Source: Ostreococcus lucimarinus
Taxonomy: Eukaryota
Assembly: GCA_000092065.1 (NCBI GenBank)
Contig: CP000588.1
Strand: one strand, 5' to 3'
Length of the DNA stretch: 64,000 nucleotides
Shown: positions 1 to 64,000 of the stretch, one piece after another
Position numbering within the stretch: position 1 is the first letter of the stretch
Layout of the letters: every line of letters starts with the position of its first letter
Translations under genes and position numbers: made by a program
Notes under the pieces: generated by a model
Databases searched by the model: none
What the model saw: the letters and a program-made list of their open reading frames with translations, nothing else
What the model was told of the DNA's origin: nothing

Positions 1-586
1 CGCGGGCGCCGTCTTCGCCTTTGCCTCTGGTAACGCTTCGCGGAGCGCCGCGAGCGCGCCGAACGGCGATGCGCGCGGCGCCGTCGCCTCGCGTCCGCGC
101 TCGACGCGCGCGTCGTCGTCGTCCGCGTCCTCGTCTCCCCGCTCGCTCGCGCGCCCGCGTCGTTTCGCGCGCGCGACGTTTCGTCGTCGTCGTCGTCTTC
201 GTCGTTCGGTTTCCGGAACCACCGCGCGCGCCGTCGTCGCGGCGCGCGCCGTCGTCGTCGCGACGCCGAGGCGCGGCATGCCTTCCCTCGCGCGTCCGCC
301 GTCGCCCGCGTCGTTTCGCGCGCGCGCGTGCGGCGTCGAGCGTCGTCGTCGTCGTCGGTCCGGTCGTTACGCCGGTCGACGGTCGACACACGACGACGCG
401 CCGGCGCTCGATGCAGGCGACGACGACGCGCGCGCGGGCGACGCCGCGATGCGGACGATCGACGACCGGAGGACGCGCGCGCGTCGACGCGCGCGCGTCG
501 ACGCGACGCGACGGCGCGGCGCGCGCGGGGGCGACGGCGCGCGCGCGGGTGTTTTTGAGCGGGACGACGACGACGACGACGACGAC

Positions 587-629
587 GGATGGTGCGCGCG
601 CGAGGCGACGGATGGTGCGCGCGCGAGGG
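587..629. repeat. Imperfect 23-bp tandem duplication (ggatggtgcgcgcgcgagg x2); each copy carries an ATG in frame with the bestrophin-like ORF
   Basis: Direct reading: 587-605 and 611-629 are near-identical and separated by cgacg. Confidence 0.5.
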
Positions 630-1892
630 AAAATTTCGGAAGACGATCAAGATGAAGACGACGGCGACGAAGAAGCGGGCGCGGGCGGCGTGGAGGGGTG
701 GCACGGGGCGTACAAACTTTGGAAACCAAAACCGAGGGGGGGCGTCGCGGACGCGGAGGCGGCGAAGCGATTGAAAGTGCGAGAGCTGTTGCTCAGTCGC
801 GACCCGGGTTTGAACCAGACGTTGATATCGTCCGGAACGAGCATATCGCAGTTGTTCGATCAGGATAAGTGGGAGCGTCATCGCATGGTGGATCGATTCG
901 TGGTCGATTTGGTGTCGATTCCCCAGAGCACGGTGTTCTTGCGCTTGTTCAGACCGTGCGCGGTGCTGGCGGCGTACACCGCCGTGGTCGTGGCATTTCC
1001 GAGCGTGTTGAAGTACGCGTGCGCGTATTTCAATTTGGCGTTACCGTTTCCGAACTTTGCCATGCAGTCTTTGACGCTGCCGGCGTCGGCGCACTCGTTA
1101 CTGGGCACGCTGTGCGGTTTGGTACTCGTGTTCCGAACAAACTCTAGCTATGCCCGCTTCGTAGACGGACGCACGGCGTGGGGGTCGCTCATCAAGCACG
1201 CGCGTGATGTGGCGCGCTTGGCGATATACATTCCCGACAAGAATCTGCAGAGACGGTTGCTAGAACTGACAACGGCGTACGCGTACGTGCTGAAGACGCG
1301 TTTGAGAAGCGGACGCACTCGGTCCGATCCCACGGATCCCACGGCGTTCCGAGACATTCCCGACGAAGCCGTCCGTCGATGCGTCACCGACCCCGCGCTC
1401 GCGGATGAGGTCTTAGCTTCCGCGAAGACGGGAAATCGGTGCTTGTACACGCTCATGCTCATCTCGAAGACGCTCAAGCTGGCGCTCGAGAAGGGGGCGC
1501 CGAGAGAAATTCATTGGAAGATTGAAGAGGCCGTGAGCGGTATGGGCTTATCTGGAGGTATTTGCGAGCGCATTGTCGCCACGCCGATCCCCCTGAGCTT
1601 CTCGCGTCACTCGGCACGATCGCTCATCATTTGGCTCATCACGCTCCCGTTCGTGCTCGTCCCGAGCATGTCTTGGATGTCCGTGCCCACCATCTTCACC
1701 TTGGCCTATCTCATCCTAGGCATCGACGAGATCGGGATCCAAATCGAAGAACCGTTCGCCACCTTACCCCTCACGCCGCTGTGCGCCACGATCGAGCGCG
1801 ACATGTCCATCGTCATCGCCGATATCTTCGCGAGCGACGACGCCGATCGCGTCGCTCGCGACGTCGTCGCCGGCGACGTCGTCGCGCGGTGA
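612..1892 (+). CDS. Bestrophin-like / UPF0187 family membrane protein (plant VCCN1-like anion channel homologue)
   Basis: The C-terminal two-thirds of ORF 21..1892 carry the family motifs 'FDQDKWERHR' and 'RTNSSYARFVDGRTAWG' plus several TM helices. Upstream of 612 the same frame is Arg-rich and looks like non-coding GC-rich sequence. ATG 612 is in frame; the true 5' end (612 versus 589, or an upstream exon) is uncertain. Confidence 0.7.
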   Translation: MVRARGKISEDDQDEDDGDEEAGAGGVEGWHGAYKLWKPKPRGGVADAEAAKRLKVRELLLSRDPGLNQTLISSGTSISQLFDQDKWERHRMVDRFVVDLVSIPQSTVFLRLFRPCAVLAAYTAVVVAFPSVLKYACAYFNLALPFPNFAMQSLTLPASAHSLLGTLCGLVLVFRTNSSYARFVDGRTAWGSLIKHARDVARLAIYIPDKNLQRRLLELTTAYAYVLKTRLRSGRTRSDPTDPTAFRDIPDEAVRRCVTDPALADEVLASAKTGNRCLYTLMLISKTLKLALEKGAPREIHWKIEEAVSGMGLSGGICERIVATPIPLSFSRHSARSLIIWLITLPFVLVPSMSWMSVPTIFTLAYLILGIDEIGIQIEEPFATLPLTPLCATIERDMSIVIADIFASDDADRVARDVVAGDVVAR

Positions 1893-2095
1893 CGCACCAC
1901 GCGTCCGTTCGCATCGCGCGCGCGCGCGTGTAACACAGTTTCGAGCGCATCACACCGTTTCGACCACCCCCCGCGCGCGTCGTCGTCTCCCTGATCCTTT
2001 TTCTTCCCGTCGGTTCGCGAATCCCGGCACCCCTCTTGAAACGGATTCCCCGAAAATCCACCGCGCCTCCACATCGCGTCGCGCTCGTCGACTCG

Positions 2096-5000
2096 ATGTC
2101 GCACCTCGAGCGCGCGCACGACGCGCGCGCGACCGCAGACACCGACGACGGCCGACGCGCGTCCTCTGATCCGAGTCCGTCGACGCAGAGCGCGTGGAAA
2201 CGCACCATCGCGTCGTGCGAGGTGCGATTTCCGTTGACGCCGTACAAGTCGCAGGTGCAAGTGATGAGCGCGGTCGTTCGAGCGGCGCGCCGAGGAACGT
2301 GCGCGCTCGTGGAGTCGCCGACGGGGAGCGGGAAGACGCTCGCGCTGCTGTGCGCGGCGCTGGCGTGGAGCGAGAGCGAGAGCGAACGCAGGGAAGACGT
2401 GGGCGTGGACGACGACGAAGACGGGGAGGAGGACGAAGCGCGCAAACGCGAGACGAAGAGAATCGGAAACGGTAAACCACCAAAGATTTATTACGCCACG
2501 CGCACGCACGCGCAGATCGCACAAATAGTCGGTGAATTGTCGAGGACGGCGTATAAGCCGCACACCGTGGTGTTGGCGTCGAGGGAGCATTATTGCGTGA
2601 ATAAGAGCGCGAGAAAGGGCGGAGACGTCAACGCGGAGTGTCGAAGGTTGATGGATGCCGGCGCCGCGGGTGGGGACGGGAAAGGGTGTTTTTATAGCGG
2701 ACAAGGGGCGAGTAAGTTGGCGTCGTTGGCGAAAAACCATCCCGACGCGCTGGATATCGAGGATTTGGTGAAGATGGGGACGTCGAAGAAGGGATGCCCG
2801 TACTTTGCGTCGAAAATCATGGCGGAGAGCGCGGAATTAATTTTCTGCCCGTACAACTATCTCTTGGATCCGCGCACGCGTTCGGCCATGGACATCGATA
2901 TCGAAGGTTCACTCATCATTTTCGATGAGGCGCACAACATCGAGGACACCGCGCGCGAGGCGGCGAGTGAGGAAATAATTTTAGACGACGTCGCGAACGC
3001 CATCGATCGTCTGAGCGAGATGCGGCGGCGCGCGACGGCAAACGTGAGCGAGTGCGAATTGGTGTTGAGGAGCATGAAGGGCGTTTACGATTGGTTCATT
3101 GGATTTTGCGACGAAAAAAGCCCAAGTTACGGTCTGAAGCAAGCGCAAGAAGCGTTATCGGCGATGGTTCGAGGGGAGCAGATTTTACAAACGTTGGCGG
3201 AAGCCGGGCTGACTGAAGAGAGCGTTTTAGAAGTCATGCGAGCGCTCGGCGTCATCACCAAGTATAATCAAGAGAACAAAGATCCGAAAGAGCGCGTCGC
3301 GGGCAGCGTTTTCAACACCTGTGAAAAAGTGCTGAATCCTATCAAGTTTTTGCTCTCGCGAGGCGAAGTCACCGCGCGCGATTACAAAATCGTCTTCACA
3401 AAGACGCGCGAAAGCGATCGAGTCGTTTCGACGCAACGAGTGAACTCTGAATTGAATAGATTACCCGTGGAAGAACTGGTGAAGATTAACTTTTGGGCAC
3501 TGAATCCAGCGCTGGCTTTCAGAGAGCTCGTGAGCGAAAACGGCGGCGCGCGTTCAGTCGTGCTCACGTCTGGTACTCTCGCGCCGCTCAATTCGTTCGC
3601 GAGCGAGCTCGGCGTACCGTTTCCCATCCGCATGGAAGCCCCGCACTGCGTGGATATGGATCGTCAGGTCTGGGGCGGCATCGTCGCCGCCGGTCCGAGC
3701 AACATAGCTTTGAATGCCGGTTACAAGTCTCGCGGCGATACTAGTTTTCAAGACGAACTCGGCGCGTGTTTGCGAGACGTCGCGAAAGTCACCCCTCACG
3801 GCTTGCTCATGTTCTTCCCATCGTACAGTCTTTTGGAAACCATCGTTCGACGATGGCGCGAAACGGGACTGCTGCGCGCGATAGAGCAGGCGAGCGGCAA
3901 GAAGATTTTTCAAGAACCGGGTAAATCATGCTCGTACGGTAAAAAACCGGTGACGCTTGAGACGGTGTTGGAAAAGTACTATTCCGCGGTGGCGACGAGC
4001 GTCAAGGCAGCAAAACATCCGTACGCTCCGGCTCCAGCGAACGCCAAATGTCGAGGTGCCATTCTCTTCGCCGTGTGTAGAGGCAAGATTAGTGAAGGTA
4101 TTGACTTCGCCGACGCTAACGCGCGGGCGGTGATCTGTGTTGGGATTCCGTATCCAAACATCAAAGACGCGCTCGTCGCGGCGAAGCGAAGTTACAACGA
4201 AGAAGGAGCGCATCGAGGTTTGCTGAGTGGCTCGAAATGGTACGATCAGCAGGCTTTTCGGGCGCTCAATCAAGCCGTCGGTCGATGCCTGCGGCATCGT
4301 CACGATCACGGCGCAATCATGCTCGTCGATTCGCGTTTCAACAACAGCAACATCCAGGCGCTGCCGAAATGGTTACGTCCCGCCATGCAGAAGAGCGCGT
4401 CTCGCTTTGGCGACCAAGTGAAAAGCTTGGAAAATTTCTTCGTTTCGCACGCCGAGAATCCACCGAGCGATGACGCTCCAGCGAGCAAGACAGGCGACCA
4501 ACGGAAGAATAGCAAACGAGCGAGAGTGTCCATCGTCGCGACGTCTCCTCGAAAGGCGATGCGTAATACGCCAATCACGAGCTTCTTTCAAAAGGCGTCG
4601 ACGAGCAACGCGACTCATTCAGATCCTCTCATGCGCGACATCGAGCAGCCATCGAAAAAGACAAAGGATGACCAAATCGGTGACTACGAGGCGCCAGTGT
4701 TCACGGACGACGACGAGCTTGACGTCGACATTGACGCGCTCATGGCGGACAACCATGAGTTATCGCCAGAGGCGAATGTCGCGCAAGTTCTCGACGGTGT
4801 CGAGTGGGAGGATTGGGAAGACGACGACGATCTAATGGCGCAAGCCGTGCAAGCGACACAAACCGCGCACACGATGAGTAAGGTAGAGAGCACGACACCG
4901 ACTGAACAAGTCCTGGATGTCGTCTCGCCTCTCAAGCAACGCGCGAAGAAAGTCTGCGGCGACGACTCCGTCTGCGCCAAGTGTGGAAACACTCGCTATT

Positions 5001-5299
5001 CGCAGATTGACACCGAAAATGATGATCGAATCGCGCTTCAATCTCAATATTTGGATTGTGTTCTGCAAACCAAGGCGAATGACATCCATGAATTCGCCGT
5101 GGTCGAGATGCGCGGCGGTTGTTGCGCCTCGCCGCCGTCGGAGACGGTTGAATTCGACCGCGACTTGCGCGTCGCCTTCAGTCGAGTGAACTCCTGCGAT
5201 GGCGATCGATTGATCGGATTACGAGTGGAAGCAACGAATGCGATGTATGCACACTTGTGCGATCGCGTCTTGCTCCGGCAACACGACGCCCGCGCGTAG
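2096..5299 (+). CDS. Rad3/XPD-family Fe-S DNA helicase (FANCJ/BRIP1- or RTEL1-like, DEAH box)
   Basis: Walker A 'ESPTGSGKTLALLCAAL'; DEAH 'IIFDEAHNIED'; Fe-S cysteines (HYCVN...C...GCFY...KKGCPYFASK); C-terminal helicase motifs 'VVLTSGTL', 'VGRCLRHRHDHGAIMLVD'. The track start at 2036 is TTG; the first in-frame ATG is at 2096. Confidence 0.85.
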   Translation: MSHLERAHDARATADTDDGRRASSDPSPSTQSAWKRTIASCEVRFPLTPYKSQVQVMSAVVRAARRGTCALVESPTGSGKTLALLCAALAWSESESERREDVGVDDDEDGEEDEARKRETKRIGNGKPPKIYYATRTHAQIAQIVGELSRTAYKPHTVVLASREHYCVNKSARKGGDVNAECRRLMDAGAAGGDGKGCFYSGQGASKLASLAKNHPDALDIEDLVKMGTSKKGCPYFASKIMAESAELIFCPYNYLLDPRTRSAMDIDIEGSLIIFDEAHNIEDTAREAASEEIILDDVANAIDRLSEMRRRATANVSECELVLRSMKGVYDWFIGFCDEKSPSYGLKQAQEALSAMVRGEQILQTLAEAGLTEESVLEVMRALGVITKYNQENKDPKERVAGSVFNTCEKVLNPIKFLLSRGEVTARDYKIVFTKTRESDRVVSTQRVNSELNRLPVEELVKINFWALNPALAFRELVSENGGARSVVLTSGTLAPLNSFASELGVPFPIRMEAPHCVDMDRQVWGGIVAAGPSNIALNAGYKSRGDTSFQDELGACLRDVAKVTPHGLLMFFPSYSLLETIVRRWRETGLLRAIEQASGKKIFQEPGKSCSYGKKPVTLETVLEKYYSAVATSVKAAKHPYAPAPANAKCRGAILFAVCRGKISEGIDFADANARAVICVGIPYPNIKDALVAAKRSYNEEGAHRGLLSGSKWYDQQAFRALNQAVGRCLRHRHDHGAIMLVDSRFNNSNIQALPKWLRPAMQKSASRFGDQVKSLENFFVSHAENPPSDDAPASKTGDQRKNSKRARVSIVATSPRKAMRNTPITSFFQKASTSNATHSDPLMRDIEQPSKKTKDDQIGDYEAPVFTDDDELDVDIDALMADNHELSPEANVAQVLDGVEWEDWEDDDDLMAQAVQATQTAHTMSKVESTTPTEQVLDVVSPLKQRAKKVCGDDSVCAKCGNTRYSQIDTENDDRIALQSQYLDCVLQTKANDIHEFAVVEMRGGCCASPPSETVEFDRDLRVAFSRVNSCDGDRLIGLRVEATNAMYAHLCDRVLLRQHDARA

Positions 5300-5810
5300 G
5301 ATAGATGACGTGATGTGTGATTCCAAAAAAGCCTCCACGAAACTCGGCACCACCCGGCGCGTCACAATTCGACGCACGACGCGCACGGCACCCCGTTCGC
5401 CGACGCCGCGAAGAACGCAAGCCGACGACACGCACGCGCGACACGTCTCCATGACCGCCACCACCCGCACCGCCCGCGCCGCGACGCCTAAAGTCGAGGA
5501 GAAAGTCGCGACGACGCGCAAAGTCGTCATTTCCGAGAAGGATGCCGAGACGACGACGACGACGGATGTCACGGCGACGACACCGGTCACGCCCGCGGTC
5601 GCGGTCGAGGACAGCGCGGTGAAGATCTCACGCGCGACGTCTCAAGAGCCCGAAGACGTCGAGGCGGAGATCGAACCGAACGCGAAACGCACCAAGGTTG
5701 ACTCGAGCGCGCAAAACGATTCCGATTTCGAATCGCCGGAGGACGCCGGCGCGTTCGTCGATTCCCAGGAAGACGGTGATTGGCAGCCCGAAGGGTCGGC
5801 GTCGGAGTGA
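5238..5810 (+). CDS. Hypothetical acidic, Thr/Ala-rich low-complexity ORF (or an alternative 3' exon of the upstream helicase)
   Basis: ATG-initiated 190-aa ORF overlapping the last 60 nt of the helicase ORF in another frame. Composition is acidic/TTTT, not the Arg-rich wrong-frame pattern, and there are no recognisable domains. Confidence 0.25.
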   Translation: MRCMHTCAIASCSGNTTPARRIDDVMCDSKKASTKLGTTRRVTIRRTTRTAPRSPTPRRTQADDTHARHVSMTATTRTARAATPKVEEKVATTRKVVISEKDAETTTTTDVTATTPVTPAVAVEDSAVKISRATSQEPEDVEAEIEPNAKRTKVDSSAQNDSDFESPEDAGAFVDSQEDGDWQPEGSASE

Positions 5811-6003
5811 TGAAATGTGATACACGTTGTTTGAATGATCTCGAGTTCGCACGCGCGGTGACGTTCGCGCGTCTTCGATGGCCAGCGGCGAAATGTTTGA
5901 TTGGTATCGTCGATCGCGCGAAGCGCCGATGTGAATTCTCGCCGCACGAATGATTTTATGAATAACTCTATGTACTATGCGATGCTTCACGCGCGCGCGT
6001 CGA

Positions 6004-7005
6004 CTATTTCGCCTTGGCGTGCGACGACGTCACGCGTAAGGCGACGTCGATGTATCTATCGACCGTTCGCGTCAACGCGAAGATGCCACCCATCGTCGCC
6101 AACGTCTTGGTGAGAAAATACACGATGCTCTTCGAAGTCACCGTTATGTTCACGGCGATGGCGGATAAGTCGTAAATAAAGAACAACTGCGGCAACGCAC
6201 CCCAATGTGGAGTTTCGATGAAATGTTCCGTGACGCTGTATTGATTCGTTCGCGTGCGCACGGTCCAAGGTATGAAACCGAAGAGCGCTCGCGTCGAAGA
6301 GTACGTCGTCGGCACGACTTTCATAAAGTACTTGTAAATCCCGCTCTTCGTCTCCATCCGCCGCACTCCGTTCATCGGATTCACCGCCCCCGGAAACTCG
6401 GCCCCGAAAGTGAACGTTTTCACCGCGTGCCGCATGTCGATCTCCCACGGTTCGTCGTAAATCTCTTTCAAAAACTCATAACTCTCCGGCCCCGTCGACG
6501 CGCGCAGCGTCCCCGCCACGCGCCGCGCCTCCAATTCCCCGTGCAATCGGCACCCCTCCACGTCCGCCTTCGCCTCCCGCACCTCGTGCGCGTGTTCGGG
6601 TCGTCGCTGAAACAACACCAATCCTCCTAAATCCACCCCTCCCGCGCTCTCGTACTCCCCGATCGCGCGTCCGCTCGCGTCCAACCGCGTCTTGAGCAAC
6701 AGTCCTCGCGCGTCCACCTCGTGTTTCCCGCTCTCATCGTACGCGTCCACGTACAGCAACTGGCACGGCATTCGCGGGAACGTCACGTCTATCTCTATTC
6801 GCAGCGTCGCGTTCCTCGCGTCGTCCACGCCGTGCGTCTTCGCGCGCGTCGGCGTGAGAAAATCTGTTATCTCAACCAGCGCGAGCGCGCACGCGAGGAC
6901 GACGCCGACGACGGAGACGCACGCGCCCGCGCGCGTTCGCTTCGTCAGGTGCGGCGCCGCGCGCGCGAACGCGTCGACGCGCGCGACCGCGGGGAACCAT
7001 CGCAT
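6004..7005 (-). CDS. ERGIC/Erv41-Erv46 family ER-Golgi vesicle transport protein (ERGIC2/3-like)
   Basis: N-terminal 'MRWFPAVARVDAF' (family LDAFPK-type start), a TM helix, a luminal ERGIC_N/COPII-coated ERV domain and a C-terminal TM helix. ATG at 7005 chosen over the upstream ATG at 7062. Confidence 0.8.
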   Translation of the reverse strand: MRWFPAVARVDAFARAAPHLTKRTRAGACVSVVGVVLACALALVEITDFLTPTRAKTHGVDDARNATLRIEIDVTFPRMPCQLLYVDAYDESGKHEVDARGLLLKTRLDASGRAIGEYESAGGVDLGGLVLFQRRPEHAHEVREAKADVEGCRLHGELEARRVAGTLRASTGPESYEFLKEIYDEPWEIDMRHAVKTFTFGAEFPGAVNPMNGVRRMETKSGIYKYFMKVVPTTYSSTRALFGFIPWTVRTRTNQYSVTEHFIETPHWGALPQLFFIYDLSAIAVNITVTSKSIVYFLTKTLATMGGIFALTRTVDRYIDVALRVTSSHAKAK

Positions 7006-7060
7006 CGCGGCGTCGCGACGTGACGACAGACCGACGGACCGACCCAGCCATCCATCATGC

Positions 7061-7118
7061 ATTCATTCATTCATTCATTCATTCGCATCGATCGATCGCG
7101 CCGATCGATCGATCGATC
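7061..7118. repeat. Compound microsatellite (ATTC)6 followed by a (CGAT)n-like tract, in the ERGIC/SDR bidirectional promoter
   Basis: Direct reading: attcattcattcattcattcattc then gcatcgatcgatcgcgccgatcgatcgatcgatcc. Confidence 0.9.
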
Positions 7119-7283
7119 CGCAGTCGTCGACGCGTCGCGCGGTCGATGCTCGCGTCGCTCGCGTCGCGCGCCGCGCCGTCGCGTCTCGCGATTCCGTCGC
7201 GCGCCGCGCGAACGCGCGCGTCGACCGCGCCCGCGCGACGTCCGCGCGCGCGTTCGCGATTTCGATTCCGACGCGTCGTCGCC

Positions 7284-8144
7284 ATGGCGTCGTCGCCGTT
7301 CGCGTCGGACGCGCCGCCCGAGGGGTACGCGATGGCGGATCAGGTGAAACGATTCGCGAAGGCGAAGGCGGAGTGCGTCGAGCGCGTGATGAACATCGAC
7401 GCGGTGTACGACGGGACGTACCTGGCGGGGAAGCGCGTGCTCGTGACGGGGGCGAATCGCGGCGTCGGGCTGGCGCTGTGCGAGGAGCTGACGCGGCGAG
7501 GCGCGGAGGTGGTGGCGACGTGTCGAAGGACGAGCGAGGCGCTGATGGCGCTGAAACCGAAGGAGGTGATCGAGGACGTGGACGTGACGGACGCGGCGAG
7601 CTGCGAACGCATGGCGAAGGCGGTGGGCGGGACGCTGGACATCGTCGTCAACAACGCGGGATACTTTTACGAACCCGTGGAGAAGGTGACGGATGGGTCG
7701 ATGGCGTTCGACGAGGAGTTGAAGATGATCGATATCTGCGCCGTCGGACCGCTGCGCGTGTCGAACGCGCTGTATAACGCGGGTAAGATCACCAAGGGCG
7801 GGAAGATCGCCATGGTGACCTCGCAAGGAGGGTCGGTGACGTGGCGAGAGGTGCAAAATCCGAGCGGCGGCGACTACGGGCATCACATGTCGAAAGCCGC
7901 CGCGAACATGGGGGCGAAATTGTTGGCGCAAGAGCTCAAGCACGAGGGGATCATGGTGCAAGTGCTCCACCCGGGGTTCAACAAGACGGACATGACGGCC
8001 AAGTACGCAAAGATTTGGGAAGTCGAAGGCGCGGTCGATCCCGCCGTCGGCGCCAAGCGCGTGCTGCACGAAATCAGCTTGATGACGCCGGAACACAACG
8101 GCATGTTCATCAACTGCGAGGACGGCTTACAAATCCCGTGGTGA
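7284..8144 (+). CDS. Short-chain dehydrogenase/reductase (SDR, C-factor-like)
   Basis: Rossmann 'VLVTGANRGVGLA'; catalytic 'YGHHMSKAA' (YxxxK); 'NNAG' motif. The first 88 codons of ORF 7020..8144 are Arg-rich non-coding-like; ATG at 7284. Confidence 0.85.
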   Translation: MASSPFASDAPPEGYAMADQVKRFAKAKAECVERVMNIDAVYDGTYLAGKRVLVTGANRGVGLALCEELTRRGAEVVATCRRTSEALMALKPKEVIEDVDVTDAASCERMAKAVGGTLDIVVNNAGYFYEPVEKVTDGSMAFDEELKMIDICAVGPLRVSNALYNAGKITKGGKIAMVTSQGGSVTWREVQNPSGGDYGHHMSKAAANMGAKLLAQELKHEGIMVQVLHPGFNKTDMTAKYAKIWEVEGAVDPAVGAKRVLHEISLMTPEHNGMFINCEDGLQIPW

Positions 8145-8252
8145 GCGAGCGCGACGTAACATTCATCAATTCTTCTCCTCCTTCTTTTAATTACAACAAT
8201 GATTTCCTGACTAATAATACATCTCTCTCGACACCGGCGCGGCGTTAGTCGG

Positions 8253-9104
8253 TTAGAACTCGGGTTGTTCGCCCAAGCGATGACACGGCGCGTCGCGGGT
8301 TCCACATCCCTTCGCACACGAGTTATAACACGGCGCCGCGAATGCGGCGTCATTTATGTCCGGCTTTACACCGAATGTCATCACGCAACTCCCATCTTCG
8401 TGATTCGGATCGAGCCGAGCGTCGACGCCGAACGCTTCCTTGAAGAAGCGCTGCGTCGGAATTTTGCAAAAGTTCGCGCAACTCGCTGAACACCCACTTT
8501 GCTCTAAATATCGGCACTTACGCAGCTTCACTTGCGCCATGACCCCATCGCTTTCCCTCGGCATCACTTCGCACGGTCCCACGAGCCAGGCGAAGGCCTC
8601 GCGAGTGATGTACGCGTTCATCTCGTCCACCCACGGCGCCGGCTTTATCATTTTTTTAAACAAAAACCGCACAGGTGCGGGTATGATGGACAAAAGCGCT
8701 CGCGTCACCGCCGCGCGCTGTTCGACCACCGTTCGTCCGTCCGCCAGCGCGTCCGCGAGCGCGACGAGCCGCTCGAATCCGCGCTTCTCGTTCGCGCTCG
8801 CGCTCGCCTCCTCGCCCACCACCGCCGCGAGCTTTGCGTTAAACAACGAGATCGCCAACGCGTCCAGCGCCCCGTCCGCGTACGTCGTGCTTCGGGGATC
8901 GATGACGCCATCTTTATTCGTCGTCGCGCTCGGCGAATACGTCGCGCTCGAGCCTCTGCCGATGCCGAACCGCACGACTTCCACTTCCGTCGAACCGGTG
9001 CTGTCGGACGACGCGCGCGGCCGCGCGTGCCGCGCGTGTCGCGACGAGGGCGACGCGAATCGCGTCGCGCGCGTGTAGTGTGCGCGGACGTCGCGCGCGA
9101 GCAT
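8253..9104 (-). CDS. DWARF27-like beta-carotene isomerase family protein (DUF4033), plastid-targeted
   Basis: 'KCRYLEQSGCSASCANFCKIPTQRFFKEAFGVDARLDPNHEDGSCVMTFGVKP' matches the D27 family core. Ser/Arg-rich N-terminus looks like a transit peptide. ATG at 9104. Confidence 0.8.
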   Translation of the reverse strand: MLARDVRAHYTRATRFASPSSRHARHARPRASSDSTGSTEVEVVRFGIGRGSSATYSPSATTNKDGVIDPRSTTYADGALDALAISLFNAKLAAVVGEEASASANEKRGFERLVALADALADGRTVVEQRAAVTRALLSIIPAPVRFLFKKMIKPAPWVDEMNAYITREAFAWLVGPCEVMPRESDGVMAQVKLRKCRYLEQSGCSASCANFCKIPTQRFFKEAFGVDARLDPNHEDGSCVMTFGVKPDINDAAFAAPCYNSCAKGCGTRDAPCHRLGEQPEF

Positions 9105-9221
9105 GAGGACGCGCGCGCGAGTGAAGCAGCCGCCGACGAACGCTGTTACAACAGTCGCGCGAGCGCGCGAAACGCGAGCGAAAATAACGCTCGCTCGCTC
9201 GCTCGCGCGGAATACATACGA

Positions 9222-9755
9222 CTAAGTAATGACGCAGCAACAACTCGGGGCGTCGTCCCTCGCTCTCGGATGTCGCACGTCGTCATCAGAACTATCGCTA
9301 TCGTCCTCGTACTCGTACAATCCCGCGTTCGCGCCCGCGCCCTGGCTCGGCAAACGCGCAAACATCCCACCTTCCCCTTCCTCGCTCTCGCTCGGCGTGT
9401 ACTCAATCGTCATCTCCAACGGCCGTTTACGCCGATTTTCATCCCTTCCGCTCGTCGACGGGTCGTTTCGCTCCTCTTCGTCGCGCGGCGCGTCCTCGCT
9501 CGCCTCGTCCTGCCATCGAATGTGCGCCACCCGATCGCGACGCCGCCTTCCCGTCGACGATCGCCGCGCCCCATCGCTCGCCACTTCACTCGTCGTCGCT
9601 TCCGTCGTCGGCATCGTCGTCATCTCCACCGCCGTCGCTTTCGTCGACGTCGTTTTCACGAATCGCGTCTTCACCGCGGACAATCCGCGTCGCGCATTCT
9701 TTTCGTTCGTCGCGGTGTTCGCGCGCGCGATCGAGTCTCGCGAGCGCAGCCCCAT
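9222..9755 (-). CDS. Hypothetical acidic low-complexity protein ending in a CaaX-type box (…SCCCVIT*)
   Basis: ATG-initiated 177-aa ORF, D/E/S-rich (e.g. 'EYEDDSDSSDDD'); its antisense frame is Ser/Leu-rich as expected for the non-coding strand. The terminal Cys-aliphatic-aliphatic-Thr fits a prenylation motif, with adjacent Cys residues. Confidence 0.4.
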   Translation of the reverse strand: MGLRSRDSIARANTATNEKNARRGLSAVKTRFVKTTSTKATAVEMTTMPTTEATTSEVASDGARRSSTGRRRRDRVAHIRWQDEASEDAPRDEEERNDPSTSGRDENRRKRPLEMTIEYTPSESEEGEGGMFARLPSQGAGANAGLYEYEDDSDSSDDDVRHPRARDDAPSCCCVIT

Positions 9756-9901
9756 TCCAGGCGTTACCGCGCGCGTTTCCGCGCGTCTCGACGGACGCGC
9801 GCGGCGGTGTGGCGACGCGACCGCGCGACGACCGCGCGACGCGTCGAATCGAATCGACGCGCGCCGCGCGCGGCAGAGCGCGTCGCGACGCGCGACGCGC
9901 G

Positions 9902-10216
9902 ATGCCGCCGCGCCTCGACGCGAACGCGCTCGCGACGCTCGCGCGGTGCGCTCGTTCGCGCGCGCGACGCGTCAAGGCGCGATTCGACGCGCGTTTCGCG
10001 GTCGACGAGCGGGACGTCGACGGCGTCGTGCGCGAGGTGTTTCCGGGACCGTTGCTCGCGTGGCCGCCCAAGGAGGGCGTGGACGTCGAGCGCGCGCGCG
10101 CGGAAGTGAGGCGGGGGGAAGTCGACGCGCGCGCGGCGCTGGAGGCGTGGACGCGACGGACGGGAGGGCGCGCGAGGGACGGGACGGAACCGTCGCGGGA
10201 CGAGCGCGACTGGTAG
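9902..10216 (+). CDS. Hypothetical small protein (105 aa)
   Basis: ATG-initiated ORF with mixed composition ('VREVFPGPLLAWPPKEG'); its antisense frame is Ser/Arg/Ala-rich. Divergent from the 9222..9755 ORF. No domain recognised. Confidence 0.3.
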   Translation: MPPRLDANALATLARCARSRARRVKARFDARFAVDERDVDGVVREVFPGPLLAWPPKEGVDVERARAEVRRGEVDARAALEAWTRRTGGRARDGTEPSRDERDW

Positions 10217-10284
10217 CGAGACATTTTAATTAAAATCCATGTACAGCGATAGCGATGATAGAAGAGAGTGCGAGAGTGCAATTT

Positions 10285-11841
10285 TTAGAGAATGTTACGT
10301 CGTCGGCACAGACGGTAGAGCCAGGCGGACATGCCGATGCACGAACTGATCAACAGCGCGGTGCACAGGTAAAACGCCTTGACGCTCGATTCGAACGTCG
10401 ACGTCAAGTTCATACCGAAAATACCAGTCACGACGGCGCCGATCGCGGCGGCAAAGCTCGCGATGGAGAGCATGAGCTCGATTTTGCTCACCTCGAGACG
10501 TCGAGCCGATAGCGTGACGGAGATGGACTCGTCGAGATCTCTCGTGTTTTCGAGCAACGCCTCGGTGGCTCCGTGCACCGCTTCCGTTTGCTGCACGTAA
10601 TACTCGAGCAAGTTTTCGACTTCCTCCTGTTCTTCCGCCTTGGCCTCGCCCGTGGCTTTGGAAGAAAGCGTCATGCGCTCGATGTCATCTTCGTCGTCTA
10701 AAGTTTCCAGCAACTCGTCTCGAACCGCGGACGCGCGCGATTCGAGCTGCACGAGCGCCTGCTTCATGAAGCGCATCTCGTCAAACGTAGTCTTCTCGAT
10801 CCCGGTTTGAAGCTTGCGCTCGAGCGCGCGGTACCTTCGCGCGCAGTGTTCGAGTCTATTTTCGAGTTGCGCACACGTCTCTTGCAGCGCAGCCTCGACC
10901 ATCGTGAGCTCGAAGGGCAAAACGTCCATGCCGTCGCTGCTGGACTGCGTCGACGCGTTGTTCTGTCTTTGCGTCCACGCCTCGAGAAAGTTCATCGACA
11001 TCATCGTGTCCGGTTCCAACAACAGCGCGTGTTCGGCGCAGATGATGATACGCACACCCAAATTCACCAACACCGAATCCTCGCGAACGATCACCGCGGG
11101 CGTATTCGTCGTCTGCCCGAGCGTCGGGTCGATGCGTCTCAAATCGCGCGGCGACAAATCCGTGTCCCTCAACAGTTGCCTGCGCGTCATGATTTGCTTG
11201 TACGGCACGCGCTGTCCCGCGGCATCGATGCGATACACCGCATAGGGCTTCGATAAATAATGCCCCGCGTGTCGTTCGTGCCTCGATGACCCCTCTCGCA
11301 CGCGTTGCGCGCCCTCCGCCGCGTCCCCGACCCCATTCGCCCCGTTCGCGTTCGACTGAATCTTCTTATCCTCCTCGAACAACCACGCCGAAACGTCCTG
11401 CGACATCGCCGGATTACTTTCAACGTTTTTTTCGCTCTCACTCCTCGACGCTTCGGAATCGCTCACCGCGTTCGACCGCGCGTTTCGTCCCCGCGCGCGT
11501 CGTCTCGCCAACGTCAGCGCCAACGCCGGCGCGCGCGCGAGCGCCCCCCCCATCGTCCCCCATCGCGCGATTTCCTCCCTCCCGCGCGTCGACGACGTCG
11601 AGCACGCGTCCACGCCTCCATCCGCGCCGCCGTCTCTCACCGCGCGCGTCTCTCTCGCGCGCGCACCGCTCGCGCGTTTCAGCGCGTCGCGCGATTCGCG
11701 CGCGGCGATTCCGCGTGCGTCGCCCTCTCGCGTCTTCGCGCGTCGATTCGCGCGCGCTCGCGCGACGCATCGCGCGCGCGTCCGCGTCACTCGCGCTGAA
11801 ACGCGCGCGCTCGCGCGCGTCGTCGTCGTCGTCGTCGCCAT
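10285..11841 (-). CDS. CorA/MRS2-family magnesium transporter
   Basis: C-terminal two TM helices with the signature 'GIFGMNL'; long coiled-coil middle region; Thr/Arg-rich N-terminus consistent with organellar targeting. ATG at 11841. Confidence 0.85.
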   Translation of the reverse strand: MATTTTTTRASARVSARVTRTRARCVARARANRRAKTREGDARGIAARESRDALKRASGARARETRAVRDGGADGGVDACSTSSTRGREEIARWGTMGGALARAPALALTLARRRARGRNARSNAVSDSEASRSESEKNVESNPAMSQDVSAWLFEEDKKIQSNANGANGVGDAAEGAQRVREGSSRHERHAGHYLSKPYAVYRIDAAGQRVPYKQIMTRRQLLRDTDLSPRDLRRIDPTLGQTTNTPAVIVREDSVLVNLGVRIIICAEHALLLEPDTMMSMNFLEAWTQRQNNASTQSSSDGMDVLPFELTMVEAALQETCAQLENRLEHCARRYRALERKLQTGIEKTTFDEMRFMKQALVQLESRASAVRDELLETLDDEDDIERMTLSSKATGEAKAEEQEEVENLLEYYVQQTEAVHGATEALLENTRDLDESISVTLSARRLEVSKIELMLSIASFAAAIGAVVTGIFGMNLTSTFESSVKAFYLCTALLISSCIGMSAWLYRLCRRRNIL

Positions 11842-12072
11842 CGTGTGCGGGCGCGCGCGCGCGTCGCGCGATTCGGCGCGTCGTCGGCAGCCATCTTTTT
11901 ATACGACGCGCGCGTCGCATAGAAACGGTGTTTGAGACTATATAGAAGCACTCGGACCGATGAAACCATCACGATAGTGTTTGCGTGTTGATTCGCACCA
12001 CGCGCGCGAATTCAAACGCGACAGCCGCGGCGCGTCGGCGCGTCACGTCGGCGCGCGCGCGAATCGCGAGCG

Positions 12073-13305
12073 ATGGAGGCGGCGATGGCGAAACTGGAGA
12101 CGGCGAAGACGGCGCTGCGCGGCGCGAGCGGGCCGGACGACGGCGATCGCGCGATCGAACTCGCGGGCGAGGCGCTGGAAAAGTTTATGGAGATCGCGAA
12201 CGACGCGGACGCGGACGAGGCGAGCGTGCGACGGGAGACGGCGCGCGCGCACTTTGTGTACGGAGAGGCGCTGTTTCGAGGCGCGCAGGCGCAAAACACG
12301 GTGTTCGGGGAACAGGTGCGGGCGAACGCGGAGGCGAGCGGGACGAGGCTGGAGGACGCGCCCGAGGACGAAGACGTGGGCGAGGAAGACGAGGAAGAAG
12401 GAGCGGGCGCGACGGAGGGCGAGAAGAACGGTAAGGAAGCCGCGGATGACGAGGACGAGGGCGAGGAGGATGAGGAAGAGTCTGATATGGAGTTGGCGTG
12501 GAAGATGTTGGAGACGGCGCGCGTGATGTTTGAAGAGGACGCGAACGCGGCGTTGGAATTGGCGGATGTTTTAGAGACGATCGGGGAGTTGAACATGGAA
12601 CAGTCGCAATTTGATACGGCGTTGTCGGATTACAAGTCGGCGTTGAAGCTCTTGGAAGAAAACTTGGAAGCGACGGATAGGCGTTTGGCGAGCGCGCTGT
12701 ATTCGATTTCCATCGCTAATCAAATGATGGAGGCGAATGACGACGCGCTCGCGGCGAACACGCGCGCGATCGAAATCTGTGACGCGCGAATCGCGGAGCT
12801 CAAAGCTGGGACGGCGCGCGTGAGCAAGGGTGCGCGCGAGAACGCGGATGAAGTCGTCTCGCCCGAGGCTGCCATCGCCGAGTTGGAGCAAATAATGGGC
12901 GTGGCGTCCGATTTGAAGGAGCGCCAACTCGAGCTGAAAGAGCTCGTCAGTGCGGACAACTCCACGCGCGAAGCTCTCCGACAGGCGTTCAAGGCGATCG
13001 GCGGTGCAGCGCCCCCGGGTGCGTCGGAGCCGGAGGAGAGCGCCGGTTTCGCCGCTCCGACGCTTACGTCGAGCGTTCCCGTGCAAGCGGCGCCTGTTCG
13101 CCGCGTATTACCCGCGCCTGTTCGCCGCGTCGAGGTCGCACCGCTTCAAGAAGCGCCGGCGAAGCGCGTGGAGCCGCAGCAAACGTCCGCGCCCGCTGCC
13201 GCTCCAGAGGCGAAGAAGATGAAACCGACGCCCGTGGACAAAGCCGCGTTGATTGGTGCGACTGCTCCCAAGGACGCCGAACCAAACGGATGCCCGCAGC
13301 AGTAG
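12073..13305 (+). CDS. NASP/Sim3/Hif1-like SHNi-TPR histone H3-H4 chaperone
   Basis: TPR-like helices interrupted by a long acidic insert (EDEDVGEEDEEEG…DDEDEGEEDEEE), then 'MELAWKMLETARVMF' (matches NASP 'LELAWEVLE'), a coiled coil and a basic C-terminus. Confidence 0.75.
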   Translation: MEAAMAKLETAKTALRGASGPDDGDRAIELAGEALEKFMEIANDADADEASVRRETARAHFVYGEALFRGAQAQNTVFGEQVRANAEASGTRLEDAPEDEDVGEEDEEEGAGATEGEKNGKEAADDEDEGEEDEEESDMELAWKMLETARVMFEEDANAALELADVLETIGELNMEQSQFDTALSDYKSALKLLEENLEATDRRLASALYSISIANQMMEANDDALAANTRAIEICDARIAELKAGTARVSKGARENADEVVSPEAAIAELEQIMGVASDLKERQLELKELVSADNSTREALRQAFKAIGGAAPPGASEPEESAGFAAPTLTSSVPVQAAPVRRVLPAPVRRVEVAPLQEAPAKRVEPQQTSAPAAAPEAKKMKPTPVDKAALIGATAPKDAEPNGCPQQ

Positions 13306-13387
13306 TGCAGTAGTTGATCGAGTTCGCTACTAGTGTAATCGTCATGAATTAAAACAACCATGCTGTTAGCACCTACTGTGCCCTAAG

Positions 13388-14494
13388 CTATCTGAAGAAT
13401 ATAGTCGTCATCGCAAAGACGGCGATGCCCACGGCGACGCTCGTCGCCATCGTCGCGTTTGTCACGCTATTAGCACCTACTGTGCCGAGCAAACTGGTGT
13501 TTCGGGGCTTGATATCTAACGTCGCGACGAGCGGGAAGTGATCGCTCACGCTTGAAGTGACGAGGTCGTGGCGAATCGCCGCGCTGACGACTTCGATGTC
13601 CGCTCGAGACGTCAAAATGTAGTCTAATTTTGCCTTAGACGACCCGCTTTGCCACGTGTACCGACTGACTTGCGCGATTCGCCCACCAACCTCCTCTAAC
13701 TCGTCCACGCCGTCGTCGTTGAAATCGCGCAATCGTTTCAGCACCTTGCTCGTCGGCGAGTTGTTTCCCGCGTCGACGTGGCGATCGGAATAATCGTTCA
13801 AATCCCCGGCGACGATGACGGCGTCTCCGGCGTCGTATCGCGCTTGCGCGATCGCCCGCAACACCTCAACCTGCGCTTCTCGCTGCGCACAGCTACTCGG
13901 CTGCGTCGGATTAGCTTTCAAGTGCGCCCCGATGACGCTGACGTATCGACCGCTCACGGATATCCGCGTCCAAAAATGTTTCGACACGCCGCTCTCCTTA
14001 CTTCCCGAGTACGCGCACGACGACTGCGACGCGTCCCAGGTCGCTCGATTTTCCGTCCGCACAAGATTTGAGCTGAAATCGATTTTGGTCAGCATTCCAA
14101 CCTCCTGCTGCGTCGCGCTATCCGTTCCGTCGACCATCCCGCGCGCGTACGCGGGCGAAGCGTTCGCCGCGCGCGCCAGCGTCTCGCACGTCTCATTCTC
14201 CACGATCACCACGCAATCCGCGTCGACCGCCTGCACGACCGCGCGCACGGCGTCCGCGTGCGCCGACGCCGCGGCCGCGTCCCCGTTCGCGTACGGCGAC
14301 GCCGCCACGTCGTTCACGCCGTCGAACAACCACTTCGCGTTCCAAGTCGCAAACGTCAAAGTCGTCGCGCTGGGCGACGCGCGACGATCGCTCGCGACGA
14401 TCGGCGCGGCGTGACACGTCGTGGCGCTCGCGAACGATGTCTGGACGAGCGCGACGAGCGCGACGAGCGCGACGCGCGCCGCGCGGCGCGACAT
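13388..14494 (-). CDS. Secreted or membrane-anchored endonuclease/exonuclease/phosphatase (EEP) family protein
   Basis: N-terminal signal peptide 'VALVALVALVQTSFASA'; EEP motifs 'TFATWNAKW', 'VIVAGDLND', 'SDHFPL'; C-terminal hydrophobic segment (GPI or TM). Confidence 0.8.
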   Translation of the reverse strand: MSRRAARVALVALVALVQTSFASATTCHAAPIVASDRRASPSATTLTFATWNAKWLFDGVNDVAASPYANGDAAAASAHADAVRAVVQAVDADCVVIVENETCETLARAANASPAYARGMVDGTDSATQQEVGMLTKIDFSSNLVRTENRATWDASQSSCAYSGSKESGVSKHFWTRISVSGRYVSVIGAHLKANPTQPSSCAQREAQVEVLRAIAQARYDAGDAVIVAGDLNDYSDRHVDAGNNSPTSKVLKRLRDFNDDGVDELEEVGGRIAQVSRYTWQSGSSKAKLDYILTSRADIEVVSAAIRHDLVTSSVSDHFPLVATLDIKPRNTSLLGTVGANSVTNATMATSVAVGIAVFAMTTIFFR

Positions 14495-14684
14495 TCGTCA
14501 CGTTTTGAGGTTTACTTAACGACCTCACATTAAGTAAACCGACCTCACATTCAAGCGCGGTGGTGCGCCGTCCATCGCCGCGTCCAAGCGAGGCGCGCGT
14601 AGGAGAGAGCTAGACGTCGCACTCGTGCGCGCGCGCCGCTCGAATCACCGCGAAAGACGACGCGCGCGCGGCGCGAGGGGAGGG

Positions 14685-15950
14685 ATGGCGATGGAAATCG
14701 CACTGCCGCTCACGAACGAATGGGTGCGGAAACTCGCGACGGCGATGGAAGCGAACACGCACTGCAGCGTGCCGCGAAGGATATCTAAAATTCTATCCGC
14801 CACCGAGGTTGAAAAGCTGTTCACCGCGGTCGCGCGAGTGCTGAAACGGGAGAAAACTTTGGTGCGCGTGAGGGGCGACGGCGACGACGATTTTGACGAA
14901 GTCGTCGTGGTGGGCGATACCCACGGACAGTATCACGACGTCTTGAAACTTTTCGAGCTCGCGGGCGAGCCCGAAAAGAAGAAAATGTTCGTGTTTAATG
15001 GTGATTTCGTCGATCGCGGGGCCTGGGGAGTGGAAGTGTTGTTGTTGTTGTTGGCGCGCAAGGCGCTCGCGCCGGAGCGCGTAATTTTACTCAGAGGGAA
15101 CCACGAGACGGAATTTTGCACGGAGTGCTACGGATTTGAGCGTGAGTTGAGCGTCAAATACGGGAAAACCGCAGGACGGCGGTTGTATCCAATGTTTTTA
15201 GAGTTGTGCGCGGCGTTGCCGTTAGCTTGCAAGGTGGGGGACGCCACGTTGATTTTACACGGCGGATTGTTTCGAAGCGCGTCGTTGTCGAAGAGGGAGG
15301 CGGCGACGAACCCGAAATTAGGGACATTGGCAGAATTAGAGAAGGCATCAAAAGGCGGCGCGGATCCAATCGGTGAAGGCCGCTCAATGATTGCGGGAGA
15401 CGTATTGTGGAGCGACCCCATTCCTGAAGATGGTTTGCACCACAACGAAAACCGGGGCATCGGCATTCAATTCGGGCCAGCGCAAACACTCGAATTCTTG
15501 CGCAACGAAAATTTAAAGCTAATTATTCGTTCACACGAAGGTCCGGATGCGAGACATGATCGACCGGAGATGCCGAGCATCATGAGCGGTTTTTGCGTCG
15601 ATCACGACTTTGGCGAAGACGGGAAATTGTGCACGCTGTTCAGCGCGCCCAACTACCCGCAGTTTATCGAAGTCGATGACTTGCGCCACAACAACCTCGC
15701 ATCGTTCGTCACGCTGAGCCGCGCGACGAACTTTTGCGATCCAGTGCCGACGTCGTTCGATGCCGTGCCTCGACCGCCGAGTCAGTGTTATTACGAGTTA
15801 GATTTAAATGGAAGCGATGCGGAGGGGCCCGAGAGCGACATTCGTCCCCACGAGCCTCTGCACATCGACGTCGGCGAGGGCGACGAGGGCGCAAGATGGA
15901 AAGAGGATGAACTCTCGCACAAGCTCACCTTAGATCGCGACCAAACGTGA
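14685..15950 (+). CDS. PPP-family Ser/Thr protein phosphatase (PP5/PP7-like catalytic domain with inserts)
   Basis: 'GDTHGQ', 'GDFVDRG', 'LLRGNHE' and 'SAPNY' metallophosphatase motifs. Track start 14625 is GTG; first ATG at 14685 (MAMEIAL). Confidence 0.85.
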   Translation: MAMEIALPLTNEWVRKLATAMEANTHCSVPRRISKILSATEVEKLFTAVARVLKREKTLVRVRGDGDDDFDEVVVVGDTHGQYHDVLKLFELAGEPEKKKMFVFNGDFVDRGAWGVEVLLLLLARKALAPERVILLRGNHETEFCTECYGFERELSVKYGKTAGRRLYPMFLELCAALPLACKVGDATLILHGGLFRSASLSKREAATNPKLGTLAELEKASKGGADPIGEGRSMIAGDVLWSDPIPEDGLHHNENRGIGIQFGPAQTLEFLRNENLKLIIRSHEGPDARHDRPEMPSIMSGFCVDHDFGEDGKLCTLFSAPNYPQFIEVDDLRHNNLASFVTLSRATNFCDPVPTSFDAVPRPPSQCYYELDLNGSDAEGPESDIRPHEPLHIDVGEGDEGARWKEDELSHKLTLDRDQT

Positions 15951-16329
15951 TGTCAAATAATACTCTTTAGTTCCACCAACCACACTTCACACTTCGTCTC
16001 GCGCGTGGTCGCATACATGCCGCGCGCCGCCGCCGCGACGTCCGAGCACGCAAAACGTCATCGCGTCGACGGTAACGCGCAGTCCTCGTCGGCGTCTCCG
16101 GACAACGACGAAGAGCTGGAAACTTTGGTGTGGAAGGTGTACCGGGCGCACCGCGATAAAGCGGCGAAATCGACGTCGCTGCGCGGCGAGGACGTCGTAG
16201 ACGGCGACGAGGGGATACGCACTAGCGCTGTGTCCGTTGTCGAGCGAGCGTTGCGCGCGCCAGTGGACGCGTTGACGAATTTGTGAGGGAGGTGCTCGTG
16301 GAGAGCCGAACCAGGCGGCGAGGCGCGCG

Positions 16330-17385
16330 ATGTCAACGGTTTCCCGTCCACACACGCAGCAGCGAAAGGTTTCGCGACGGCGACGGGTGATTCGACGGTT
16401 CGTCGCGCTGATCGCGGTTGCGTTCGTGTCGGCTACGGTGTTTGAGGGGGTGGTATTGTGGACGCACAAAGCGTTCGCGGCGCCTTGGACGTCTGCGGCG
16501 GCGTTCGCGGAGGAGTGGGCGGACATGCCGTTGAAGTGCCAACGACGGTTAGCAGGATCGTTGCCAGTAGACATGCCCACGCGGTCACGCTCGAGAACGT
16601 ACGTTGAGATGGGCCGAACGGCGCGTGAACGCGGAATCGAGGTGTTTGGCGCGAGAGACGGGAGGAGCGCGGCGACGCAAGGTTTGAGGCTCGACGATAT
16701 GTTTAAGATCGGCGTAGATGGAAAGATTTCCCCCAACCTAATGGTTCTCGAGGTACCGGTGCGTGCGATCGTGATTCCGTTTCCCGTGGGTGCCGTCAGT
16801 CAAATCCTACACCAAGGCACGGTGAAGCATCTGCGAAGGTTCGGCTTCGTGGATGAAACCAATGTGTACTTGCAGAACCCGGAAATGTTCCATTTCAGCG
16901 TATTTCACGCGTCGCATCATCTAGAAGAACACGCGGTGAGTGAGGTGGGCTTCCGGGAAGAGGTAAGTGCGATCAGGTCCGTGACGCGCAAGTTTTGTCC
17001 GATTCGCGCCGTGCTGGAGCGCGTGACAGTGACTAGCGGAGGCGTCGTCGTCGCCGGTTGGAACGTTGAACGCACGTCGTTGGGCGAACCGAGCGACTTA
17101 CGCGCGAGACTTCGCGAAGTGCTACCACGAGCACCGACGAAGCAGCTCGTCAGCGACGCTTTCATTCTTCACACCACCCTCGCGCGTTTGGTGCGACCAC
17201 CTGACGGCACTGTCGCTGAGACGCTTGCCGACGCCATGTCGCGCGATTTGACGGACGAGTTCTGCGGTTTAGAGCTCACCCTCGACCGAGCGTGGTTCGT
17301 GAGCGAGCATCATAAGCTCGCCTTAGCGTTGAAAGGAGCCGTCGATAAGTTAGACATGCCGTTCGATTGTCATAGCAGTGGTTAG
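16330..17385 (+). CDS. Hypothetical membrane-anchored protein with a 2H phosphoesterase-like double HxT/Sx motif
   Basis: N-terminal TM helix 'FVALIAVAFVSATVF'; 'HFSVF' and 'ILHTTLARL' resemble the two H-x-[TS]-x motifs of LigT/CPDase-type 2H enzymes. ATG at 16330. Confidence 0.6.
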   Translation: MSTVSRPHTQQRKVSRRRRVIRRFVALIAVAFVSATVFEGVVLWTHKAFAAPWTSAAAFAEEWADMPLKCQRRLAGSLPVDMPTRSRSRTYVEMGRTARERGIEVFGARDGRSAATQGLRLDDMFKIGVDGKISPNLMVLEVPVRAIVIPFPVGAVSQILHQGTVKHLRRFGFVDETNVYLQNPEMFHFSVFHASHHLEEHAVSEVGFREEVSAIRSVTRKFCPIRAVLERVTVTSGGVVVAGWNVERTSLGEPSDLRARLREVLPRAPTKQLVSDAFILHTTLARLVRPPDGTVAETLADAMSRDLTDEFCGLELTLDRAWFVSEHHKLALALKGAVDKLDMPFDCHSSG

Positions 17386-17477
17386 CTAGAAGTGCACCTC
17401 CCCGAGAGCGACAAAGTAATGGTCCCTGATTTCGTTGTTTTGACGCCAAAAGGAAACGTATAAGTTGATTTTGGGGT

Positions 17478-17891
17478 ATGGAAGGTCAGTCAGATTATGA
17501 TACGAATACAGTCCAGAAGAAGAAACTTTACGAGGAGTTTGATCTCGAACTCATCGATGTATGGCCAGCCAACCTCGATGATTTAGACGCCTATCAAGAA
17601 AACTGGCACAATACCGCGTTAGGACCGCGTTTTGAGCACATAGTCGCGATGAACTGTGCGGCGCTCCGTAAGAAATATACAAAGGCACTGTCATCAGGAA
17701 GCGACGACTTTCCCGTCTTTGTCACAATGTCTTTGTTACAACTACTGGCAGCAGTGGGCGCAGGGCTCTCGGTGTGGCTCTTGGCGTGGCTCCTGGCGTG
17801 GGGTATGCGACTAGTGATAAGGCGTGCTCGGACAAAGCATAGGAGAATGGGGTGGCGGAGACTCGAAGATGAGTTGGACACACAAATATAG
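17478..17891 (+). CDS. Hypothetical small protein with C-terminal TM helix, inside the low-GC island
   Basis: ATG-initiated 137-aa ORF with lower-GC codon usage, like the neighbouring scramblase. No homology recognised. Confidence 0.3.
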   Translation: MEGQSDYDTNTVQKKKLYEEFDLELIDVWPANLDDLDAYQENWHNTALGPRFEHIVAMNCAALRKKYTKALSSGSDDFPVFVTMSLLQLLAAVGAGLSVWLLAWLLAWGMRLVIRRARTKHRRMGWRRLEDELDTQI

Positions 17892-18401
17892 ATGGGTGAC
17901 GTGGCACAGTCGCGCGACATAGAATAACGATATTCTATATCTGCTTAATATTCTGCTTAAGATCTCGGCACTTTCGCTTAAGATCTCTTCAGAATGGAAT
18001 CTCTGAACGCAAGGCGTGGATGTACATTGAACCATGAACGAGGCGGGACGCTTTTTTGGATTACAAGTGTAGGTCTACTTTTACGTTTCGCGGACTCCGC
18101 TTGAGTCGGCCGATGTCACCATGTCAGGTGCTTCGAGTGCACTAGAGACGTGACCGCCGATACACAGGACGTCGAGCTCGGCGTGCCTGATTTCTTACTG
18201 GAAAAAGTACAGTTATTACAAAAGTTGTGTGGTGATTTTTTAGTTTCCGCTTTATATGTTTCGCTTGGCTGTTCCCTGATGATGCCGTTTAGGCGCGTTT
18301 GTGGTGACACCCTAGCTCTATCCTCGCTTTTCTGTATTTCATCAACTACGCAAAAGACACTCAGGCCGGAGTATACCAATATAACGGAGAATTTGCGGCC
18401 A

Positions 18402-19262
18402 TCACTGGCCTTCTTGCTCGAAAAGGGCGGCGTCGATGAGAAGCGCGGAACCGATGAGCGTCGATCGCATCGCCCTGTTCGACTTATCGGGCCAGTTGAC
18501 GCTGTAAACGTTCTTCTTGAAACAACACTCATTTTTGAACCCTGCCCAGAGGTCGGTGATGGCCGCTTCGCCGCCGTCGTGCGCCTCCATGGTCTCTGGG
18601 TCGCGAATGTAAAACGGCACACGGAAGCACTTGCCCTTGACGCCATCGAATTTACACTGCACGCAGCATCCACCGAAACACGTATTCGGGCGAATCATGT
18701 ACATGAGATTGTTCTGCGCGTCGAGTACTTTAAACTTGGGAACGAACAAGTGTAGGTCGCACATGTACTGCGTTCGCCCGAGCTTCGTGCCATTCGCGTC
18801 GAAGCTATCCATGTAAGGCAAACAGCAGCACATCGGACACCGCACGGCCCCGTCTTCGCTGCAACCTACAATGACATTCTGTCCGCACGTCTGATTCTTA
18901 CGATGCGTCAATACCGACTTACTATCGGGTGCCGTGCCGTGCTCGTCCTCCCACTCACGCCGATCCAACGTGCGATACGTGGTTGCCCGGCACCCAGGCG
19001 CCCAGCAGCTCCACGCGCGACCGCAATACCCGGCGTCTTCCTGAATCCAAAACTCCCCCTCTTGGAGCTGGTCGAAATCGATCTCCGCGCCTCTCGGGAC
19101 TTGATGCGCAATCGTCCAATGGATGTTCGGCTGGCACACGAAGCAGCGACAACACTCGTTGGTCTTTTGCTTGAGAAGGATCCCGTTCGAGTCGAGATGT
19201 TCGTCGAACGCGGACATTTGTTGCGCCGGAGGGGCAACGCATGCCATAGGAGAGGGTGCCAT
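18402..19262 (-). CDS. Phospholipid scramblase (PLSCR family)
   Basis: Cys-rich palmitoylation-like cluster 'CCRCFVCQP', a Ca-binding-like region and the C-terminal helix 'GSALLIDAALFEQ' (compare PLSCR 'GACFLIDFMFFE'). Track start 19379 is TTG; first ATG at 19262. The gene and its flanks are markedly lower in GC than the rest of the window. Confidence 0.8.
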   Translation of the reverse strand: MAPSPMACVAPPAQQMSAFDEHLDSNGILLKQKTNECCRCFVCQPNIHWTIAHQVPRGAEIDFDQLQEGEFWIQEDAGYCGRAWSCWAPGCRATTYRTLDRREWEDEHGTAPDSKSVLTHRKNQTCGQNVIVGCSEDGAVRCPMCCCLPYMDSFDANGTKLGRTQYMCDLHLFVPKFKVLDAQNNLMYMIRPNTCFGGCCVQCKFDGVKGKCFRVPFYIRDPETMEAHDGGEAAITDLWAGFKNECCFKKNVYSVNWPDKSNRAMRSTLIGSALLIDAALFEQEGQ

Positions 19263-19608
19263 CTCTATTGGAACGACTCGCGTTGTGACGGCGACGACGA
19301 CGCGATCTGCCCGCACGCAATTTAGGGTAAATCTGACGATAACTTTGCCCAAATTATCGTCAAAATTAAGGTCTGTCAATAACTTTTACTCGTCAATCCT
19401 TGAGTTAATTAGAGGGGGTCGAAGTTATGAAAAAGTTATGAAAATTGACTCTTAGTCGTTTACGCATAACTCGGGGCATAAAGTTATCAAAACGCTTTAC
19501 TCTTAGTCCAATAACGATAACTTTGCCATTAAAGTCGTAGTTATCGTCAAAGTTATCTACGTTAGTCGGCCTTAGAAAACAAAAGACATCTTTGATTAAA
19601 AGTCTTCT
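19263..19608. promoter_or_regulatory. AT-rich intergenic region with about 9 copies of GATAACTT/AAGTTATC (GATA-type) motifs and other short direct repeats; scramblase promoter and UTP15 3' UTR
   Basis: Direct reading: acgataactttgcc x2, ttatcgtcaaa x3, aagttatgaaaa x2, ctcttagtc x2; GC about 38% against a window background of about 67%. Confidence 0.4.
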
Positions 19609-21276
19609 CTACAGTCCTTGTCCCGTTATCGTCAAAGCCATCCCTTGTAACTGCGTCAATGCTTCGTGTAGTCGCAGTTGCGCTTTGATTTTCAACTGGA
19701 TTCTACGCAATGCGTTGTCCACAGCCGAACTCGCGCCGACGTCGCCACCGTACAAGTCGACGATTCGGTTCGCAATGTTCACCATCTGCGCCGTGTGGCG
19801 CGGCTTGGAGATATTTTTCTCTATATACTCCAAAATCGGAAGCAGCGACTGGTCGTCGCGGTTGGCGAGTGCCTTCTGAAGCCCCCCTCTTCGACCGACT
19901 TCTTCTATGACTGCGGCGACAACTTCCGCCCTACCCACGTGCAACGCCGCGTCCAGGGCGTCTCCGTATCTAAATTGTTTCAACATTCGATCGTGCGCGG
20001 CCAAGTGCACACGTCGTCGACGAAGCACTCGCGTGGCGTCTGCCGCCGCTTTAGAGTTTTGACCTCGAATAAAGTACCGCCAATGACTCGCATCCAGTCG
20101 TCGAGGTTTCTTCACCGTGAAGCCCTTCTTTTTACTTCGAACGCCTTGATACCCCGAAGGGTCGTCACTGTTACGAGGTTTCGTTCGTCTGCGAACGCTC
20201 AATACTTTATTGGCTAGTCCAGTGGCAAGGCAGTTCGCGTCTGGCGAGAGCGAGCACGTCAGCACGGGTCCAGGGTACTTGATCGAGTGCGTCACGGTGA
20301 AAGTGTCGAGTTCGTGAATCTTGACGAAGCCGTCCAAGGAGCCGGTGATCATGCGAGGCGCGTTTGATTCGAGCGCGCTTTCGCTACCGATCTCATATCC
20401 AGATGCGAACGATGGCGGGCCCGCGTCCGGGTGCACGTGCACGGTGGTGATGGTCTTCTGGTGACTGCGCAACCGACGAAGCAACCGGCCGCCGCCGATG
20501 GCGTCCCACACGCACACGTCCTCGCCACCGACGGAGACGAGCAAGTTTCCGTTGGGATACCACGCGACATCTTCCACGGGCGAACCATGATCGAGCGTCA
20601 TCACCGCCTCGCGTCCTTGTCTAGCGTCCCAAATTTTCACCGTGTGGTCGTACGACCCGCTCGCCCACATCTCTTGAGAAACCGTACTCCGCTCGAGCGC
20701 TCGAACGTAATCCGTGTGCCCATCGTGCCTTCGCACGCAATTCCCAGTGGAAATATCCCATATTCGCACCGTCGCGTCGTCGCTCGCCGACCCTAAGTGC
20801 AGCTTATCCGCGCTCCATCGCACCGCGCGAACCGCCGCGGAGTGCGTCGTAAACTTTCTCAAAACCGCTCGCGACCCGCAATCAAACAACTGCACCACCC
20901 CAGCCTGTCCTCCGACCGCCAGCGCCTTCCCATCGTCTCTCAGCACACCACTGTACGCCACGTCCTTAAATCGCGCGAACGTCCTCAATTTTCTCGCTCC
21001 GCTCGGCGCGTACAGCGTCACCCTCGCCCCGCTCGTCGCCGCCAACGCGCCGCGTTCGCCCCCCGACGACCCCGCGCCTCCGTACGACACGCTCGTCACC
21101 GCGTTCACCTGTTCGCTCAGCGCGGTGGATTTATATTCTCGCCAGTACCTTCCCTCGCCCGTCTCTCGCTTCGCTCGCGCGGCGTAGCGTTTGATTGGAA
21201 GTTTTCGGTACTCGCCCAAACCGGCGGCGAAGAATCCTCCCGCGTCGCCGCGCGCGTTGTGCTCGCGCGCGTCCAT
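19609..21276 (-). CDS. UTP15: U3 snoRNP protein UTP15 (WD40 repeats plus UTP15_C domain)
   Basis: 'RFKDVAYSGVLRDDGKALAVGG…VQLFD', 'GSYDHTVKIWDAR', 'YFIRGQN' and a C-terminal helical domain match UTP15. In-frame ATG at 21276 (MDAREHN) preferred over the Arg-rich 5' extension. Confidence 0.85.
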   Translation of the reverse strand: MDAREHNARGDAGGFFAAGLGEYRKLPIKRYAARAKRETGEGRYWREYKSTALSEQVNAVTSVSYGGAGSSGGERGALAATSGARVTLYAPSGARKLRTFARFKDVAYSGVLRDDGKALAVGGQAGVVQLFDCGSRAVLRKFTTHSAAVRAVRWSADKLHLGSASDDATVRIWDISTGNCVRRHDGHTDYVRALERSTVSQEMWASGSYDHTVKIWDARQGREAVMTLDHGSPVEDVAWYPNGNLLVSVGGEDVCVWDAIGGGRLLRRLRSHQKTITTVHVHPDAGPPSFASGYEIGSESALESNAPRMITGSLDGFVKIHELDTFTVTHSIKYPGPVLTCSLSPDANCLATGLANKVLSVRRRTKPRNSDDPSGYQGVRSKKKGFTVKKPRRLDASHWRYFIRGQNSKAAADATRVLRRRRVHLAAHDRMLKQFRYGDALDAALHVGRAEVVAAVIEEVGRRGGLQKALANRDDQSLLPILEYIEKNISKPRHTAQMVNIANRIVDLYGGDVGASSAVDNALRRIQLKIKAQLRLHEALTQLQGMALTITGQGL

Positions 21277-21517
21277 GTTCGCGCCTCGCGATCGATCGCG
21301 CGCCTTCGCGTCGACGCTCGCGCGCGCGCACCGTCGCGAGGTCGCGCTCGACGCTCGCGCGCGCGCGTCGCTCTCTGGGGCGGCGGCGGCGGCGCCAGTC
21401 CGCGACGCATCGCGCATGCGCATCGCGCGCGTCGCTCACCGCGCGCTTCGTCTCGCCCGCGGACGCGCGATTCGGCGCGAGCGCGACTCGCCGGTCGCGC
21501 GCGCGCGATCGCGCGCG

Positions 21518-22174
21518 ATGGCGTCGACGGGCGACGCGTCGACGGTGACGGAGACATTCTTCTTGGACGATTTCGCGGTGCGACAGTGGGACGACGAGCG
21601 ATACAGCGGCACGCGGATCGCGCACGACAAGGCGGACTTCGTGCGAAAGATTCAAGAGGCGCACGAGAGCGGGAAGTCGCCGTTGGTGGATGGGTACGCG
21701 CCGTTTTGCAAACACGTGTTTGTGGAAAATTTCGTCGGCGCCAAGGTCGGCAACGTGGAGATTACGAAATCGAACGAACACCTGTTGAAGAGCGGATACA
21801 GCGCGCGATCTGAGGCGGAATTAGCGGTTCTCACGCGATGGTTTCAAGCGTCGGACGTGGAAGCGCCGGAGGCGACGCATTTGGATGTGATTTTGTACTC
21901 GCGCGAGCAGTTGGAGCTCGAACGCGCGGCGGTGCCGAGTAAGAGCGAGCGACCGCCGTTGCCGAACGCGCCGTGGGGGATCATCAGCGTCAAGGCGCAG
22001 AGCGAGGATTACGAAACGCCCATGCAACCGATCACGATGATGCGGAACGCTTTAGGTCGCGAGCAAGGCGGTTCGGGGGTGCCGCTCGAGAAGGATAAGT
22101 ACGACGCCTCCGTGGCGTACTGGGCGAATCACGCCCCGATCGTCGCCTCCGAGGACGGCGCCGCGGGGGACTGA
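21518..22174 (+). CDS. Conserved protein of unknown function (DUF3228-like)
   Basis: 218-aa ATG-initiated ORF, globular composition ('GYAPFCKHVFVENFVGAKVGNVEI', 'WGIISVKAQ'); divergent from UTP15. Confidence 0.7.
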   Translation: MASTGDASTVTETFFLDDFAVRQWDDERYSGTRIAHDKADFVRKIQEAHESGKSPLVDGYAPFCKHVFVENFVGAKVGNVEITKSNEHLLKSGYSARSEAELAVLTRWFQASDVEAPEATHLDVILYSREQLELERAAVPSKSERPPLPNAPWGIISVKAQSEDYETPMQPITMMRNALGREQGGSGVPLEKDKYDASVAYWANHAPIVASEDGAAGD

Positions 22175-22288
22175 ATCGAGTCATCGGGCGACGTGCGCGC
22201 GCTGTGTACATCAATCAATATCAATCGAAAAATTTAAAGACTTTACAATCGCCTACGACTTTCCGAGCGAGCCTCTCGCTCGCCGCGA

Positions 22289-22750
22289 TCACTTTAACAA
22301 CTCCAACACCGCATCGCGCTTGTCCGGGTTCGCCTTCCCCGCGAGATCCGCCACGGAGTTACCATCTAAATCAACCGTGTTCTTATCCGCACCCGCGGCT
22401 AAGATTTCTTCAATCTTTGGCGTATCGCCCTCGGCGCTCGCGAACAACAGGATGATATCCACCGGATGCAAACCGCTTTCGATGAGGGCGTTCATTCGGT
22501 CGTACGTCCCCTCCACCGCGAGGCATCCCATGTAGTTGAAGTAATGTTCGACGTCATCCTTGTCGTAATCGTCCCGTCCTTGGCTTCCGACGATGCCAGC
22601 GGCGGTGGAATCTTGACGAAAGCGATTGAAAAAGGCGGTGCACTTGGCGCCGTTGGATGGCGCGCGCAAACGCAGGGCGTCGCGGCGTTTGCCCTGCGCG
22701 CCGGCGAAAGACGTGCGCAGGATAACTTGTGCGCGCGCAGAAGCGATCAT
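22289..22750 (-). CDS. LTD: LHCP TRANSLOCATION DEFECT (LTD)-like chloroplast ankyrin protein
   Basis: 'VEHYFNYMGCLAVEGTYDRMNALIESGLHPVDIILLFASAEGDTPKIEEILAAGADKNTVDLDG' closely matches plant LTD. N-terminal transit-peptide-like 'MIASARAQVILRTSFAGAQ'. Track start 22810 is GTG; ATG at 22750. Confidence 0.8.
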   Translation of the reverse strand: MIASARAQVILRTSFAGAQGKRRDALRLRAPSNGAKCTAFFNRFRQDSTAAGIVGSQGRDDYDKDDVEHYFNYMGCLAVEGTYDRMNALIESGLHPVDIILLFASAEGDTPKIEEILAAGADKNTVDLDGNSVADLAGKANPDKRDAVLELLK

Positions 22751-22864
22751 GGCGCGCGGTCGACGCGAGGTGAAGTGACGCGCCGCGGTGGATGTGTTAT
22801 CCACTTCCACGTCGCGGCGAGGGACAAACCCGAGAGCGAGGCGCCGGATTTGGATGACAGACAG

Positions 22865-24955
22865 CTAGCGCGCGGCGATGGACGCGATGAACGCCGCGAA
22901 TGCGGATTCTTCGAGCTTTGGGAGAGCGTAATACGCGGCGCCGAGCGCGTCGGCGATGTCGAGACAGAAATGCTCGCTGACGAAGGCGGAATCCGTGTCG
23001 ACGACGAGCGTCTTGAGGAAGCCGAGCCGACGCGTGGCGATGGAAACTTCTAGAACCTCGTCGCGGAGGGCTTTACGAGTTAACGCGGGCTCCATGGATC
23101 GCCAACGCGGGTCTTCGGACCATCGCAGGCTGCGCGTCGGGCGTCCGTCGCTCAAGATCACTTCGCGGACGGAGCCGACGCTAGACTTCAATTTGGATGT
23201 GCGCGCGTTCAGAGCGCAGCGAGCGGCGACAGAGAGCCCGTGGGCGAGAGGGGTACCGCCGCCGCACGGCATCACGGCGAGCCGTCGGCTCACGAGCACG
23301 GTCGATCTCGTGGGTGGCAGGAGCACGACGGCGGCGTCGTGCGAGAATTCGACGAGCGCCACGAGATCGCGCTTCGTGTACGAAACCTCCAGGAGCTTGA
23401 ACACTGCGGCTTTCGCGACGGACATACGATTGATCGCCATCGAGCCGCTGGCATCGACGACGAATATCGTGAGCGATGCGCTTCGTCGACTGAGCTTCTT
23501 TAGCCTCACGTCGTCCTTCGTGATGAACACGCGTCTCGGTGAGACTTCGCCCGGTTTCAGGCGCCGTTGCCGACGAACGATTTGGTACGGCGCCGCCGCT
23601 CGAAGCGTGGCGTCGACGGCGATTTTGCCTCTCATTTGTCCGCTCTTCGGGAAAATTGGTTTCACGTACCTGCCTCGCATTAAATCGAACACCTTTTCGC
23701 GCTTGGTCCGTCCGCTCACGGAGCCTCGTGATTTCTTCTCCGCGAAGCTTCTCAACATTGCCTTTTCAAACGCGTTGAGCAGTGAATTGACATCAAGACC
23801 ACTTTCATCGGCTCTTTGGACTTCTGGCTCGATCTCTTCCACTTGATCTTCCTCCTCTTCCTCCTCTTCCTCCTCTTGCTCTTCGTCTTCCTGATCTTGT
23901 TGTTCTTCTGCTTCGCGCTCGTTCTTCTGCGTCGCCGGCGGCGGCGGCGGCGGCGGCGTCAACGCATCGTCTGGTGGTTCACGAGTCGCACGTGGAAGTA
24001 TGCTCAAAGAAATCGCCATATTCACATCTTGATCGTTCACCTCGTACGAATGCCGAAGCGCGGCCGAGGCGCGTGCGACTTTCACGGCGAAGAGCTCCGC
24101 TCGATGACCTTGGCATGCGCAGTCCACGGCTATTTTGACCAATCGCCGCACGTTGGCTTCCGATATTTGTACCCCGGGTAAAAAGACGTGATGTGCGAGC
24201 TCGATGTGCTCTCCCAAAGCCTTTTGCTCTGTGTATGAATCACTGACGACGCGACGCCAATCATCTTGCCACGCCATCGCGGCGTCGATCGCCGCGAGTC
24301 GCGTCGTCGTCTGCGCGAGGGCGCCTTCGTCGTCGTCGGTCCCACAAATCATCGCGAATCGATCCACGACGTGCGACCGTAGCTCAGACTCGGCGGGATT
24401 GAAACTCGCGAGCGCGAGACATTCGCAAGGCATCGTAGTGCTCAAACCTTCCCTTTCGACTCTCGCGATGCCTTCGGCGAGACTCGACTGAATCATCGCC
24501 AAAATGGAATCGTCCAGCAAATTGATTTCATCGATGTAGAGCGCCCCACCGTTCGCAAGAGCGAGCAATCCAGGCTGAAACACCGCTAAACCAGATTTCG
24601 CGCTCGCATTGATGTCGAGCGTGCCCGCAACCATGTCCTCGGTGACGCCGAGCGGCACGCTGACGAAACTCGGCGCTCCAATGTCGGCACCCATCACGCG
24701 CGGTCGCGGCAACAGCGACTTCACGCTGCGACATAAGATCGATTTGCCGGTCCCACGTCGACCGCTGACGATCAATGAGCACGCAGGATCGACGGCCGCT
24801 ACGAGGAGTGCAGCTTTGACGCCGTCGTGGTTCACTATCGCCGTCAGCGGCATGGGTTGCGGGTCGAAAACTGGGGCGCTCGCGGCGCGCGCGCTCGCGC
24901 GCGCGGGCGGCGCGCGGCGAATGAATTTGATCGTGAAAGGCTTTACGGTGCGCAT
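22865..24955 (-). CDS. CHLD: Magnesium chelatase subunit D (ChlD)
   Basis: N-terminal AAA+ module (GRRGTGKS, 'LYIDEINLLDD'), a Pro-rich acidic linker (PPPPPPP…EEEEEEEEED) and a C-terminal VWA domain with MIDAS ('VVDASGSM'). Transit-peptide-like N-terminus. Confidence 0.9.
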   Translation of the reverse strand: MRTVKPFTIKFIRRAPPARASARAASAPVFDPQPMPLTAIVNHDGVKAALLVAAVDPACSLIVSGRRGTGKSILCRSVKSLLPRPRVMGADIGAPSFVSVPLGVTEDMVAGTLDINASAKSGLAVFQPGLLALANGGALYIDEINLLDDSILAMIQSSLAEGIARVEREGLSTTMPCECLALASFNPAESELRSHVVDRFAMICGTDDDEGALAQTTTRLAAIDAAMAWQDDWRRVVSDSYTEQKALGEHIELAHHVFLPGVQISEANVRRLVKIAVDCACQGHRAELFAVKVARASAALRHSYEVNDQDVNMAISLSILPRATREPPDDALTPPPPPPPATQKNEREAEEQQDQEDEEQEEEEEEEEEDQVEEIEPEVQRADESGLDVNSLLNAFEKAMLRSFAEKKSRGSVSGRTKREKVFDLMRGRYVKPIFPKSGQMRGKIAVDATLRAAAPYQIVRRQRRLKPGEVSPRRVFITKDDVRLKKLSRRSASLTIFVVDASGSMAINRMSVAKAAVFKLLEVSYTKRDLVALVEFSHDAAVVLLPPTRSTVLVSRRLAVMPCGGGTPLAHGLSVAARCALNARTSKLKSSVGSVREVILSDGRPTRSLRWSEDPRWRSMEPALTRKALRDEVLEVSIATRRLGFLKTLVVDTDSAFVSEHFCLDIADALGAAYYALPKLEESAFAAFIASIAAR

Positions 24956-25036
24956 CGGTGCGCTTGTCGCGTGCAGATGTGTGCGTTTGTTTCGTCGCCG
25001 CCTCGTCGGCCTCGTCTAATGCTACATAAATCTTCG

Positions 25037-26014
25037 CTAACTAATCGCCTTCGGCACGGGCATCGATGCGCGCTTAATAATCTTGATCTCTGGCGTCTTC
25101 TTCGATTCGTTCGCCCGCGCGCTCGGGTTCGGCGCGGCCGTTTGCTTCGGCTTCGGCGTTTTGGTCTTCTTCTTCTTCTTCGATTCCGTCTTGGGCGCCG
25201 CGGGAGCCGCCGTCTTCGCGCCGGTCTTAGACTGCGACGCCTTCCCGGACTTTTTCGAAGATTTCTTCGACGACTTTTTCCCCGCACCCTTTTCGCGCTC
25301 CGCCGCCGCGCGTTGTCGCCACAAAAACTCGAGGAGCGCCGTCGATTTGCGAGGCGCCGATTCCGCGTTCTTCGGCGTCGCCGCCCCCGTCGTCGCCCCG
25401 TTCGCCTTCTTTTTCGCCTCCAGAGCGCCTAAAAACTTCAAATAATCCTCATCTTCCTCGATCGTTCCCTCCAACGCGTTCTCCGCCGGCGCGGTCTCTC
25501 CCGCCGTCGCGTATCGCTCGCCGAACTCTCGCGGCGTCCACTGACTCGGCGCGTACTCCACGCGCGCGCGCGTCTCCTCTCCCCCCCCGCCCTCGATCGC
25601 CCGTCCCTCCTCGTCCCGCGCGCGCACGCGAAACGTCGCCCCATCGTACCTCTCTCGCAGCGCCTTCACCGTCTCCCCGCGCCGCACCGTCGCGTAAAAC
25701 CTCGACGGCGTCGTCGCGCGTCTCGTCGTCGTCGTCGTCGCCCCCCCCGTCCCCCCTCGCGCCTTCCCCCTCGCGTACTCCCACCACTCGAACGTCTCAT
25801 CGAGCGCGCCGAACCCATCCCGCCGCAGCGCTTCCTCGAGCGCCTCTCGCGCGAGCGTCGCCGGCAGGTTTCGTATCACGATTTTCCTTCGTTCGCGCGT
25901 CTCGCGCGCGTCGTCCCGCGGGATCGTCGTCCCGCCGCGTCGTCCGCGTCCGCGTCCCGGCCGTCCGCGCCCGCGTCCGCGTCCCGGGCGTCGCGCGCGC
26001 GCCGGCGCGTCCAT
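25037..26014 (-). CDS. UPF3: UPF3-like nonsense-mediated decay factor (Smg4/UPF3 RRM-like domain)
   Basis: 'KIVIRNLPATLAREALEEAL' and 'VEYAPSQ' match the UPF3 domain ('KVVIRRLPPTLT…', 'IVEFAPFQK'); Lys-rich C-terminal tail. Confidence 0.75.
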   Translation of the reverse strand: MDAPARARRPGRGRGRGRPGRGRGRRGGTTIPRDDARETRERRKIVIRNLPATLAREALEEALRRDGFGALDETFEWWEYARGKARGGTGGATTTTTRRATTPSRFYATVRRGETVKALRERYDGATFRVRARDEEGRAIEGGGGEETRARVEYAPSQWTPREFGERYATAGETAPAENALEGTIEEDEDYLKFLGALEAKKKANGATTGAATPKNAESAPRKSTALLEFLWRQRAAAEREKGAGKKSSKKSSKKSGKASQSKTGAKTAAPAAPKTESKKKKKTKTPKPKQTAAPNPSARANESKKTPEIKIIKRASMPVPKAIS

Positions 26015-26338
26015 CGCGCCGTCGTCCCGCGTCGCGAGGCGTCGCGAGGCGTCCGCGCGCCGTCGACGGACCCGTAAGTTTAGTTTTTCAACACGGACCG
26101 ACGCGACGCGGGCCGATTGGTCCGTGTTTGAGCGTCTCTCCGCGACGACGCGCGACCGCTAGGTCTTCGCGACGGCGCGCGACGACGCCCGATCGCGACG
26201 CGCGTCGACCGAGCGCCGCGCGAGGCGACGCGACCGAACGACGCGCGGCGAACGCGACGTCGAGCACGCGCGAACGCGAGACGCGCGAACGCGAACGCGG
26301 CGAACGCGACCGACGGTGCGCGATCGACGATCGACCGC

Positions 26339-28060
26339 ATGGCGGCTCTTCCGGCGTTCGAACTGCCGACGGTGGCGCGAGACGACGATGGGTTCGGGCC
26401 GCCGCGGAAGGGATTGGTGACGAGCGAGATCACGGAGATGATCTACGCGCCGTATAACAAGACGGATAAGTTTGGGAGGTGCGCGGATTGGATGGGGGAC
26501 GAGCGGGACGGGCACGGGCGCGAGCGGGACGGCGAGGGACGGGAGAGACGAGGGGATAAACAGAGAGACGAACGACGGGAGAGGAAGGATCGGGAGCGAG
26601 AGGGGAAGGGGAAAGACGCGAGCGCGTCCGCGGGTGGGATTGGAGGCGTGGAGACGGTGTTTAATTTCGTCGCCGACGCGGGGGAGGAGGAGAGTTTCAG
26701 TTTGGTGGATAACACGAACGCGCGGTCGAGCGGTGGCGGCGGTGGACGCGGTGGACGCGGTGGCGGACGTTGGAACCAGTTCGGTGGGCGCGGTCGCGGT
26801 CGCGGGAACATGGACGAGGCGGCGCGAGATCTCGGGGTCGGGGCGGAGCGCGAACGCAACCGCCAGGCGCGCATTCAGTCGAGAAAGGCGCAGCAGTGGA
26901 ACACGTGGGCGTACAACAGGCAGCAGCAGCAGGTGCATTACAGCGCGTCCGTGGATATTCGTCCGGATTGGGAAGTCGTGGAACAAATCGCGTTCCCGGA
27001 AATCATCAAGCAGTCCTTGGAGCTCGCCGAGGCGGCGCCAGAGGACTTGGCGACGTACGGCTCTGTGCGTTGGTTCGATAAGTCGTACGATCGCGTGACG
27101 CCCAAGTCCGAAGTACTCCTGCGAAGACGCACGGAAGAACCGCCGCGTAACGTCACGGCGAGCGAAGATCCGATCATTCAGAAGTACGCCGCCGAGGGTA
27201 CGGGCAACGTGTTCACCACCGACGGCGTCTTGGCCGCCGTCATGTGCGCCGCGCGCTCCAACTACTCTTGGGACATCGTCATCAAGAAGAAGGACGGCAA
27301 GATCTTCCTCGACAAGCGCCCCGATGGTAACTTTGATCAGCTCACCGTGTCCGAAACCGCGCAAGAGCCGATTCCGGACGATCCGGAAGACATCAATGGC
27401 GTTCAACAGCTCTCCGCCGAGGGTACCAAGGCGAACCGAGCCTTTGTCGAACAATCGCTCACCGTCGAAAAGGATGCGTACAAGTTCGGTGAACCCGTGC
27501 CTTTCTTCGGCGAAGACGATAACGACTCAATCGCGTATAAGTACCGCAAATGGAACGTCGACGACACCACCAAGCTCGTGTGCCGATGCGAATTGAACGC
27601 CGTGAGCGAATCCAAGGGCATGGACAAGGGCAAAGCGCTGACCACGCTCGTGAAGGCTTTGAACGAATTCGATTCCAAGGTCACAGGGATTGACTGGAGA
27701 CTCAAGATCGAGACGCAGCGCGGTGCGGTGGTTGCCAACGAGCTCAAGAACAACGCGAATAAGCTCGCCAAGTGGACCGCGATGGCCGTGCTCGCCGGCG
27801 CCGAACAAATGAAGCTCGGTTTCGTGTCGCGCGTGCACCCGCGCGATCCGAACGCGCACGCGATCCTGAACACGCAAACGTACAATACGAAGGACTTTGC
27901 ACAGCAAATCAACATCAAGGAAGCGAACATGTGGGGTTCGCTCAAGCTGTTCCTCGATACGTGCCGCAAGTTTGAAGACGGCTCGTACATTTGCGTCAAG
28001 GATCCGTTGAAGAACATCCTTAGATTTTACAAGTACGAGGAGAGTGCGAGCATGTTCTAA
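26339..28060 (+). CDS. EIF3D: Translation initiation factor eIF3 subunit D
   Basis: N-terminal 'FELPTV…GFGPP', a long RG/acidic insert, and strong similarity to the eIF3d core across the remainder (e.g. 'WDIVIKKKDGKIFLDKR'). Confidence 0.9.
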   Translation: MAALPAFELPTVARDDDGFGPPRKGLVTSEITEMIYAPYNKTDKFGRCADWMGDERDGHGRERDGEGRERRGDKQRDERRERKDREREGKGKDASASAGGIGGVETVFNFVADAGEEESFSLVDNTNARSSGGGGGRGGRGGGRWNQFGGRGRGRGNMDEAARDLGVGAERERNRQARIQSRKAQQWNTWAYNRQQQQVHYSASVDIRPDWEVVEQIAFPEIIKQSLELAEAAPEDLATYGSVRWFDKSYDRVTPKSEVLLRRRTEEPPRNVTASEDPIIQKYAAEGTGNVFTTDGVLAAVMCAARSNYSWDIVIKKKDGKIFLDKRPDGNFDQLTVSETAQEPIPDDPEDINGVQQLSAEGTKANRAFVEQSLTVEKDAYKFGEPVPFFGEDDNDSIAYKYRKWNVDDTTKLVCRCELNAVSESKGMDKGKALTTLVKALNEFDSKVTGIDWRLKIETQRGAVVANELKNNANKLAKWTAMAVLAGAEQMKLGFVSRVHPRDPNAHAILNTQTYNTKDFAQQINIKEANMWGSLKLFLDTCRKFEDGSYICVKDPLKNILRFYKYEESASMF

Positions 28061-28122
28061 ACGTGCTAGCTTTCTAATTACGTCTTAGTAGTCAACGACC
28101 GTTGTGATTGAATGAATCTTCT

Positions 28123-29937
28123 TCATGCCGCCTCGCGTTCCATCCAGTCCCCGCCGCTTCCACGAGACATGTCGTCTCGCAAGTCTTCATCCATCGCCTC
28201 ATCGCCTTCATCTTCATCGTCCGACATTGTCGCCGCAAATTCTGGGTTCCTAGTCTGCTCGAACTTTTCCAACGCCTTTTGAGCGATGACACAATCCGGT
28301 CGAATCGCCAAAGCGCGCGTGTAATACTTGACGCTCTCCGCCGTTTGCCGTGATAACATCAATGCCTGCGCTAGGCGGCAATACAGCTGAATGAGTTCAT
28401 CCTCATCCGAAGGTTGATAGTCGTCGAGCTGTCGCTGCAAAATCGCCCGAGCGACGTGTACTTTGCCTATTCTGATGTTCAACGCCGCGAGCGCTTTCAC
28501 GGCGCGCACGAGGCGCGGATTGTACGCGAGCGCCTGCTCGTACGCCTTGATCGCCTTGTCGTACTGGTCCTTGTTCTTCGCGTGGACGTCCCCGAGCAAG
28601 CTCCACGCGACCGCGTTTTGCGGACTTCGCTTGTGCGCCTGTCTGGCACACATCATAGCGTTCGCCATCGATCCCAACGCAAGATACGACTTGACCAATC
28701 CGTGGTAAGCCTTCATCGAAACCTTGATGGCGTTGCACTGATTAAACGCGCGGACGGCAGCCTTGTAGCGGTTACCTTTGAGATAAAGAGATCCCAACAC
28801 TAAATGTGCGACATGCGAGCGCGGATTTATTTGTACAGCCTTTTCCGCCGCGACGAGGGCGTCATCGCGACCGCTGTGATGCTCGCGACCGCTGAGCTTG
28901 GTGTCAAAGTATAGCGCCACGCACGTCCACGACTCCGCGGCGTGAGGCGTCAATCGTAACATCTCAGAGCTCAACGCCTCCAACGCGCGCTTCTCACCAA
29001 AGTCGTACAAAATCAATCCGTATTCGTCCATTCCTTCGACGAAGTGTGGATCCATCGCGCGTATAGCGGCGTATTCGCGAATCGCTGCGTCGACGTCTCT
29101 GCCATCGGCGGCGTCCGTGCGCGCTTTTACGCCCGCCACGTAGGGATCATATGGAAACGCGCGCGTCATTTGCGCCACAGCGTTTTGTGCGGTCACGTAA
29201 TCTTCCGCCTCTAACGCGCCGTACGCCGTGGTGTACGCCTCCAGAACTGCAAAATCTTCGCCCTCCGCCTCTGCGTCCGCCGCCGCCTTGCGAATCGCGT
29301 GTCGCGTATCCACCGCCTTCACCCCGAGCTCCGCCAGCGCGACCACGGCCTCGATCGCGAACGGCCACTTCACGAGCACCTCTTTGTACGCCATCACCGC
29401 CGCTCGATCGTGCCCTTCGCTCCGCGCGATTTTCGCCGCCAGCAGTCTATTCTCCAGCGTTCGCTTCGCCGCCGGCGTCTCCTCCAAGCACGCCATCGCC
29501 GCCTTCAGCGACTCCGCGCCTCCGATTCGCACCAACGCGCGCGCTAATTTCATCGACACCTCATCCGCGTCCACGCATTCGAACTTTCCACACGCGTTCG
29601 TCGTCTCTCTCGCGCGTTCGACTCGTCTCGCGAGCGCTCGCGCGCTTCTATACGCCGCCGCCCCCCCCCTGACGTCTCCTCTCCCCATCAGCGCGTCCCC
29701 CTTGACGACGAAATCGATCGCGTCTCGTCGCCATCCATCGCTCGTGCCTCCCGCCGCGCGCATCGCGCCTCCGTCGTCCATCTCGTGTCGCGCCAGCGCC
29801 AGAGAAATCCATCGCAGCGCGCTCTCGTGCGCGTTTTCGTCCATCGCGCGCATCGCGTTCGACGTGCACGCGTCGCGCAGCGCGCGTCGCTTCGCATCCG
29901 ACGCGTCGCCGTCTCGCGTCGCGTCCGCGCGCGCCAT
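28123..29937 (-). CDS. TPR-repeat protein, APC/C subunit-like (APC7/Cdc16-class), with acidic C-terminal tail
   Basis: About 10 TPR-like repeats across the C-terminal 450 aa, ending 'SDDEDEGDEAMDEDL'. ATG at 29937 (MARADATRD) chosen over the Arg-rich upstream extension. Confidence 0.6.
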   Translation of the reverse strand: MARADATRDGDASDAKRRALRDACTSNAMRAMDENAHESALRWISLALARHEMDDGGAMRAAGGTSDGWRRDAIDFVVKGDALMGRGDVRGGAAAYRSARALARRVERARETTNACGKFECVDADEVSMKLARALVRIGGAESLKAAMACLEETPAAKRTLENRLLAAKIARSEGHDRAAVMAYKEVLVKWPFAIEAVVALAELGVKAVDTRHAIRKAAADAEAEGEDFAVLEAYTTAYGALEAEDYVTAQNAVAQMTRAFPYDPYVAGVKARTDAADGRDVDAAIREYAAIRAMDPHFVEGMDEYGLILYDFGEKRALEALSSEMLRLTPHAAESWTCVALYFDTKLSGREHHSGRDDALVAAEKAVQINPRSHVAHLVLGSLYLKGNRYKAAVRAFNQCNAIKVSMKAYHGLVKSYLALGSMANAMMCARQAHKRSPQNAVAWSLLGDVHAKNKDQYDKAIKAYEQALAYNPRLVRAVKALAALNIRIGKVHVARAILQRQLDDYQPSDEDELIQLYCRLAQALMLSRQTAESVKYYTRALAIRPDCVIAQKALEKFEQTRNPEFAATMSDDEDEGDEAMDEDLRDDMSRGSGGDWMEREAA

Positions 29938-30000
29938 GTCTCGTCGCGCGTCGCGCCGTCGAGTGCGGTTTCGAATCGCGACCGACAGACCGCGCCCGCC

Positions 30001-30576
30001 ATGGGCGCGAAGCGCGCGCCCGCCGCCTCGAGCGCGCCCGCGACGCGATTGCGACCGAGCGAGATATGGTACACGTTCGCCCGCGTGCGCGATCGCTTCA
30101 GCGGGTGCGGACGGACGCTGGAGGAGACGCTCGGAGAGATTCGCGACGGCGCGCTCGCGGTCGACGACCTGCCGACGATCGCCGTGGTGACGCACGACGT
30201 CGAGCGGGCGAGCGACGACGCGAGCGACGCGAGCGATGACGACGGCTCGGGCGGGCGACGGCGCGGAGGGAAGCGCGCGACGACGAGGTCGAGGACGGTG
30301 CGAAGGTACTACAGCATGAATAACCGGCGGTTGTGGGTGCTGAAGCGGTGCGAGGCGCTCGGACTGTGCGAGGACGTGCGCGTGCGCGTGGAGTCGCGAG
30401 AGGCGTGCGAACGGTTGTTGAGGAAGGGAAGTAGGAATTTTAGGGTGGATAGGTGCACGCCGGGACCGGTGAAGATCGTGGAGTCGGCGAAGAGGGAGGA
30501 ACGCGCGCCGGCGCCGGCGCCGGCGACGACGGACGAGGACGCGCCGGCGACGACGGACGAGGACGCGCCGGCGTAG
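30001..30576 (+). CDS. Conserved hypothetical protein (191 aa) with C-terminal tandem 'ATTDEDAPA' x2
   Basis: ATG at 30001 sits only 63 bp from the divergent TPR gene start. Globular-looking core ('SEIWYTFARVRDRFSGCG…NNRRLWVLKRCEALGLCEDVRV'). Confidence 0.55.
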   Translation: MGAKRAPAASSAPATRLRPSEIWYTFARVRDRFSGCGRTLEETLGEIRDGALAVDDLPTIAVVTHDVERASDDASDASDDDGSGGRRRGGKRATTRSRTVRRYYSMNNRRLWVLKRCEALGLCEDVRVRVESREACERLLRKGSRNFRVDRCTPGPVKIVESAKREERAPAPAPATTDEDAPATTDEDAPA

Positions 30577-30628
30577 CGAAATTGCGCGAATCGCTATGTT
30601 TGATTTATTTAAAGCTAGGTCTATCTCG

Positions 30629-32269
30629 CTAAAGGCCGCCGACGCAGACGTATTTCTGCTCGACGTACTCGTGAACGCCGTCCTTGCCGCCCTCGCGACC
30701 GATCCCGCTCTCCTTCGTCCCGCCGAACGGAGCTTGGGCGGTGGATATGGCGCCCGTGTTCACGCCCACGATACCAAAGTCAAGCTTTTCGCTAAAGTAA
30801 AACGTACGCTTGACGTCAGAGGTGTACACGTACGACGCTAAACCGGCGGTGGTGGCGTTGGCGATGCGAATGGCTTCGGCGTCGTCGACGAACGTCGTCA
30901 CCGCGGCGACAGGTCCGAACGTTTCTTCGCGCATCACCAGCATGTCTTCCGTGCACTTGGACAACACGGTCGGTTCATAAAAGCTACCGTGCGCGCGCTT
31001 GCCACCGGTGTGACACACCGCGCCTTTGCTCATCGCGTCGCGAACGTGCGAATCGACTTTTTCGGCGTGCGCGGCGTTGATCAACGGGCCTTGCGTGGCG
31101 TCTTCATTTTCCAAGCCATCGCCCATAACGAGCGCGCTCGCAGCGTCCGCGAGCTTTTGCACGAATTCAGCCTCCACGGACGCGTGCACGATGAAACGTT
31201 GCGCGCATACGCACGTTTGACCCGCGTTACGAAACTTGCTCGCCATCGCGCCCTGAACGGCGGCGTCCACGTCGGCGTCGGCGCACACCACAAACGGCGC
31301 GTTACCACCCAACTCCATGCTTACGCGCTTCACGGTGTCCGCACTCTGCTTCATCAATAACTTTCCCACGCGCGTGCTTCCGGTGAAGGTAATTTTTCGA
31401 ACGACGGGAGACTCGCACAGCGCCGCGCCTATCGCGCTCGGATCGCCCACGATGAATTGTAAAACACCATCCGGGCACCCAGCTTGCTCCGCGAGCACCC
31501 CGAGCGCAAACGCGCTCAGCGGCGTTTCTTCACTCGGCTTGACGACCATCGAACACCCCGCCGCGAGCGCCGCACCAGCTTTCCTCGTGATCATCGCCAA
31601 AGGAAAATTCCACGGTGTAATCGCCGCCGTCACGCCGACTGGTTGCTTCACAACCATGATTCTCGTCCCCGTCGACGACGAAGGCACGACATCACCGTAC
31701 ACGCGCTTCCCCTCTTCCGCGAACCACTCTAAAAACGATGCCGCGTACGCCACCTCTCCCCGGGACTCTATCAAAGGTTTGCCTTGTTCCGCCGTCATGA
31801 TTCTCGCCAAGTCCTCGGCGTTCGCCTCGACGAGCTCAAACCATCGTCTGATCACCTTTCCTCGCGCGTGCGCGCTGAATTCCGTCGCCCACACTTTCTG
31901 TGCGTCTTCGCTTCGCCTCAAGACGTCGGAAATCGCGGCGCGCGGCGTGGAGAGCACCGTCGCGAGCGTCGCGTTTGTAGCCGGGTTCTTCACCTCGAAC
32001 GTTTCGCTCGCGCGCGACGCGCCTCGCGACGCGTCCGTCGCGCTCGCGCCCGCGAAACGAAGCAAATTTGCGTTTCGCAGTTTCAGCGCCGCGGCGAGCG
32101 CGCTTCGACGCGCGTCGTCGTCTTCACCGGCGGTCGACATTGCACGCACCGCGCGCGCAAATTCACCGCGCGTCGCGCGCGCGAACGACGAAGGCGACGC
32201 CCGGGACGCGGACGCGATGCGCGCGCAATCACGGAACGCTCTCGAGCGAACGCGCGCGCCGAACGACAT
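30629..32269 (-). CDS. Succinate-semialdehyde dehydrogenase (ALDH5 family), mitochondrial presequence-like N-terminus
   Basis: ALDH motifs 'ITPWNFP', 'ELGGNAP', 'FRNAGQTC' (catalytic Cys), 'EETFGP'; overall SSADH-like. Confidence 0.9.
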   Translation of the reverse strand: MSFGARVRSRAFRDCARIASASRASPSSFARATRGEFARAVRAMSTAGEDDDARRSALAAALKLRNANLLRFAGASATDASRGASRASETFEVKNPATNATLATVLSTPRAAISDVLRRSEDAQKVWATEFSAHARGKVIRRWFELVEANAEDLARIMTAEQGKPLIESRGEVAYAASFLEWFAEEGKRVYGDVVPSSSTGTRIMVVKQPVGVTAAITPWNFPLAMITRKAGAALAAGCSMVVKPSEETPLSAFALGVLAEQAGCPDGVLQFIVGDPSAIGAALCESPVVRKITFTGSTRVGKLLMKQSADTVKRVSMELGGNAPFVVCADADVDAAVQGAMASKFRNAGQTCVCAQRFIVHASVEAEFVQKLADAASALVMGDGLENEDATQGPLINAAHAEKVDSHVRDAMSKGAVCHTGGKRAHGSFYEPTVLSKCTEDMLVMREETFGPVAAVTTFVDDAEAIRIANATTAGLASYVYTSDVKRTFYFSEKLDFGIVGVNTGAISTAQAPFGGTKESGIGREGGKDGVHEYVEQKYVCVGGL

Positions 32270-32481
32270 GCGTCGGCGAGTGTCAGTCGGCGCGGCGACG
32301 AGCGCTCGGTCGACGCGTCGCGAACGAGTCGAAGAGTTGATTTCGTCGCGTCGAAAGACCGAGCGTGAATGAATTAATACATCAAAGATAAAGTTCGCGC
32401 GCTCGTCCGCGGCGCGCGATGACTCGCGAACGCGCGGGCGCGCGCGCGACCCGACGTCGCGTTCGCCTCGGCTCGGCCGCG

Positions 32482-32971
32482 CTATCCGCCGAGCTGCTTA
32501 TTCGCCAACAACACCAACAATCCTTGTTTCCCCAACAAAATCTCATTCATAAAACTAATCATCCCGACCCAGATGATCGGCGAGACGTCCACCCCCCCCA
32601 CCGGCGGCACGAGCGCGCGCGTGGGCTTGAGCAAAGGCTCCGTCGGCGCGTACGCCAAGACCCACGGCAACTTCGTGTACGGCACGCTCGGATACCACGT
32701 CATGACGATGCGCACGATGAACAAAATCGTGCTCAGCGCGAACAACGGTCCCAGCACCGCGCTCGCCGTCTTCGCGCCCTCCGGATCGAGCGCGAGTTCG
32801 CTCACCAGCTGCGCCGCCGACGCCGCGCCCGCGTTCGTCGCCGCGAGCGCCGCCGCGCTCAGCGCCAGCGCGTCCGTCGCGCGCCGCGTCGTCCGTTCGC
32901 TCCCTCGCGCCCGCGTCGTCGTCATCGTCTCTGTCACCGCCGCGTCGTCGTCCGTGCGGTTTCGTCGCGCC

Positions 32972-33006
<35 letters not shown>

Positions 33007-33108
33007 GCGCGTCGTCACCATCCGCGTCGTCCCTCGTCGTCGTCGCGTCGCGCGCGCGACCGCGCCCGCGTCGCCGCCGACGCGCGCGCGCGCGCACCGA
33101 AGCATCAT
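32482..33108 (-). CDS. YGGT/YlmG (Ycf19)-family membrane protein, plastid-targeted
   Basis: C-terminal 'IVRIVMTWYPSVPYTKLPWVLAYAPTEPLLKPTRALVPPVGGVDVSPIIWVGMISFMNEILLG' matches the YGGT domain. The long ORF 32482..33729 is artefactual upstream (antisense of the MAPK gene); ATG at 33108 gives a transit-peptide-like start. Confidence 0.7.
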
Positions 33109-33228
33109 CGCTCGCCCCGTCGTCGCCCGCGCGTCGTCGCTTCCTCTCGCGCGGTGAAGTGCCGCGCGCGCGTCGGCCCGACGCCATTCGATCGCGCGAT
33201 CGCGCGCGCGCGACGACGCGACGACGCG

Positions 33229-34746
33229 ATGAGCGACGCGCGCGCGCGCGACGACGCCGCCGACGACGCGCGCGCGGCGTCGTCGTCGACGAAACCGACG
33301 AACGCGACGGAATTCTTCGCCAATCTGCGCGAATCGTCGAACGAGTCGGCGCGGTACGAGCTCGAGGAAGTCATCGGAAAGGGGAGCTACGGCGTCGTGT
33401 GCGCGGCGATCGATCGACAGACGGGGAACAGGGTCGCGATAAAGAAGGTCAAGAACGCGTTCGATCACGCGAGCGACGCGACGCGGATCCTGCGAGAGGT
33501 GACGCTGTTGCGACACCTGAAGCACCCCGACATTGTGGAGGTGTTGAACATCATGTTGCCGCCGAACCCGAGGGATTTTAACGATGTCTTCATCGTGTTC
33601 GAGCTCATGGAGACGGATTTGCATCAAGTCATCAAGGCGAACGATGACTTGACGGACGAACACTATCAGTTCTTCTTGTATCAACTGTTGCGCGGGTTGA
33701 AGTACATGCACAGCGCCAACGTCTTTCACAGAGACTTGAAGCCGAAGAATATTTTGGCCAACAGCGACTGTAAGCTCAAGATTTGTGATTTTGGCTTGGC
33801 GCGGGCGATGACCGCTAAAGCTGGACCGCAGATGATATTCTGGACCGACTACGTCGCGACGAGATGGTACCGCGCGCCAGAGTTGTGCGGGAGTTTCTTC
33901 ACCAAGTACACGCCGGCGATCGATATTTGGGGCGTCGGGTGCATTTTCGCCGAACTCTTGCGAGGGAAGCCGCTGTTTCCGGGTAAAAACGTTGTGAAGC
34001 AGTTAGAAATCATCACAGATCTACTCGGGACGCCGACGCCGCTGCAAATCGCCAAGGTTCGCAATGAAAAGGCGAGACGGTTTTTACAAAACATGCGTAT
34101 CAAACCCGCGGTGCCGCTATCGGAGAAATTCCCTGGCGTCGACCCCAAGGCGCTGAACTTGCTTAGTAAATTATTAGCATTTGATCCGGACGATCGCCCC
34201 ACCGCCGCGCAGGCGCTGGCAGATCCGTACTTTGACGGTTTAGCGGACGTCTCGCGAGAGCCGGCGCGACGACCGTTGCCGAAGGATGAATTTGATTGGG
34301 ACTCTCGGAAGCTGTCTCGCGAAGAAGTTCGCGAGCTTCTGTACAAGGAGATTCTACACTATCATCCGCAGGCCAAGCGCGAGTACGAGGGCAACGAAAA
34401 GAAGAGTGGGTTTGACTATCCGAGCGGCGTTTCGGACATGGCGCATAAGTTCAATTCGCTCGAGCAGGGCGGTCCCGAGACGCGTTTCCAAACTTCCAAG
34501 TCCCTTCCCAAGCACGCACTGGGCGCTTATCGCGAAGAAGCACAGCGATTCGCCGGCGGCGTCCACGCTCTGGCGCGCTCGGACAGCGCCAAACCGGGCG
34601 CGTCGCCAAGCGCCATGGACGCCGCGGACGACGACTTTGATTTGGCCGACGTCGTCCAAGCAATGTCGCTCGACGCCAAAGAAGCCGACGCCATCGCGAA
34701 GGAGGCGGAAGCTCTATTGGCCAGCGGACACGAGATCGCCATGTGA
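33229..34746 (+). CDS. Mitogen-activated protein kinase, TDY-type (plant group D-like) with C-terminal extension
   Basis: 'GKGSYGVVCAA', 'HRDLKPKN', 'DFGLAR', activation loop 'TDYVATRWYRAPE', common-docking-like region. ATG at 33229. Confidence 0.9.
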   Translation: MSDARARDDAADDARAASSSTKPTNATEFFANLRESSNESARYELEEVIGKGSYGVVCAAIDRQTGNRVAIKKVKNAFDHASDATRILREVTLLRHLKHPDIVEVLNIMLPPNPRDFNDVFIVFELMETDLHQVIKANDDLTDEHYQFFLYQLLRGLKYMHSANVFHRDLKPKNILANSDCKLKICDFGLARAMTAKAGPQMIFWTDYVATRWYRAPELCGSFFTKYTPAIDIWGVGCIFAELLRGKPLFPGKNVVKQLEIITDLLGTPTPLQIAKVRNEKARRFLQNMRIKPAVPLSEKFPGVDPKALNLLSKLLAFDPDDRPTAAQALADPYFDGLADVSREPARRPLPKDEFDWDSRKLSREEVRELLYKEILHYHPQAKREYEGNEKKSGFDYPSGVSDMAHKFNSLEQGGPETRFQTSKSLPKHALGAYREEAQRFAGGVHALARSDSAKPGASPSAMDAADDDFDLADVVQAMSLDAKEADAIAKEAEALLASGHEIAM

Positions 34747-34850
34747 GCGACGCTCACGGCGGCGACTACGTGGTAACTAACTTACTAAATCAGTCTTGTA
34801 CAAAAAAAAAAGCATTCCTTTTTGTCTCGACTTCATTCCGAGGCGCCGCC

Positions 34851-35387
34851 ATGGGAGCCTCCCACTCCGCCCCGACGCCCGACGTGGACGACGTGCAAAG
34901 CTTAGATCAACTCCCGAGCGCGCGCACGGCCACCGGCGAGGACTTCGACTTCAAATCGACGCGCAATAAGGTCACCCTAGTCGTCAACGTGGCGAGTGCT
35001 TGCGGGCTCACGACGAAAAACTATGCGGATTTCGCATCTCTGCAGGACCGATTCGGCGACGATCTAGTCATCCTGGCGTTCCCGTGCAATCAGTTCTTGT
35101 TCCAGGAGAGCGGGAGCTCGAAGTCGATCTGCGCGTTCGCGCAAAAGCGTGGCTTCAAGGGCACCGTTTTTGAGAAATGCAAGGTGAACGGCAAGGCGGC
35201 GTCGCACGTGTTTCGTTGGCTGAAGCGCGCGCAGCGCGTGAGGCGCGTGCAGTGGAATTTCGGGAAGTTTTTAGTGGATAGAAAAGGACGCGTGCGCGGG
35301 TATTTTTCTCCGCACACGCGGCCCATGGAGTTCGAGGACGCGATAAAGGCGCTGTTAGACGAGCCAGTCGACGCGGACGCGAGTTAG
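34851..35387 (+). CDS. GPX: Glutathione peroxidase (Cys-type), N-terminus MGASHS fits an N-myristoylation consensus
   Basis: 'VNVASACGLT' (Cys in place of Sec), 'LAFPCNQF', 'WNFGKFLVD'. ATG at 34851. Confidence 0.85.
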   Translation: MGASHSAPTPDVDDVQSLDQLPSARTATGEDFDFKSTRNKVTLVVNVASACGLTTKNYADFASLQDRFGDDLVILAFPCNQFLFQESGSSKSICAFAQKRGFKGTVFEKCKVNGKAASHVFRWLKRAQRVRRVQWNFGKFLVDRKGRVRGYFSPHTRPMEFEDAIKALLDEPVDADAS

Positions 35388-35476
35388 GTGGTCGGACGGA
35401 TAGAAGATGGATGTCGGAGGTAATGTTACACACAAAATTCGTTAATTCGATCGATATCGGATCGATTATTCGCCTT

Positions 35477-37122
35477 CTAGGCCTTCGCCTTCTTGGCGGA
35501 CTTTTCTTTCTTGTCCTTCTTTTCCTTCTTGGACTTCTTCGGAGTCGCCGTCGCAGAGTCGGTCGCCTTTCGCTTGCCGCCGCCGCCCGCCTGCGGGCCG
35601 ATCTCGGCGATCACCTCTTGCATCATGGCGATATTCTTACGCGGTGCCGTGCCCTTGTCGTAAAATGCCAATCGCTCTTCGACTTGATCCTTCAACTTTT
35701 CGCCGAACAAGGTGGTTTGGAAGTCGCTAAAGCAGTCAATTCTGCTTGCGATGCTACACTTGTTGGCTAAGTATCGAGAAATTCTCCCCTTGTTTCGCGC
35801 GTTCGCCTTGCCGATGAACGTGCTGTGGAAAATCAAACCGTACTTGGGCGTGTTCCCCTTGGTCTTCAGCGCGCGGAAGAGCGCTTTTTCGGCGCCGAGA
35901 ATTTGCACCGTCGACGCCGGGTACTTGGCTAAGTTCGTGAGCGAACCGGCGTGCGAAATCAAACGCGCGGCGATAATGTCACCGATCAACGCGCCCAGGT
36001 TCGGGGCCACCTGCCAGTACGATAAAACGATAAAAATGGTCAGTGTCTTCGTTCGGGTTGTTTTGATGAAAAATTTCCGCGTCGACGTTGTTCCCCACAG
36101 ACGCGAGTCAGAGTGGTGCATGAATTGTTTCAACAAGGTAATTCAGATCAGGTCTGTGATTGGTGTATCATAATCATCAACCCCACGAACTGCGAGAGAA
36201 TCATTGGCGATTGATCGGTACGAGCGTTCGTCGCGCGCTTCGAAATACTTACCACACTCATCTTGTTGTTCAAGTAGTTGTGAAGACTGGTTCGGTACTC
36301 GGCGAGGGAAATGACGCGCTTGGCGAAGGACTCAATGTTGATCATGTCCACCGGTGAGATGTCTTGACCCATCGACGCTTTGGCTGCCTCGATCACTTCT
36401 TTAGCCTTGTCCTCGTCCCCGGTGATTTCCTTCAACGCCGGCATCGCCTCATCGGTGAGCGTCGCCTTGTCCTTGATCACGAGCGCCAGTCTCGCGTACA
36501 TGTAGTTGTCGTTGACGACTTTGACGAGCTCGGGAAAGTGCCAACCGTACCATTCGCGCACGCGCATGATGAAGGTGTTGATGTCCTTATCGAGCGTGTC
36601 GATCAGCGCGATGGCCTGGATGATCATGTTATCCGATCGGTTCACGTTGAACTTGACCTTGGCGCGAGAGTACGAGTGCGCCAAGCCGAGTTGCGCCTTT
36701 TCGTAGTCGCCACCCTTGAAACCCTTGACAAACTTTGTGAAATACGCGCGAATGCCCCGAATAATCTCACCGACGTGATCGTTGCACACGCACGGAATCT
36801 TCGTCGTCTCCACGATCGAGTTCCCGAGCTTGGAGTCCGCGACGCCGAGCTGAAACTTGGCCTTTTTAGAATCCTTCAACTTTGGCAAGTTTTGCTCTAA
36901 AAAGTTTTGCAAATCCTCCGAGGCCACGCCCTCGGACACGCAATTAATCTGCTCCAGCGCGTTCGCCGCCGACGTAAACGGTTTAAACCCGTGCAATTTC
37001 ACAACCTTCCCGAACTTATCCGCGCTCTGCGTCGTCTCCTGCACCTTCTCCAGCGCCTGTCCCACGACGTCCAAATCCAGCGTCTCGAACAACCCGTACC
37101 CCGACGAGGACTCGAACAGCAC
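35477..37122 (-). CDS. NOP56: Nucleolar box C/D snoRNP protein NOP56; two exons resolved (join 36253..37122, 35477..36010), initiator ATG not found
   Basis: Exon A: '[12 protein letters not shown]', '[43 protein letters not shown]', then …KMSV followed by a GTAAGT donor. Exon B: acceptor cag then '[10 protein letters not shown]…AGSLTNLAK…[18 protein letters not shown]' and a KKD-rich tail. The track 'M' at 37122 is GTG; the frame is closed by a stop 7 codons upstream with an acceptor-like 'gcgaacag|GCGCAG', so a tiny 5' exon is inferred. Confidence 0.85.
36100..36186 (-). ncRNA. Candidate intronic box C/D snoRNA inside the NOP56 intron
   Basis: On the gene's sense strand: TGATGA (C box, plus-strand 36174-36179), two internal CTGA (36144-36151), then a terminal CTGA (36108-36111) about 65 nt downstream. 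No convincing terminal stem, so the call is weak. Confidence 0.2.
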
Positions 37123-37832
37123 GAACTGCGCCTGTTCGCGTCACCGATCGCGCGTCGCGCGTCTCCGTCAGTCTCCGCGCGTCTCCGATCGTCCCGCGCG
37201 CGTCGCGCGCGCTCGCATCGCGCGCTCCCGTCGCGTCTTCGTTCCGCGGAGGTTTACGCCGCGATCGTCCTCGCGCGCGTTTCACCGCCGTCTCGCGCGT
37301 CGCCGTCTCGCGCGCCGTCTCGCGCGCCGCGTCTCCCACCGCCGCGTCGCGCATCGCGTCTCGCGTCTCGCGTCGCGTCGCGTCGCACCATGATCGCCGT
37401 TCCGCGCCGTCGTCGCGCGCCGCGCAATGCGGCGGAATCGGCCCGGCGGCGCGCCGCGACGCGCGTCGCACTGTTTGCGCACACACGATGAGTGATGACT
37501 CGAAGACGACGCACGGGGTACACGCGACGGATCGAGAGCGTCACTTTTACGCGTCGGCGACGCGCCGCGTCGGCGACGCGCCGACGCCGCGCTCGCGTCG
37601 TCGTCATTCCCGTCGCGCGGTCGCGCGGTCGGGACTCGTCGAACGATCGGTCGCGCGCCGAGGTGTCGCGACCCGCACTCGCCGCCGCGCGCGTTCGTTC
37701 CGCGCGCGCGCGATGCCGCTGCGACGCGACTACGCGAGCGCGGGCGCGAACCGCGGGACGCGATGCGCGACGTTCGCGCGCTGCGGACGCGCGACGGTGC
37801 ACTGCGGCGGCGACGGCGCGCACGCGCGCGCG

Positions 37833-40148
37833 ATGGACGACGGAGGCGCGACGACGACGACGCGAGGCGCGGGCGCGCGCGCGACGTGCGTCGAAACGCT
37901 CGACGACGGACGAATCGTCGTCGGCGACGCGCTCGGGCGCGTGCGGGCGCGCGCGCCGGGCGAGGACGGGGGCGAGGGGGCGGTCGGGAGGCACGCGCGA
38001 GGACCGGTGCGGGACGTCGCGGCGGCGACGCGCGGGACCTTCGTCACGTGCGCGGACGACGGGGACGTCATCGCGTGGGCGACGCCGGAGAGGAACGAGA
38101 GCGGCGAAGAATTGAGAGAAATTGGGAGGTTGACGATGGCGAGCGCGAGCGCGCCGCTGTGCGCGGCGGTGACGCGCGCGCCGGGCGTCGAGGAGCGACG
38201 CGTGCTCGCCGTCGGGTGCGTCGACGGACGGACGCGGGTGTACGCGTGCGATTTCACGAACGAGGGCGCGGTGACGTTCGAGGCGTGCGGGGTTTTGGAC
38301 GGGCACGCGGATTGGGTGCGCGGCGTCGCCTTCGCGCCGACGAGGCGCGACGACGCCGTCTTCTTAGCGACGGCGAGTCAGGACCGCACCGCGAGGGTGT
38401 GGCGCGTGCAAACCGTGCCCGCGGACGGCGCGCGGGCGTCGAAGGACGCCGCGCCGTTCGCGCGTCTCGCCGCGCCGCCGGAGCCACCGAGCGCGGTGCT
38501 CGTCGGCCGGCGCGTGAAGACGTCGCTCGAGAGCTTGCTCATCGGACACGAGGATTGGGTCACGTCCGTGGCGTGGCACCCGGACGCGTCGAAGATGGTT
38601 TTGATGACGGCGAGCATGGATCGCTCGCTCGTGCTTTGGTCTCCGGCGGGCGCGCCGTGGACGAGCGAAGAGGCTGGCAGCGAGCTTTGGATGAGCTCGA
38701 CGTCCTTGGGCGAGGCGGCGGCGGTGTGCTTGGGGTACTACGGCGCGTCGTTTTCGCCCGACGGCGACGCGATAATGGCCAACAGTCACGGCGGCGCCCT
38801 ACACCAGTGGCTGCGCGACGACGATGGGTCGTGGCGTGCGATTCCGGGAACGTCTGGACACACGATGCGCGTGACGTGCTTGCGCTGGGACACCGCCGGT
38901 CGATGGCTCATGTCCGGCGGCGGAGATCAAACCGTCCGCGTGCACGCGCCGTGGCACGGCGACGGTCCGAAAGGTTGGCGCCAAATCGCTCGACCGCAAG
39001 TGCACGGCCACGACATCGTGTGTTTTGCTACGATGCACGACGACGCGGGGACGACGACGTACGTCAGCGGGGCGGATGAAAAGGTGTTGCGAGTTTTCGA
39101 AGCCCCCGGCACGTTCTTAGGAACCGTGATCAATAGTTTAGGAAACACGGACCCCGTCGCCGCGGCCGCGCTGACCAAGGCGAAGAACCTTTCTCTCGAG
39201 TCGCTCGGCGCCGAACTTCCCGCGCTCGGGTTGTCGAACAAGGCGCTTCGAGGCGCGGACGCGGAGGACTTGCCGAGCGACGTCGCGGGTCTTCGCGCGC
39301 AGGCGGCGCAGCAGGAAGGTTTAATCGAGGAATACAACGCGCGCGGCGTCGAAGCCATCACACCGCAGGCGCTCACGCACCCGCCACTCGAAGAAGTCCT
39401 CGCACAGGCGACGCTTTGGCCCGAAACGCGAAAATTGTACGGACATGGCAACGAAATTCGCGCCGTCGCCGCGCATCCGAGTGGCGATTTGATCGCTTCG
39501 GCGTCGAACGCGCTCACGGCGGCTTCGGCGGCTATTTGGGTCTGGTCGCGCGGACAGAACTGGAAGCCACTCGGAACTCTCAGCGGCGCGACACTCACGG
39601 TGACCGCGTTAGAGTTTACGCCGAGAAACGCCGCGCGAGATTACCTTCTCGCTGCGAGCCGCGACAGGCACGTCTGCCTGTTTGCGCCGTCGTCGCGCGA
39701 CGCGCCTCGAGGAGAATTCGGTGACGACGGGTGGCGCTTGCTGACGCGCTTCAAGGCGCACGATCGCGAGATATACGCCGCGTCTTGGGCGCCGTGCGGC
39801 GCTTTATTCGCCACAGCGGGGCGGGACAAAAAGGTGAAGATTTGGCGCGTCGTCGACGACGCGTGCGAGCCCGCGTGCGAGCTTCCCAAATTCACCGCCG
39901 CGCCGACGGCGATGGCGTTCGCGTCCGACCCCGACGCTCCACTCGCGATCGCAATCGGCTTCGACGACGGTGGGATCGAAGTCCACGTCGCATCCGCCGA
40001 CGCCGCGTCTTGGACGTTGTCGTCTCGCGCGTCCGCGAACGATCGTCACGGCGCCGCCGTGCGCGCCGTCGCGTGGCGTCCCGGCTCCTCCGCCGTCTTC
40101 GCCTCCGCCGGCGACGACCACGCCGTGCACGTGTACGAACACGAGTAA
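37833..40148 (+). CDS. ELP2: Elongator complex protein 2 (ELP2), WD40 repeat protein
   Basis: Multiple WD repeats; C-terminal 'WAPCGALFATAGRDKKVKIWR' is typical of ELP2. The first 115 codons of ORF 37488..40148 are Arg-rich; ATG at 37833. Confidence 0.8.
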   Translation: MDDGGATTTTRGAGARATCVETLDDGRIVVGDALGRVRARAPGEDGGEGAVGRHARGPVRDVAAATRGTFVTCADDGDVIAWATPERNESGEELREIGRLTMASASAPLCAAVTRAPGVEERRVLAVGCVDGRTRVYACDFTNEGAVTFEACGVLDGHADWVRGVAFAPTRRDDAVFLATASQDRTARVWRVQTVPADGARASKDAAPFARLAAPPEPPSAVLVGRRVKTSLESLLIGHEDWVTSVAWHPDASKMVLMTASMDRSLVLWSPAGAPWTSEEAGSELWMSSTSLGEAAAVCLGYYGASFSPDGDAIMANSHGGALHQWLRDDDGSWRAIPGTSGHTMRVTCLRWDTAGRWLMSGGGDQTVRVHAPWHGDGPKGWRQIARPQVHGHDIVCFATMHDDAGTTTYVSGADEKVLRVFEAPGTFLGTVINSLGNTDPVAAAALTKAKNLSLESLGAELPALGLSNKALRGADAEDLPSDVAGLRAQAAQQEGLIEEYNARGVEAITPQALTHPPLEEVLAQATLWPETRKLYGHGNEIRAVAAHPSGDLIASASNALTAASAAIWVWSRGQNWKPLGTLSGATLTVTALEFTPRNAARDYLLAASRDRHVCLFAPSSRDAPRGEFGDDGWRLLTRFKAHDREIYAASWAPCGALFATAGRDKKVKIWRVVDDACEPACELPKFTAAPTAMAFASDPDAPLAIAIGFDDGGIEVHVASADAASWTLSSRASANDRHGAAVRAVAWRPGSSAVFASAGDDHAVHVYEHE

Positions 40149-40286
40149 CCCTAGCATTTTAGTCCATCGGAAACGTCGTAGCCACGTCGCCGCCTTCGCC
40201 TTCGCGCGTCGTCGCTCGTCGCCACTTCGCGCCTCGCGTCGAAGCCCGCGACGTCGTCCGCGCTCGACCGAGCGATTTCGCGCCCC

Positions 40287-40886
40287 ATGCGACCCGACGC
40301 GTGCGTTCGCGTCGCCGCGCGCGCGCTCTCGACTCGAGCGAGCGCCGGCGCGCCGTCGACGTCGTCGCCCCGCGCCGGTCCCGTCACCATCGCCCTGCGC
40401 GCGTTCGTCGCCGGCTGCACGCTCTACGCCTGCGACGCCGCGCTGGACGATTACGTGTTACTCGGCGTCGCGAAATCGCTCGCGCGCGAGCGCTCGACGA
40501 TCGACGACGACGCGCGGCTTCGCGAGGCGCTCGGCGACGACTACGCCGACGACGGCGCGTGGTGGAAATCGACGGTGTCGCGAGGCGGACGAAGCGACGT
40601 CGCGCGGGTGGTTTGGACGATCGAGGGCGCGAAAGCGGCGTGCGACGTCACGCTGACGATGCTGAACCGACGCGCGGAGCGGGAATCGGGATTGGGATGG
40701 ACGCGGTTCGCGCCGCCGAGTTTGGCGCACGCCGCGCTCGGGACGTCGATGTGGACGGCGTTCGCGGTGGATTGTTCGCTCCCGACGACGCGCGGGGGCG
40801 GGAGAAGCGCGCTCGTCAGTTTAATGCGCGACGTCGACGCCGCCGCCGACGGCGCGTCGGCCGCGAAAGTCGAAAAGAAATCGTAG
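40287..40886 (+). CDS. Hypothetical protein (199 aa) with mitochondrial-presequence-like N-terminus
   Basis: ATG-initiated ORF with balanced composition ('VVWTIEGAKAACDVTLTML'). No family recognised. Confidence 0.45.
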   Translation: MRPDACVRVAARALSTRASAGAPSTSSPRAGPVTIALRAFVAGCTLYACDAALDDYVLLGVAKSLARERSTIDDDARLREALGDDYADDGAWWKSTVSRGGRSDVARVVWTIEGAKAACDVTLTMLNRRAERESGLGWTRFAPPSLAHAALGTSMWTAFAVDCSLPTTRGGGRSALVSLMRDVDAAADGASAAKVEKKS

Positions 40887-40978
40887 CCGCGTTGCATTGC
40901 CCTATCGTCGCTCGCGCTCGTCGCCCGACGTCGCGAATCGTCGCCTCGCGCGTTCGCCGACCGCGCGTTCGCCCTCGA

Positions 40979-41404
40979 TCAATCGCGCGCCCTCTCCAAA
41001 TAATGCTCCACGAACGTCGCCAGCGCGTCGTACGTCGCCGCGCGGCTCGTCCCGTACTCGCGTCCCAGCTCGTCGCCGTCGCCCGGGACGTAATACTTGA
41101 TCGTCGGAAACCGCGTCGCGCGCTGCCACGCGCACACCTCCCGCGCCTCGCCGCAGTCGATCTCCAGGACGTCCACCGTTCGCTTTCGCACCGCGAACTC
41201 GTCGCGCAGCGCTTCCCAGTGCGGCTTCAGCGCCGCGCAGTGCGGACACCGCGCCATCGTGAACGCGACGACGACGGCGTCGCGCGTCTCCTGCTGCAGC
41301 ACGCGCTCGGCGAACGCGTCCACCGCGGTGACGTCGCCCGCCGCGACCGCGCGCGCGACGCACAGCGCGACGCACAGCGCGACGACGCCGACGCGTCGCG
41401 CCAT
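40979..41404 (-). CDS. Small secreted thioredoxin-fold protein (CPHC active site, PDI/TMX-like)
   Basis: Signal peptide 'VVALCVALCVARAVAA'; 'VVVAFTMARCPHCAALKPHWEAL'; 'ATRFPTIKYY'. Confidence 0.75.
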   Translation of the reverse strand: MARRVGVVALCVALCVARAVAAGDVTAVDAFAERVLQQETRDAVVVAFTMARCPHCAALKPHWEALRDEFAVRKRTVDVLEIDCGEAREVCAWQRATRFPTIKYYVPGDGDELGREYGTSRAATYDALATFVEHYLERARD

Positions 41405-41521
41405 TGTGACGTCCCGGCGCGACCGTTACGTCCCGTCCTCCATCGCGCCGCGCAGCGCGACGCGCGCGCGCTTCGGCGTCGCGCCGCGCGCGGCGACGCG
41501 CGCGACGACCGCCGCGACGCG

Positions 41522-43321
41522 ATGGACGACGCCGGCGCGCTTCGGCGCCGCGCTTCGGCGCTCGGCGCGACGCTCGGCGCGGACGACGACGCGCGCGCGT
41601 TCGGCGAACGCGTCGCGCGCGGCGACGTCGCCGGGACGCTGCGCGACGCCGAAGCGCGACCTGAACTCTTGCGCGCTTGCGTCGACGACGAGGGACGGCG
41701 CGCGACGCACGCGGCGGCGGCGCGCGGACGCGCGGGGGCGCTCGAGGCGCTGCTCGCGAGCGGCGCGGCGGCGGACGCGCGAGACGGCCGAGGACGGACG
41801 GCGCTGCACGAAGCGGCGAAGAGAGGCGACGGGGCGTGCGCGCGGGCGATACTGGACGCGCGGCGGAATTACGGGGCGCGGCATCCGAGCGCGCTGGGGG
41901 CGAGGGTGGACGCGAACGCGCGGGACGCGGCGGGATCGACGCCGCTGCTGGAGGCGACGTCGAGGGAGATGATCGCGACGCTGCTGCGAGAGGGCGCGGA
42001 TGGATCGATGCGACGGGGCGATGGATCGAACGCGGTGCACCTGGCGTGCGATCGCGCGGATGGGTGGGCGGTGGAGGCGTTGTTGGGGTGCGGCGTCGAT
42101 TGCGACGCGAGAGACGGGTCGAAGCGGACGGCGCTGCACCGAGCGAGGGACGCGCGATCCGTGGTCGCGCTGTGCGCGTCGGGCGCGGACGTCGAGTGCG
42201 TGGACGCGCGGGGACACACGCCGCTTCACGCGGCGGCGATCGAGGGTAAGCCGGAGGTCGTCGTGCCTCTCGCGAACGCGGGCGCGCGGTTGCGCGCGAG
42301 GACGCGAGGCGGGTTCTTGCCGGGCGCCACCGCGGCGGACTTGGCGGCCAAGTACGGGCACGACGACGTCGCGCGATTGCTGGCCGACGCGAGACAGGTG
42401 TCGCGCGTCGCGTATTTATCGATGTGTGCCGTCAATCACGAGGAAGAGCGAATTAAAAAGCAAATGAGGCGCTCGAGCGAGAAGCGCGCGGCGCTCCTGT
42501 GGGGCGCGCTCGTCGCGGTCGGCGTCGTGTTGTTCGCGCTCGTCGTCGGTCACTTTTGGTTCGCGGGGGCGAAGAGAGAGTTGCGCGAGTGGCGAGAAAT
42601 CCGACAGTCCAGAGAAAAGGCGAAGATTCTAAAGGCGAAACAGCAGGAAGCGGCGGCGAAGGCGGAGCTGAAACGCAAAATGAAGGCGGAGGCGGCGGCC
42701 GAGGCGTGGCGAGAGAACGCTCGCCAAAACGTTGAACGCGTGTTGAGATGCGGCGTGCACGGGACCTTGAAAGATGGCGTCAAGAAGGGCGGTGTTCACC
42801 GCTGCATTCTTTTCGGTCAAGATGGTAAAGGCCTGTCCAAAGAAGCTAACGCCGCGTGCGGCGTATGTGCAGATTTCCTCGCGGCGTTGCGCGAACGCCT
42901 CGACGCGTCGAACAAAGGAAAGACTGAAGCCGAAGTGGACGCTCACCTGACGGCGGCGTGTAAGAAGGCCGAAGGTCGTACTTCCAAGGTGTGTGATTCT
43001 CTTTTGGCCGCGCGAAAAGATTTGAACAGGCAAATGTCGTTCGGGGCGCCGCCGGCGAAAATTTGCGCGCGCCTCGGATCAAAAGATCCCGAATTATGCG
43101 CGGTGAAACCCGCGAGGGAAGGTGACCTCTCGAGCGATGGTAAAGGCGATGCGGCGGCGAGAGATGCGTTCAGAAAGTTGTCCGTGTTCGTGCATCCAGA
43201 CAAGCACGATAATTCCCCTCAAGCGACGGAAGCGTTCAAGATGCTCAACACGGCGAGGGCGTACTTCGATTCGCGCGCCAAGTTGAATGCCAAACGAGCG
43301 GCGTCTCAAGCGAAAACCTAG
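41522..43321 (+). CDS. Ankyrin-repeat / TM / Cys-rich (saposin-like) / C-terminal J-domain protein
   Basis: 4-5 ankyrin repeats ('GRTALHEAAKRGD', 'GSTPLLEAT', 'GHTPLHAAAIEGK'), TM helix 'LLWGALVAVGVVLFALVV', a K/E-rich coiled coil, a 6-Cys module ('CGVCADFLAALRERL…CKKAEG…VCDSLL…ICARLG') and a terminal J-domain with HPD ('LSVFVHPDKH'). The upstream part of ORF 40301..43321 is Arg-rich and overlaps the thioredoxin gene; ATG at 41522. Confidence 0.8.
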   Translation: MDDAGALRRRASALGATLGADDDARAFGERVARGDVAGTLRDAEARPELLRACVDDEGRRATHAAAARGRAGALEALLASGAAADARDGRGRTALHEAAKRGDGACARAILDARRNYGARHPSALGARVDANARDAAGSTPLLEATSREMIATLLREGADGSMRRGDGSNAVHLACDRADGWAVEALLGCGVDCDARDGSKRTALHRARDARSVVALCASGADVECVDARGHTPLHAAAIEGKPEVVVPLANAGARLRARTRGGFLPGATAADLAAKYGHDDVARLLADARQVSRVAYLSMCAVNHEEERIKKQMRRSSEKRAALLWGALVAVGVVLFALVVGHFWFAGAKRELREWREIRQSREKAKILKAKQQEAAAKAELKRKMKAEAAAEAWRENARQNVERVLRCGVHGTLKDGVKKGGVHRCILFGQDGKGLSKEANAACGVCADFLAALRERLDASNKGKTEAEVDAHLTAACKKAEGRTSKVCDSLLAARKDLNRQMSFGAPPAKICARLGSKDPELCAVKPAREGDLSSDGKGDAAARDAFRKLSVFVHPDKHDNSPQATEAFKMLNTARAYFDSRAKLNAKRAASQAKT

Positions 43322-43357
43322 ATTTGACTAGTGTGAATGTTACAAAAGTTACAATCC

Positions 43358-46300
43358 TTACCTTTTCACCCGTTGGATGCCGACGCCAATCGCGGCTCTT
43401 TCGTTTCGAGCTTGCCACATCTTCTCAATCGCCGACGACTCACGACTTTGCTTAAACCTCGAAACGTGCGCCAACGTAATTTGACTCTGTTCGCGCATCT
43501 GAATTTGCTTCTTCACTTGACCCTTTTCAGCATCGTCTGGTGCATCCTTTTGCGCTAACACTTTCTTCCACGTCGCCTTGTTTACGGTGGCTGTTACTTT
43601 TGAAGAATCCTTCACCTTACGCACACCGACTCTGCGTTTCTCACTCTCAATCACTTCGTTCTCAATCTTCGTCAGCATACGCCGCGCGCGCGTGCGACGG
43701 AGGAGCGTGTACGCCACAAACGCAGCGAACATGGCACAGATGCAAGATACGACGATGAGAGCGACGTTGACATCACCGAAGACGTTTGGCACTCCGCGCG
43801 GCGGCGTCGGCTCTTTTTCGACGATAAGCGACCCGCTAGGATCTTCGTACAATTGTCCCTGCACCACGCCACCAATTCCCGCCGTGGTCGTCGAAAAGAA
43901 TGCCACTGGATCGCTGCGAAGCGTGAGCAATATGGCCGCCGCTTGCGCACGCGTCGCGTCGATAGCCGCCTTTGTAGTTTCGTAATCGCGCACGACGCCG
44001 AATCGCAACATCTCCGTGGCTTGCATCGTCACCGTGACTACGACGGCGCGAATGCAATTTTGAGAAGCCGAGCACGTCACTGAAACAGACGAGCCACTTT
44101 GCAAGAGCCTTCTTCGGCCCGCTGGCGTCGACGCGGTCGCGCCGGGTTGAGCGACATCCAGACGAATCGAACCGCGGGTGACGTTGAACTTTGTCGCGAC
44201 GTCGATTTCCATCGCGCGAACGAATGCAGAGTTTGCATCTGCATCAACGCCGATGTTCGCCGCCATGTTTGCCAAAGAACCTCCGGCTTGATGGAATGAA
44301 ACACCAAAAACGACATCGACGTAAAAGACATCGGGATGCGCGCGATCCACCGGCGCGGTGGATACGTTGCACATCGTCGATCCGGCTGTCGACGTCGTCG
44401 CCTGACGCGGGCAAGGCGTGCACAAGCGCGCGCCCGTCACATTGGCGAACGCGTCGCGTGGGCACTGCAAACACTGCGTCGCACCAGATTCGGCCATGTA
44501 CATACCTTGTGGGCATTGTACGCACGCCTTAGTCAACACGCTCGGCGATGCAGAACCAGGCGGACACAGCTGGCACTGTAGCGAGTTCATGTCGGAGGCG
44601 AAGGATCCCGCGGAGCAGTACGTGCACGTGGCGTTATCTCGCGGTTCCGTCGGCCGTGGTGTCGGTGCCGGTGGTGCCGGTGGCGCTGGTGGAGCCTGTA
44701 AAGCACCTTCGGGTGGTGGTGGCGACGGATGGGTCCAAGGTGGCGGCGGAGGAGGAGAAGGCGGCGTGGGTGGTGGCGGCGGCGGTGAGGGAGGATTCGC
44801 CACCATCGCCAGCCTTTCTATAGTCAATCGATATGTCTCACTGGATTGCCCGTTCGGTGACGTGGTGATCAATCGAATCACGTTGTCGCCTTGGTTCAAC
44901 GTGAAATACTTCATATTCACGAGGCTCGCCGCGAGCAATCGCCGTCGAGCGCTCAGAGTCGTCGTGATGGACGTCGTCGACTGTCGAAACTGATAGAACA
45001 CTTGCACACCGGTGACGCCATGAGGGACTGTCGCAGTGTACGTGTGTCTTGTCGGATCAAACGCGGGCTGAATGGCGATGCCATCCGGAACGTAAGGAAA
45101 CACGCTCGACATCGCCACGGTGGTGTTGGCGACGACTGACAAGGACAAAATAGCCGAATCCACGCTCACTGAGGGCGGTGGTGGCGATGGCGGAGGAGGG
45201 CTGAGTGCCTGAGGAACGGGTGGCGGCGCCACGTACGTAGTTGGATCCGTTCGTCGCGTACCAGGCGGACAAGATCCGGGCGGAACGCCAAATATGAACA
45301 ACGCCGCATCTTCAGATTCGACAAAACTCGACGGGATAGCGGCCACCCGTGACTCGCTGACGGCGGTGAGGTTGACGTGTAATCGTAAGCTTGCCTCAGA
45401 AGGGATATTGCTCCAATCGAGTACGACTTCAGCGTGCTGCGTCTTACCGTAATCACCAGGCATCCACGTCAGCCGTCCCGTGGCGGCGGCGTAGTGCACA
45501 CCCGCCACCGCCGATGAAGCCGCGCCGCTCGTCACAATTTCGTAATCGATGACCGCGGGCAGGGCGAAATTACCGCCGCCAATTATATCGATGGGTATTT
45601 TCACGGTTTCCTGTGAATAACGATATAACGGCGGAAATGCGACATTGCGGGCTCGAACGCCGAACAACGGCGCCGGGTCGTCGTCGGCGATGGTCACCAC
45701 AGCTGATTTATTCTTGAAATCAGTCTCGATATCGGCGTTCATAGCGTCGACGAGCGTCAGCGTGAGCGCCTCCAATGCGTTTTCGTGCACGCGATCGTTC
45801 CTGATTCGAACGTACACGAAGTTTTCTCCCGATTCTCCCGCCATCCAGTGAAGCGTCGTCGGGCTGACGCTAAAGTCGTAATCGCCGCGCGCGTCCGTGG
45901 CGTTGTCCCTCGCGCTCGCGTGCGTTACTTGAACCAACGCTTGATCACCGCTCGTTCCGGGCATCTGAGATATGCCCCCGTACGTCACATTCACCCCAAC
46001 GCTCACTAATCTTCTATTGACGCCTTCTAGCTCCACGGGCACCGCGATCACGCGCGCGTCTTCGTTACCGTTTTGAGCGGTGGAGTAATAATGCTTCGTC
46101 CGAAGCACCGGACCACGGGCGACGATCGACACCTTCGACGGATCCGTGAGCACCAAATTCGGTAGCATGTACTGCTGACCGTTATAGGATACGCGAACGT
46201 CGTGCGTTCCCATAGGAATCGTGATGTCGGGAACCATGCACGTGATGGCTTGCCCCGACGCCGACACCACTCCCGGAACCACGGCGATGGCCGATGCCGT

Positions 46301-47359
46301 TTGATTCGAAGACGTCCCCATTCCGAGCGCGCACGTCACGTTCACTTTACCCGCGTGCGTCGCGTCGCTCCCGCCCGGTCCGTACTGCGAGGCGTAATAC
46401 GTATTCGTCGCGTACGCGCTAAAGTTGTTCCGCCCGAAACGCGGCGCGTGTCGCGGAATCACCAACAGCACCTCTGGATTCTGATAGTACAGAAACTGCG
46501 CCGTTTCGTAGCACGAGTCGGGGTACACTAACTTCACGTCGATGACCCCGGACTGCGCGGGCATCTCGCACGTCACCGTCCCGTCCGGCAGATGCGTCGC
46601 CCGCTGCACGACGACGGAGTTGCCGTCGCTAATCGAGCAATTCATCGTCGACCCCGCGACGTCGTTGAAACCGTCGCCGCTAAACGTCACCACCGTCCCC
46701 CCCGTCGACGGCCCCGATTTCGGCGAATAATCGCGCAGACTCGTCCTTCGAATCGTCTTCGAACTGTCGGGCTTGGTGACGTCCGTCACGCCTCCCGCGG
46801 GATCCGCCGCCGCCACCACCGCGTACACCCCCCCCGCGCCCGCCGGTATCGAGCACCCGTACGTCGCCTCGCTCCCGCTCGCGCTCACCTGCGTCGCCGT
46901 CCCACTATCCGCGATCGCCAGCGCCGCCTCCACCGCCGCGTGCGCGCTCGCGTTCACCGCCTTCGCGCGTTCGTAATCCGCGCTCGCGCTCGCGTTCGCC
47001 GCCAGCGCCGCCGCCACCCCGTCGTCGTCGATTCCAACCATGTTCTGCGCGAATATCTCCGCGTTCGCGTCGCGTTCGACGAATATCGCCTTCATCGCCG
47101 TCGCGTTCGCGCTCGCGCGCTCCGCCTCGCGCACGACGTCGTACGGCGCGAAGACGCACCGCGTCGTCGCGCCGCCGTCCCGCCGCGTAAACTCAAAGCT
47201 CGCGCTCTCGCTCGTCGCGCACGCCCGCGTCAGCGTCTCCAGCGTCCCTCGAACGCGCATCGTCATCGCCGTCGCCGCGTCGAGCAGCGCGAGCGTCAGC
47301 GTCAGCGTCAGCGCCGTCGTCGCGCCGTCGCGCCGTCGCCGACGGTTCGCCCGACGCAT
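43358..47359 (-). CDS. Large type-I surface glycoprotein: signal peptide, TIG/IPT-like and Calx-beta-like modules, extensin-like (S)PPPP tracts, ephrin-receptor-like (GCC2/GCC3) Cys repeats, TM helix, basic cytoplasmic tail
   Basis: 'TTALTLTLTLALLDAATA' signal; 'TIADDDPAP' Calx-like; 'SPPPPSPPPPS' and 'PPSPPPPPPTPPSPPPPPPW'; 'CTYCSAGSFAS…CQLCPPGSAS…CVQCPQGMYM…CLQCPRDAFAN…CTPCPRQ'; TM 'VALIVVSCICAMFAAFVAYTLL'. ATG at 47359. Confidence 0.8.
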   Translation of the reverse strand: MRRANRRRRRDGATTALTLTLTLALLDAATAMTMRVRGTLETLTRACATSESASFEFTRRDGGATTRCVFAPYDVVREAERASANATAMKAIFVERDANAEIFAQNMVGIDDDGVAAALAANASASADYERAKAVNASAHAAVEAALAIADSGTATQVSASGSEATYGCSIPAGAGGVYAVVAAADPAGGVTDVTKPDSSKTIRRTSLRDYSPKSGPSTGGTVVTFSGDGFNDVAGSTMNCSISDGNSVVVQRATHLPDGTVTCEMPAQSGVIDVKLVYPDSCYETAQFLYYQNPEVLLVIPRHAPRFGRNNFSAYATNTYYASQYGPGGSDATHAGKVNVTCALGMGTSSNQTASAIAVVPGVVSASGQAITCMVPDITIPMGTHDVRVSYNGQQYMLPNLVLTDPSKVSIVARGPVLRTKHYYSTAQNGNEDARVIAVPVELEGVNRRLVSVGVNVTYGGISQMPGTSGDQALVQVTHASARDNATDARGDYDFSVSPTTLHWMAGESGENFVYVRIRNDRVHENALEALTLTLVDAMNADIETDFKNKSAVVTIADDDPAPLFGVRARNVAFPPLYRYSQETVKIPIDIIGGGNFALPAVIDYEIVTSGAASSAVAGVHYAAATGRLTWMPGDYGKTQHAEVVLDWSNIPSEASLRLHVNLTAVSESRVAAIPSSFVESEDAALFIFGVPPGSCPPGTRRTDPTTYVAPPPVPQALSPPPPSPPPPSVSVDSAILSLSVVANTTVAMSSVFPYVPDGIAIQPAFDPTRHTYTATVPHGVTGVQVFYQFRQSTTSITTTLSARRRLLAASLVNMKYFTLNQGDNVIRLITTSPNGQSSETYRLTIERLAMVANPPSPPPPPPTPPSPPPPPPWTHPSPPPPEGALQAPPAPPAPPAPTPRPTEPRDNATCTYCSAGSFASDMNSLQCQLCPPGSASPSVLTKACVQCPQGMYMAESGATQCLQCPRDAFANVTGARLCTPCPRQATTSTAGSTMCNVSTAPVDRAHPDVFYVDVVFGVSFHQAGGSLANMAANIGVDADANSAFVRAMEIDVATKFNVTRGSIRLDVAQPGATASTPAGRRRLLQSGSSVSVTCSASQNCIRAVVVTVTMQATEMLRFGVVRDYETTKAAIDATRAQAAAILLTLRSDPVAFFSTTTAGIGGVVQGQLYEDPSGSLIVEKEPTPPRGVPNVFGDVNVALIVVSCICAMFAAFVAYTLLRRTRARRMLTKIENEVIESEKRRVGVRKVKDSSKVTATVNKATWKKVLAQKDAPDDAEKGQVKKQIQMREQSQITLAHVSRFKQSRESSAIEKMWQARNERAAIGVGIQRVKR

Positions 47360-47922
47360 CGTCGGCGATGATTCCGCCGCTTCGGCGCGCGTCGCGCGGC
47401 GGTTCCGCGTCGCCGCGTCGCCGACGACGCGCGCGCGCATCGTCGCCGTCGCGCGCGCGTCCGGGCTCGCGCGCGCGCGCGCTCGCGCGTCGACGAGTGG
47501 CGACGACGCGCCCGCGGCCGCGCGGTCGTTCATTCCCCTCGACACTCCGAGTCGCGCCCATCGCGACCGCGTCCATCGCGACGCGCGCGCGCGCGCCACC
47601 GCGATGGACGCGCGCGCGGTGCGCGACGCCGTGGCGCGCGCGGTGCGACGCGGACGCGCGGCGGGGACGATGACGACGGAGACGCGCGAGGACGCGACGG
47701 ATGGATACCGCGCGCGCGTGGACGTCGTGTACGCGCGGCTGAGCGGCGCGGACGCGAGGGAGGACGGCGATAAATTGCGCGTGCTGCTGGTGCGTCGCGC
47801 GAGGGCGAGATCGAGCGCGCGGAGGGGAAGGGGAGAGGCGCGCGCGAGCGGGCGGGACTGACGAGACGACGACGCGCGCGGCGACGACTCGAACGAAGAA
47901 TTACGGAGAACACGGACGGGAA

Positions 47923-48849
47923 TTGGTGCCCGTGGACGCGGCGGTGCGATTGCTGGAGACGATGGCGGAGGGTGAGGACGCGGTGGTGGCGCTGGCGCGC
48001 GGGAGGGGTGTGGACGAGACGCGGTTGCGAGCGATGCTTCGAGCGACGACGTTCGCGGTGGTGCCGATGGAGAACGAGCGAGGACGGGAGCTGGTGGAGA
48101 GGGGGGATCCGTGCGAGCGGAAGAATGGGCGAGGGGTGGACCCGAATAGGAATTGGGGGGTGAATTGGGGGGTGAAGGCGCCGGATTACGATCCCAAGGA
48201 GGAGTTTCCGGGGACGGCGCCGTTTAGCGAGCCGGAGAGTCGGATATTTCGGGATCTCGTCGCGTCGTTCGAGCCGCACGCGGTGGTGAATTGGCACAGT
48301 GGGATGTCGGCGATATTCACGCCGTATGATCACGTCGCGCGCGAGCCCACTGGGGCGGGGGCGGAGGCGATGATGCGTTTCGCGCGCGTCATCGACGCCG
48401 AGCACTGCGCGAAAAAGTGCACGCTCGGTTCGGGCGGGAAGGGCGTGGGGTACCTCGCGCACGGTACGGCGACTGATTACATATACGAAAAGATGAAGGT
48501 GCCCGTGGTGTACACGTGGGAAATATACGGCGATCTCGATGCGCCTTTCGAGGATTGTCATCGCGCGTTCAACCCGACGACGAAGGAGACGCGCGACGCC
48601 GTCGTCGAAGCGTGGTTCGGAGCGCCCATCACGCTCGTATCCATGCTCGACCAGCACCCCGACATAAATTTCAAACATCAAAGCGTCGTGCCGGCTGTCG
48701 CGTCATCTTCATCGTTCGCAGTTGGTGATGAACAGCGCCGTTTCCCTTGGACAATTTCGTTGGCCTTCGCGTTCTTCACCTTGGTGGCGCTGCGTCGACT
48801 TCGGCGATCCAAGCGCGGCGGTGGTGCGGCGATCGGTACATCGCTTTGA
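47923..48849 (+). CDS. M14 zinc carboxypeptidase, 3' exon(s) only (catalytic core from the 'NPDG'-equivalent through 'GVDPNRNW' to the C-terminal TM); 5' exon(s) with the HxxE Zn site unresolved
   Basis: 'GVDPNRNW', 'HSGM', 'TDYIYE', 'YTWEIYG'. The track start 47923 is TTG and the frame upstream is non-coding-like, so an intron is inferred. A candidate 5' exon begins at ATG 47604 ('…YARLSGADAREDGDKLRVLLV'). Confidence 0.7.
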   Translation: MVPVDAAVRLLETMAEGEDAVVALARGRGVDETRLRAMLRATTFAVVPMENERGRELVERGDPCERKNGRGVDPNRNWGVNWGVKAPDYDPKEEFPGTAPFSEPESRIFRDLVASFEPHAVVNWHSGMSAIFTPYDHVAREPTGAGAEAMMRFARVIDAEHCAKKCTLGSGGKGVGYLAHGTATDYIYEKMKVPVVYTWEIYGDLDAPFEDCHRAFNPTTKETRDAVVEAWFGAPITLVSMLDQHPDINFKHQSVVPAVASSSSFAVGDEQRRFPWTISLAFAFFTLVALRRLRRSKRGGGAAIGTSL

Positions 48850-49191
48850 GCGAAATATTCACGACTCCTCGCGCGCGTTCAAGTAGCACAAAGTAGGACA
48901 TAGCGTTAGCACGACATGTAGTGGCGCACGCGTAGACGAGTCGCGATGAAAAGACTCTTTTATTGATGTTTCGTCATTTTCATTAAAACACGTCGCGTCG
49001 TTTCTCGTAAATCGTGAACGACCGACCTCGAACCCGCCCATTCGAGTGGCTATAAGATACTCCCCTCTACCGGTTGATACATGTGATGTGAATATATACC
49101 GTCGCGTCGTCGTGACGTCGCTGATAACTCATACACTCTTGCCTCGCTCTCGCTAAAATCATAGAATAACTTCCTCATATGCCCGTTACGC

Positions 49192-50798
49192 TTAGAAGTC
49201 TTCGTCGAGGGAGAACGCGTTCGCGTTGCCACCCCCGATAGAGTTCATGACACCCGCCTTCTGGTATTCGCCGACGCGCTTCTCGAAGAAGTTCGTCTTA
49301 CCTTGAAGAGAGATGAGTTCCATCCAATCAAACGGATTCGTCGTGTTGTACTCCTTGGCCAAGCCCAAAGAGCAGAACAAGTGATCGGCGACGTATTCAA
49401 TGTAGTCGCTCATCATGCCGGCGTTCATGCCCACGAGCGCGCACGGAAGAGAGTCGCACACGAACTCCTTCTCGATTTCAACAGCCTCGGTGACAATCTT
49501 GCGAATGGTTTCTTCGCTCGGCTTGTTGTTCAACATGCTGAACAACAAGCACGCGAAATCGCGGTGCAAACCTTCGTCACGAGAAATGAGCTCGTTGGAG
49601 AAGGTCAAGCCCGGCATCAAGCCACGCTTCTTGAGCCAGTAGATGGAGCAGAAAGAACCAGAGAAGAAGATGCCTTCAATGCACGCGAACGCCAAGAGAC
49701 GCTCGGCAAACGAGTCGCTCGAGTCGATCCACTTCAACGCCCAGTCAGCCTTCTTCTTCACGCACGGGATGGTATCGATGGCACGGAACAGGTGGTCCTT
49801 TTCCACCGGATCCTTGATGTACTGATCGATCAACAAAGAATACATTTCTGCGAACGATGAAGAAAGCGTTTTGAGTCAGTCGGTTTGAATTCGAGAGCGT
49901 TTGCGCGCGCGAGGTGGAAATTCCTTCTCCAATCGCAAGAATCGAGCGCATCTCTCGACGTACCGGAGTGAATGTTCTCGATGGCGATTTGGAAGCCATA
50001 GAACGCGCGGGCTTCCGGAATCTGAACCTCGCCCATGAAACGAACGCCGAGGTTTTCGAGCACGATGCCGTCCGAGGCGGCGAAGAACGCAAGCACGTGC
50101 GAGACAAAGTGCTTCTCATCCTTCGTGAGCGTCTCCCAGTGCTTCATGTCGTCCGACAGATCGACTTCCTCCGCTGTTTGCGCACAAAAGCACGCGCGAT
50201 CGCGTCGATGTACCGTTAGTCACGCGTCCCGTTCGCCCTTCGCTCTCTCGCGCGCCGCGCGATTTCAAACTTTGCGCAGCGTTCGACGTGACGTCACCCC
50301 ACGCGCTCGTTCGCGCACGCACCGGTCCAGAAAGACGCCTCAGCCTTCTTATACATCTCCCACACCTGCGGGTACTGAATCGGGAACATCGTGAACCTGC
50401 GAGCGACCGCGAAACGCGCGCGAAACCTCCGTCAGTGTCTTTTTCAACTAAACGACTCGAAAATCATCCACGACGTCATCTTCCCCAACCTCCCACACCA
50501 CCCGCGCCTCGCGCGCGCCGTCGCCCGCGCCGACGCGCGCGTCGAAATCCCTCACGCAGTCTTCGCCCCCCGAACCGCGCCATCGCGCGTCGCGCGCGCG
50601 TCCAGCCCCGCGAAACGATTCCCGGCACCGGCGCGATTTCAAATTCGAACGTTGCGCCCCATCGTTCGCGCGTCCCTCACCGCGCGCGCGCGCGTCCATC
50701 GACGCCGTCGCGCGCGCGCACGCGTCGCGAATATTTTTCTTCACGCACCGTTGGTCGTTTTCATCGAGCAAAGGCTCGGCGAGCGGGAGAGGCGACAT
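49192..50798 (-). CDS. RNR2: Ribonucleotide reductase small subunit (R2), 4 exons: join(50746..50798, 50323..50396, 49964..50173, 49192..49847)
   Basis: Exon 1 '[17 protein letters not shown]' + GTGCGT donor; exon 2 '[24 protein letters not shown]' + GTGCGT; exon 3 '[38 protein letters not shown]…[11 protein letters not shown]' + GTACGT; exon 4 '[11 protein letters not shown]…' to stop. All junctions keep frame (330 aa). Confidence 0.85.
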
Positions 50799-51065
50799 GT
50801 TTTGCGTCGGCGGGCGTGGAGTAATGACGCGCGTGCCGGCCTGACGCGCGTGCCGGCCTCGTGGTCGCGCTCTCGGCGGACGCGCGGAAAATCACCCGCG
50901 CGTCCGCCGAGACGCATTTAAGATACTTTGAGCGCCATCATCGCTACTTATGAGTCACGAACGGTGCTTTCGAGACTCGGTCAAAAATCACACGCGTGCG
51001 GCGCTTCAAACGTTTTTCGGCCTCGACGCGCCAACGCCGCGCGCGTCACACATCGTCTCGAAGCC

Positions 51066-51605
51066 ATGGGAAAGGTCCACGGTTCGCTCGCTCGCGCTGG
51101 TAAAGTACGTACACGATATTCTTCTCGATCGATGCGGCGCGCGCGGCGCGCGTTCGGCGCGGCGCGGCGCGCGCGGCGTGGGATCGTCGCGTTAGGGCTT
51201 CGCACGGCGGCGATCGACGACGCGCGCGGCGATCGACGCGCGGCGTCGCTTCGAACGCGCGAACGCGGGGAGTCGCGATGAGATGGCGCGATGGATGGGG
51301 TCGGACATCGCGCGCGGGCGGGAACGGGGCGCGAGATGCGTCGGCGTGGGGGCGCGGGGCGACGGGGCGATCCATGGATGATGGCGGGCGAGGGACTAGG
51401 GCTGAGACGCGCGCGAACGCGAGACTGACGAAGCGATTTCTTACGCGTTGATCAGGTTCGTGGTCAAACCCCGAAGGTCGCGAAACAAGAAAAGAAGAAG
51501 CAGCCCAAGGGCCGCGCGTTCCAACGCATCAAGTACAACCGTCGTTTCGTGAACGTCGTCGTGGGCATTGGCAAGAAGCGCTCGCCGAACTCTAACCAAG
51601 CGTAA
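51066..51605 (+). CDS. RPS30: Cytosolic ribosomal protein eS30 (RPS30), 2 exons: join(51066..51104, 51456..51605)
   Basis: Exon 1 '[13 protein letters not shown]' + GTACGT donor; 351-bp intron; acceptor ttgatcag; exon 2 '[49 protein letters not shown]'. Confidence 0.85.
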
Positions 51606-51616
51606 ACGACGAGAAG

Positions 51617-52198
51617 ATGATTAGTGTTTTCGGAAATCGTTTGAAAGGTGCGACGGCGGTGCGGTCGTTCGCTGTTAATAGTTTGGAGAGTATGAGAGGA
51701 TGTTTGATGAGTAGTGAGTTAGGCAGCCAGTGGGCGCCGGCGACGCGCTGGGCGAAGTCGATTGTTTCGACGACATCCGTCGCCGCCGGAGACGCCGCTG
51801 AGGGTCGATCGAGCCGACGTTCGCTGGACTTGAATCAAAAGTCTGGTGAAATCAAACCCGAATTAGTGAAAAAGTATCTGAGTGAGACCAACATGTCGAG
51901 GGGAGACGTGAACAAGCGCGCGCTCGCCGAAGAGCGAGCCGCGTTTGCGCGCGACGAACACGACACGGGGTCGAGCGAAGTACAAATCGCCAACTTGACC
52001 ATGCGCATTAAGCTCATGACGGAACATTTGCGTGAACATGGAAAGGACACGCACAGCCGTCACGGGCTCATGGCCATGCTCGAGCGCCGGAAGAAGCTTT
52101 TAAAGTACCTCCGACGCACCGACGGCGATAGGTACGCGGATGTCATTTTACGACTCGGTTTGAAGGATCGATCTTTCGTAGACGACAAGTACGCTTAA
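51617..52198 (+). CDS. RPS15: Organellar (bacterial-type) ribosomal protein uS15 with N-terminal targeting extension
   Basis: 'GSSEVQIANLTMRIKLMTEHLREHGKDTHSRHGLMAMLERRKKLLKYLRRTDGDRYADVILRLGL' is a canonical S15 domain. ATG at 51617 lies 11 nt after the RPS30 stop; the true start could be the internal M (MSSELGS…). Confidence 0.8.
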   Translation: MISVFGNRLKGATAVRSFAVNSLESMRGCLMSSELGSQWAPATRWAKSIVSTTSVAAGDAAEGRSSRRSLDLNQKSGEIKPELVKKYLSETNMSRGDVNKRALAEERAAFARDEHDTGSSEVQIANLTMRIKLMTEHLREHGKDTHSRHGLMAMLERRKKLLKYLRRTDGDRYADVILRLGLKDRSFVDDKYA

Positions 52199-52345
52199 TA
52201 TTTTGTGATACGAGTCTTCAACTGCGTTTACACCGCGTGCCCGTCTCCGCCTCCCGAACGACGCGACGACGTAGTCGCATTTTTTTCGTCCGGGCTCGAG
52301 CGCCAAAAAGCCGTTTGCCGTTCCTCACACGCCACCGCGCGCACC

Positions 52346-53302
52346 ATGCTCGCATCGCGTCTCGCCAACGCCGCGCGACGCGCCACCGCGAGAACCGCGC
52401 GCGCGTCTTCATCCGCGCCCGCGTCCGCACCGCTGCGCCGCGCGCACGCGCTCGCGACGCGTCGTCGGTCGTCCCGCTCGAGCGCTTCGCGAAGCGCGTC
52501 TTCATCGAACGATGCCGACGCCGAAGCGCGCTCGCGCGACGATTGGATCGTCGTCGGGTGCGATTCCGACGCCCACGGCGCGCTGTGCGTGATCTCGGGC
52601 GCGTCCGTGGGCTCGGTGCGAAGCGTGAACGTTCGGGACAATCCCACGAGCACGGTGACGGTGAACGGACGCGCGCGACTGCGACTGGACCCGGACGCCA
52701 TGCGCGGCGCGGTGCGCGCGCTGGGCGTGCCCAAAGGCACGAGGGTGTATTTGGAAGAGGGCGGGGTCGAGTTCGGGTTCAGCGCGCAGACGGCGTTCGT
52801 GCAAGGGTATAATTTCGGGCTGTGGCGAGGCGTGCTCGCGGCGGAGGAATTCGAAGTGCGCGTGGTGAAGCCGCAGGCGTGGAAAGCGGCGATGGGGTTG
52901 AAGTTCAAGGGAAGCACGAAGGATGATTCGATCGCGATGGCGAAGATGCTTTTTCCCGAGATCGCCGGCGAGCTGAAGCGGAAGAAGGATCACGGGAGAG
53001 CCGAGTCGTTGCTCATCGCCGCGTACGGGCACGTCGCAGACGGGGGCGCGGCGGCGAAAGAGGAAGACGAACTGTGTTCTCGCGTACGCGCCGCGCTCGC
53101 CGACCGAGGCGTCGTCGACCGCGAAGAGGGCGCGGCGATGCCGTACTTTGGGCCGTATTTCGGCATGACTGGGGAAGAATTGAGGAAAGAACTCAAAGCG
53201 CGCGGGTGCAAAGTCGGCGGCAACAAAGCCGACTTGATTTTACGTCTCGAGTCGAGCGACGCGGAGATCAACGAGCGCGAATCCAAGAGCGCCGCGGCGT
53301 AG
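52346..53302 (+). CDS. RNase H-fold RuvC/YqgF-like putative Holliday-junction resolvase with C-terminal SAP domain (MOC1-like candidate), organelle-targeted
   Basis: Transit-peptide-like 'MLASRLANAARRATARTARASSS'; 'DWIVVGCDSDAHGALCVI' resolvase-type start; C-terminal 'GEELRKELKARGCKVGGNKADLILRL' SAP motif. Track start 52205 is GTG; ATG at 52346. Confidence 0.65.
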   Translation: MLASRLANAARRATARTARASSSAPASAPLRRAHALATRRRSSRSSASRSASSSNDADAEARSRDDWIVVGCDSDAHGALCVISGASVGSVRSVNVRDNPTSTVTVNGRARLRLDPDAMRGAVRALGVPKGTRVYLEEGGVEFGFSAQTAFVQGYNFGLWRGVLAAEEFEVRVVKPQAWKAAMGLKFKGSTKDDSIAMAKMLFPEIAGELKRKKDHGRAESLLIAAYGHVADGGAAAKEEDELCSRVRAALADRGVVDREEGAAMPYFGPYFGMTGEELRKELKARGCKVGGNKADLILRLESSDAEINERESKSAAA

Positions 53303-53380
53303 GGTAGTATTCGAGTTGGCTTAATCATAAATCAATGTACAACACACTTCGCGCCGGCGGCGCGCGTTCGTCTCCGAAAG

Positions 53381-53770
53381 CTACGTCTCGTCGTCGGTCT
53401 CGCCCAGGCGTTCTCTCAACTTAAAAATCTCCACATCTCTCGCGCGCACCTCCTTCACCGCCCACACCAGCGGCGCGAACAGCACTAACGATCCCACGAT
53501 GCTCGGCAGCGCGATCGGGACGTAGTGCGTGCCGTACACCACGCACACGTTCCCCCACGGCGCGCACCGCAGCAGCAAGTCATCCTTCGTCAGCACCTCT
53601 CCGAGCATTTCCGCCGCCCTCGCGCGCGCGATGCGCGTCCGCGCGCGCGGCGCGCGCCCCGCGCGACGTCCGCGCGCGCCCACGCGGTGCTGAAGCGCGC
53701 GCGACGCGGTCGCCATGACGCCCGGCGCGCACTGCCGCCGCACACCCGGACGCATGAACGCCTGGTGCAT
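53381..53770 (-). CDS. Hypothetical small membrane protein (129 aa) with presequence-like N-terminus
   Basis: 'DDLLLRCAPWGNVCVVYGTHYVPIALPSIVGSLVLFAPLVWAVKEV' hydrophobic core. Track start 53833 is GTG; ATG at 53770. Confidence 0.4.
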   Translation of the reverse strand: MHQAFMRPGVRRQCAPGVMATASRALQHRVGARGRRAGRAPRARTRIARARAAEMLGEVLTKDDLLLRCAPWGNVCVVYGTHYVPIALPSIVGSLVLFAPLVWAVKEVRARDVEIFKLRERLGETDDET

Positions 53771-54194
53771 CGGCGCGCGCCGGCGACCGACGCACGGCGG
53801 CGGCGGCGACGCCGACGGCGGCGGTGATGGCACCGCGACCGCGTCGGGCGAGCGCGAGAGCGGCGCGGGGACGACGGGCGCGGGACAGCGGGTGAATCAC
53901 CTACACCAAGGACATCCGCCGTCTGAACGCGACCACAAGCGCGAATTAGAGCTCAAGCGCGGCACGCGACGAGCGAGGGTGTGCATCGGAGCGTTGTTCG
54001 TCGGTTCGCTCGCGCTCGCGAGCGGAAGGCCGTTTTATGCGCCTTATATAGATGTGTTCGGGGACGCGAACGCGAACGCGACGGCGACCTCGGGCGGCGC
54101 CGTCCTCGCGGCGCCGCCGCCGCCGCCGTCCGCGGCGTCGGGGAGACGGAAGAAACGAACAGGCGCGCGAAAGTTTGGATTCCTGTTCGGGTAG
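53715..54194 (+). CDS. Hypothetical ORF (160 aa) with one TM helix; weak
   Basis: ATG-initiated; Gly/Arg-rich N-terminal half, C-terminal 'VCIGALFVGSLALASGRPFYAPYIDVFG'. Overlaps the 5' end of the antisense small ORF. Confidence 0.2.
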   Translation: MTPGAHCRRTPGRMNAWCIGARRRPTHGGGGDADGGGDGTATASGERESGAGTTGAGQRVNHLHQGHPPSERDHKRELELKRGTRRARVCIGALFVGSLALASGRPFYAPYIDVFGDANANATATSGGAVLAAPPPPPSAASGRRKKRTGARKFGFLFG

Positions 54195-54204
54195 CGCGCG
54201 CGCG

Positions 54205-54228
54205 GATTGATTGATTGATTGATTGATT
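54205..54228. repeat. (GATT)6 microsatellite
   Basis: Direct reading: gattgattgattgattgattgatt. Confidence 0.9.
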
Positions 54229-54416
54229 ATATTTGGACGAGCGGCGGCGCGTCGAGGCGTCGCCGACGAGCCACACTAGAGTTAGACCACGCATGTATTA
54301 GGCACCACAGCGAAATATTCGTACGCACCGCATGCGCTTCAATTACAACGTGATCCCTTAAAATTTACGCCCGCCCACGCGCGCGCGAACCGTCGCGCGC
54401 GCGCCGCGACCGCGCC

Positions 54417-54735
54417 CTACGCCGTGCGTCGCATCACTTCGTCCTTCGCGCATTCATCCACGCACTTGTACATGTCAAAATATTGCCCCTGCGCGCGCCA
54501 TCGTCTTTCCGAGTCAGTCTCCGCGCGTCGTCGCCGTCCTCGTTCGCTCGTTCGCGTCTCTCGCGTCTCTCGGTCGCCTCGCCTCGCGCACCGTGCAGTG
54601 CGCCTCCCCCGTCTCGTCTCCCTTGATCCTCTCCGCGCACGCCTCGTACAGCTTGACGAACTTTTCGCACTTCGGCATGCACTTCTCCTCCACCTCGGGC
54701 TTGTGATCGACCGGTTCGTCGTCGTCGTCCTCCAC
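54417..54735 (-). CDS. QCR6: Ubiquinol-cytochrome c reductase hinge protein (QCR6/UQCRH), two exons resolved (54592..54735+, 54417..54488), 5' start exon unresolved
   Basis: 'DDDDEPVDHKPEVEEKCMPKCEKFVKLYEACAERIKGDETGEAHCT' + GTGCGC donor; 103-bp intron; acceptor …cag; 'GQYFDMYKCVDECAKDEVMRRTA*'. Matches the hinge protein (EESCKPKC…HCTGQYFDYW.CVDKC). The track 'M' at 54735 is GTG; an acceptor-like cag at 54743-54745 suggests a tiny upstream start exon. Confidence 0.7.
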
Positions 54736-55125
54736 GTCCGTCCTGTCGTCGCGTCGTCGTCGTCGCGATCGTCGTCAGTCGTCGCGATCGACGTCGTCGC
54801 GTCGTTCGGCGCGTCGTTCGCCCGCGCCCGCGCGCGTCGTTCGCCCGCGCGCGTCGTTCGCCCGCGCGGCGCGCCCGCGGTCGCACGCACATCGTTCTCC
54901 CGCGCGTCCGCGTCGCCGTGTGCCGACGCGACCGCTCGAGCGATCGTCCAGGGGCGCGCGCGCGATCGTCGCCGCACACCGCGACGCGCGTCGCGCGCCC
55001 GCGACCAGTTCCGCGCGCGTTCGCTCGCGCGCGTTTCGCGTCACCGTTTCGCGCGGTTTCGTCGCTCGAACGCGCTCGACGGCGACGCCGCGCGCGGATT
55101 CGTCGCGCGCGCCGGCGCGCGCGCG
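54736..55125. promoter_or_regulatory. Putative shared bidirectional promoter between QCR6 (-) and NDUFA13 (+)
   Basis: 390-bp GC-rich spacer between the 5' end of the QCR6 exon and the NDUFA13 ATG. It contains direct repeats 'cgcgcgtcgttcgcccgcgc' x3 (54819-54880). Confidence 0.4.
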
Positions 55126-55749
55126 ATGACGGAGGTCACGACGCGCGGGACGCCGGGCCTGCGCTCGGTGCGCGATCTACCGATCGTGCAGGTGCGGCGA
55201 TCGATGCGAAAAGTTTTCGCGCGTCGCGGACGGCGCGCGGTGGCGGACGCGCGCGGTCGCGAAGGGCGCGCGCGCGCGCGAACGATGGCGCGCGAAGGCG
55301 GTGGGTTGGGTGGAGGACGCGGCGCGCGAGACGCGCGCGAAGCCGGAGACTGACGAACGCGCGATGCGCGCGCTCGGAAACAGGATGGACCGCCGCCGGG
55401 AGGATACTCCGCGATTCGATACGGACGGCGAATTCCGAGCACGGGACCGACGGGCGCGGCGCTGCTCGCGGTGTACGCCGGGATGTTTACGTACGGGTTT
55501 TATCAAATCGGCGTCGGAAACCGCGAGAGGCGAGAGGCCAAGGAGGAGAAGATCTTAGCGCGAGCGGTGATCGTGCCGTATTTACAAGCGGAGGAAGATA
55601 GACGGTTCGTGCGCGCGTGGACGGCGAAGAAAGAGAACGACAAGGCGATCATGGCTGAGGTGCGAGGATGGGACGCGGACGCGCGTCCGACGACGTCGAG
55701 GTGGATGCCGCCGGGCGCCTCGACGCGACCGAGCATGGCGAAGTCGTGA
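55126..55749 (+). CDS. NDUFA13: Complex I subunit NDUFA13 (GRIM-19/B16.6), 2 exons: join(55126..55191, 55384..55749)
   Basis: Exon 1 'MTEVTTRGTPGLRSVRDLPIVQ' + GTGCGG donor; acceptor aaacag; exon 2 'DGPPPGGYSAIRYGRRIPSTGPTGAALLAVYAGMFTYGFYQIGVGNRERREAKEEKILARAVIVPYLQAEEDRRFV…RWMPPGA', near-collinear with plant GRIM-19. Confidence 0.85.
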
Positions 55750-55911
55750 TGGACGCGCGGTCGGTGTGGCGGTGTGTTCTCTAGCGTGTGTAAAACAATC
55801 AAACAAACGAATGAACGACCGATGAGAAGATCGAAGCGAAGCGAAGCGCGTCCCGCTCGCCTCGCGCGCGTCGCCGCACTCGTCGCCGCGCGCGCCGCCT
55901 CGACGCTCGCG

Positions 55912-56709
55912 ATGCGTCGTCGCGCGGGCGTGAGCGCGATTAAGCACGCGAACGAGCTCGACGACAAATTTCGTCGTTTGGGCGTCGAGCGCGCGCGATT
56001 CCGCGAGGAAGAGACGCAAAAACAGTTGCAAAAGTTCACCTCGCAACTCGAACGGTTCGCCGCGTCGCACCGCGACGGCATTCGAGCCGACCCCGAGCTC
56101 CGCGCCGCGTTCCACGCCATGTGCGCGTCCGTGGGCGTGGACCCGCTGGCGTCGAGGAAGAGCGCGTGGGGACAGATTTTGGGCTTGGGCGACTTTTACG
56201 TCGAGCTCGCGGTGGGCGTCGCCGACTGTTGTTTGGCCTCGCGCGCGCACGACGGCGGATTGTGCGAATTGAGCGCCCTCGTCGATCGCGTGAATCGTCG
56301 ACGGTCGAGCGCGGTGGGACAGGTGAGCGCGGACGACGTCGAACGCGCCATCGGCGCGCTCGCGACGCTCGGCGGCGGTTGGCGCGTGGAATCGACGGGG
56401 ACGGCGTCGAAATCAAACGGTGACTCGGCGCGACGCCCAAACGGCGCGGTTAAGATGGTTCGGAGCGTGCCCATGGAGCTTAGCGATGACGTCAACGCCG
56501 CGCTCGCGTTTGCGAAGGACACGCCCGAGGGACGCGCGACGACGGCGGAGCTCGAGGAATCGCTCGCGTGGTCGCGCGCTCGCGCCGAGGACGCGCTCGA
56601 AGCCGCCGTGAAGCTCGGCGTCGCGCTCGTGGACGATCAGAACAACGATCCAGGTCACGCGCGTTTATACTGGTTTCCAGCGTTCCGCGCGGATTTGTAC
56701 GCGGGATGA
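55912..56709 (+). CDS. VPS22: ESCRT-II subunit Vps22/EAP30
   Basis: 'MRRRAGVSAIKHANELDDKFRRLG…FHAMCASVGVDPLAS…WGQILGLGDFYVELAVGVADCC' matches Vps22 throughout; two winged-helix regions. ATG at 55912. Confidence 0.85.
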   Translation: MRRRAGVSAIKHANELDDKFRRLGVERARFREEETQKQLQKFTSQLERFAASHRDGIRADPELRAAFHAMCASVGVDPLASRKSAWGQILGLGDFYVELAVGVADCCLASRAHDGGLCELSALVDRVNRRRSSAVGQVSADDVERAIGALATLGGGWRVESTGTASKSNGDSARRPNGAVKMVRSVPMELSDDVNAALAFAKDTPEGRATTAELEESLAWSRARAEDALEAAVKLGVALVDDQNNDPGHARLYWFPAFRADLYAG

Positions 56710-56805
56710 TGATCCGTCGCGAGCCGTCGCGTCGATTCGTCGCGTTGACCGACGTCGCGTTGACCGCACGCGCACAGCCATTTCTCGACGCTTCGGTCGG
56801 TCGGC

Positions 56806-57888
56806 ATGGGCGACCCGCCGCCGCGAACGGGTCCTTCGGCAAAGTCACAGCGACGCTTGTCCGATGATTTTCGAGGCGGCGCGCACGCGTTTCGCCGTAG
56901 AGTTCAAGAGGTCTACGGCGACGACGAACCGGCGCTCAACGAGTGGCACGACTTGTGCGGGAGATTGGTGGACAACGGTTTGCTCCCCACGCGGTTGTGC
57001 GAGCTGAGCCTCACGGAGAGCTCATCTCGCGACGTAGAGCTGCGCGCGTTGATTGGCATGCAAATCGTCGGGCGGTACGTGTTGGAGGAAATGTTTACAA
57101 ACAAACTCGTGGCGACTACCGGAGAGGCTCAACGATTCTTCTCGGACATCGCGAGCGCGCAGACGTTCACGGATCTGTGCCCGAAGTTGTTTCCGTATCG
57201 CGATCCGAACTCGGCCAAGCGGCGAGGGGCGTGGACGCAAGAGAAGGAACGCGCGAACGCGGCGAGCACGATCATAGCGGCGGCGGCGTACGACGTGAGT
57301 CGACTGCGCGGCGGCGAATCGGCGTTGAAGCAGCTCGCAAAGTTTCTTTGTTTTAGCGCGCTGGCGCAGCGTCGAATGACAGCGCAACAGATCGCGAACC
57401 CAAAAGGCTTACTCTTAGAGCTCAACGGTGAAACGATCACCGAGCGCGTGCCGGGAACGGCGGATCACGAACCCGTGTTCGCCGCCGAAGCAATCTGGCC
57501 GGCGAAGACGAGCGGCGAGCCCAAGTTCCAAAGGCAAGCCTTGGGAAAGTCGAAAAAAGCCGCCGAGGCACAGGCCTCGCTGCTGTTGCTCACCGATTAC
57601 GGTCACATCATCAAATCCGTCGACGCCGGCGACGAGGACGAAAGCGCGCGCGCGGAAAAAAAGCGCGCGCGTTTAGAAAACGCCTTCGGCGAAGCCAAAA
57701 CCTTCGGCGCTCACCTCGTGTCTTGCGAAAACGTCCGTGGCTCGGGTCAGCCGCCTCTATTCGTCGCGATGATGCGACTCGCCTCCCACGCATGCACGTT
57801 AGAGTTCGTCGCCGAGGCCGACACCAAAAAACAAGCCGTGCGCGCGGCGTCGCAACAACTCTTAGCCGCCATCGGCAAGTACGCGTGA
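56806..57888 (+). CDS. RNase III-like domain (degenerate catalytic signature) + dsRBD protein; mitoribosomal mL44-like candidate
   Basis: 'LRALIGMQIVGRYVLEEMF' in place of ERLEFLGD; 'ANAASTIIAAAAYD' (compare EALIGAIYLD); C-terminal dsRBM-like 'EPVFAAEAIWPAKTSGEPKFQRQALGKSKKAAEAQASLLLL'. ATG at 56806. Confidence 0.65.
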   Translation: MGDPPPRTGPSAKSQRRLSDDFRGGAHAFRRRVQEVYGDDEPALNEWHDLCGRLVDNGLLPTRLCELSLTESSSRDVELRALIGMQIVGRYVLEEMFTNKLVATTGEAQRFFSDIASAQTFTDLCPKLFPYRDPNSAKRRGAWTQEKERANAASTIIAAAAYDVSRLRGGESALKQLAKFLCFSALAQRRMTAQQIANPKGLLLELNGETITERVPGTADHEPVFAAEAIWPAKTSGEPKFQRQALGKSKKAAEAQASLLLLTDYGHIIKSVDAGDEDESARAEKKRARLENAFGEAKTFGAHLVSCENVRGSGQPPLFVAMMRLASHACTLEFVAEADTKKQAVRAASQQLLAAIGKYA

Positions 57889-57974
57889 GTCGACGCCTTC
57901 CCGCGTTCGCCCCTCCGCGCGCGCCGACGACCGCCTCTCGGCCTCGTTCGTTCGCTCGCCTCTCGGCCTCGTTT

Positions 57975-58340
57975 TCACAGATACTTCTCGCACAAGTGCA
58001 ACAAATCGTCCACCTCGTCCTCCGTCAGCCTCCGCGCGCACTTCTCCACCACCGCGTGCACCGTCACCCGCTCCGTCGGTTTCAGATTGATCAGCTGCAC
58101 CACCTCCGCCTGCGTCAGCTCGATCGCCGCGATGTGTTCGATGAACAATCGCACGTTCTCGCGGTCCTGCGCCCCCGCCGGCGCCGCGCGCAGCGCGTCG
58201 TAGCACTCCATCTCCGTCGGGAACGGGTCGTGCGGCTGCGGGTACGTCGCCAGCCGTCCCGGCTCCCCCGCGCGCTCGCGCAGCAGGTCCAGGACCTCGA
58301 CGTTCGTCAGCAGGCCCTCGGCGACGCCGAGCACGCGCAT
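57975..58340 (-). CDS. RNA polymerase Rpb4-fold subunit (Pol III RPC9/CGRP-RCP-like)
   Basis: 121 aa; 'NVEVLDLLRE', 'LTQAEVVQLINLKPT', 'ARRLTEDEVDDLLHL' parallel RPC9 ('LTKAEKLQLLNHRP', 'EERLTEEQIEALL'). ATG at 58340. Confidence 0.7.
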   Translation of the reverse strand: MRVLGVAEGLLTNVEVLDLLRERAGEPGRLATYPQPHDPFPTEMECYDALRAAPAGAQDRENVRLFIEHIAAIELTQAEVVQLINLKPTERVTVHAVVEKCARRLTEDEVDDLLHLCEKYL

Positions 58341-58502
58341 GTCGGCGCGTCAGCGTCGCTCGCGCGCCGAAATGACGCCGGCGGTCGGGACATCCGGCGG
58401 CGCGACATTCGCGCGCGCGCGACGCGTCGCCGACGCGCCCTCGGCTCGGCGCGCGCGCGACGCGACGCGACGCGCACGAGCGCGTCGATATTCGCGCGCG
58501 CG

Positions 58503-60602
58503 ATGGCGAGCGACGACGACGTCGATCCGCTGGACGCGTTCATGGCGACGCTCGACGTGCCGGCGAGCGGGACGCGCGACGACGCGCGCGCGACGACGAC
58601 GCGCGACGACGACGACGACGACGACGCGTTCGGACTGTCGATGGCGATGCTGGGCGCGCGCGCGGCGACGCGGCGCGCGACGGACGCGGACGCGGACGAG
58701 GAGGAGGAGGACGACGCGCGGGCGACGACGGCGAGCGACGACGACGACGACGCGGGCGACGCGCGAGGACGACGCGGACGACGAGACAGCCTGCGCGAGG
58801 TCGATCACGCGCGCGAGGAGTACGAAAAGTTTGAGCGCGTGACGTACGTCGCGCCGAAGGAGCTCGCGGACGTGGACGTCGGCGCGGCGCGGGCGGCGGC
58901 GGACGCGCGCGCGAGCGGCGGCGCGGAGGACGTCGCGCCGATCTCGCGGTTCGGTCAAGGCGGCGCGTTGGACGTCGATTGCCTGCGGGCGCTGCGGCGG
59001 ATGGGATACGAATCGCCGACCGCGGTTCAGGCGCAGTGCTTGCCGGTGATCTGGAGCGGGCACGATGCGTTGGTGATGGCGAAGACGGGGTCGGGGAAGA
59101 CGCTGGCGTTTTTGCTGCCGGCGTACGCGCAAATTTCCAGGCAAAGGCCGTTGACGAAGCGCGAGGGCCCGATCGCGCTCGTGCTCGCGCCCACGCGCGA
59201 ACTCGCGTCGCAGATCGCGAACGAGGCGCACAAGTTTACGAAATTTGGCGTATCGGGGGCGCGATGTTGCGCAATCTTCGGCGGCGTCTCCAAGCGCGAC
59301 CAATTCAAAAAGCTTCGCGCGGGAGCGGAGATCGTCGTCGCGACGCCCGGGCGTTTGGTGGACGTGCTGTGCATGAAGAATTCGACAAATTTACGTCGCG
59401 TCACGTACTTGGCGCTGGACGAAGCCGACCGAATGCTTGACATGGGTTTCGAAAAAATCGTACGCTCGATTTGTCAGGCGGTTCGTCCCGACAGGCAGTG
59501 CGTGATGTTTAGCGCCACGATGCCCGCGGCCATGCAGCGATTGGCTCGCGACGTTCTCGCGCGAGACGCTGTCACTGTCTCCATCGGTAACGTCGGAGGC
59601 GCGAATGAGGACGTGCGACAAGTCGTGTACGTCTTCGAAGACGACGCTCGCCGCGCGGCTTGGTTGTTTGAAAATCTCGGCGACGCCGTCGACGAAGGAC
59701 AAGCCATCGTCTTCGTCAATCACAAGTCGTCCGTGGAAGAGCTCGTGAACGAGCTCGCGACGCGCGGAATAAAAGCCGTCGCCTTGCACGGCGACTTGGA
59801 TCAAGCGCAAAGACAATTCGCGATGAAGGCTTTTAAGAGTGAGCACGCGCACGTGCTCGTGGCGACGGATGTCGCCGCTCGCGGACTCGACGTTGAGGCG
59901 ATTAAAACCGTCGTAAACTTCCACCCCGCGCGCGATATGTCGACGCACGTGCATAGAATCGGTCGCACCGGTCGCGCAGGTGCGCTCGATGGCCGTGCGT
60001 ACACCTTGTTCACCGCGCGTGATTCTGCAAAGTTCGCGCAGCAGTTGGAACAAAATTTGGAAGCCGCGGGCCAACCGGTGCCGCTCGATTTGAAGGCGCT
60101 CGCGCGCGGCACGTACAACAAACGCCCTAGAAGTGATCACGGCGGCGACGCACCTCGGCACGGCAAGGTCGGCGGTAGGGGACTTGGTTTCACATCGCAC
60201 CATCGGCCGAGCGCAGGCGGCGGCGCGTTCGGCGGTGGCCGCGGCGGCGCGGCGAGACCCGCGCCGAGCGCCGACTTTACCGCGGTACCGCCGCCATCAC
60301 AAACGCAGCAACCACAAGCGCCGAACGCCGCTGCGATCATCGCTCAGGCGCGCGCGAAAGCCGAGGCCATCGCGAAGCAGCTACAGGCGCCCGCGATGGT
60401 ATCCGTGCCGAACGCCGCTGCGATCATCGCTCAGGCGCGCGCGAAAGCCGAGGCCATCGCGAAGCAGCTACAGGCGCCCGCGATGGTATCCGTGCCTCCA
60501 CCGCCGCCGCCGGCGCCCGTCGGACCCGCTGCTGCTGCGGCGGCGGCGGCCGCCGCCATCGCGGCGCGCCTCGCGGCGCAAGCGCCTCCACCGAATCCGT
60601 GA
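58503..60602 (+). CDS. DEAD-box RNA helicase (DDX42/Prp5-class) with Gly-rich and Ala/Pro-rich C-terminus containing an exact 29-aa tandem duplication
   Basis: Q motif 'ESPTAVQAQCLP', 'AKTGSGKT', 'PTRELA', 'DEAD', 'SAT', 'HRIGRTGRAG'. The first 260 codons of ORF 57723..60602 are Arg-rich; ATG at 58503 (MASDDDVDPL). Confidence 0.85.
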   Translation: MASDDDVDPLDAFMATLDVPASGTRDDARATTTRDDDDDDDAFGLSMAMLGARAATRRATDADADEEEEDDARATTASDDDDDAGDARGRRGRRDSLREVDHAREEYEKFERVTYVAPKELADVDVGAARAAADARASGGAEDVAPISRFGQGGALDVDCLRALRRMGYESPTAVQAQCLPVIWSGHDALVMAKTGSGKTLAFLLPAYAQISRQRPLTKREGPIALVLAPTRELASQIANEAHKFTKFGVSGARCCAIFGGVSKRDQFKKLRAGAEIVVATPGRLVDVLCMKNSTNLRRVTYLALDEADRMLDMGFEKIVRSICQAVRPDRQCVMFSATMPAAMQRLARDVLARDAVTVSIGNVGGANEDVRQVVYVFEDDARRAAWLFENLGDAVDEGQAIVFVNHKSSVEELVNELATRGIKAVALHGDLDQAQRQFAMKAFKSEHAHVLVATDVAARGLDVEAIKTVVNFHPARDMSTHVHRIGRTGRAGALDGRAYTLFTARDSAKFAQQLEQNLEAAGQPVPLDLKALARGTYNKRPRSDHGGDAPRHGKVGGRGLGFTSHHRPSAGGGAFGGGRGGAARPAPSADFTAVPPPSQTQQPQAPNAAAIIAQARAKAEAIAKQLQAPAMVSVPNAAAIIAQARAKAEAIAKQLQAPAMVSVPPPPPPAPVGPAAAAAAAAAAIAARLAAQAPPPNP
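60321..60494. repeat. Exact 87-bp tandem duplication inside the helicase CDS (encodes PNAAAIIAQARAKAEAIAKQLQAPAMVSV x2)
   Basis: Copy 1 is 60321-60407 and copy 2 is 60408-60494; identical by direct reading. Confidence 0.9.
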
Positions 60603-60644
60603 ATGTACAGTAGTAGCTAACGTTAGAATACAAGTCCTAGATAT

Positions 60645-61307
60645 CTAGTCTCGAAACATCGCAGCGATGCGTTCCTTTCTGTCTTCCTCGGCGCGTTTCT
60701 TCGCCTTGACGTACGCGTCGACGGATCGAAAACGAACGCCGACGTTCGTCGCTTCGATGTGCGTCTTTCCCGGCTCGGTGCCTCTAAAAAAGTGATACTT
60801 GGGATTGGACGACGTCGTCTCTCGTACAATAGCCCCAGTGTGCGAATTCTCGCTCGTATCCACTCGAGAGTACTTGGACAGCAAGCTCTGCAACATCTTG
60901 GCGCGTCGCGCCTCGACGCTCGCCGCCGCGCCCTTGGTACGCTCCACCCTCTCTTGAATCTTCCCCGCGATGACGCGCTCGGATTCGTTTTGCATGGCTA
61001 ATATTTCTCGCATCACGAATTCAGCATCCTTTTCGACGTCGCGAATCTCCGCGCCTTCCACTCGAACGAACGCCGTCTCGCCGTCTTCGTCCTCGTCCTC
61101 GTCGCTCCCCGCGTCCGCCGCCGCGCGCCGTTCCGCCGCGTCGTCGCCCTCGTTCGCGCCATCCCGCGCGTCGCCGCCGTCTGAATCGCGCCGTCCCGCC
61201 GAAAACTCGGACGACGCCTCCGACGTTTCGCGCTCGCGAGACAACCAACCGCGCACCGTCGCCGTCGCCGCGTCGATCGCGTCGTCGTCGCCCCGTTCGT
61301 TGTCCAT
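60645..61307 (-). CDS. Hypothetical acidic / coiled-coil protein (221 aa)
   Basis: ATG at 61307 (MDNERGDDD); acidic N-terminal half, then 'EFVMREILAMQNESERVIAGKIQERVERTK' and a basic C-terminus 'AYVKAKKRAEEDRKERIAAMFRD'. The upstream ORF extension is Arg-rich. Confidence 0.45.
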   Translation of the reverse strand: MDNERGDDDAIDAATATVRGWLSRERETSEASSEFSAGRRDSDGGDARDGANEGDDAAERRAAADAGSDEDEDEDGETAFVRVEGAEIRDVEKDAEFVMREILAMQNESERVIAGKIQERVERTKGAAASVEARRAKMLQSLLSKYSRVDTSENSHTGAIVRETTSSNPKYHFFRGTEPGKTHIEATNVGVRFRSVDAYVKAKKRAEEDRKERIAAMFRD

Positions 61308-61457
61308 CGCCTCGCGCGCGCTCGACCCGTCGTCGCCGTCGAGCGCGCGCCTCCGAGACGTCGTCGCGAATCGCCGTCGATCCGCGTCCTCGCGCGCGCG
61401 TCGTCGTCGCGCGCGTCGTCGCGCGTCGCGCGCGCCGTCTCGGAGGCGCGTCGAGGC

Positions 61458-61707
61458 GTGCCGCGGCCGTTGGCGCTGTCGTGTAATGATGGGTATATAT
61501 ACACGCACAGTACATGACTTGGTGTCGTATACAGTACACACACGAGACGATCAGTGCGCGATCGTCGTCGCGTCGGTTCGCGGTGCCGCGGCCGTTGGCG
61601 CTGTCGTGTAATGATGGGTATATATACATGCACAGTACATGACTTGGTGTCGTATACAGTATACACACGAGACCATCAGTGCGCGATCGTCGTCGCGTCG
61701 GTTCGCG
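61458..61707. repeat. 125-bp tandem direct repeat x2 (about 97% identical), each with a TATATATA-containing AT-rich core, in a bidirectional intergenic region
   Basis: Copy 1 is 61458-61582 and copy 2 is 61583-61707: 'gtgccgcggccgttggcgctgtcgtgtaatgatgggtatatatac[a/g][c/t]gcacagtacatgacttggtgtcgtatacagta[c/t]acacacgaga[c/t]…'. Confidence 0.9.
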
Positions 61708-61863
61708 CCGTCGATCGCCGCGGCGCCGCATCTCGACGCGCGCGCGCCGCGACGATCGATCGTCGGCGCGCGCGCGCGCTCGCATCGCGCGCGCGCGTCG
61801 CATCGCTCGCGCGTCGACGCCTCCGCGGCCGCGACGACGCGACGACGCGACGACGACGACGCG

Positions 61864-63402
61864 ATGACGGTTGACGTCGACGTCACGACGGCGCGCGCGA
61901 CGCGCGACGCGTGCGACCCGCGACGGCGGCGGTGGGGCGCGGCGCCGGCGATCGGGCGCGCCGTCGTGACGACGCCGGCCGACGGCGCGCACGACGACGA
62001 TCGACGGGCGTTTCGGAACGGGGCGAGCGCGGTGGAGGATCCGGGGGAGTGCGAGCGCGCGGCGTCGACGCTCTGGGGATCGTCGTCGTGGTTCTCGGGA
62101 GACGTGGACGCGAGCGCGCGCGAGGCGAACGCGGCGAGCGTGGGATACGGCGAGAGGGAGGCGGACGGCGGGGCGGGGGGCGCGCCGGGAGGGGCGACGT
62201 GTCAGAATAGATTTATCGAGGGACGAGGCGCGCGGGATCCGTTCGCGCCGGCGAGCGGCGCGGGGACGAGGTTGGACGAATCGCGGGGGGGGAGGGAAAG
62301 CGACGGCGACGGGTGGAAAATCACGCGATGGGACACGACGATGGTGCCCGCGGGCGAGGGACGCGGCGTGGACGCGGTGGGGAGGAAGCCGGGGTATCGC
62401 GCGTTCGCGGGCGGCGAGGCGAGACGGTTGGCCGAGCGCCCGACGGGGGCGACGTTTGAGTTCGACAGCGCGCGTCAGTGTTGGTTGTTGATTCGAGATG
62501 GGGAGTCGAGGGAGCTGGAGCGGCCGTCCCGCGCGATGGACTCGCCGTCGGCGGTGTCTTCGGGCGACGACGAGTGCTCGACGGACGCCATGGACGCGAC
62601 GACGGTGGACGTCGACGCGTTCGCGGAGGGCGGCGATAACGAAGCCTTCGACGTCGACGACGACGACGAAGGTCGCGAGATGCGCGAAAAGACTCGAGAG
62701 GAGCGCATCAGGCGGTATCAACCCTCGTACGACGAGTGCGCCGCGCGTTTCGTCGACCGCGAGCGCGAACGCCGAGATCGATTCGAGGCGTCGCGCAGGA
62801 CGCTCGCCGAACGGAGAGCTGCGCCGCGAACGACGCCGACGAAGCGTCGTTCGGAAGATGTCGGAGTTGACGCGTCGCAGCAATCGACGTGGATTCCGCT
62901 GACGTGCGACTGCGGCGTCAAGGTGTGGATCGAAGCGTCGCCGACGATCGATCCGAGCGCGCAACTCGCGTCCTGGGTCAACGGCGACGTTCCGTGGCCC
63001 GTCGTCCGCACGCTCGACCTCGGGCGCGACCGCGCGTCTCGAGGAATTCCGCGAAACGCGCCCGGGCCGGTGTGCGTGGACGCCGCCGCGCTCGCGGCGG
63101 TCGAAGCCGAGCTGCGCCGCCGTCACGACGAAAACGTCGAGCACGCCGCGCGATCGAAACGACCGAACGCTCGAGCCGTCGATCCAACCGATCCCGACGC
63201 CGTCAAGCACGCCAGCATCATCGACACCCTCGTTCGGGAGACCACCAAGTCCTCACCGAACGACGTCGACGCTTCTTTATCCATCCACGAGCAGCGCGCT
63301 TTGCGCTCGAAGCTCGAATCGACGATTCGCGAAAAGCACGCCGCGTTGGCCGAGTGCGAGCGCCTTCGCGAGTTACTCCGCAGCGCCGGCGTCGAGCCCT
63401 GA
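61864..63402 (+). CDS. Hypothetical protein (512 aa), acidic / coiled-coil C-terminus
   Basis: ATG at 61864 (MTVDVDV…); mixed composition with W/F/C ('STWIPLTCDCGVKVWIEASPTIDPSAQLASWVNGDVPWPVV'). No domain recognised. Confidence 0.5.
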   Translation: MTVDVDVTTARATRDACDPRRRRWGAAPAIGRAVVTTPADGAHDDDRRAFRNGASAVEDPGECERAASTLWGSSSWFSGDVDASAREANAASVGYGEREADGGAGGAPGGATCQNRFIEGRGARDPFAPASGAGTRLDESRGGRESDGDGWKITRWDTTMVPAGEGRGVDAVGRKPGYRAFAGGEARRLAERPTGATFEFDSARQCWLLIRDGESRELERPSRAMDSPSAVSSGDDECSTDAMDATTVDVDAFAEGGDNEAFDVDDDDEGREMREKTREERIRRYQPSYDECAARFVDRERERRDRFEASRRTLAERRAAPRTTPTKRRSEDVGVDASQQSTWIPLTCDCGVKVWIEASPTIDPSAQLASWVNGDVPWPVVRTLDLGRDRASRGIPRNAPGPVCVDAAALAAVEAELRRRHDENVEHAARSKRPNARAVDPTDPDAVKHASIIDTLVRETTKSSPNDVDASLSIHEQRALRSKLESTIREKHAALAECERLRELLRSAGVEP

Positions 63403-63663
63403 TCGCGCGCTTTCGCGCGATCGTCGTTTACGCGTCGTTTACATTCATTATTACGGTGTCGCATTAGTGCGAGTCGTCGTCGCGCGCCGCTACTCGGCGC
63501 GTCGTCCCGTCCCGTCCCGTCCCGAGAGTTAGTTGAAATGAAAATATCTTTTCCTCACAATCGCCCGCGCGCGACGTCTCCGCGCGCCATCATACGCGCC
63601 CACGCCGCGCGCTCGATCACCCGCCGCGCCTTGGTCGGCTCGTCGTCGCTGTCGTCGCTCCGA

Positions 63664-64000
63664 ATGGCGTGGCGTTCGCACGGCGTGGACAACGACTCGC
63701 TCGTTCGCGCGCTGGAAAAGAATGCGATAATCAAGTCGCCGCGCGTCGCGAACGCGATGCGCGCGGTCGATCGCGGGAACTACGCGCGACACAAGGAAAA
63801 AGAAGAAGCGTACTACGATCACCCGCTGCCGATCGGGTACCACGCGACGATATCCGCGCCGCACATGCACGCGGCGTGCTTGGAACTCTTCGAGCAAGCC
63901 GACGCGACGCGACGAGGCGCGAAAGTGTTGGACGTCGGCTCGGGCTCTGGGTATCTCGCCGCGTGCTTCGCGGAGTTGGTGACGAGCGAGGCGTTTCGAA
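63664..64000 (+). CDS. PCMT: Protein-L-isoaspartate O-methyltransferase (PIMT/PCMT), 5' part; truncated by the window end
   Basis: 'MAWRSHGVDNDSLVRALEKNAIIKSPRVANAMRAVDRGNYA…PIGYHATISAPHMHAACLELFE…AKVLDVGSGSGYLAACFAELV' matches PCMT1 residue for residue in places. Not in the ORF track because it has no stop within the window. Confidence 0.85.
   Translation, partial: MAWRSHGVDNDSLVRALEKNAIIKSPRVANAMRAVDRGNYARHKEKEEAYYDHPLPIGYHATISAPHMHAACLELFEQADATRRGAKVLDVGSGSGYLAACFAELVTSEAFR

Follow-up and report, generated by a model that had tools for sequence, protein, structure and literature searches.

A low-GC island of Ostreococcus lucimarinus is probably a young patchwork insertion carrying a scramblase gene and transposon remains

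The low-GC island described here resembles several known systems. PIF/Harbinger transposons and Tourist-type MITEs (maize PIF, rice Pong/mPing) combine a DDE transposase and a second ORF with AT-rich ends carrying short repeats in two orientations, and short, internally deleted derivatives exist. A full-length element on contig L166 shares these features, together with 18-nt inverted repeats that begin GGCC, TAA/TTA flanks and TTAG-type sites, whereas the copy in the island lacks the left inverted repeat and the interior, and sits on a standard rather than an outlier chromosome. Harbinger-type transposase domains are known from Ostreococcus outlier chromosomes (bioRxiv 10.64898/2026.02.10.705097; 10.64898/2026.07.10.737489). 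The small, structurally hypervariable outlier chromosome resembles the island in being low in GC and in its transposons, gene fragments and variable presence in wild genomes, but the island lies in a region of 62.6% GC, among housekeeping genes and on a 701,771-bp chromosome contig. Templated filler DNA, or deletions next to transposons after abortive excision, offers another parallel, with short segments from multiple loci at a transposon target site and independent one-sided deletions that begin at the end of the element. It differs in that one captured segment is a complete, apparently functional gene, which would be unusual for filler DNA, and a repair origin is here presumed. The gene belongs with the PLSCR family (type member human PLSCR1), which it resembles in a PF03803 match over the C-terminal half and in cysteine-rich stretches, although only profile positions 94-221 align and its N-terminal half is unusually cysteine-rich. 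Its C-terminal hydrophobic segment, LIGSALLIDAALFEQ, may also resemble the PLSCR1 tail.

The window, meaning the whole 64-kb stretch that was analysed, is from O. lucimarinus CCE9901, and its overall GC content is 62.6%, not the roughly 67% given in an earlier sequence-only reading. The low-GC island of about 2.2 kb described in that reading is real: positions 17390-19610 have 50.0% GC and include both of the largest runs below 48% GC in the window (200-bp windows). By part, GC is 50% at 17478-17891, 46.7% at 17892-18401, 56.9% at 18402-19262 and 39% at 19263-19608. Elsewhere in the window, long intergenic regions have 61-74% GC, and outside the island values of 39-45% are found only in short intergenic spacers of 51-108 bp. 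Codon usage of the scramblase gene had been described as less GC-biased, but its GC3 of 0.71 falls within the host range (0.75 ± 0.05 in the long ORFs of the window, n = 28). Its total GC is lowered by codon positions 1 and 2, and in composition the coding sequence is native; atypical codon usage is confined to the small ORF (GC3 0.55). The low GC of the island has three sources: the ends of the transposon, which have 38-41% GC in the complete element, unconstrained spacer and a decaying gene fragment. Coordinates of the features are collected in Table 1.

Table 1. Features of the island and its host neighbours, with positions in the 64-kb window.
Feature	Position	Strand	Description
Conserved 351-aa ORF, left host neighbour	16330..17385	+	No Pfam match
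Whole island	17386..19571	.	Insertion of 2,186 bp, missing from the empty allele
Chimeric small ORF, 137 aa	17478..17891	+	Protease-tail copy plus unmatched N-terminus
AT-rich spacer	17892..18390	.	46.7% GC, short local repeats
904-bp duplicated unit	18391..19294	-	Scramblase CDS (18402-19262), extended by 32 nt on its upstream and 11 nt on its downstream side
28-bp segment directly upstream of the unit	19295..19322	-	Common to all island carriers; not in BipA-AD copies
Motif array	19323..19571	.	Dead PIF/Harbinger relic
UTP15 (U3 snoRNP protein), right host neighbour	19609..21423	-	Pfam PF09384 UTP15_C

The TAG stop codon of the 351-aa ORF directly precedes the island and is part of the TTAG insertion site (host TTAG at 17382-17385). 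On the right, the host sequence TTAGAAAAC resumes from 19572, and UTP15, in which 514/514 aligned residues match O. lucimarinus XP_001419267.1, faces the island with its 3' end. Empty-site contigs (L019-L026) read ...CAGTGGTTAG TACTT TTAGAAAAC..., and their BLAST alignment to the window stops at 17385 and restarts at 19572. In these haplotypes the 351-aa ORF and UTP15 lie tail to tail (convergent) with a spacer of 42 bp, and carriers and empties diverge by 0.2-0.3% across the adjacent 4.4-kb flanks. Since the two neighbouring genes are 42 bp apart in near-identical haplotypes, the island would be a young insertion, which supports the earlier suggestion that it was recently acquired. TTAG is found at both island junctions in the H1b and L165 haplotypes. 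We regard it as likely that the island is a young 2.2-kb patchwork insertion at TTAG, present in only some wild O. lucimarinus genomes, and that it is a structural variant of a standard CCE9901 chromosome. Its pieces are copies of sequences resident elsewhere in Ostreococcus genomes, and where segments from unrelated loci meet there are 0-4 bp of microhomology. Sequence comparison of the island ends revealed neither inverted repeats nor similarity to Harbinger ends, and so transposase-mediated capture lacks support. Helitron capture of the island was also rejected: the minus-strand end is CTAG, but a TC start and a subterminal hairpin are both lacking, and the bordering host bases are other than A and T.

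The upstream flank of the scramblase gene had been noted for a cluster of motifs, and this is confirmed: ATAACTT/AAGTTAT occurs seven times in 19339-19556 and only three times in the remaining 63.8 kb, against an expectation of about 1.1 for the window as a whole. When the array itself (249 bp) was subjected to dinucleotide shuffling, the mean was 0.12 motifs, and none of 2000 shuffles reached seven. The exact 8-mer GATAACTT is present four times in the array, in both orientations. Of the other short repeats reported, ttatcgtcaaa (three copies), aagttatgaaaa (two) and gcttaagatctc (two) are all present, but the third ttatcgtcaaa, at 19625, is outside the flank and within the UTP15 coding sequence. 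A 33-mer from the array retrieved five contigs (L162-L166). In L166, a complete element occupies positions 99-3473 (3.4 kb), and its inverted repeats are 18 nt long (GGCCGACTAAGAGTAACG). A transposase of 548 aa, encoded in both L166 and L163, matches PF04827 (4e-24) and PF13359 (8e-16). A second ORF of 410 aa lies in the expected place in L166, with no Pfam match at E <= 0.01 and no Myb/SANT domain detected. L162 and L164 contain complete MITE-like derivatives. All 12 ATAACTT copies of L166 are within about 240 bp of the left end or 160 bp of the right end.

The array aligns to L166 in two parts, with 95% identity to positions 197-325 and 93% to 3317-3476. After four bases of junction filler (TAGG, 19323-19326), 19327-19454 corresponds to the left subterminal region and 19422-19571 to the right one. 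The window copy lacks the first 98 bp of the element (with the left inverted repeat) and its 2.99-kb interior, and it has lost 6 bp of the right inverted repeat, which is cut down to ...CGTTAGTCGGCC (19560-19571). The TTA at 19572-19574 adjoins the right element end and is a putative target-site copy; in L003 and L162-L166 this end is likewise followed by TTA or TAA, and the left junction of the window is destroyed. In L166 and L162, TAA borders the left end and TTA the right end, which is not a matching direct repeat. On these alignments, the array represents the truncated, dead remains of a PIF/Harbinger transposon, and the two-orientation ATAACTT/GATAAC repeats are the subterminal repeats of that transposon. 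The window copy was considered as an intact element or MITE and rejected, the left inverted repeat being gone and the right one damaged, which leaves an immobile relic.

The small ORF near the left end of the island is longer in other carriers, where it specifies 149 aa and ends at 17927; a window-specific G-to-T change at 17889 introduces the early stop. The region from about 17646 to 17927 is a copy of the linker, transmembrane helix and tail (membrane anchor) of an aspartyl protease paralogue. This copy makes up the C-terminal two thirds of the ORF product, of which the last ~93 residues are nearly identical to P0149. Homologues with 74-81% overall identity carry the PF00026 Asp and PF14541 TAXi_C domains, and relatives of the N-terminal 56 aa were found only within its own ORF family. 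The small ORF is thus a chimera, probably non-functional, that includes the 3' portion of an aspartyl protease gene whose product is membrane-anchored. The adjoining spacer contains the repeats GCTTAAGATCTC (two copies, at 17955 and 17976) and TCTGCTTAAKAT (two copies), and among the fetched loci it matches only the same island.

As the sequence-only reading had proposed, the gene at 18402-19262 is of the PLSCR family. It matches Pfam PF03803 (Scramblase) with 31 bits, above the curated cut-off of 25.4 bits, over residues 137-283, and its relatives P0003, P0012 and P0021 likewise exceed this cut-off. The protein is identical to XP_001419266.1, from the CCE9901 contig mentioned above, and to UniRef100_A4S0Y0, named 'Phospholipid scramblase' in UniRef; there was no sequence match to solved structures. 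From the profile match, the gene encodes an intact PLSCR-type protein with a predicted lipid-scrambling function. In sister lineages a second locus, between BipA and an AD-domain gene, carries copies of the 904-bp unit with 91-97.8% identity (L001, L002, L014-L017, L028-L032; BLAST). These are from metagenome lineages, not CCE9901. The flanks of the BipA-AD locus are unrelated to the window, and no other gene of the L001, L015 and L028 loci is present in it. Since dS between the scramblase copies is only 0.03-0.05, homologous flanks, had they existed, would still align. The BipA-AD copies differ from that of the window by 2-4.5% (up to 9% in L002), which exceeds the divergence between carrier and empty flanks. 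All copies retain an intact reading frame, and for this reason the scramblase in the window probably still works; dN/dS between loci is 0.5-0.8, from small counts, and is weak evidence of constraint.

On these comparisons, the transposon landed at the TTA on the UTP15 side of the island, later losing its left inverted repeat and interior, and the scramblase gene was copied in as the sharply bounded 904-bp unit. The site may be a hotspot of double-strand breaks made by the transposase, because the H2, H4 and H1a haplotypes carry different deletions at the left end of the element or the TTA. The deletions in H2 (window) and H4 (L165) differ and both extend from the left end, while the common H1a haplotypes have a deletion of ~52 bp at the same TTA, with variable junctions. 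L003 is the only contig with a transposase-bearing copy at this site, and could be an assembly chimera through a 150-bp repeat. The patchwork and the later one-sided deletions could both reflect break repair that copied ectopic templates. The subterminal repeats would presumably be binding sites for the element's own proteins, and in this strain transposon DNA may have replaced the promoter context of the scramblase gene from 61 bp upstream of the ATG.

An alternative to repair is that the 904-bp unit itself moves between two loci as a discrete cassette, its 3' end being defined, and that the rest of the island is unrelated debris. Similarity between the loci starts and ends exactly at 18391 and 19294 in every comparison, a GGCCA-GTGA-TGGCC hairpin at the 3' end of the unit spans the scramblase stop codon, and the gene shows presence/absence variation at both BipA-AD and ORF351-UTP15. 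The 3' end is also the exact point at which the BipA-AD insertion stops, as judged against the clean empty allele of L012, which hints at a discrete mobile unit rather than break repair, and the L015 and L028 units are identical although their flanks are ~2% apart. Against this, the unit lacks inverted repeats, a consistent target duplication, a poly(A) tail and Helitron-type TC...CTRR ends, and the scramblase is the sole gene it encodes. Just two loci were seen, the BipA-AD insertion has 85 extra bp on its 5' side that are not in the window, and L027 illustrates that absence at BipA-AD can result from a messy deletion. We consider a cassette unlikely. A processed retrogene was rejected as well: the unit ends ...GCCGCAAAT without an A-run, and what comes next is unrelated sequence at either locus.

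It is quite unlikely that the island is ancestral and that the empty haplotypes are precise deletions between TTAG copies. The 4-bp direct repeat at its ends could mediate such a deletion, deletions are frequent at the site, and all ten long contigs of the commonest UTP15 allele carry the island, but it is made of copies whose homes are elsewhere, and the compact tail-to-tail spacer of the empty allele is typical of the genome. The sister lineages with the scramblase at BipA-AD, where it lies in 10/10 contigs with AD allele P0185, suggest that this position is the older one; it spans flanks that are 2-5% different. Similarly doubtful is a roving accessory gene, moved or captured through Harbinger breaks, with the polymorphism kept by prasinovirus selection; a selective link to infection is conceivable because scramblases control lipid exposure at the cell surface.

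Control of the scramblase gene by the array as a host cis-regulatory module of GATA-factor or I-box sites, one of the original proposals, is very improbable. The motifs do include GATAA, at a distance of 61-310 bp upstream of the ATG, and transposon ends can in general become co-opted promoters. However, the array sequence also makes up the termini of MITEs and of a transposase-encoding element at unrelated sites, and intergenic regions elsewhere in the window essentially lack the motif. Nor is the array a constant component of the region upstream of the gene: in most other carriers its place is taken by an unrelated 188-bp sequence, and L004-L010 and L167-L176 combine the same scramblase with unrelated, motif-free upstream sequence. 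Searches for a viral source returned no tblastn-confirmed scramblase relative in IMG/VR, array seeds without extended similarity in the same database, and no match in 50,697 GenBank phage records. Horizontal transfer of the scramblase and its AT-rich flanks from a prasinovirus or other foreign genome is likewise very improbable, despite the low GC of the flanks and closest non-Ostreococcus relatives of only 41-55% identity (the named ones cryptophyte and dinoflagellate, not green algal, in a word-seeded search with mostly unnamed hits that makes this weak evidence), as GC3 is host-typical and the flanks are explained by a host gene fragment together with a transposon family resident in these genomes. 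The nearest scramblase copies lie in sister Ostreococcus lineages, at a different nuclear locus, and also speak against the proposed sources. Overall, the earlier proposal is partly supported, its observations being mostly real and its interpretation half right.

A compositional anomaly of a reference picoalgal genome is accordingly put down to ordinary genome dynamics, neither viral transfer nor special regulation, and the underlying events are of known kinds. Wild O. lucimarinus-type populations appear to have had recent activity of a PIF/Harbinger family that includes MITE derivatives, and a complete scramblase gene occupies different loci in closely related lineages. Gene-dense standard chromosomes, too, carry young presence/absence variants composed of gene copies and transposon debris, which should be of moderate use to Mamiellophyceae researchers interested in structural variants beyond the outlier chromosomes. 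If the variable presence of the gene affected the outcome of infection, it would provide a tractable natural polymorphism.

The low-GC stretch at 17390-19610, first described in a sequence-only reading, averages 50.0% GC, compared with 62.6% for the 64 kb window as a whole, and the window's two largest runs of low GC fall within it (see the table). As an observation this was borne out in its main points, except for a background of about 67% GC and a scramblase codon usage said to be less GC-biased than usual: at third positions the scramblase gene is 0.71 GC, against 0.75 ± 0.05 in 28 long ORFs, and the small ORF is the sole atypical one (0.55). Elsewhere in the 64 kb, 200-bp windows of less than 48% GC occur only at 27901-28100 (corresponding to a 62-bp spacer separating long ORFs), 33601-33800, 36001-36300 and 48901-49200. 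Runs of GTC/GAC trinucleotides (CGTCGTCGTC...) are scattered across the window, mainly within ORFs, for example at 32975-33002, 58603-58625 and 565-586. A search of 17000-20000 against Rfam gave nothing near the gathering score, and no tRNA gene was found in the whole window.

Features of the low-GC stretch and its neighbours (window positions)
Feature	Position	Strand	GC	Remarks
Left neighbour, 351-aa ORF	16330-17385	plus		no Pfam match
Island	17386-19571			low-GC insertion
Small ORF	17478-17891		50%	
Spacer	17892-18401		46.7%	
904-bp unit	18391-19294			scramblase CDS and short flanks
Scramblase CDS	18402-19262	minus	56.9%	Pfam PF03803 Scramblase, above curated cut-off
Flank	19263-19608		39%	
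Array	19323-19571			ATAACTT/AAGTTAT repeats
Right neighbour, UTP15	19609-21423	minus		

The scramblase ORF (286 aa) and XP_001419266.1 of Ostreococcus lucimarinus CCE9901 (UniRef100_A4S0Y0, 'Phospholipid scramblase') are the same protein, encoded on a 701,771-bp contig, so the reference genome already includes an annotation of this gene. The adjacent UTP15 ORF matches XP_001419267.1 at 514/514 aligned residues. This reference annotation is partial and leaves out 17 residues (VHVHPDAGPPSFASGYE); as these are in frame within an uninterrupted ORF, the intron of the annotation may not be real. In metagenome gene calls UTP15 has a 555-aa form, with an ATG later than that of the 604-aa ORF. Solved structures provided no sequence match, and a literature search retrieved no paper naming Ostreococcus together with scramblase.

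Many marine metagenome contigs share the gene order of the window, including the island (carriers). In eight others (L019-L026; empties), the 351-aa ORF homologue and UTP15 lie tail to tail, 42 bp apart and without the island, and their alignment to the window ends at 17385 and restarts at 19572. Carriers and empties differ by 0.2–0.3% substitutions in the 4.4 kb on each side, against 0.05–0.18% within either group, and they are haplotypes of one species. The proposal that the gene was recently acquired is borne out by this absence of the island between nearly identical flanks. The empty site reads CAGTGG TTAG TACTT TTAGAAAAC. The island starts after the first TTAG, which holds the stop codon of the 351-aa ORF, and in the least-deleted haplotypes (L004, L176 and L165) TTAG TACTT is repeated after it. 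The island ends showed no similarity to Harbinger or Helitron ends, and that assignment was rejected. A selective sweep, considered as a cause of reduced island diversity, was also rejected, since the carriers are as uniform in the adjacent flanks (0.02–0.18%) as in the island (0.15%).

The short repeats listed in the sequence-only reading are present in the window. Seven copies of ATAACTT/AAGTTAT lie within 19339-19556, against three in the remainder of the window; 2000 dinucleotide shuffles of the array averaged 0.12 copies, and no shuffle gave as many as seven. A tandem-repeat interpretation was rejected, as TRF yields only an 11-bp doublet (AAGTTATGAAA); the motifs are dispersed and do not form a minisatellite. 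In most carriers the interval 19322-19572 is occupied by an unrelated 188-bp sequence (240 bp in L004 and L176). Five metagenome contigs were found with a 33-mer of the array as query. One of these, L166, contains a 3,375-bp element bounded by 18-nt inverted repeats (GGCCGACTAAGAGTAACG) and flanked by TAA/TTA; the array is split between its two ends, with 3 kb separating the halves. The element has two ORFs, of 410 aa and 548 aa, the latter matching PF04827 (Plant_tran) and PF13359 (DDE_Tnp_4), and is a PIF/Harbinger transposon. The 12 ATAACTT motifs of L166 are all terminal, at most about 240 bp from the left end of the element or 160 bp from the right end, and the ends have 38–41% GC versus 56% for the interior. 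Short derivatives retaining both ends (MITEs) are found in L162 and L164. Relatives of the transposase are numerous in marine metagenomes, and transposase domains of the Harbinger type are reported from outlier chromosomes of Ostreococcus (bioRxiv 10.64898/2026.02.10.705097; 10.64898/2026.07.10.737489). The copy in the window starts 98 bp inside the element, and so is without the left inverted repeat; it also lacks the 2.99-kb interior, and its right inverted repeat is short by 6 bp and followed by TTA. It is a dead relic, and the idea that the motifs mark control by a GATA factor finds no support. In L162, Harbinger-derived array copies (40-102 and 5564-5747), one of them a complete MITE of about 175 bp, bracket a 5.5-kb segment encoding a group-1 glycosyltransferase and a UDP-GlcNAc 2-epimerase, content of the type known from the small outlier chromosome of Ostreococcus.

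Other haplotypes bear on the history of this site. L165 carries the same island; of the 188-bp sequence it keeps the first ~40 bp, after which comes a copy of the element with more of the interior, an intact right junction and a left end truncated at a different point. The window and L165 therefore look as though each had undergone its own one-sided deletion, starting from a precursor whose copy of the element would have sat at the TTA on the UTP15 side of the island. In the common haplotype about 52 bp are deleted at the same TTA, and the junction varies slightly by contig (AAAAG|AAC, AAAAGTA|AC or AAAAGTA|GATA|AC); such a deletion with varying junctions would be the expected trace of excision followed by resection. 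In L003 the UTP15 flank runs through the array's right half into the beginning of a transposase gene, and this contig may represent the precursor haplotype or a misassembly through the repeat.

Scramblase copies are also found at a second locus, between BipA and an AD-domain gene (L001, L002, L014-L017, L028-L032 and L177-L186), in a block that includes Pex2, a nucleotide-sugar transferase, an acetyltransferase and Lon; the window has none of these genes. Similarity between the window and these copies runs from 19294 to 18391 in every case, at 91–97.8% identity; the window copy differs from them by 2–4.5%, or by up to 9% from that of L002, a long-read assembly contig. Among the proteins of these BipA-AD lineages, none bears a CCE9901 accession. 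Between the two loci dS is 0.03–0.05 and dN/dS 0.5–0.8, and reading frames are intact in all copies compared. With dS so low, homologous flanks of the two loci would remain recognisable. At the BipA-AD locus the gene is cleanly missing in L011-L013, is present in 10/10 contigs with one AD allele, and in L027 is down to a 70-nt internal remnant plus the upstream 100 bp. These two pieces of L027 (4140-4674) lie amid local duplications, with the AD ORF lengthened to 254 aa; part of this structure is possibly an error, as the contig is a long-read assembly. The insertion at BipA-AD ends exactly at the 3′ end of the shared 904-bp unit, which leaves room for the unit being a discrete mobile cassette, though we consider this improbable; on the 5′ side the insertion has 85 bp extra, absent from the window.

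Several further differences were seen among scramblase copies and around BipA. The L015 and L028 cassettes have zero coding differences despite ~2% flank divergence, a pattern that hints at exchange or conversion between the two lineages. The reference-strain scramblase differs from that of L007 by four nonsynonymous and no synonymous changes (window sites 18406-18407, 18455 and 18860), with G134S and a change of the last residue among them. Around BipA, the AD-domain gene with its flank forms an inverted duplicate on either side of the Nucleotid_trans-Pex2-BipA block (L011 1-954 versus 7535-8488; L001 versus L012). The block itself is found in either orientation with respect to Acetyltransferase-Lon, depending on the contig, which suggests an inversion polymorphism mediated by the inverted repeats. 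A repeat of ~172 bp (88% identity) is present in two intergenic regions of the locus (L012 4136-4306 and, inverted, 7617-7788; L028 3501-3670 and 7982-8152), and one copy begins ~10 bp from the scramblase insertion point. A link between this repeat and the island was rejected, as it is absent from the window.

The small ORF is chimeric, with a gene fragment as its basis. Proteins with PF00026 and PF14541 aspartyl-protease domains have a C-terminal linker, transmembrane helix and tail to which its last ~93 residues are nearly identical; relatives of its first 56 residues occur only within the ORF's own family. A T at 17889 cuts the ORF from 149 to 137 aa in the window; this premature stop is found in none of the six other aligned carriers.

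A viral source for the gene, also raised in the sequence-only reading, was rejected as unsupported: IMG/VR (a protein-pattern scan for the scramblase, exact and gapped motif scans for the array) and phage records (tblastn with the scramblase) turned up nothing beyond chance seeds in AT-rich contigs, and in no case did the similarity extend further. The closest scramblase relatives beyond the Ostreococcus cluster share 41–55% identity, the named ones being from a cryptophyte and a dinoflagellate; as the search was word-seeded and most matches are unnamed, no conclusion on foreign origin is drawn.

Repeated breakage at the Harbinger target, with repair copying ectopic templates, would be a plausible route to such a patchwork; the island's own ends show no sign of having arisen by break repair of this kind. 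Every component of the feature is of a known kind, the annotated scramblase gene included, and the whole is a young patchwork insertion accompanied by a transposon relic.

Follow-up and report, generated by a model that had tools for sequence, protein, structure and literature searches.

A conserved eS30-uS15m gene pair in Ostreococcus and other prasinophytes as a candidate bicistronic transcription unit

The CDC26-TTM3 pair of plants and green algae, described by Lorenzo-Orts and colleagues in 2019, is reportedly a bicistronic locus whose second ORF is translated by leaky scanning. In green algae, bicistronic mRNAs translated by this route are established (Gallaher et al. 2021, PMC7896298; Duenas et al. 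2024, PMC11291117), and the later study also cites CDC26-TTM3 (PMC11291117). The green-algal bicistrons tend toward a weak start context of the first ORF (ORF1) (PMC7896298, PMC11291117). Their published median inter-ORF distances are 183 nt in Chlamydomonas and 40 nt in Auxenochlorella (PMC11291117).

We analyzed a 64-kb stretch of the genome of Ostreococcus lucimarinus CCE9901 (hereafter the window), in which the gene for the cytosolic ribosomal protein eS30 (RPS30) is closely followed on the same strand by an ORF assigned to the mitochondrial ribosomal protein uS15m. The pair resembles the green-algal bicistrons (PMC7896298, PMC11291117) in its short spacer, in an ORF1 much shorter than ORF2, in the absence of AUGs between the two starts, in a colinearity kept over deep time and in the presence of both ORFs on one polyadenylated, RNA-derived contig. 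It differs from them in that its ORF1, eS30, is very highly expressed and has a strong start, and in that it is known here from short-read contigs, not long reads. With CDC26-TTM3 it shares a small ORF1 closely before a larger ORF2, in our reading on one mRNA, and conservation over large evolutionary distances; unlike CDC26-TTM3, it combines ribosomal proteins of two compartments, and its distribution here is without land plants. We put at about 55% the probability that eS30 and uS15m form one transcription unit giving a bicistronic mRNA, with ORF2 translated via leaky scanning. The tested green-algal bicistrons suggest that leaky scanning is probably the route to ORF2 (PMC7896298, PMC11291117).

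The eS30 gene lies on the + strand and has two exons. Exon 1 (51066-51104) carries codons 1-13, with the start context gaagccATGg, and exon 2 (51456-51605) carries codons 14-62, then the TAA stop at 51603-51605. The intron between them (51105-51455, 351 nt, GTACGT...GATCAG) contains a branch-point-like ACTGAC (51424-51429) and a telo-box-like TTAGGGC (51192-51198). The splice was confirmed by a Logan contig without the intron (L011). The spliced product was identical to XP_001419064.1 of O. lucimarinus CCE9901 and matched Pfam Ribosomal_S30 along the full profile (E 1e-30). The number and position of eS30 introns vary among genera, and TTAGGG[CT] recurs in the introns of every Ostreococcus or Micromonas-like lineage checked. 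An intronic snoRNA was considered and rejected, with no Rfam match in the intron and with the candidate CUGA D-box being the branch point. The 115 nt 5' of the eS30 ATG are free of ATGs, the nearest upstream one being at 50950, and a short 5' leader of the transcription unit would presumably occupy 51030-51065. Transcript contigs from relatives start 23-44 nt 5' of the eS30 ATG (L047, L086, L088, L103, L105, L106, L109, L116, L118), and in three of them (L086, L116, L118) a sequencing adapter abuts a leader of 28-40 nt.

The uS15m ORF (51617-52198, + strand) has 193 codons plus a TAA stop at 52196-52198, and its frame is offset by +2 from eS30 on the spliced RNA. The earlier note on this DNA had read this anatomy correctly throughout: two eS30 exons, the TAA at 51603-51605, the ATG at 51617 and an off-frame ORF of 193 aa. 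An in-frame stop nine codons 5' of the uS15m ATG makes an upstream extension of the ORF impossible. The bacterial-type S15 domain, which had been placed in the C-terminal half, was recovered by Pfam at residues 106-183 (51932-52165, + strand; PF00312 Ribosomal_S15, E 3.8e-29). The whole product was identical to P0001 (UniRef A0A7R9SZA9, MMETSP transcript, 126 contigs). Its best PDB matches were uS15m chains of plant mitoribosomes, 9evs_N (2.9e-21) and 6xyw_Bn (At1g15810, 6.8e-21), the alignment to both beginning at residue 80. Chlamydomonas uS15m (7pkq_o) matched at 3e-16, and chloroplast uS15c at only 1e-9. The nearest non-green homologues came from oomycetes, which are without plastids. By these matches the product is of the mitochondrial type, with targeting predicted, and through the PDB chains the earlier label of an organellar-type RPS15 can be sharpened to uS15m.

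Codons 1-30 of uS15m (MISVFGNRLKGATAVRSFAVNSLESMRGCL, 51617-51706, + strand; start context gagaagATGa) presumably encode a mitochondrial presequence. By inspection, basic residues stand at positions 8, 10 and 16, the first acidic residue is E24, and an RSF|A motif is present, with cleavage predicted behind RSF (residue 18). Frame and many residues (VFG.RL, RSFAV, LES.RG) were kept in six Ostreococcus lineages, with indels only in-frame. In every genus the S15 ORF opens with residues of the form M-[AS]-x-[WV]-...-R, which resemble a presequence. These codons have low GC3 and low synonymous-site divergence; their dN/dS was noisy, ranging from 0 to 1.5 with most values at 0.1-0.7, and is weak evidence for coding, and that of the S15 domain was 0.06-0.25.

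The same N-terminus bears on whether the start was called correctly. Under simple tight packing, uS15m would begin at Met31 (MSSELGS, 51707) and the first 90 nt would be untranslated spacer or UTR, one of the options in the earlier note. Prokaryote-style gene callers often begin S15 at this Met (P0004, P0007, P0009, P0011), which is kept in all six Ostreococcus lineages, and the first 120 nt of the ORF are lower in GC and GC3 than the remainder. However, all six keep the reading frame open from the first ATG onward, and in Micromonas, other Mamiellaceae, Bathycoccus and Pyramimonas the ORF begins 36-56 nt past the eS30 stop, without an equivalent internal Met. A start at Met31 would also leave a gap of just 101 nt, and the 3' end of eS30 would still have to overlap S15. 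Since conservation of S15 begins right at the first ATG, we regard an internal start as very improbable.

The inter-ORF spacer (ACGACGAGAAG, 51606-51616, + strand) is 11 nt long and ATG-free, too short to accommodate both a poly(A) site and a promoter. Elsewhere in the window, consecutive CDSs on the same strand were at least 81 nt apart (two apparent intron-split genes set aside), and intergenic distances in Micromonas average 167-211 nt (PMC4815162). Downstream of uS15m, the gap to the next same-strand gene, encoding a SAP-domain protein with its ATG at 52346, extends over 52199-52345 (+ strand) and presumably holds the 3' UTR, the poly(A) site and the next promoter.

Comparison with orthologous loci in related algae, a check put forward in the earlier note, revealed eS30 followed by uS15m on the same strand in ~22 lineages, with spacers of 9-60 nt (lengths seen were 9, 11, 12, 15, 30, 36, 37, 39, 40, 49, 52-56 and 60 nt). 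The pair was carried by several Ostreococcus, by Bathycoccus prasinos and two other Bathycoccus lineages, by Micromonas-like algae, by other Mamiellaceae and by Pyramimonas sp. CCMP2087, as well as by one further eukaryotic lineage (L112-L116). By genus, the spacer measured 9-15 nt in Ostreococcus, 52-55 nt in Bathycoccus, 39 nt in Micromonas and 36 nt in Pyramimonas. The colinearity spans two prasinophyte classes, Mamiellophyceae and Pyramimonadophyceae. In some lineages S15 acquires an intron, yet the eS30-S15 spacing persists. Because the other gaps in the window are so much longer and the arrangement recurs in ~22 lineages, the pairing goes beyond chance. In Auxenochlorella and Tetrabaena, uS15m was not found beside eS30. 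In Prasinoderma an ORF begins ~115 nt past eS30, and the contigs end too early for it to be read as S15.

Given that the pairing is kept in ~22 lineages, one shared mRNA most likely yields both proteins; we infer that a single mature mRNA molecule carries both ORFs and that uS15m is translated from it. More tentatively, and with slightly under even odds, we suggest that the pair is an ancient obligate bicistron predating the split of Mamiellophyceae and Pyramimonadophyceae, in which leaky scanning past a strong AUG would couple cytosolic and mitochondrial ribosome biogenesis. The bicistron is possibly older still, if the lineage of L112-L116 falls outside both classes. The contig L112 encodes, besides uS15m, a FUBI-like domain ahead of eS30. 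The FUBI-like domain of this lineage was 58-63% identical to arthropod FAU, whereas polyadenylation of the transcript occurs after TGTAA, a green-algal trait. In animals, FAU is a translational fusion of FUBI and eS30 that is cleaved after synthesis. As in FAU, eS30 would be co-expressed here with a second polypeptide from one mRNA, but the partner, uS15m, is a mitoribosomal protein encoded downstream in a separate ORF.

The relative frame of the two ORFs on the spliced RNA took all three values among lineages. The offset was 0 in O. tauri, L030, L037, L044, L052, L054 and the Micromonas-like loci, +2 and +1 in the two Bathycoccus lineages modelled, and +1 in L061 and L088. Stop-codon readthrough or frameshifting, giving an eS30-uS15m fusion protein, might be read into the many lineages with offset 0. 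We give it next to no credence: with the +2 of O. lucimarinus and the offsets of Bathycoccus, L061 and L088 there is no conserved frame, the eS30 stop was TAA in every lineage in which the stop was read, and a fusion would bury the mitochondrial presequence inside the protein.

At least 25 transcript-type contigs, from short-read assemblies in which assemblers can merge overlapping transcripts, consisted of spliced eS30 and then the whole S15 ORF. Removal of the eS30 intron or introns, together with a full S15 ORF, was seen in L011, L012, L047, L061, L086, L088 and L098. For Bathycoccus we examined ten metatranscriptome or RNA-seq contigs (L102-L111) among the 17 carrying that eS30, and further contigs joining eS30 to S15 were L112-L116 and L117-L118. 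All contigs retrieved via the spliced eS30 protein carried downstream S15 sequence. Poly(A) ends followed the S15 stop by 85 nt in L061 and by 150 nt in L113 and L115. In the MMETSP0932 transcriptome of Ostreococcus sp. RCC789, a 274-aa peptide starts as eS30 and runs into S15; we read the peptide as a single-base indel artefact, and it indicates that a single contig spans both ORFs. Two other candidates for RNA evidence were set aside. A 57-nt deletion in L095 was rejected as a sign of RNA origin, its ends not being GT-AG. The contig L129 (901 nt, from a near-identical strain) was rejected as a clean bicistronic transcript: it begins within the eS30 intron, which fits genomic DNA, pre-mRNA or an internal start, and with a duplication artefact near the stop it is uninformative.

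These contigs have to be weighed against overlapping monocistronic transcripts, in which the uS15m transcription start would lie inside eS30 (in exon 2, in the intron or in the Mamiellaceae spacer) and the eS30 mRNA would run on into or through S15, the compact genome having no space for a terminator. A start inside eS30 and overlapping UTRs were both among the options in the earlier note. uS15m would then be translated from a shorter mRNA with the AUG-free eS30 exon 2 as its leader, a role that the absence of AUGs suits equally well. Neighbouring transcripts of Ostreococcus do become merged in assembly: both L011 and L047 extend into adjoining genes, L011 covers five called genes lying on the two strands, and PMC4815162 cautions that neighbouring transcripts merge in short-read assembly. 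An internal uS15m start would also fit L129, and an internal promoter would fit several motifs. Most Mamiellaceae spacers share a CCGGCCCA motif ~10 nt past the eS30 stop, AAACCCTAA is located in S15 intron 1, both being similar to plant promoter elements and possible marks of an S15 promoter, and the introns carry the telo-box-like motifs; we take CCGGCCCA and these motifs to resemble the site II plus telo-box promoter module of plants. A hairpin around GGCCCA in the Mamiellaceae spacer was rejected separately, as it was not conserved by inspection. When the eS30 intron was aligned across seven Ostreococcus lineages, conservation was confined to the splice site, the branch point and a telo-like motif of short length; with no block beyond these, a conserved internal promoter in the intron was rejected. 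An intronic start in Ostreococcus would place several AUGs in the leader, and interference would be expected at any promoter lying within a ribosomal-protein gene that is so heavily transcribed. Against separate transcripts, none of the spliced-eS30 contigs ended between the ORFs, and poly(A) was seen solely after S15.

Genome compaction offers a general model for such overlap. Overlapping and multigene transcripts are said to occur in the compacted genomes of microsporidia and nucleomorphs (work of Williams and colleagues from 2005). Ostreococcus is similar in its very compact genome and in adjacent genes on common RNA contigs (L011, L047). In microsporidia and nucleomorphs, though, transcripts overlap as a side effect of compaction, and translation of downstream ORFs from the long RNAs is not generally assumed. 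Here, the tight spacing also holds in the less compact genomes of Bathycoccus, Micromonas and Pyramimonas, and that pairing and spacing are kept in these larger relatives points to function. We consider overlapping monocistronic transcripts, which look the same as a bicistronic mRNA in short-read assemblies, to be a serious rival with perhaps a one-in-several chance, behind the shared mRNA.

On the bicistronic reading, the mRNA would begin with a short 5' leader, continue through the 62 codons of spliced eS30, the 11-nt spacer and the 193 codons of uS15m, and close with a 3' UTR and poly(A). The majority of scanning 40S subunits would start at the eS30 AUG and give the abundant cytosolic ribosomal protein. 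A minority would bypass it, start at the next AUG (51617) and give uS15m, a protein of low abundance, with its N-terminal presequence; the bypassing subunits would initiate there because no other AUG occurs in any frame for 200 nt. In this way uS15m would be produced in a constant, low proportion to eS30.

None of the green lineages examined had an ATG, in whichever frame, between the eS30 ATG and that of S15. We had considered this ATG depletion of ORF1 as evidence for leaky scanning and rejected it after a codon-position control. All 101 NAY codons ended in C, with T-ending codons amounting to 0/36 where a T would give rise to an ATG and to 0/65 where it would not, and the eS30 of Prasinoderma, used as a control, was likewise ATG-free. 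The absence of ATGs is uninformative, since codon bias and an eS30 without Met, Cys and Trp explain it. The start contexts speak against leaky scanning. Around the eS30 start, position -3 is a purine everywhere except in L061 and position +4 is always G, a context that is strong in nearly all lineages, unlike in the known algal bicistrons. The ORF2 start of the Micromonas-like loci has A at -3 and G at +4. Judged by positions -3 and +4, as opposed to a species-specific consensus, the ORF1 context was not weak relative to that of ORF2.

A strong ORF1 context means that most ribosomes would translate eS30, which favours a post-termination route to ORF2: reinitiation on the same bicistronic mRNA, with 40S subunits retained after the eS30 TAA restarting at the S15 AUG. 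In caliciviruses and influenza B, termination-reinitiation depends on TURBS, an upstream motif complementary to 18S rRNA. As in these systems, the ORF1 stop and the ORF2 start lie within ~10 nt of each other in Ostreococcus, where the spacers of 9-15 nt are very short. This locus is cellular, not viral, and by inspection we saw no conserved UGGGA-type TURBS motif 5' of the stop. In addition, ORF1 is short for a protein-coding ORF, and in the lineage of L112-L116 it contains an in-frame ATG (M51), which would impede leaky scanning but not reinitiation. Yet 62 codons are long for efficient reinitiation, as is generally known and also noted in PMC11291117, spacer length and frame vary freely among lineages, and experiments on other green-algal bicistrons ruled reinitiation out there (PMC11291117). 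Because of the length of ORF1 and the varying spacer and frame, we disfavour this route and regard it as unlikely. The earlier note had set out a bicistronic mRNA with reinitiation as one of four options, with no preference among them; of these the bicistron is now the best supported, by the ~22 lineages, the joined contigs and the three poly(A) ends, and the reinitiation attached to it is disfavoured.

A literature search found no description of the eS30-uS15m pair. It was not found in the main texts of PMC7896298 and PMC11291117 or in six supplementary files of PMC11291117, and no S30 or S15 entry was found in the PMC11291117 supplements. As the pair is absent beside eS30 in Auxenochlorella and Tetrabaena, the published searches, seeded from core chlorophytes, would miss it. 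If the bicistronic reading is true, green-algal polycistronic expression extends to a locus found from prasinophyte sequence and not through Chlamydomonas, Chromochloris or Auxenochlorella homology, and the ORF1 of a eukaryotic bicistron would rank with the cell's most highly translated ORFs. Placing a cytosolic and a mitochondrial ribosomal protein together on a single mRNA would suggest a simple setting of their ratio, and nature would have provided, in this pair, a clean case in which to test whether leaky scanning can pass a strong start codon. The hosts are ecologically dominant marine picoalgae, including transformable models (O. tauri), and the natural spacers of 9-60 nt could serve in two-gene expression cassettes in Mamiellophyceae.

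The pairing may also affect gene annotation in these algae, and eS30 transcripts will confound short-read expression estimates of uS15m. For eight Bathycoccus assemblies, the indexed gene calls include no S15. The exact S15 protein of O. lucimarinus was listed from transcriptome and metagenome sources alone, not from NCBI. In the O. tauri annotation, eS30 and uS15m are separate genes 15 nt apart.

The eS30 gene starts with the ATG at 51066 on the plus strand. By translation, exon 1 has 13 codons (51066-51104) and is followed by a GT-AG intron of 351 nt (51105-51455), with the 5′ splice site GTACGT, a branch-point-like ACTGAC box (51424-51429) and the 3′ end GATCAG. Exon 2 (51456-51605) ends with TAA at 51603-51605. 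The spliced product of 62 residues matched the whole Pfam Ribosomal_S30 profile (E 1e-30) and was 100% identical to XP_001419064.1, the annotated eS30 of O. lucimarinus CCE9901. The splice was confirmed by the Logan contig L011, in which exactly the 51105-51455 intron was removed. A spacer of 11 nt (51606-51616, plus strand, ACGACGAGAAG) leads to the uS15m ORF (51617-52198, plus strand, 193 codons), which is in a different frame than eS30 and has an in-frame stop 9 codons upstream. The pair was flanked by a ribonucleotide reductase (RNR) small subunit gene on the minus strand (49192-50147), which an intron or frame change apparently splits, and by a SAP-domain protein gene on the plus strand (52346-53302). 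Direct reading and translation of the region agreed with the coordinates and gene anatomy described in an earlier note on this DNA.

The Pfam Ribosomal_S15 domain was found at residues 106-183 of uS15m (E 3.8e-29). The protein is identical to P0001 of the searched collection, present on 126 contigs and named S15 of Ostreococcus 'lucimarinus' in UniRef, from an MMETSP transcript. Among solved structures, it matched the plant mitoribosome uS15m (9evs_N, E 2.9e-21; 6xyw_Bn, At1g15810, E 6.8e-21), Chlamydomonas uS15m (7pkq_o, E 3e-16), yeast uS15m and chloroplast uS15c (E about 1e-9). The alignments to plant uS15m started before the Pfam domain, at residue 80. Outside the green lineage, the closest named homologues came from oomycetes, which have no plastid. 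Given the plant mitoribosome matches and the homologues from plastid-free organisms, we assign ORF2, by sequence, to mitochondrial uS15m and not to a plastid protein. The "organellar-type" S15 of the earlier note is thus narrowed to mitochondrial, the mitoribosomal structures matching far better than the chloroplast one.

Codons 1-30 of uS15m were in frame across six Ostreococcus lineages, with only in-frame indels and the conserved blocks VFG.RL, RSFAV and LES.RG.LMSSEL. Their dN/dS was noisy (0 to 1.5, mostly 0.1-0.7) and similar to that of codons 31-75 (0.25-0.64), with a stronger constraint on the S15 domain (0.06-0.25). In other genera the ORF started with a similar presequence-like peptide, e.g., MASWVSAALR, MAGCVFRALR, MSLWRRIAARGR or MAGWVRKIAS, and the S15 N-termini compared had no counterpart of the Ostreococcus Met31. 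Because the N-terminus from the first ATG is conserved and other genera lack Met31, a start at this downstream Met (MSSELGS), proposed earlier, is unlikely; being conserved within Ostreococcus, Met31 may serve as an additional start. By inspection, residues 1-23 in O. lucimarinus had three basic and no acidic residues, and their RSF|A motif would be of the type cleaved by the mitochondrial processing peptidase.

The start of the S15 ORF also differed in composition. In the window and the homologous regions of L013, L030, L037 and L044, GC3 of the first ~120 nt (51617-51736) was 0.53-0.57 in four of the five Ostreococcus lineages, and 0.62-0.72 for nt 121-240. Compared with O. lucimarinus, pS was 0.13-0.23 for codons 1-30 in three of five comparisons and 0.3-0.5 for the next 45 codons. 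Rare AT-rich codons (AGT AGT GAG TTA) were conserved. These features together suggest an extra nucleotide-level constraint, for instance to keep the ORF2 start weakly structured or to accommodate an alternative poly(A) region of eS30.

In a gene map built roughly from the ORFs of the 64-kb window, the other same-strand gaps between coding sequences were at least 81 nt, two apparent intron-split genes set aside. The mean intergenic distance in Micromonas is 167-211 nt (PMC4815162). Eleven nucleotides are too short for a poly(A) signal, cleavage site, promoter and 5′ UTR, as the earlier note had already said with regard to an independent promoter, and therefore the eS30 mRNA must physically reach into the S15 ORF.

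The comparison of orthologous loci that the note had proposed revealed the pairing in about 22 distinct lineages from two prasinophyte classes, Mamiellophyceae and Pyramimonadophyceae. In O. tauri (L013), the annotated eS30 and S15 lie 15 nt apart, in the order peptidase M14, ribonucleotide reductase small subunit, eS30, S15 and SAP-domain protein. This neighborhood, including the peptidase further upstream, was syntenic between the window, O. tauri and Bathycoccus, the latter with one extra 172-aa ORF. In Bathycoccus prasinos (L014), a 218-codon S15 ORF begins 53 nt past the eS30 stop. Scanning JGI metagenome and metatranscriptome contigs with the S15 alignment gave 80 loci, and wherever the upstream sequence sufficed eS30 was immediately upstream on the same strand. 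The spacer, counted between the eS30 stop and the first ATG in the S15 frame, was 9 nt in two Ostreococcus-like lineages (L030 and L037 groups), 11 nt in O. lucimarinus, 12 nt in a further one (L044 group), 15 nt in O. tauri and a relative (L035), and 30 nt in two lineages (L054-L060, grouping with Ostreococcus sp. RCC789, and L052/L053). It was 36 nt in Pyramimonas sp. CCMP2087, assigned by cluster membership with an MMETSP1445/EukProt protein. In Mamiellaceae it was 37 nt (L088), 39 nt (Micromonas-like loci) and 40 nt (L061), or 49, 53, 54 and 56 nt where S15 has an intron. Three Bathycoccus lineages had 52, 53 and 55 nt, and one further eukaryote (L112-L116), 60 nt.

In Ostreococcus, eS30 had a single intron, of phase 0 and following codon 13 (window 51105-51455). 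Micromonas had this intron and a second one after codon 39 (L064 1721-1857, 1936-2266), and in Bathycoccus a single phase-1 intron followed codon 20 (L014 3062-3416). All had GTACG or GTGAGC as 5′ splice site, and most a CTGAC-type branch box ~25-35 nt before the 3′ splice site. Some Mamiellaceae gained an intron in S15. Judged from these gene structures, the short spacing has outlasted their turnover between genera. Not all green algae have the pair: in Auxenochlorella and Tetrabaena, the 3.5 kb following eS30 contained no detectable S15. Metagenome contigs similar to Prasinoderma coloniale (L125 1291-1441; L127 471-614) had, ~115 nt past the eS30 stop and after a G-rich stretch, a presequence-like ORF start, MRSLAALAARAPA, and ended within this ORF. 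If it is uS15m, the pairing would be older than Chlorophyta.

Many of the retrieved contigs are RNA-derived, since the eS30 intron(s) are missing. Spliced eS30 and the whole S15 ORF were on one contig in L011, L012, L047, L061, L086 and L088, and the partly spliced L098 also ran through the whole S15 ORF. Ten independent Bathycoccus metatranscriptome/RNA-seq contigs (L102-L111), among 17 carrying the same eS30 protein, contained the pair, as did L112-L116 and two Pyramimonas contigs (L117, L118). A sequencing adapter abutted a 28-40-nt leader before the eS30 ATG in L086, L116 and L118, and several Bathycoccus contigs began ~30 nt upstream of this ATG. Poly(A) tails ended L061, L113 and L115, 85-150 nt past the S15 stop. 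Every contig retrieved via the spliced eS30 protein had S15 sequence downstream, with no break between the two ORFs. All these contigs are short-read assemblies, which merge overlapping transcripts, and therefore they prove a continuous transcribed sequence, not a single molecule; L011 covers five called genes, which lie on both strands, and L047 likewise extends into neighboring genes.

Such merging of adjacent transcripts in Ostreococcus assemblies leaves room for a uS15m transcription start inside eS30, with two overlapping mRNAs. One contig (L129) starts within the eS30 intron, though ambiguously, and the unit carries motifs which we take to resemble plant promoter elements: CCGGCCCA ~10 nt past the eS30 stop in most Mamiellaceae lineages, and telo-box-like motifs in introns. 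We nevertheless consider this arrangement, the main rival of a bicistronic mRNA, less likely, because the tight spacing is also kept in less compact genomes, no transcript-type contig breaks between the ORFs, poly(A) was seen only after S15, and the Ostreococcus eS30 intron contains several AUGs and, splice signals aside, no conserved block.

The CCGGCCCA motif was located in Mamiellaceae spacers at L062 2034, L064 2346, L066 2062, L067 2032 and L073 2091, with the variants AGCCCA (L012, L087) and GGCCCT (L088). Neither the Ostreococcus spacers, which are much shorter, nor the AT-rich Bathycoccus spacers had it. The motif resembles the 'site II' element of plants (on the opposite strand, TGGGCC), and could be an S15 promoter element or a translational/RNA element. 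Telo-boxes mark ribosomal-protein genes in plants. All Ostreococcus and Mamiellaceae lineages checked had a telo-box-like TTAGGG[CT] or AAACCCTAA (plant telomere-repeat unit) in an intron of the unit, although these introns are otherwise unalignable; the Bathycoccus introns had no such motif. In the window it lies in the eS30 intron (51192-51198, plus strand); the whole 64 kb had only four TTAGGG and two CCCTAA. Other positions were L013 2597 and 2787, L030 2077 and 2286, L037 1072 and 1274, L044 2001 and 2195, L052 2021, L054 1928, L064 2202, L087 1966 and L090 2134, and, in S15 intron 1, L062 2259, L066 2291, L067 2261, L073 2320 and L083 2351.

Of the options listed in the earlier note, a bicistronic mRNA is favored. 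We propose eS30-uS15m as a candidate bicistron with ORF2 translated by leaky scanning, at a probability of roughly 0.55. By analogy, it would fit best among the bicistronic mRNAs of green algae that Iso-Seq had revealed (PMC7896298), for which mutational work supports leaky scanning and speaks against reinitiation and IRES activity (PMC11291117). Shared with the published loci are a short ORF1, a very short spacer, deeply conserved colinearity and a stretch between the two start codons that, in all green lineages examined, is free of AUGs in any frame. The AUG-free ORF1 does not discriminate as evidence for leaky scanning: eS30 here lacked Met, Cys and Trp, its His/Asn/Asp/Tyr codons were all C-ending (101/101; T-ending 0/36 where ATG would arise and 0/65 elsewhere), and the Prasinoderma eS30 control was likewise ATG-free. 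Published bicistrons tend to weak ORF1 contexts, whereas that of eS30 is strong: every lineage has G at +4, and only one lacks a purine at -3. On a very abundant mRNA, a small leak past this strong start codon would still suit a low-abundance mitoribosomal protein. Reinitiation at the S15 AUG after eS30 termination, the mechanism the note had attached to the bicistron, is improbable, because ORF1 with 62 codons is long, and spacer length and frame vary between lineages. Readthrough or an eS30-S15 fusion was excluded by frame offsets of 0, +1 and +2 across lineages, and the eS30 stop was TAA in every lineage where it was read.

A 274-aa predicted peptide of Ostreococcus sp. RCC789 (P0260, MMETSP0932) ran from the eS30 start into S15. 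We rejected it as a true fusion protein and read it as a single-base indel artefact, showing that one RCC789 transcript contig covers both ORFs. It probably bridges the eS30 and S15 sequences that fall in one 90%-identity protein cluster. A metatranscriptome contig (L068 1-151, P0125) had a canonical ubiquitin C-terminus (...LVLRLRGG) in frame with eS30, followed by the usual spacer and S15. In same-species genomic loci (L071, L073), eS30 matched from residue 1 and its start was read as a plain Met; the join, with an AT-richer ubiquitin part, is probably an assembly chimera. In L112 (28-420), eS30 was joined to a FUBI-like ubiquitin-fold domain (130 aa; 58-63% identity to FAU proteins of arthropods) on the same transcript as S15, unlike L113 and L116, which had the plain M-GKVHG start. 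Alternative first exons or paralogues could account for this difference. This lineage also had an internal in-frame Met in eS30 and a poly(A) site after TGTAA.

The pair was not mentioned in the main texts of PMC7896298 or PMC11291117, S30/S15 entries were absent from the supplementary files of PMC11291117 examined, and a wider literature search found no description of it. Loci of Chlamydomonas, Chromochloris and Auxenochlorella had served as seeds of the published conservation searches (PMC7896298, PMC11291117); since the pair is absent beside eS30 in the two core chlorophytes checked, these searches would miss it. The pair would extend a known class of green-algal bicistrons and adds no new principle. 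It stands out by its retention across Mamiellophyceae and Pyramimonadophyceae, and by combining a highly expressed cytosolic ribosomal protein (ORF1) with a mitoribosomal one (ORF2). It is a good natural test case and is also relevant to annotation. For the exact O. lucimarinus S15 protein, the only sources listed were UniRef/MMETSP, JGI and Logan, and NCBI, where eS30 has an accession, was not among them. Eight Bathycoccus assemblies (L014-L021, GCA_9641994xx-9641996xx) had the 218-codon S15 ORF (3598-4254) without a gene call in the index, and the reference B. prasinos genome has a near-identical annotated S15 (XP_007513682.1).
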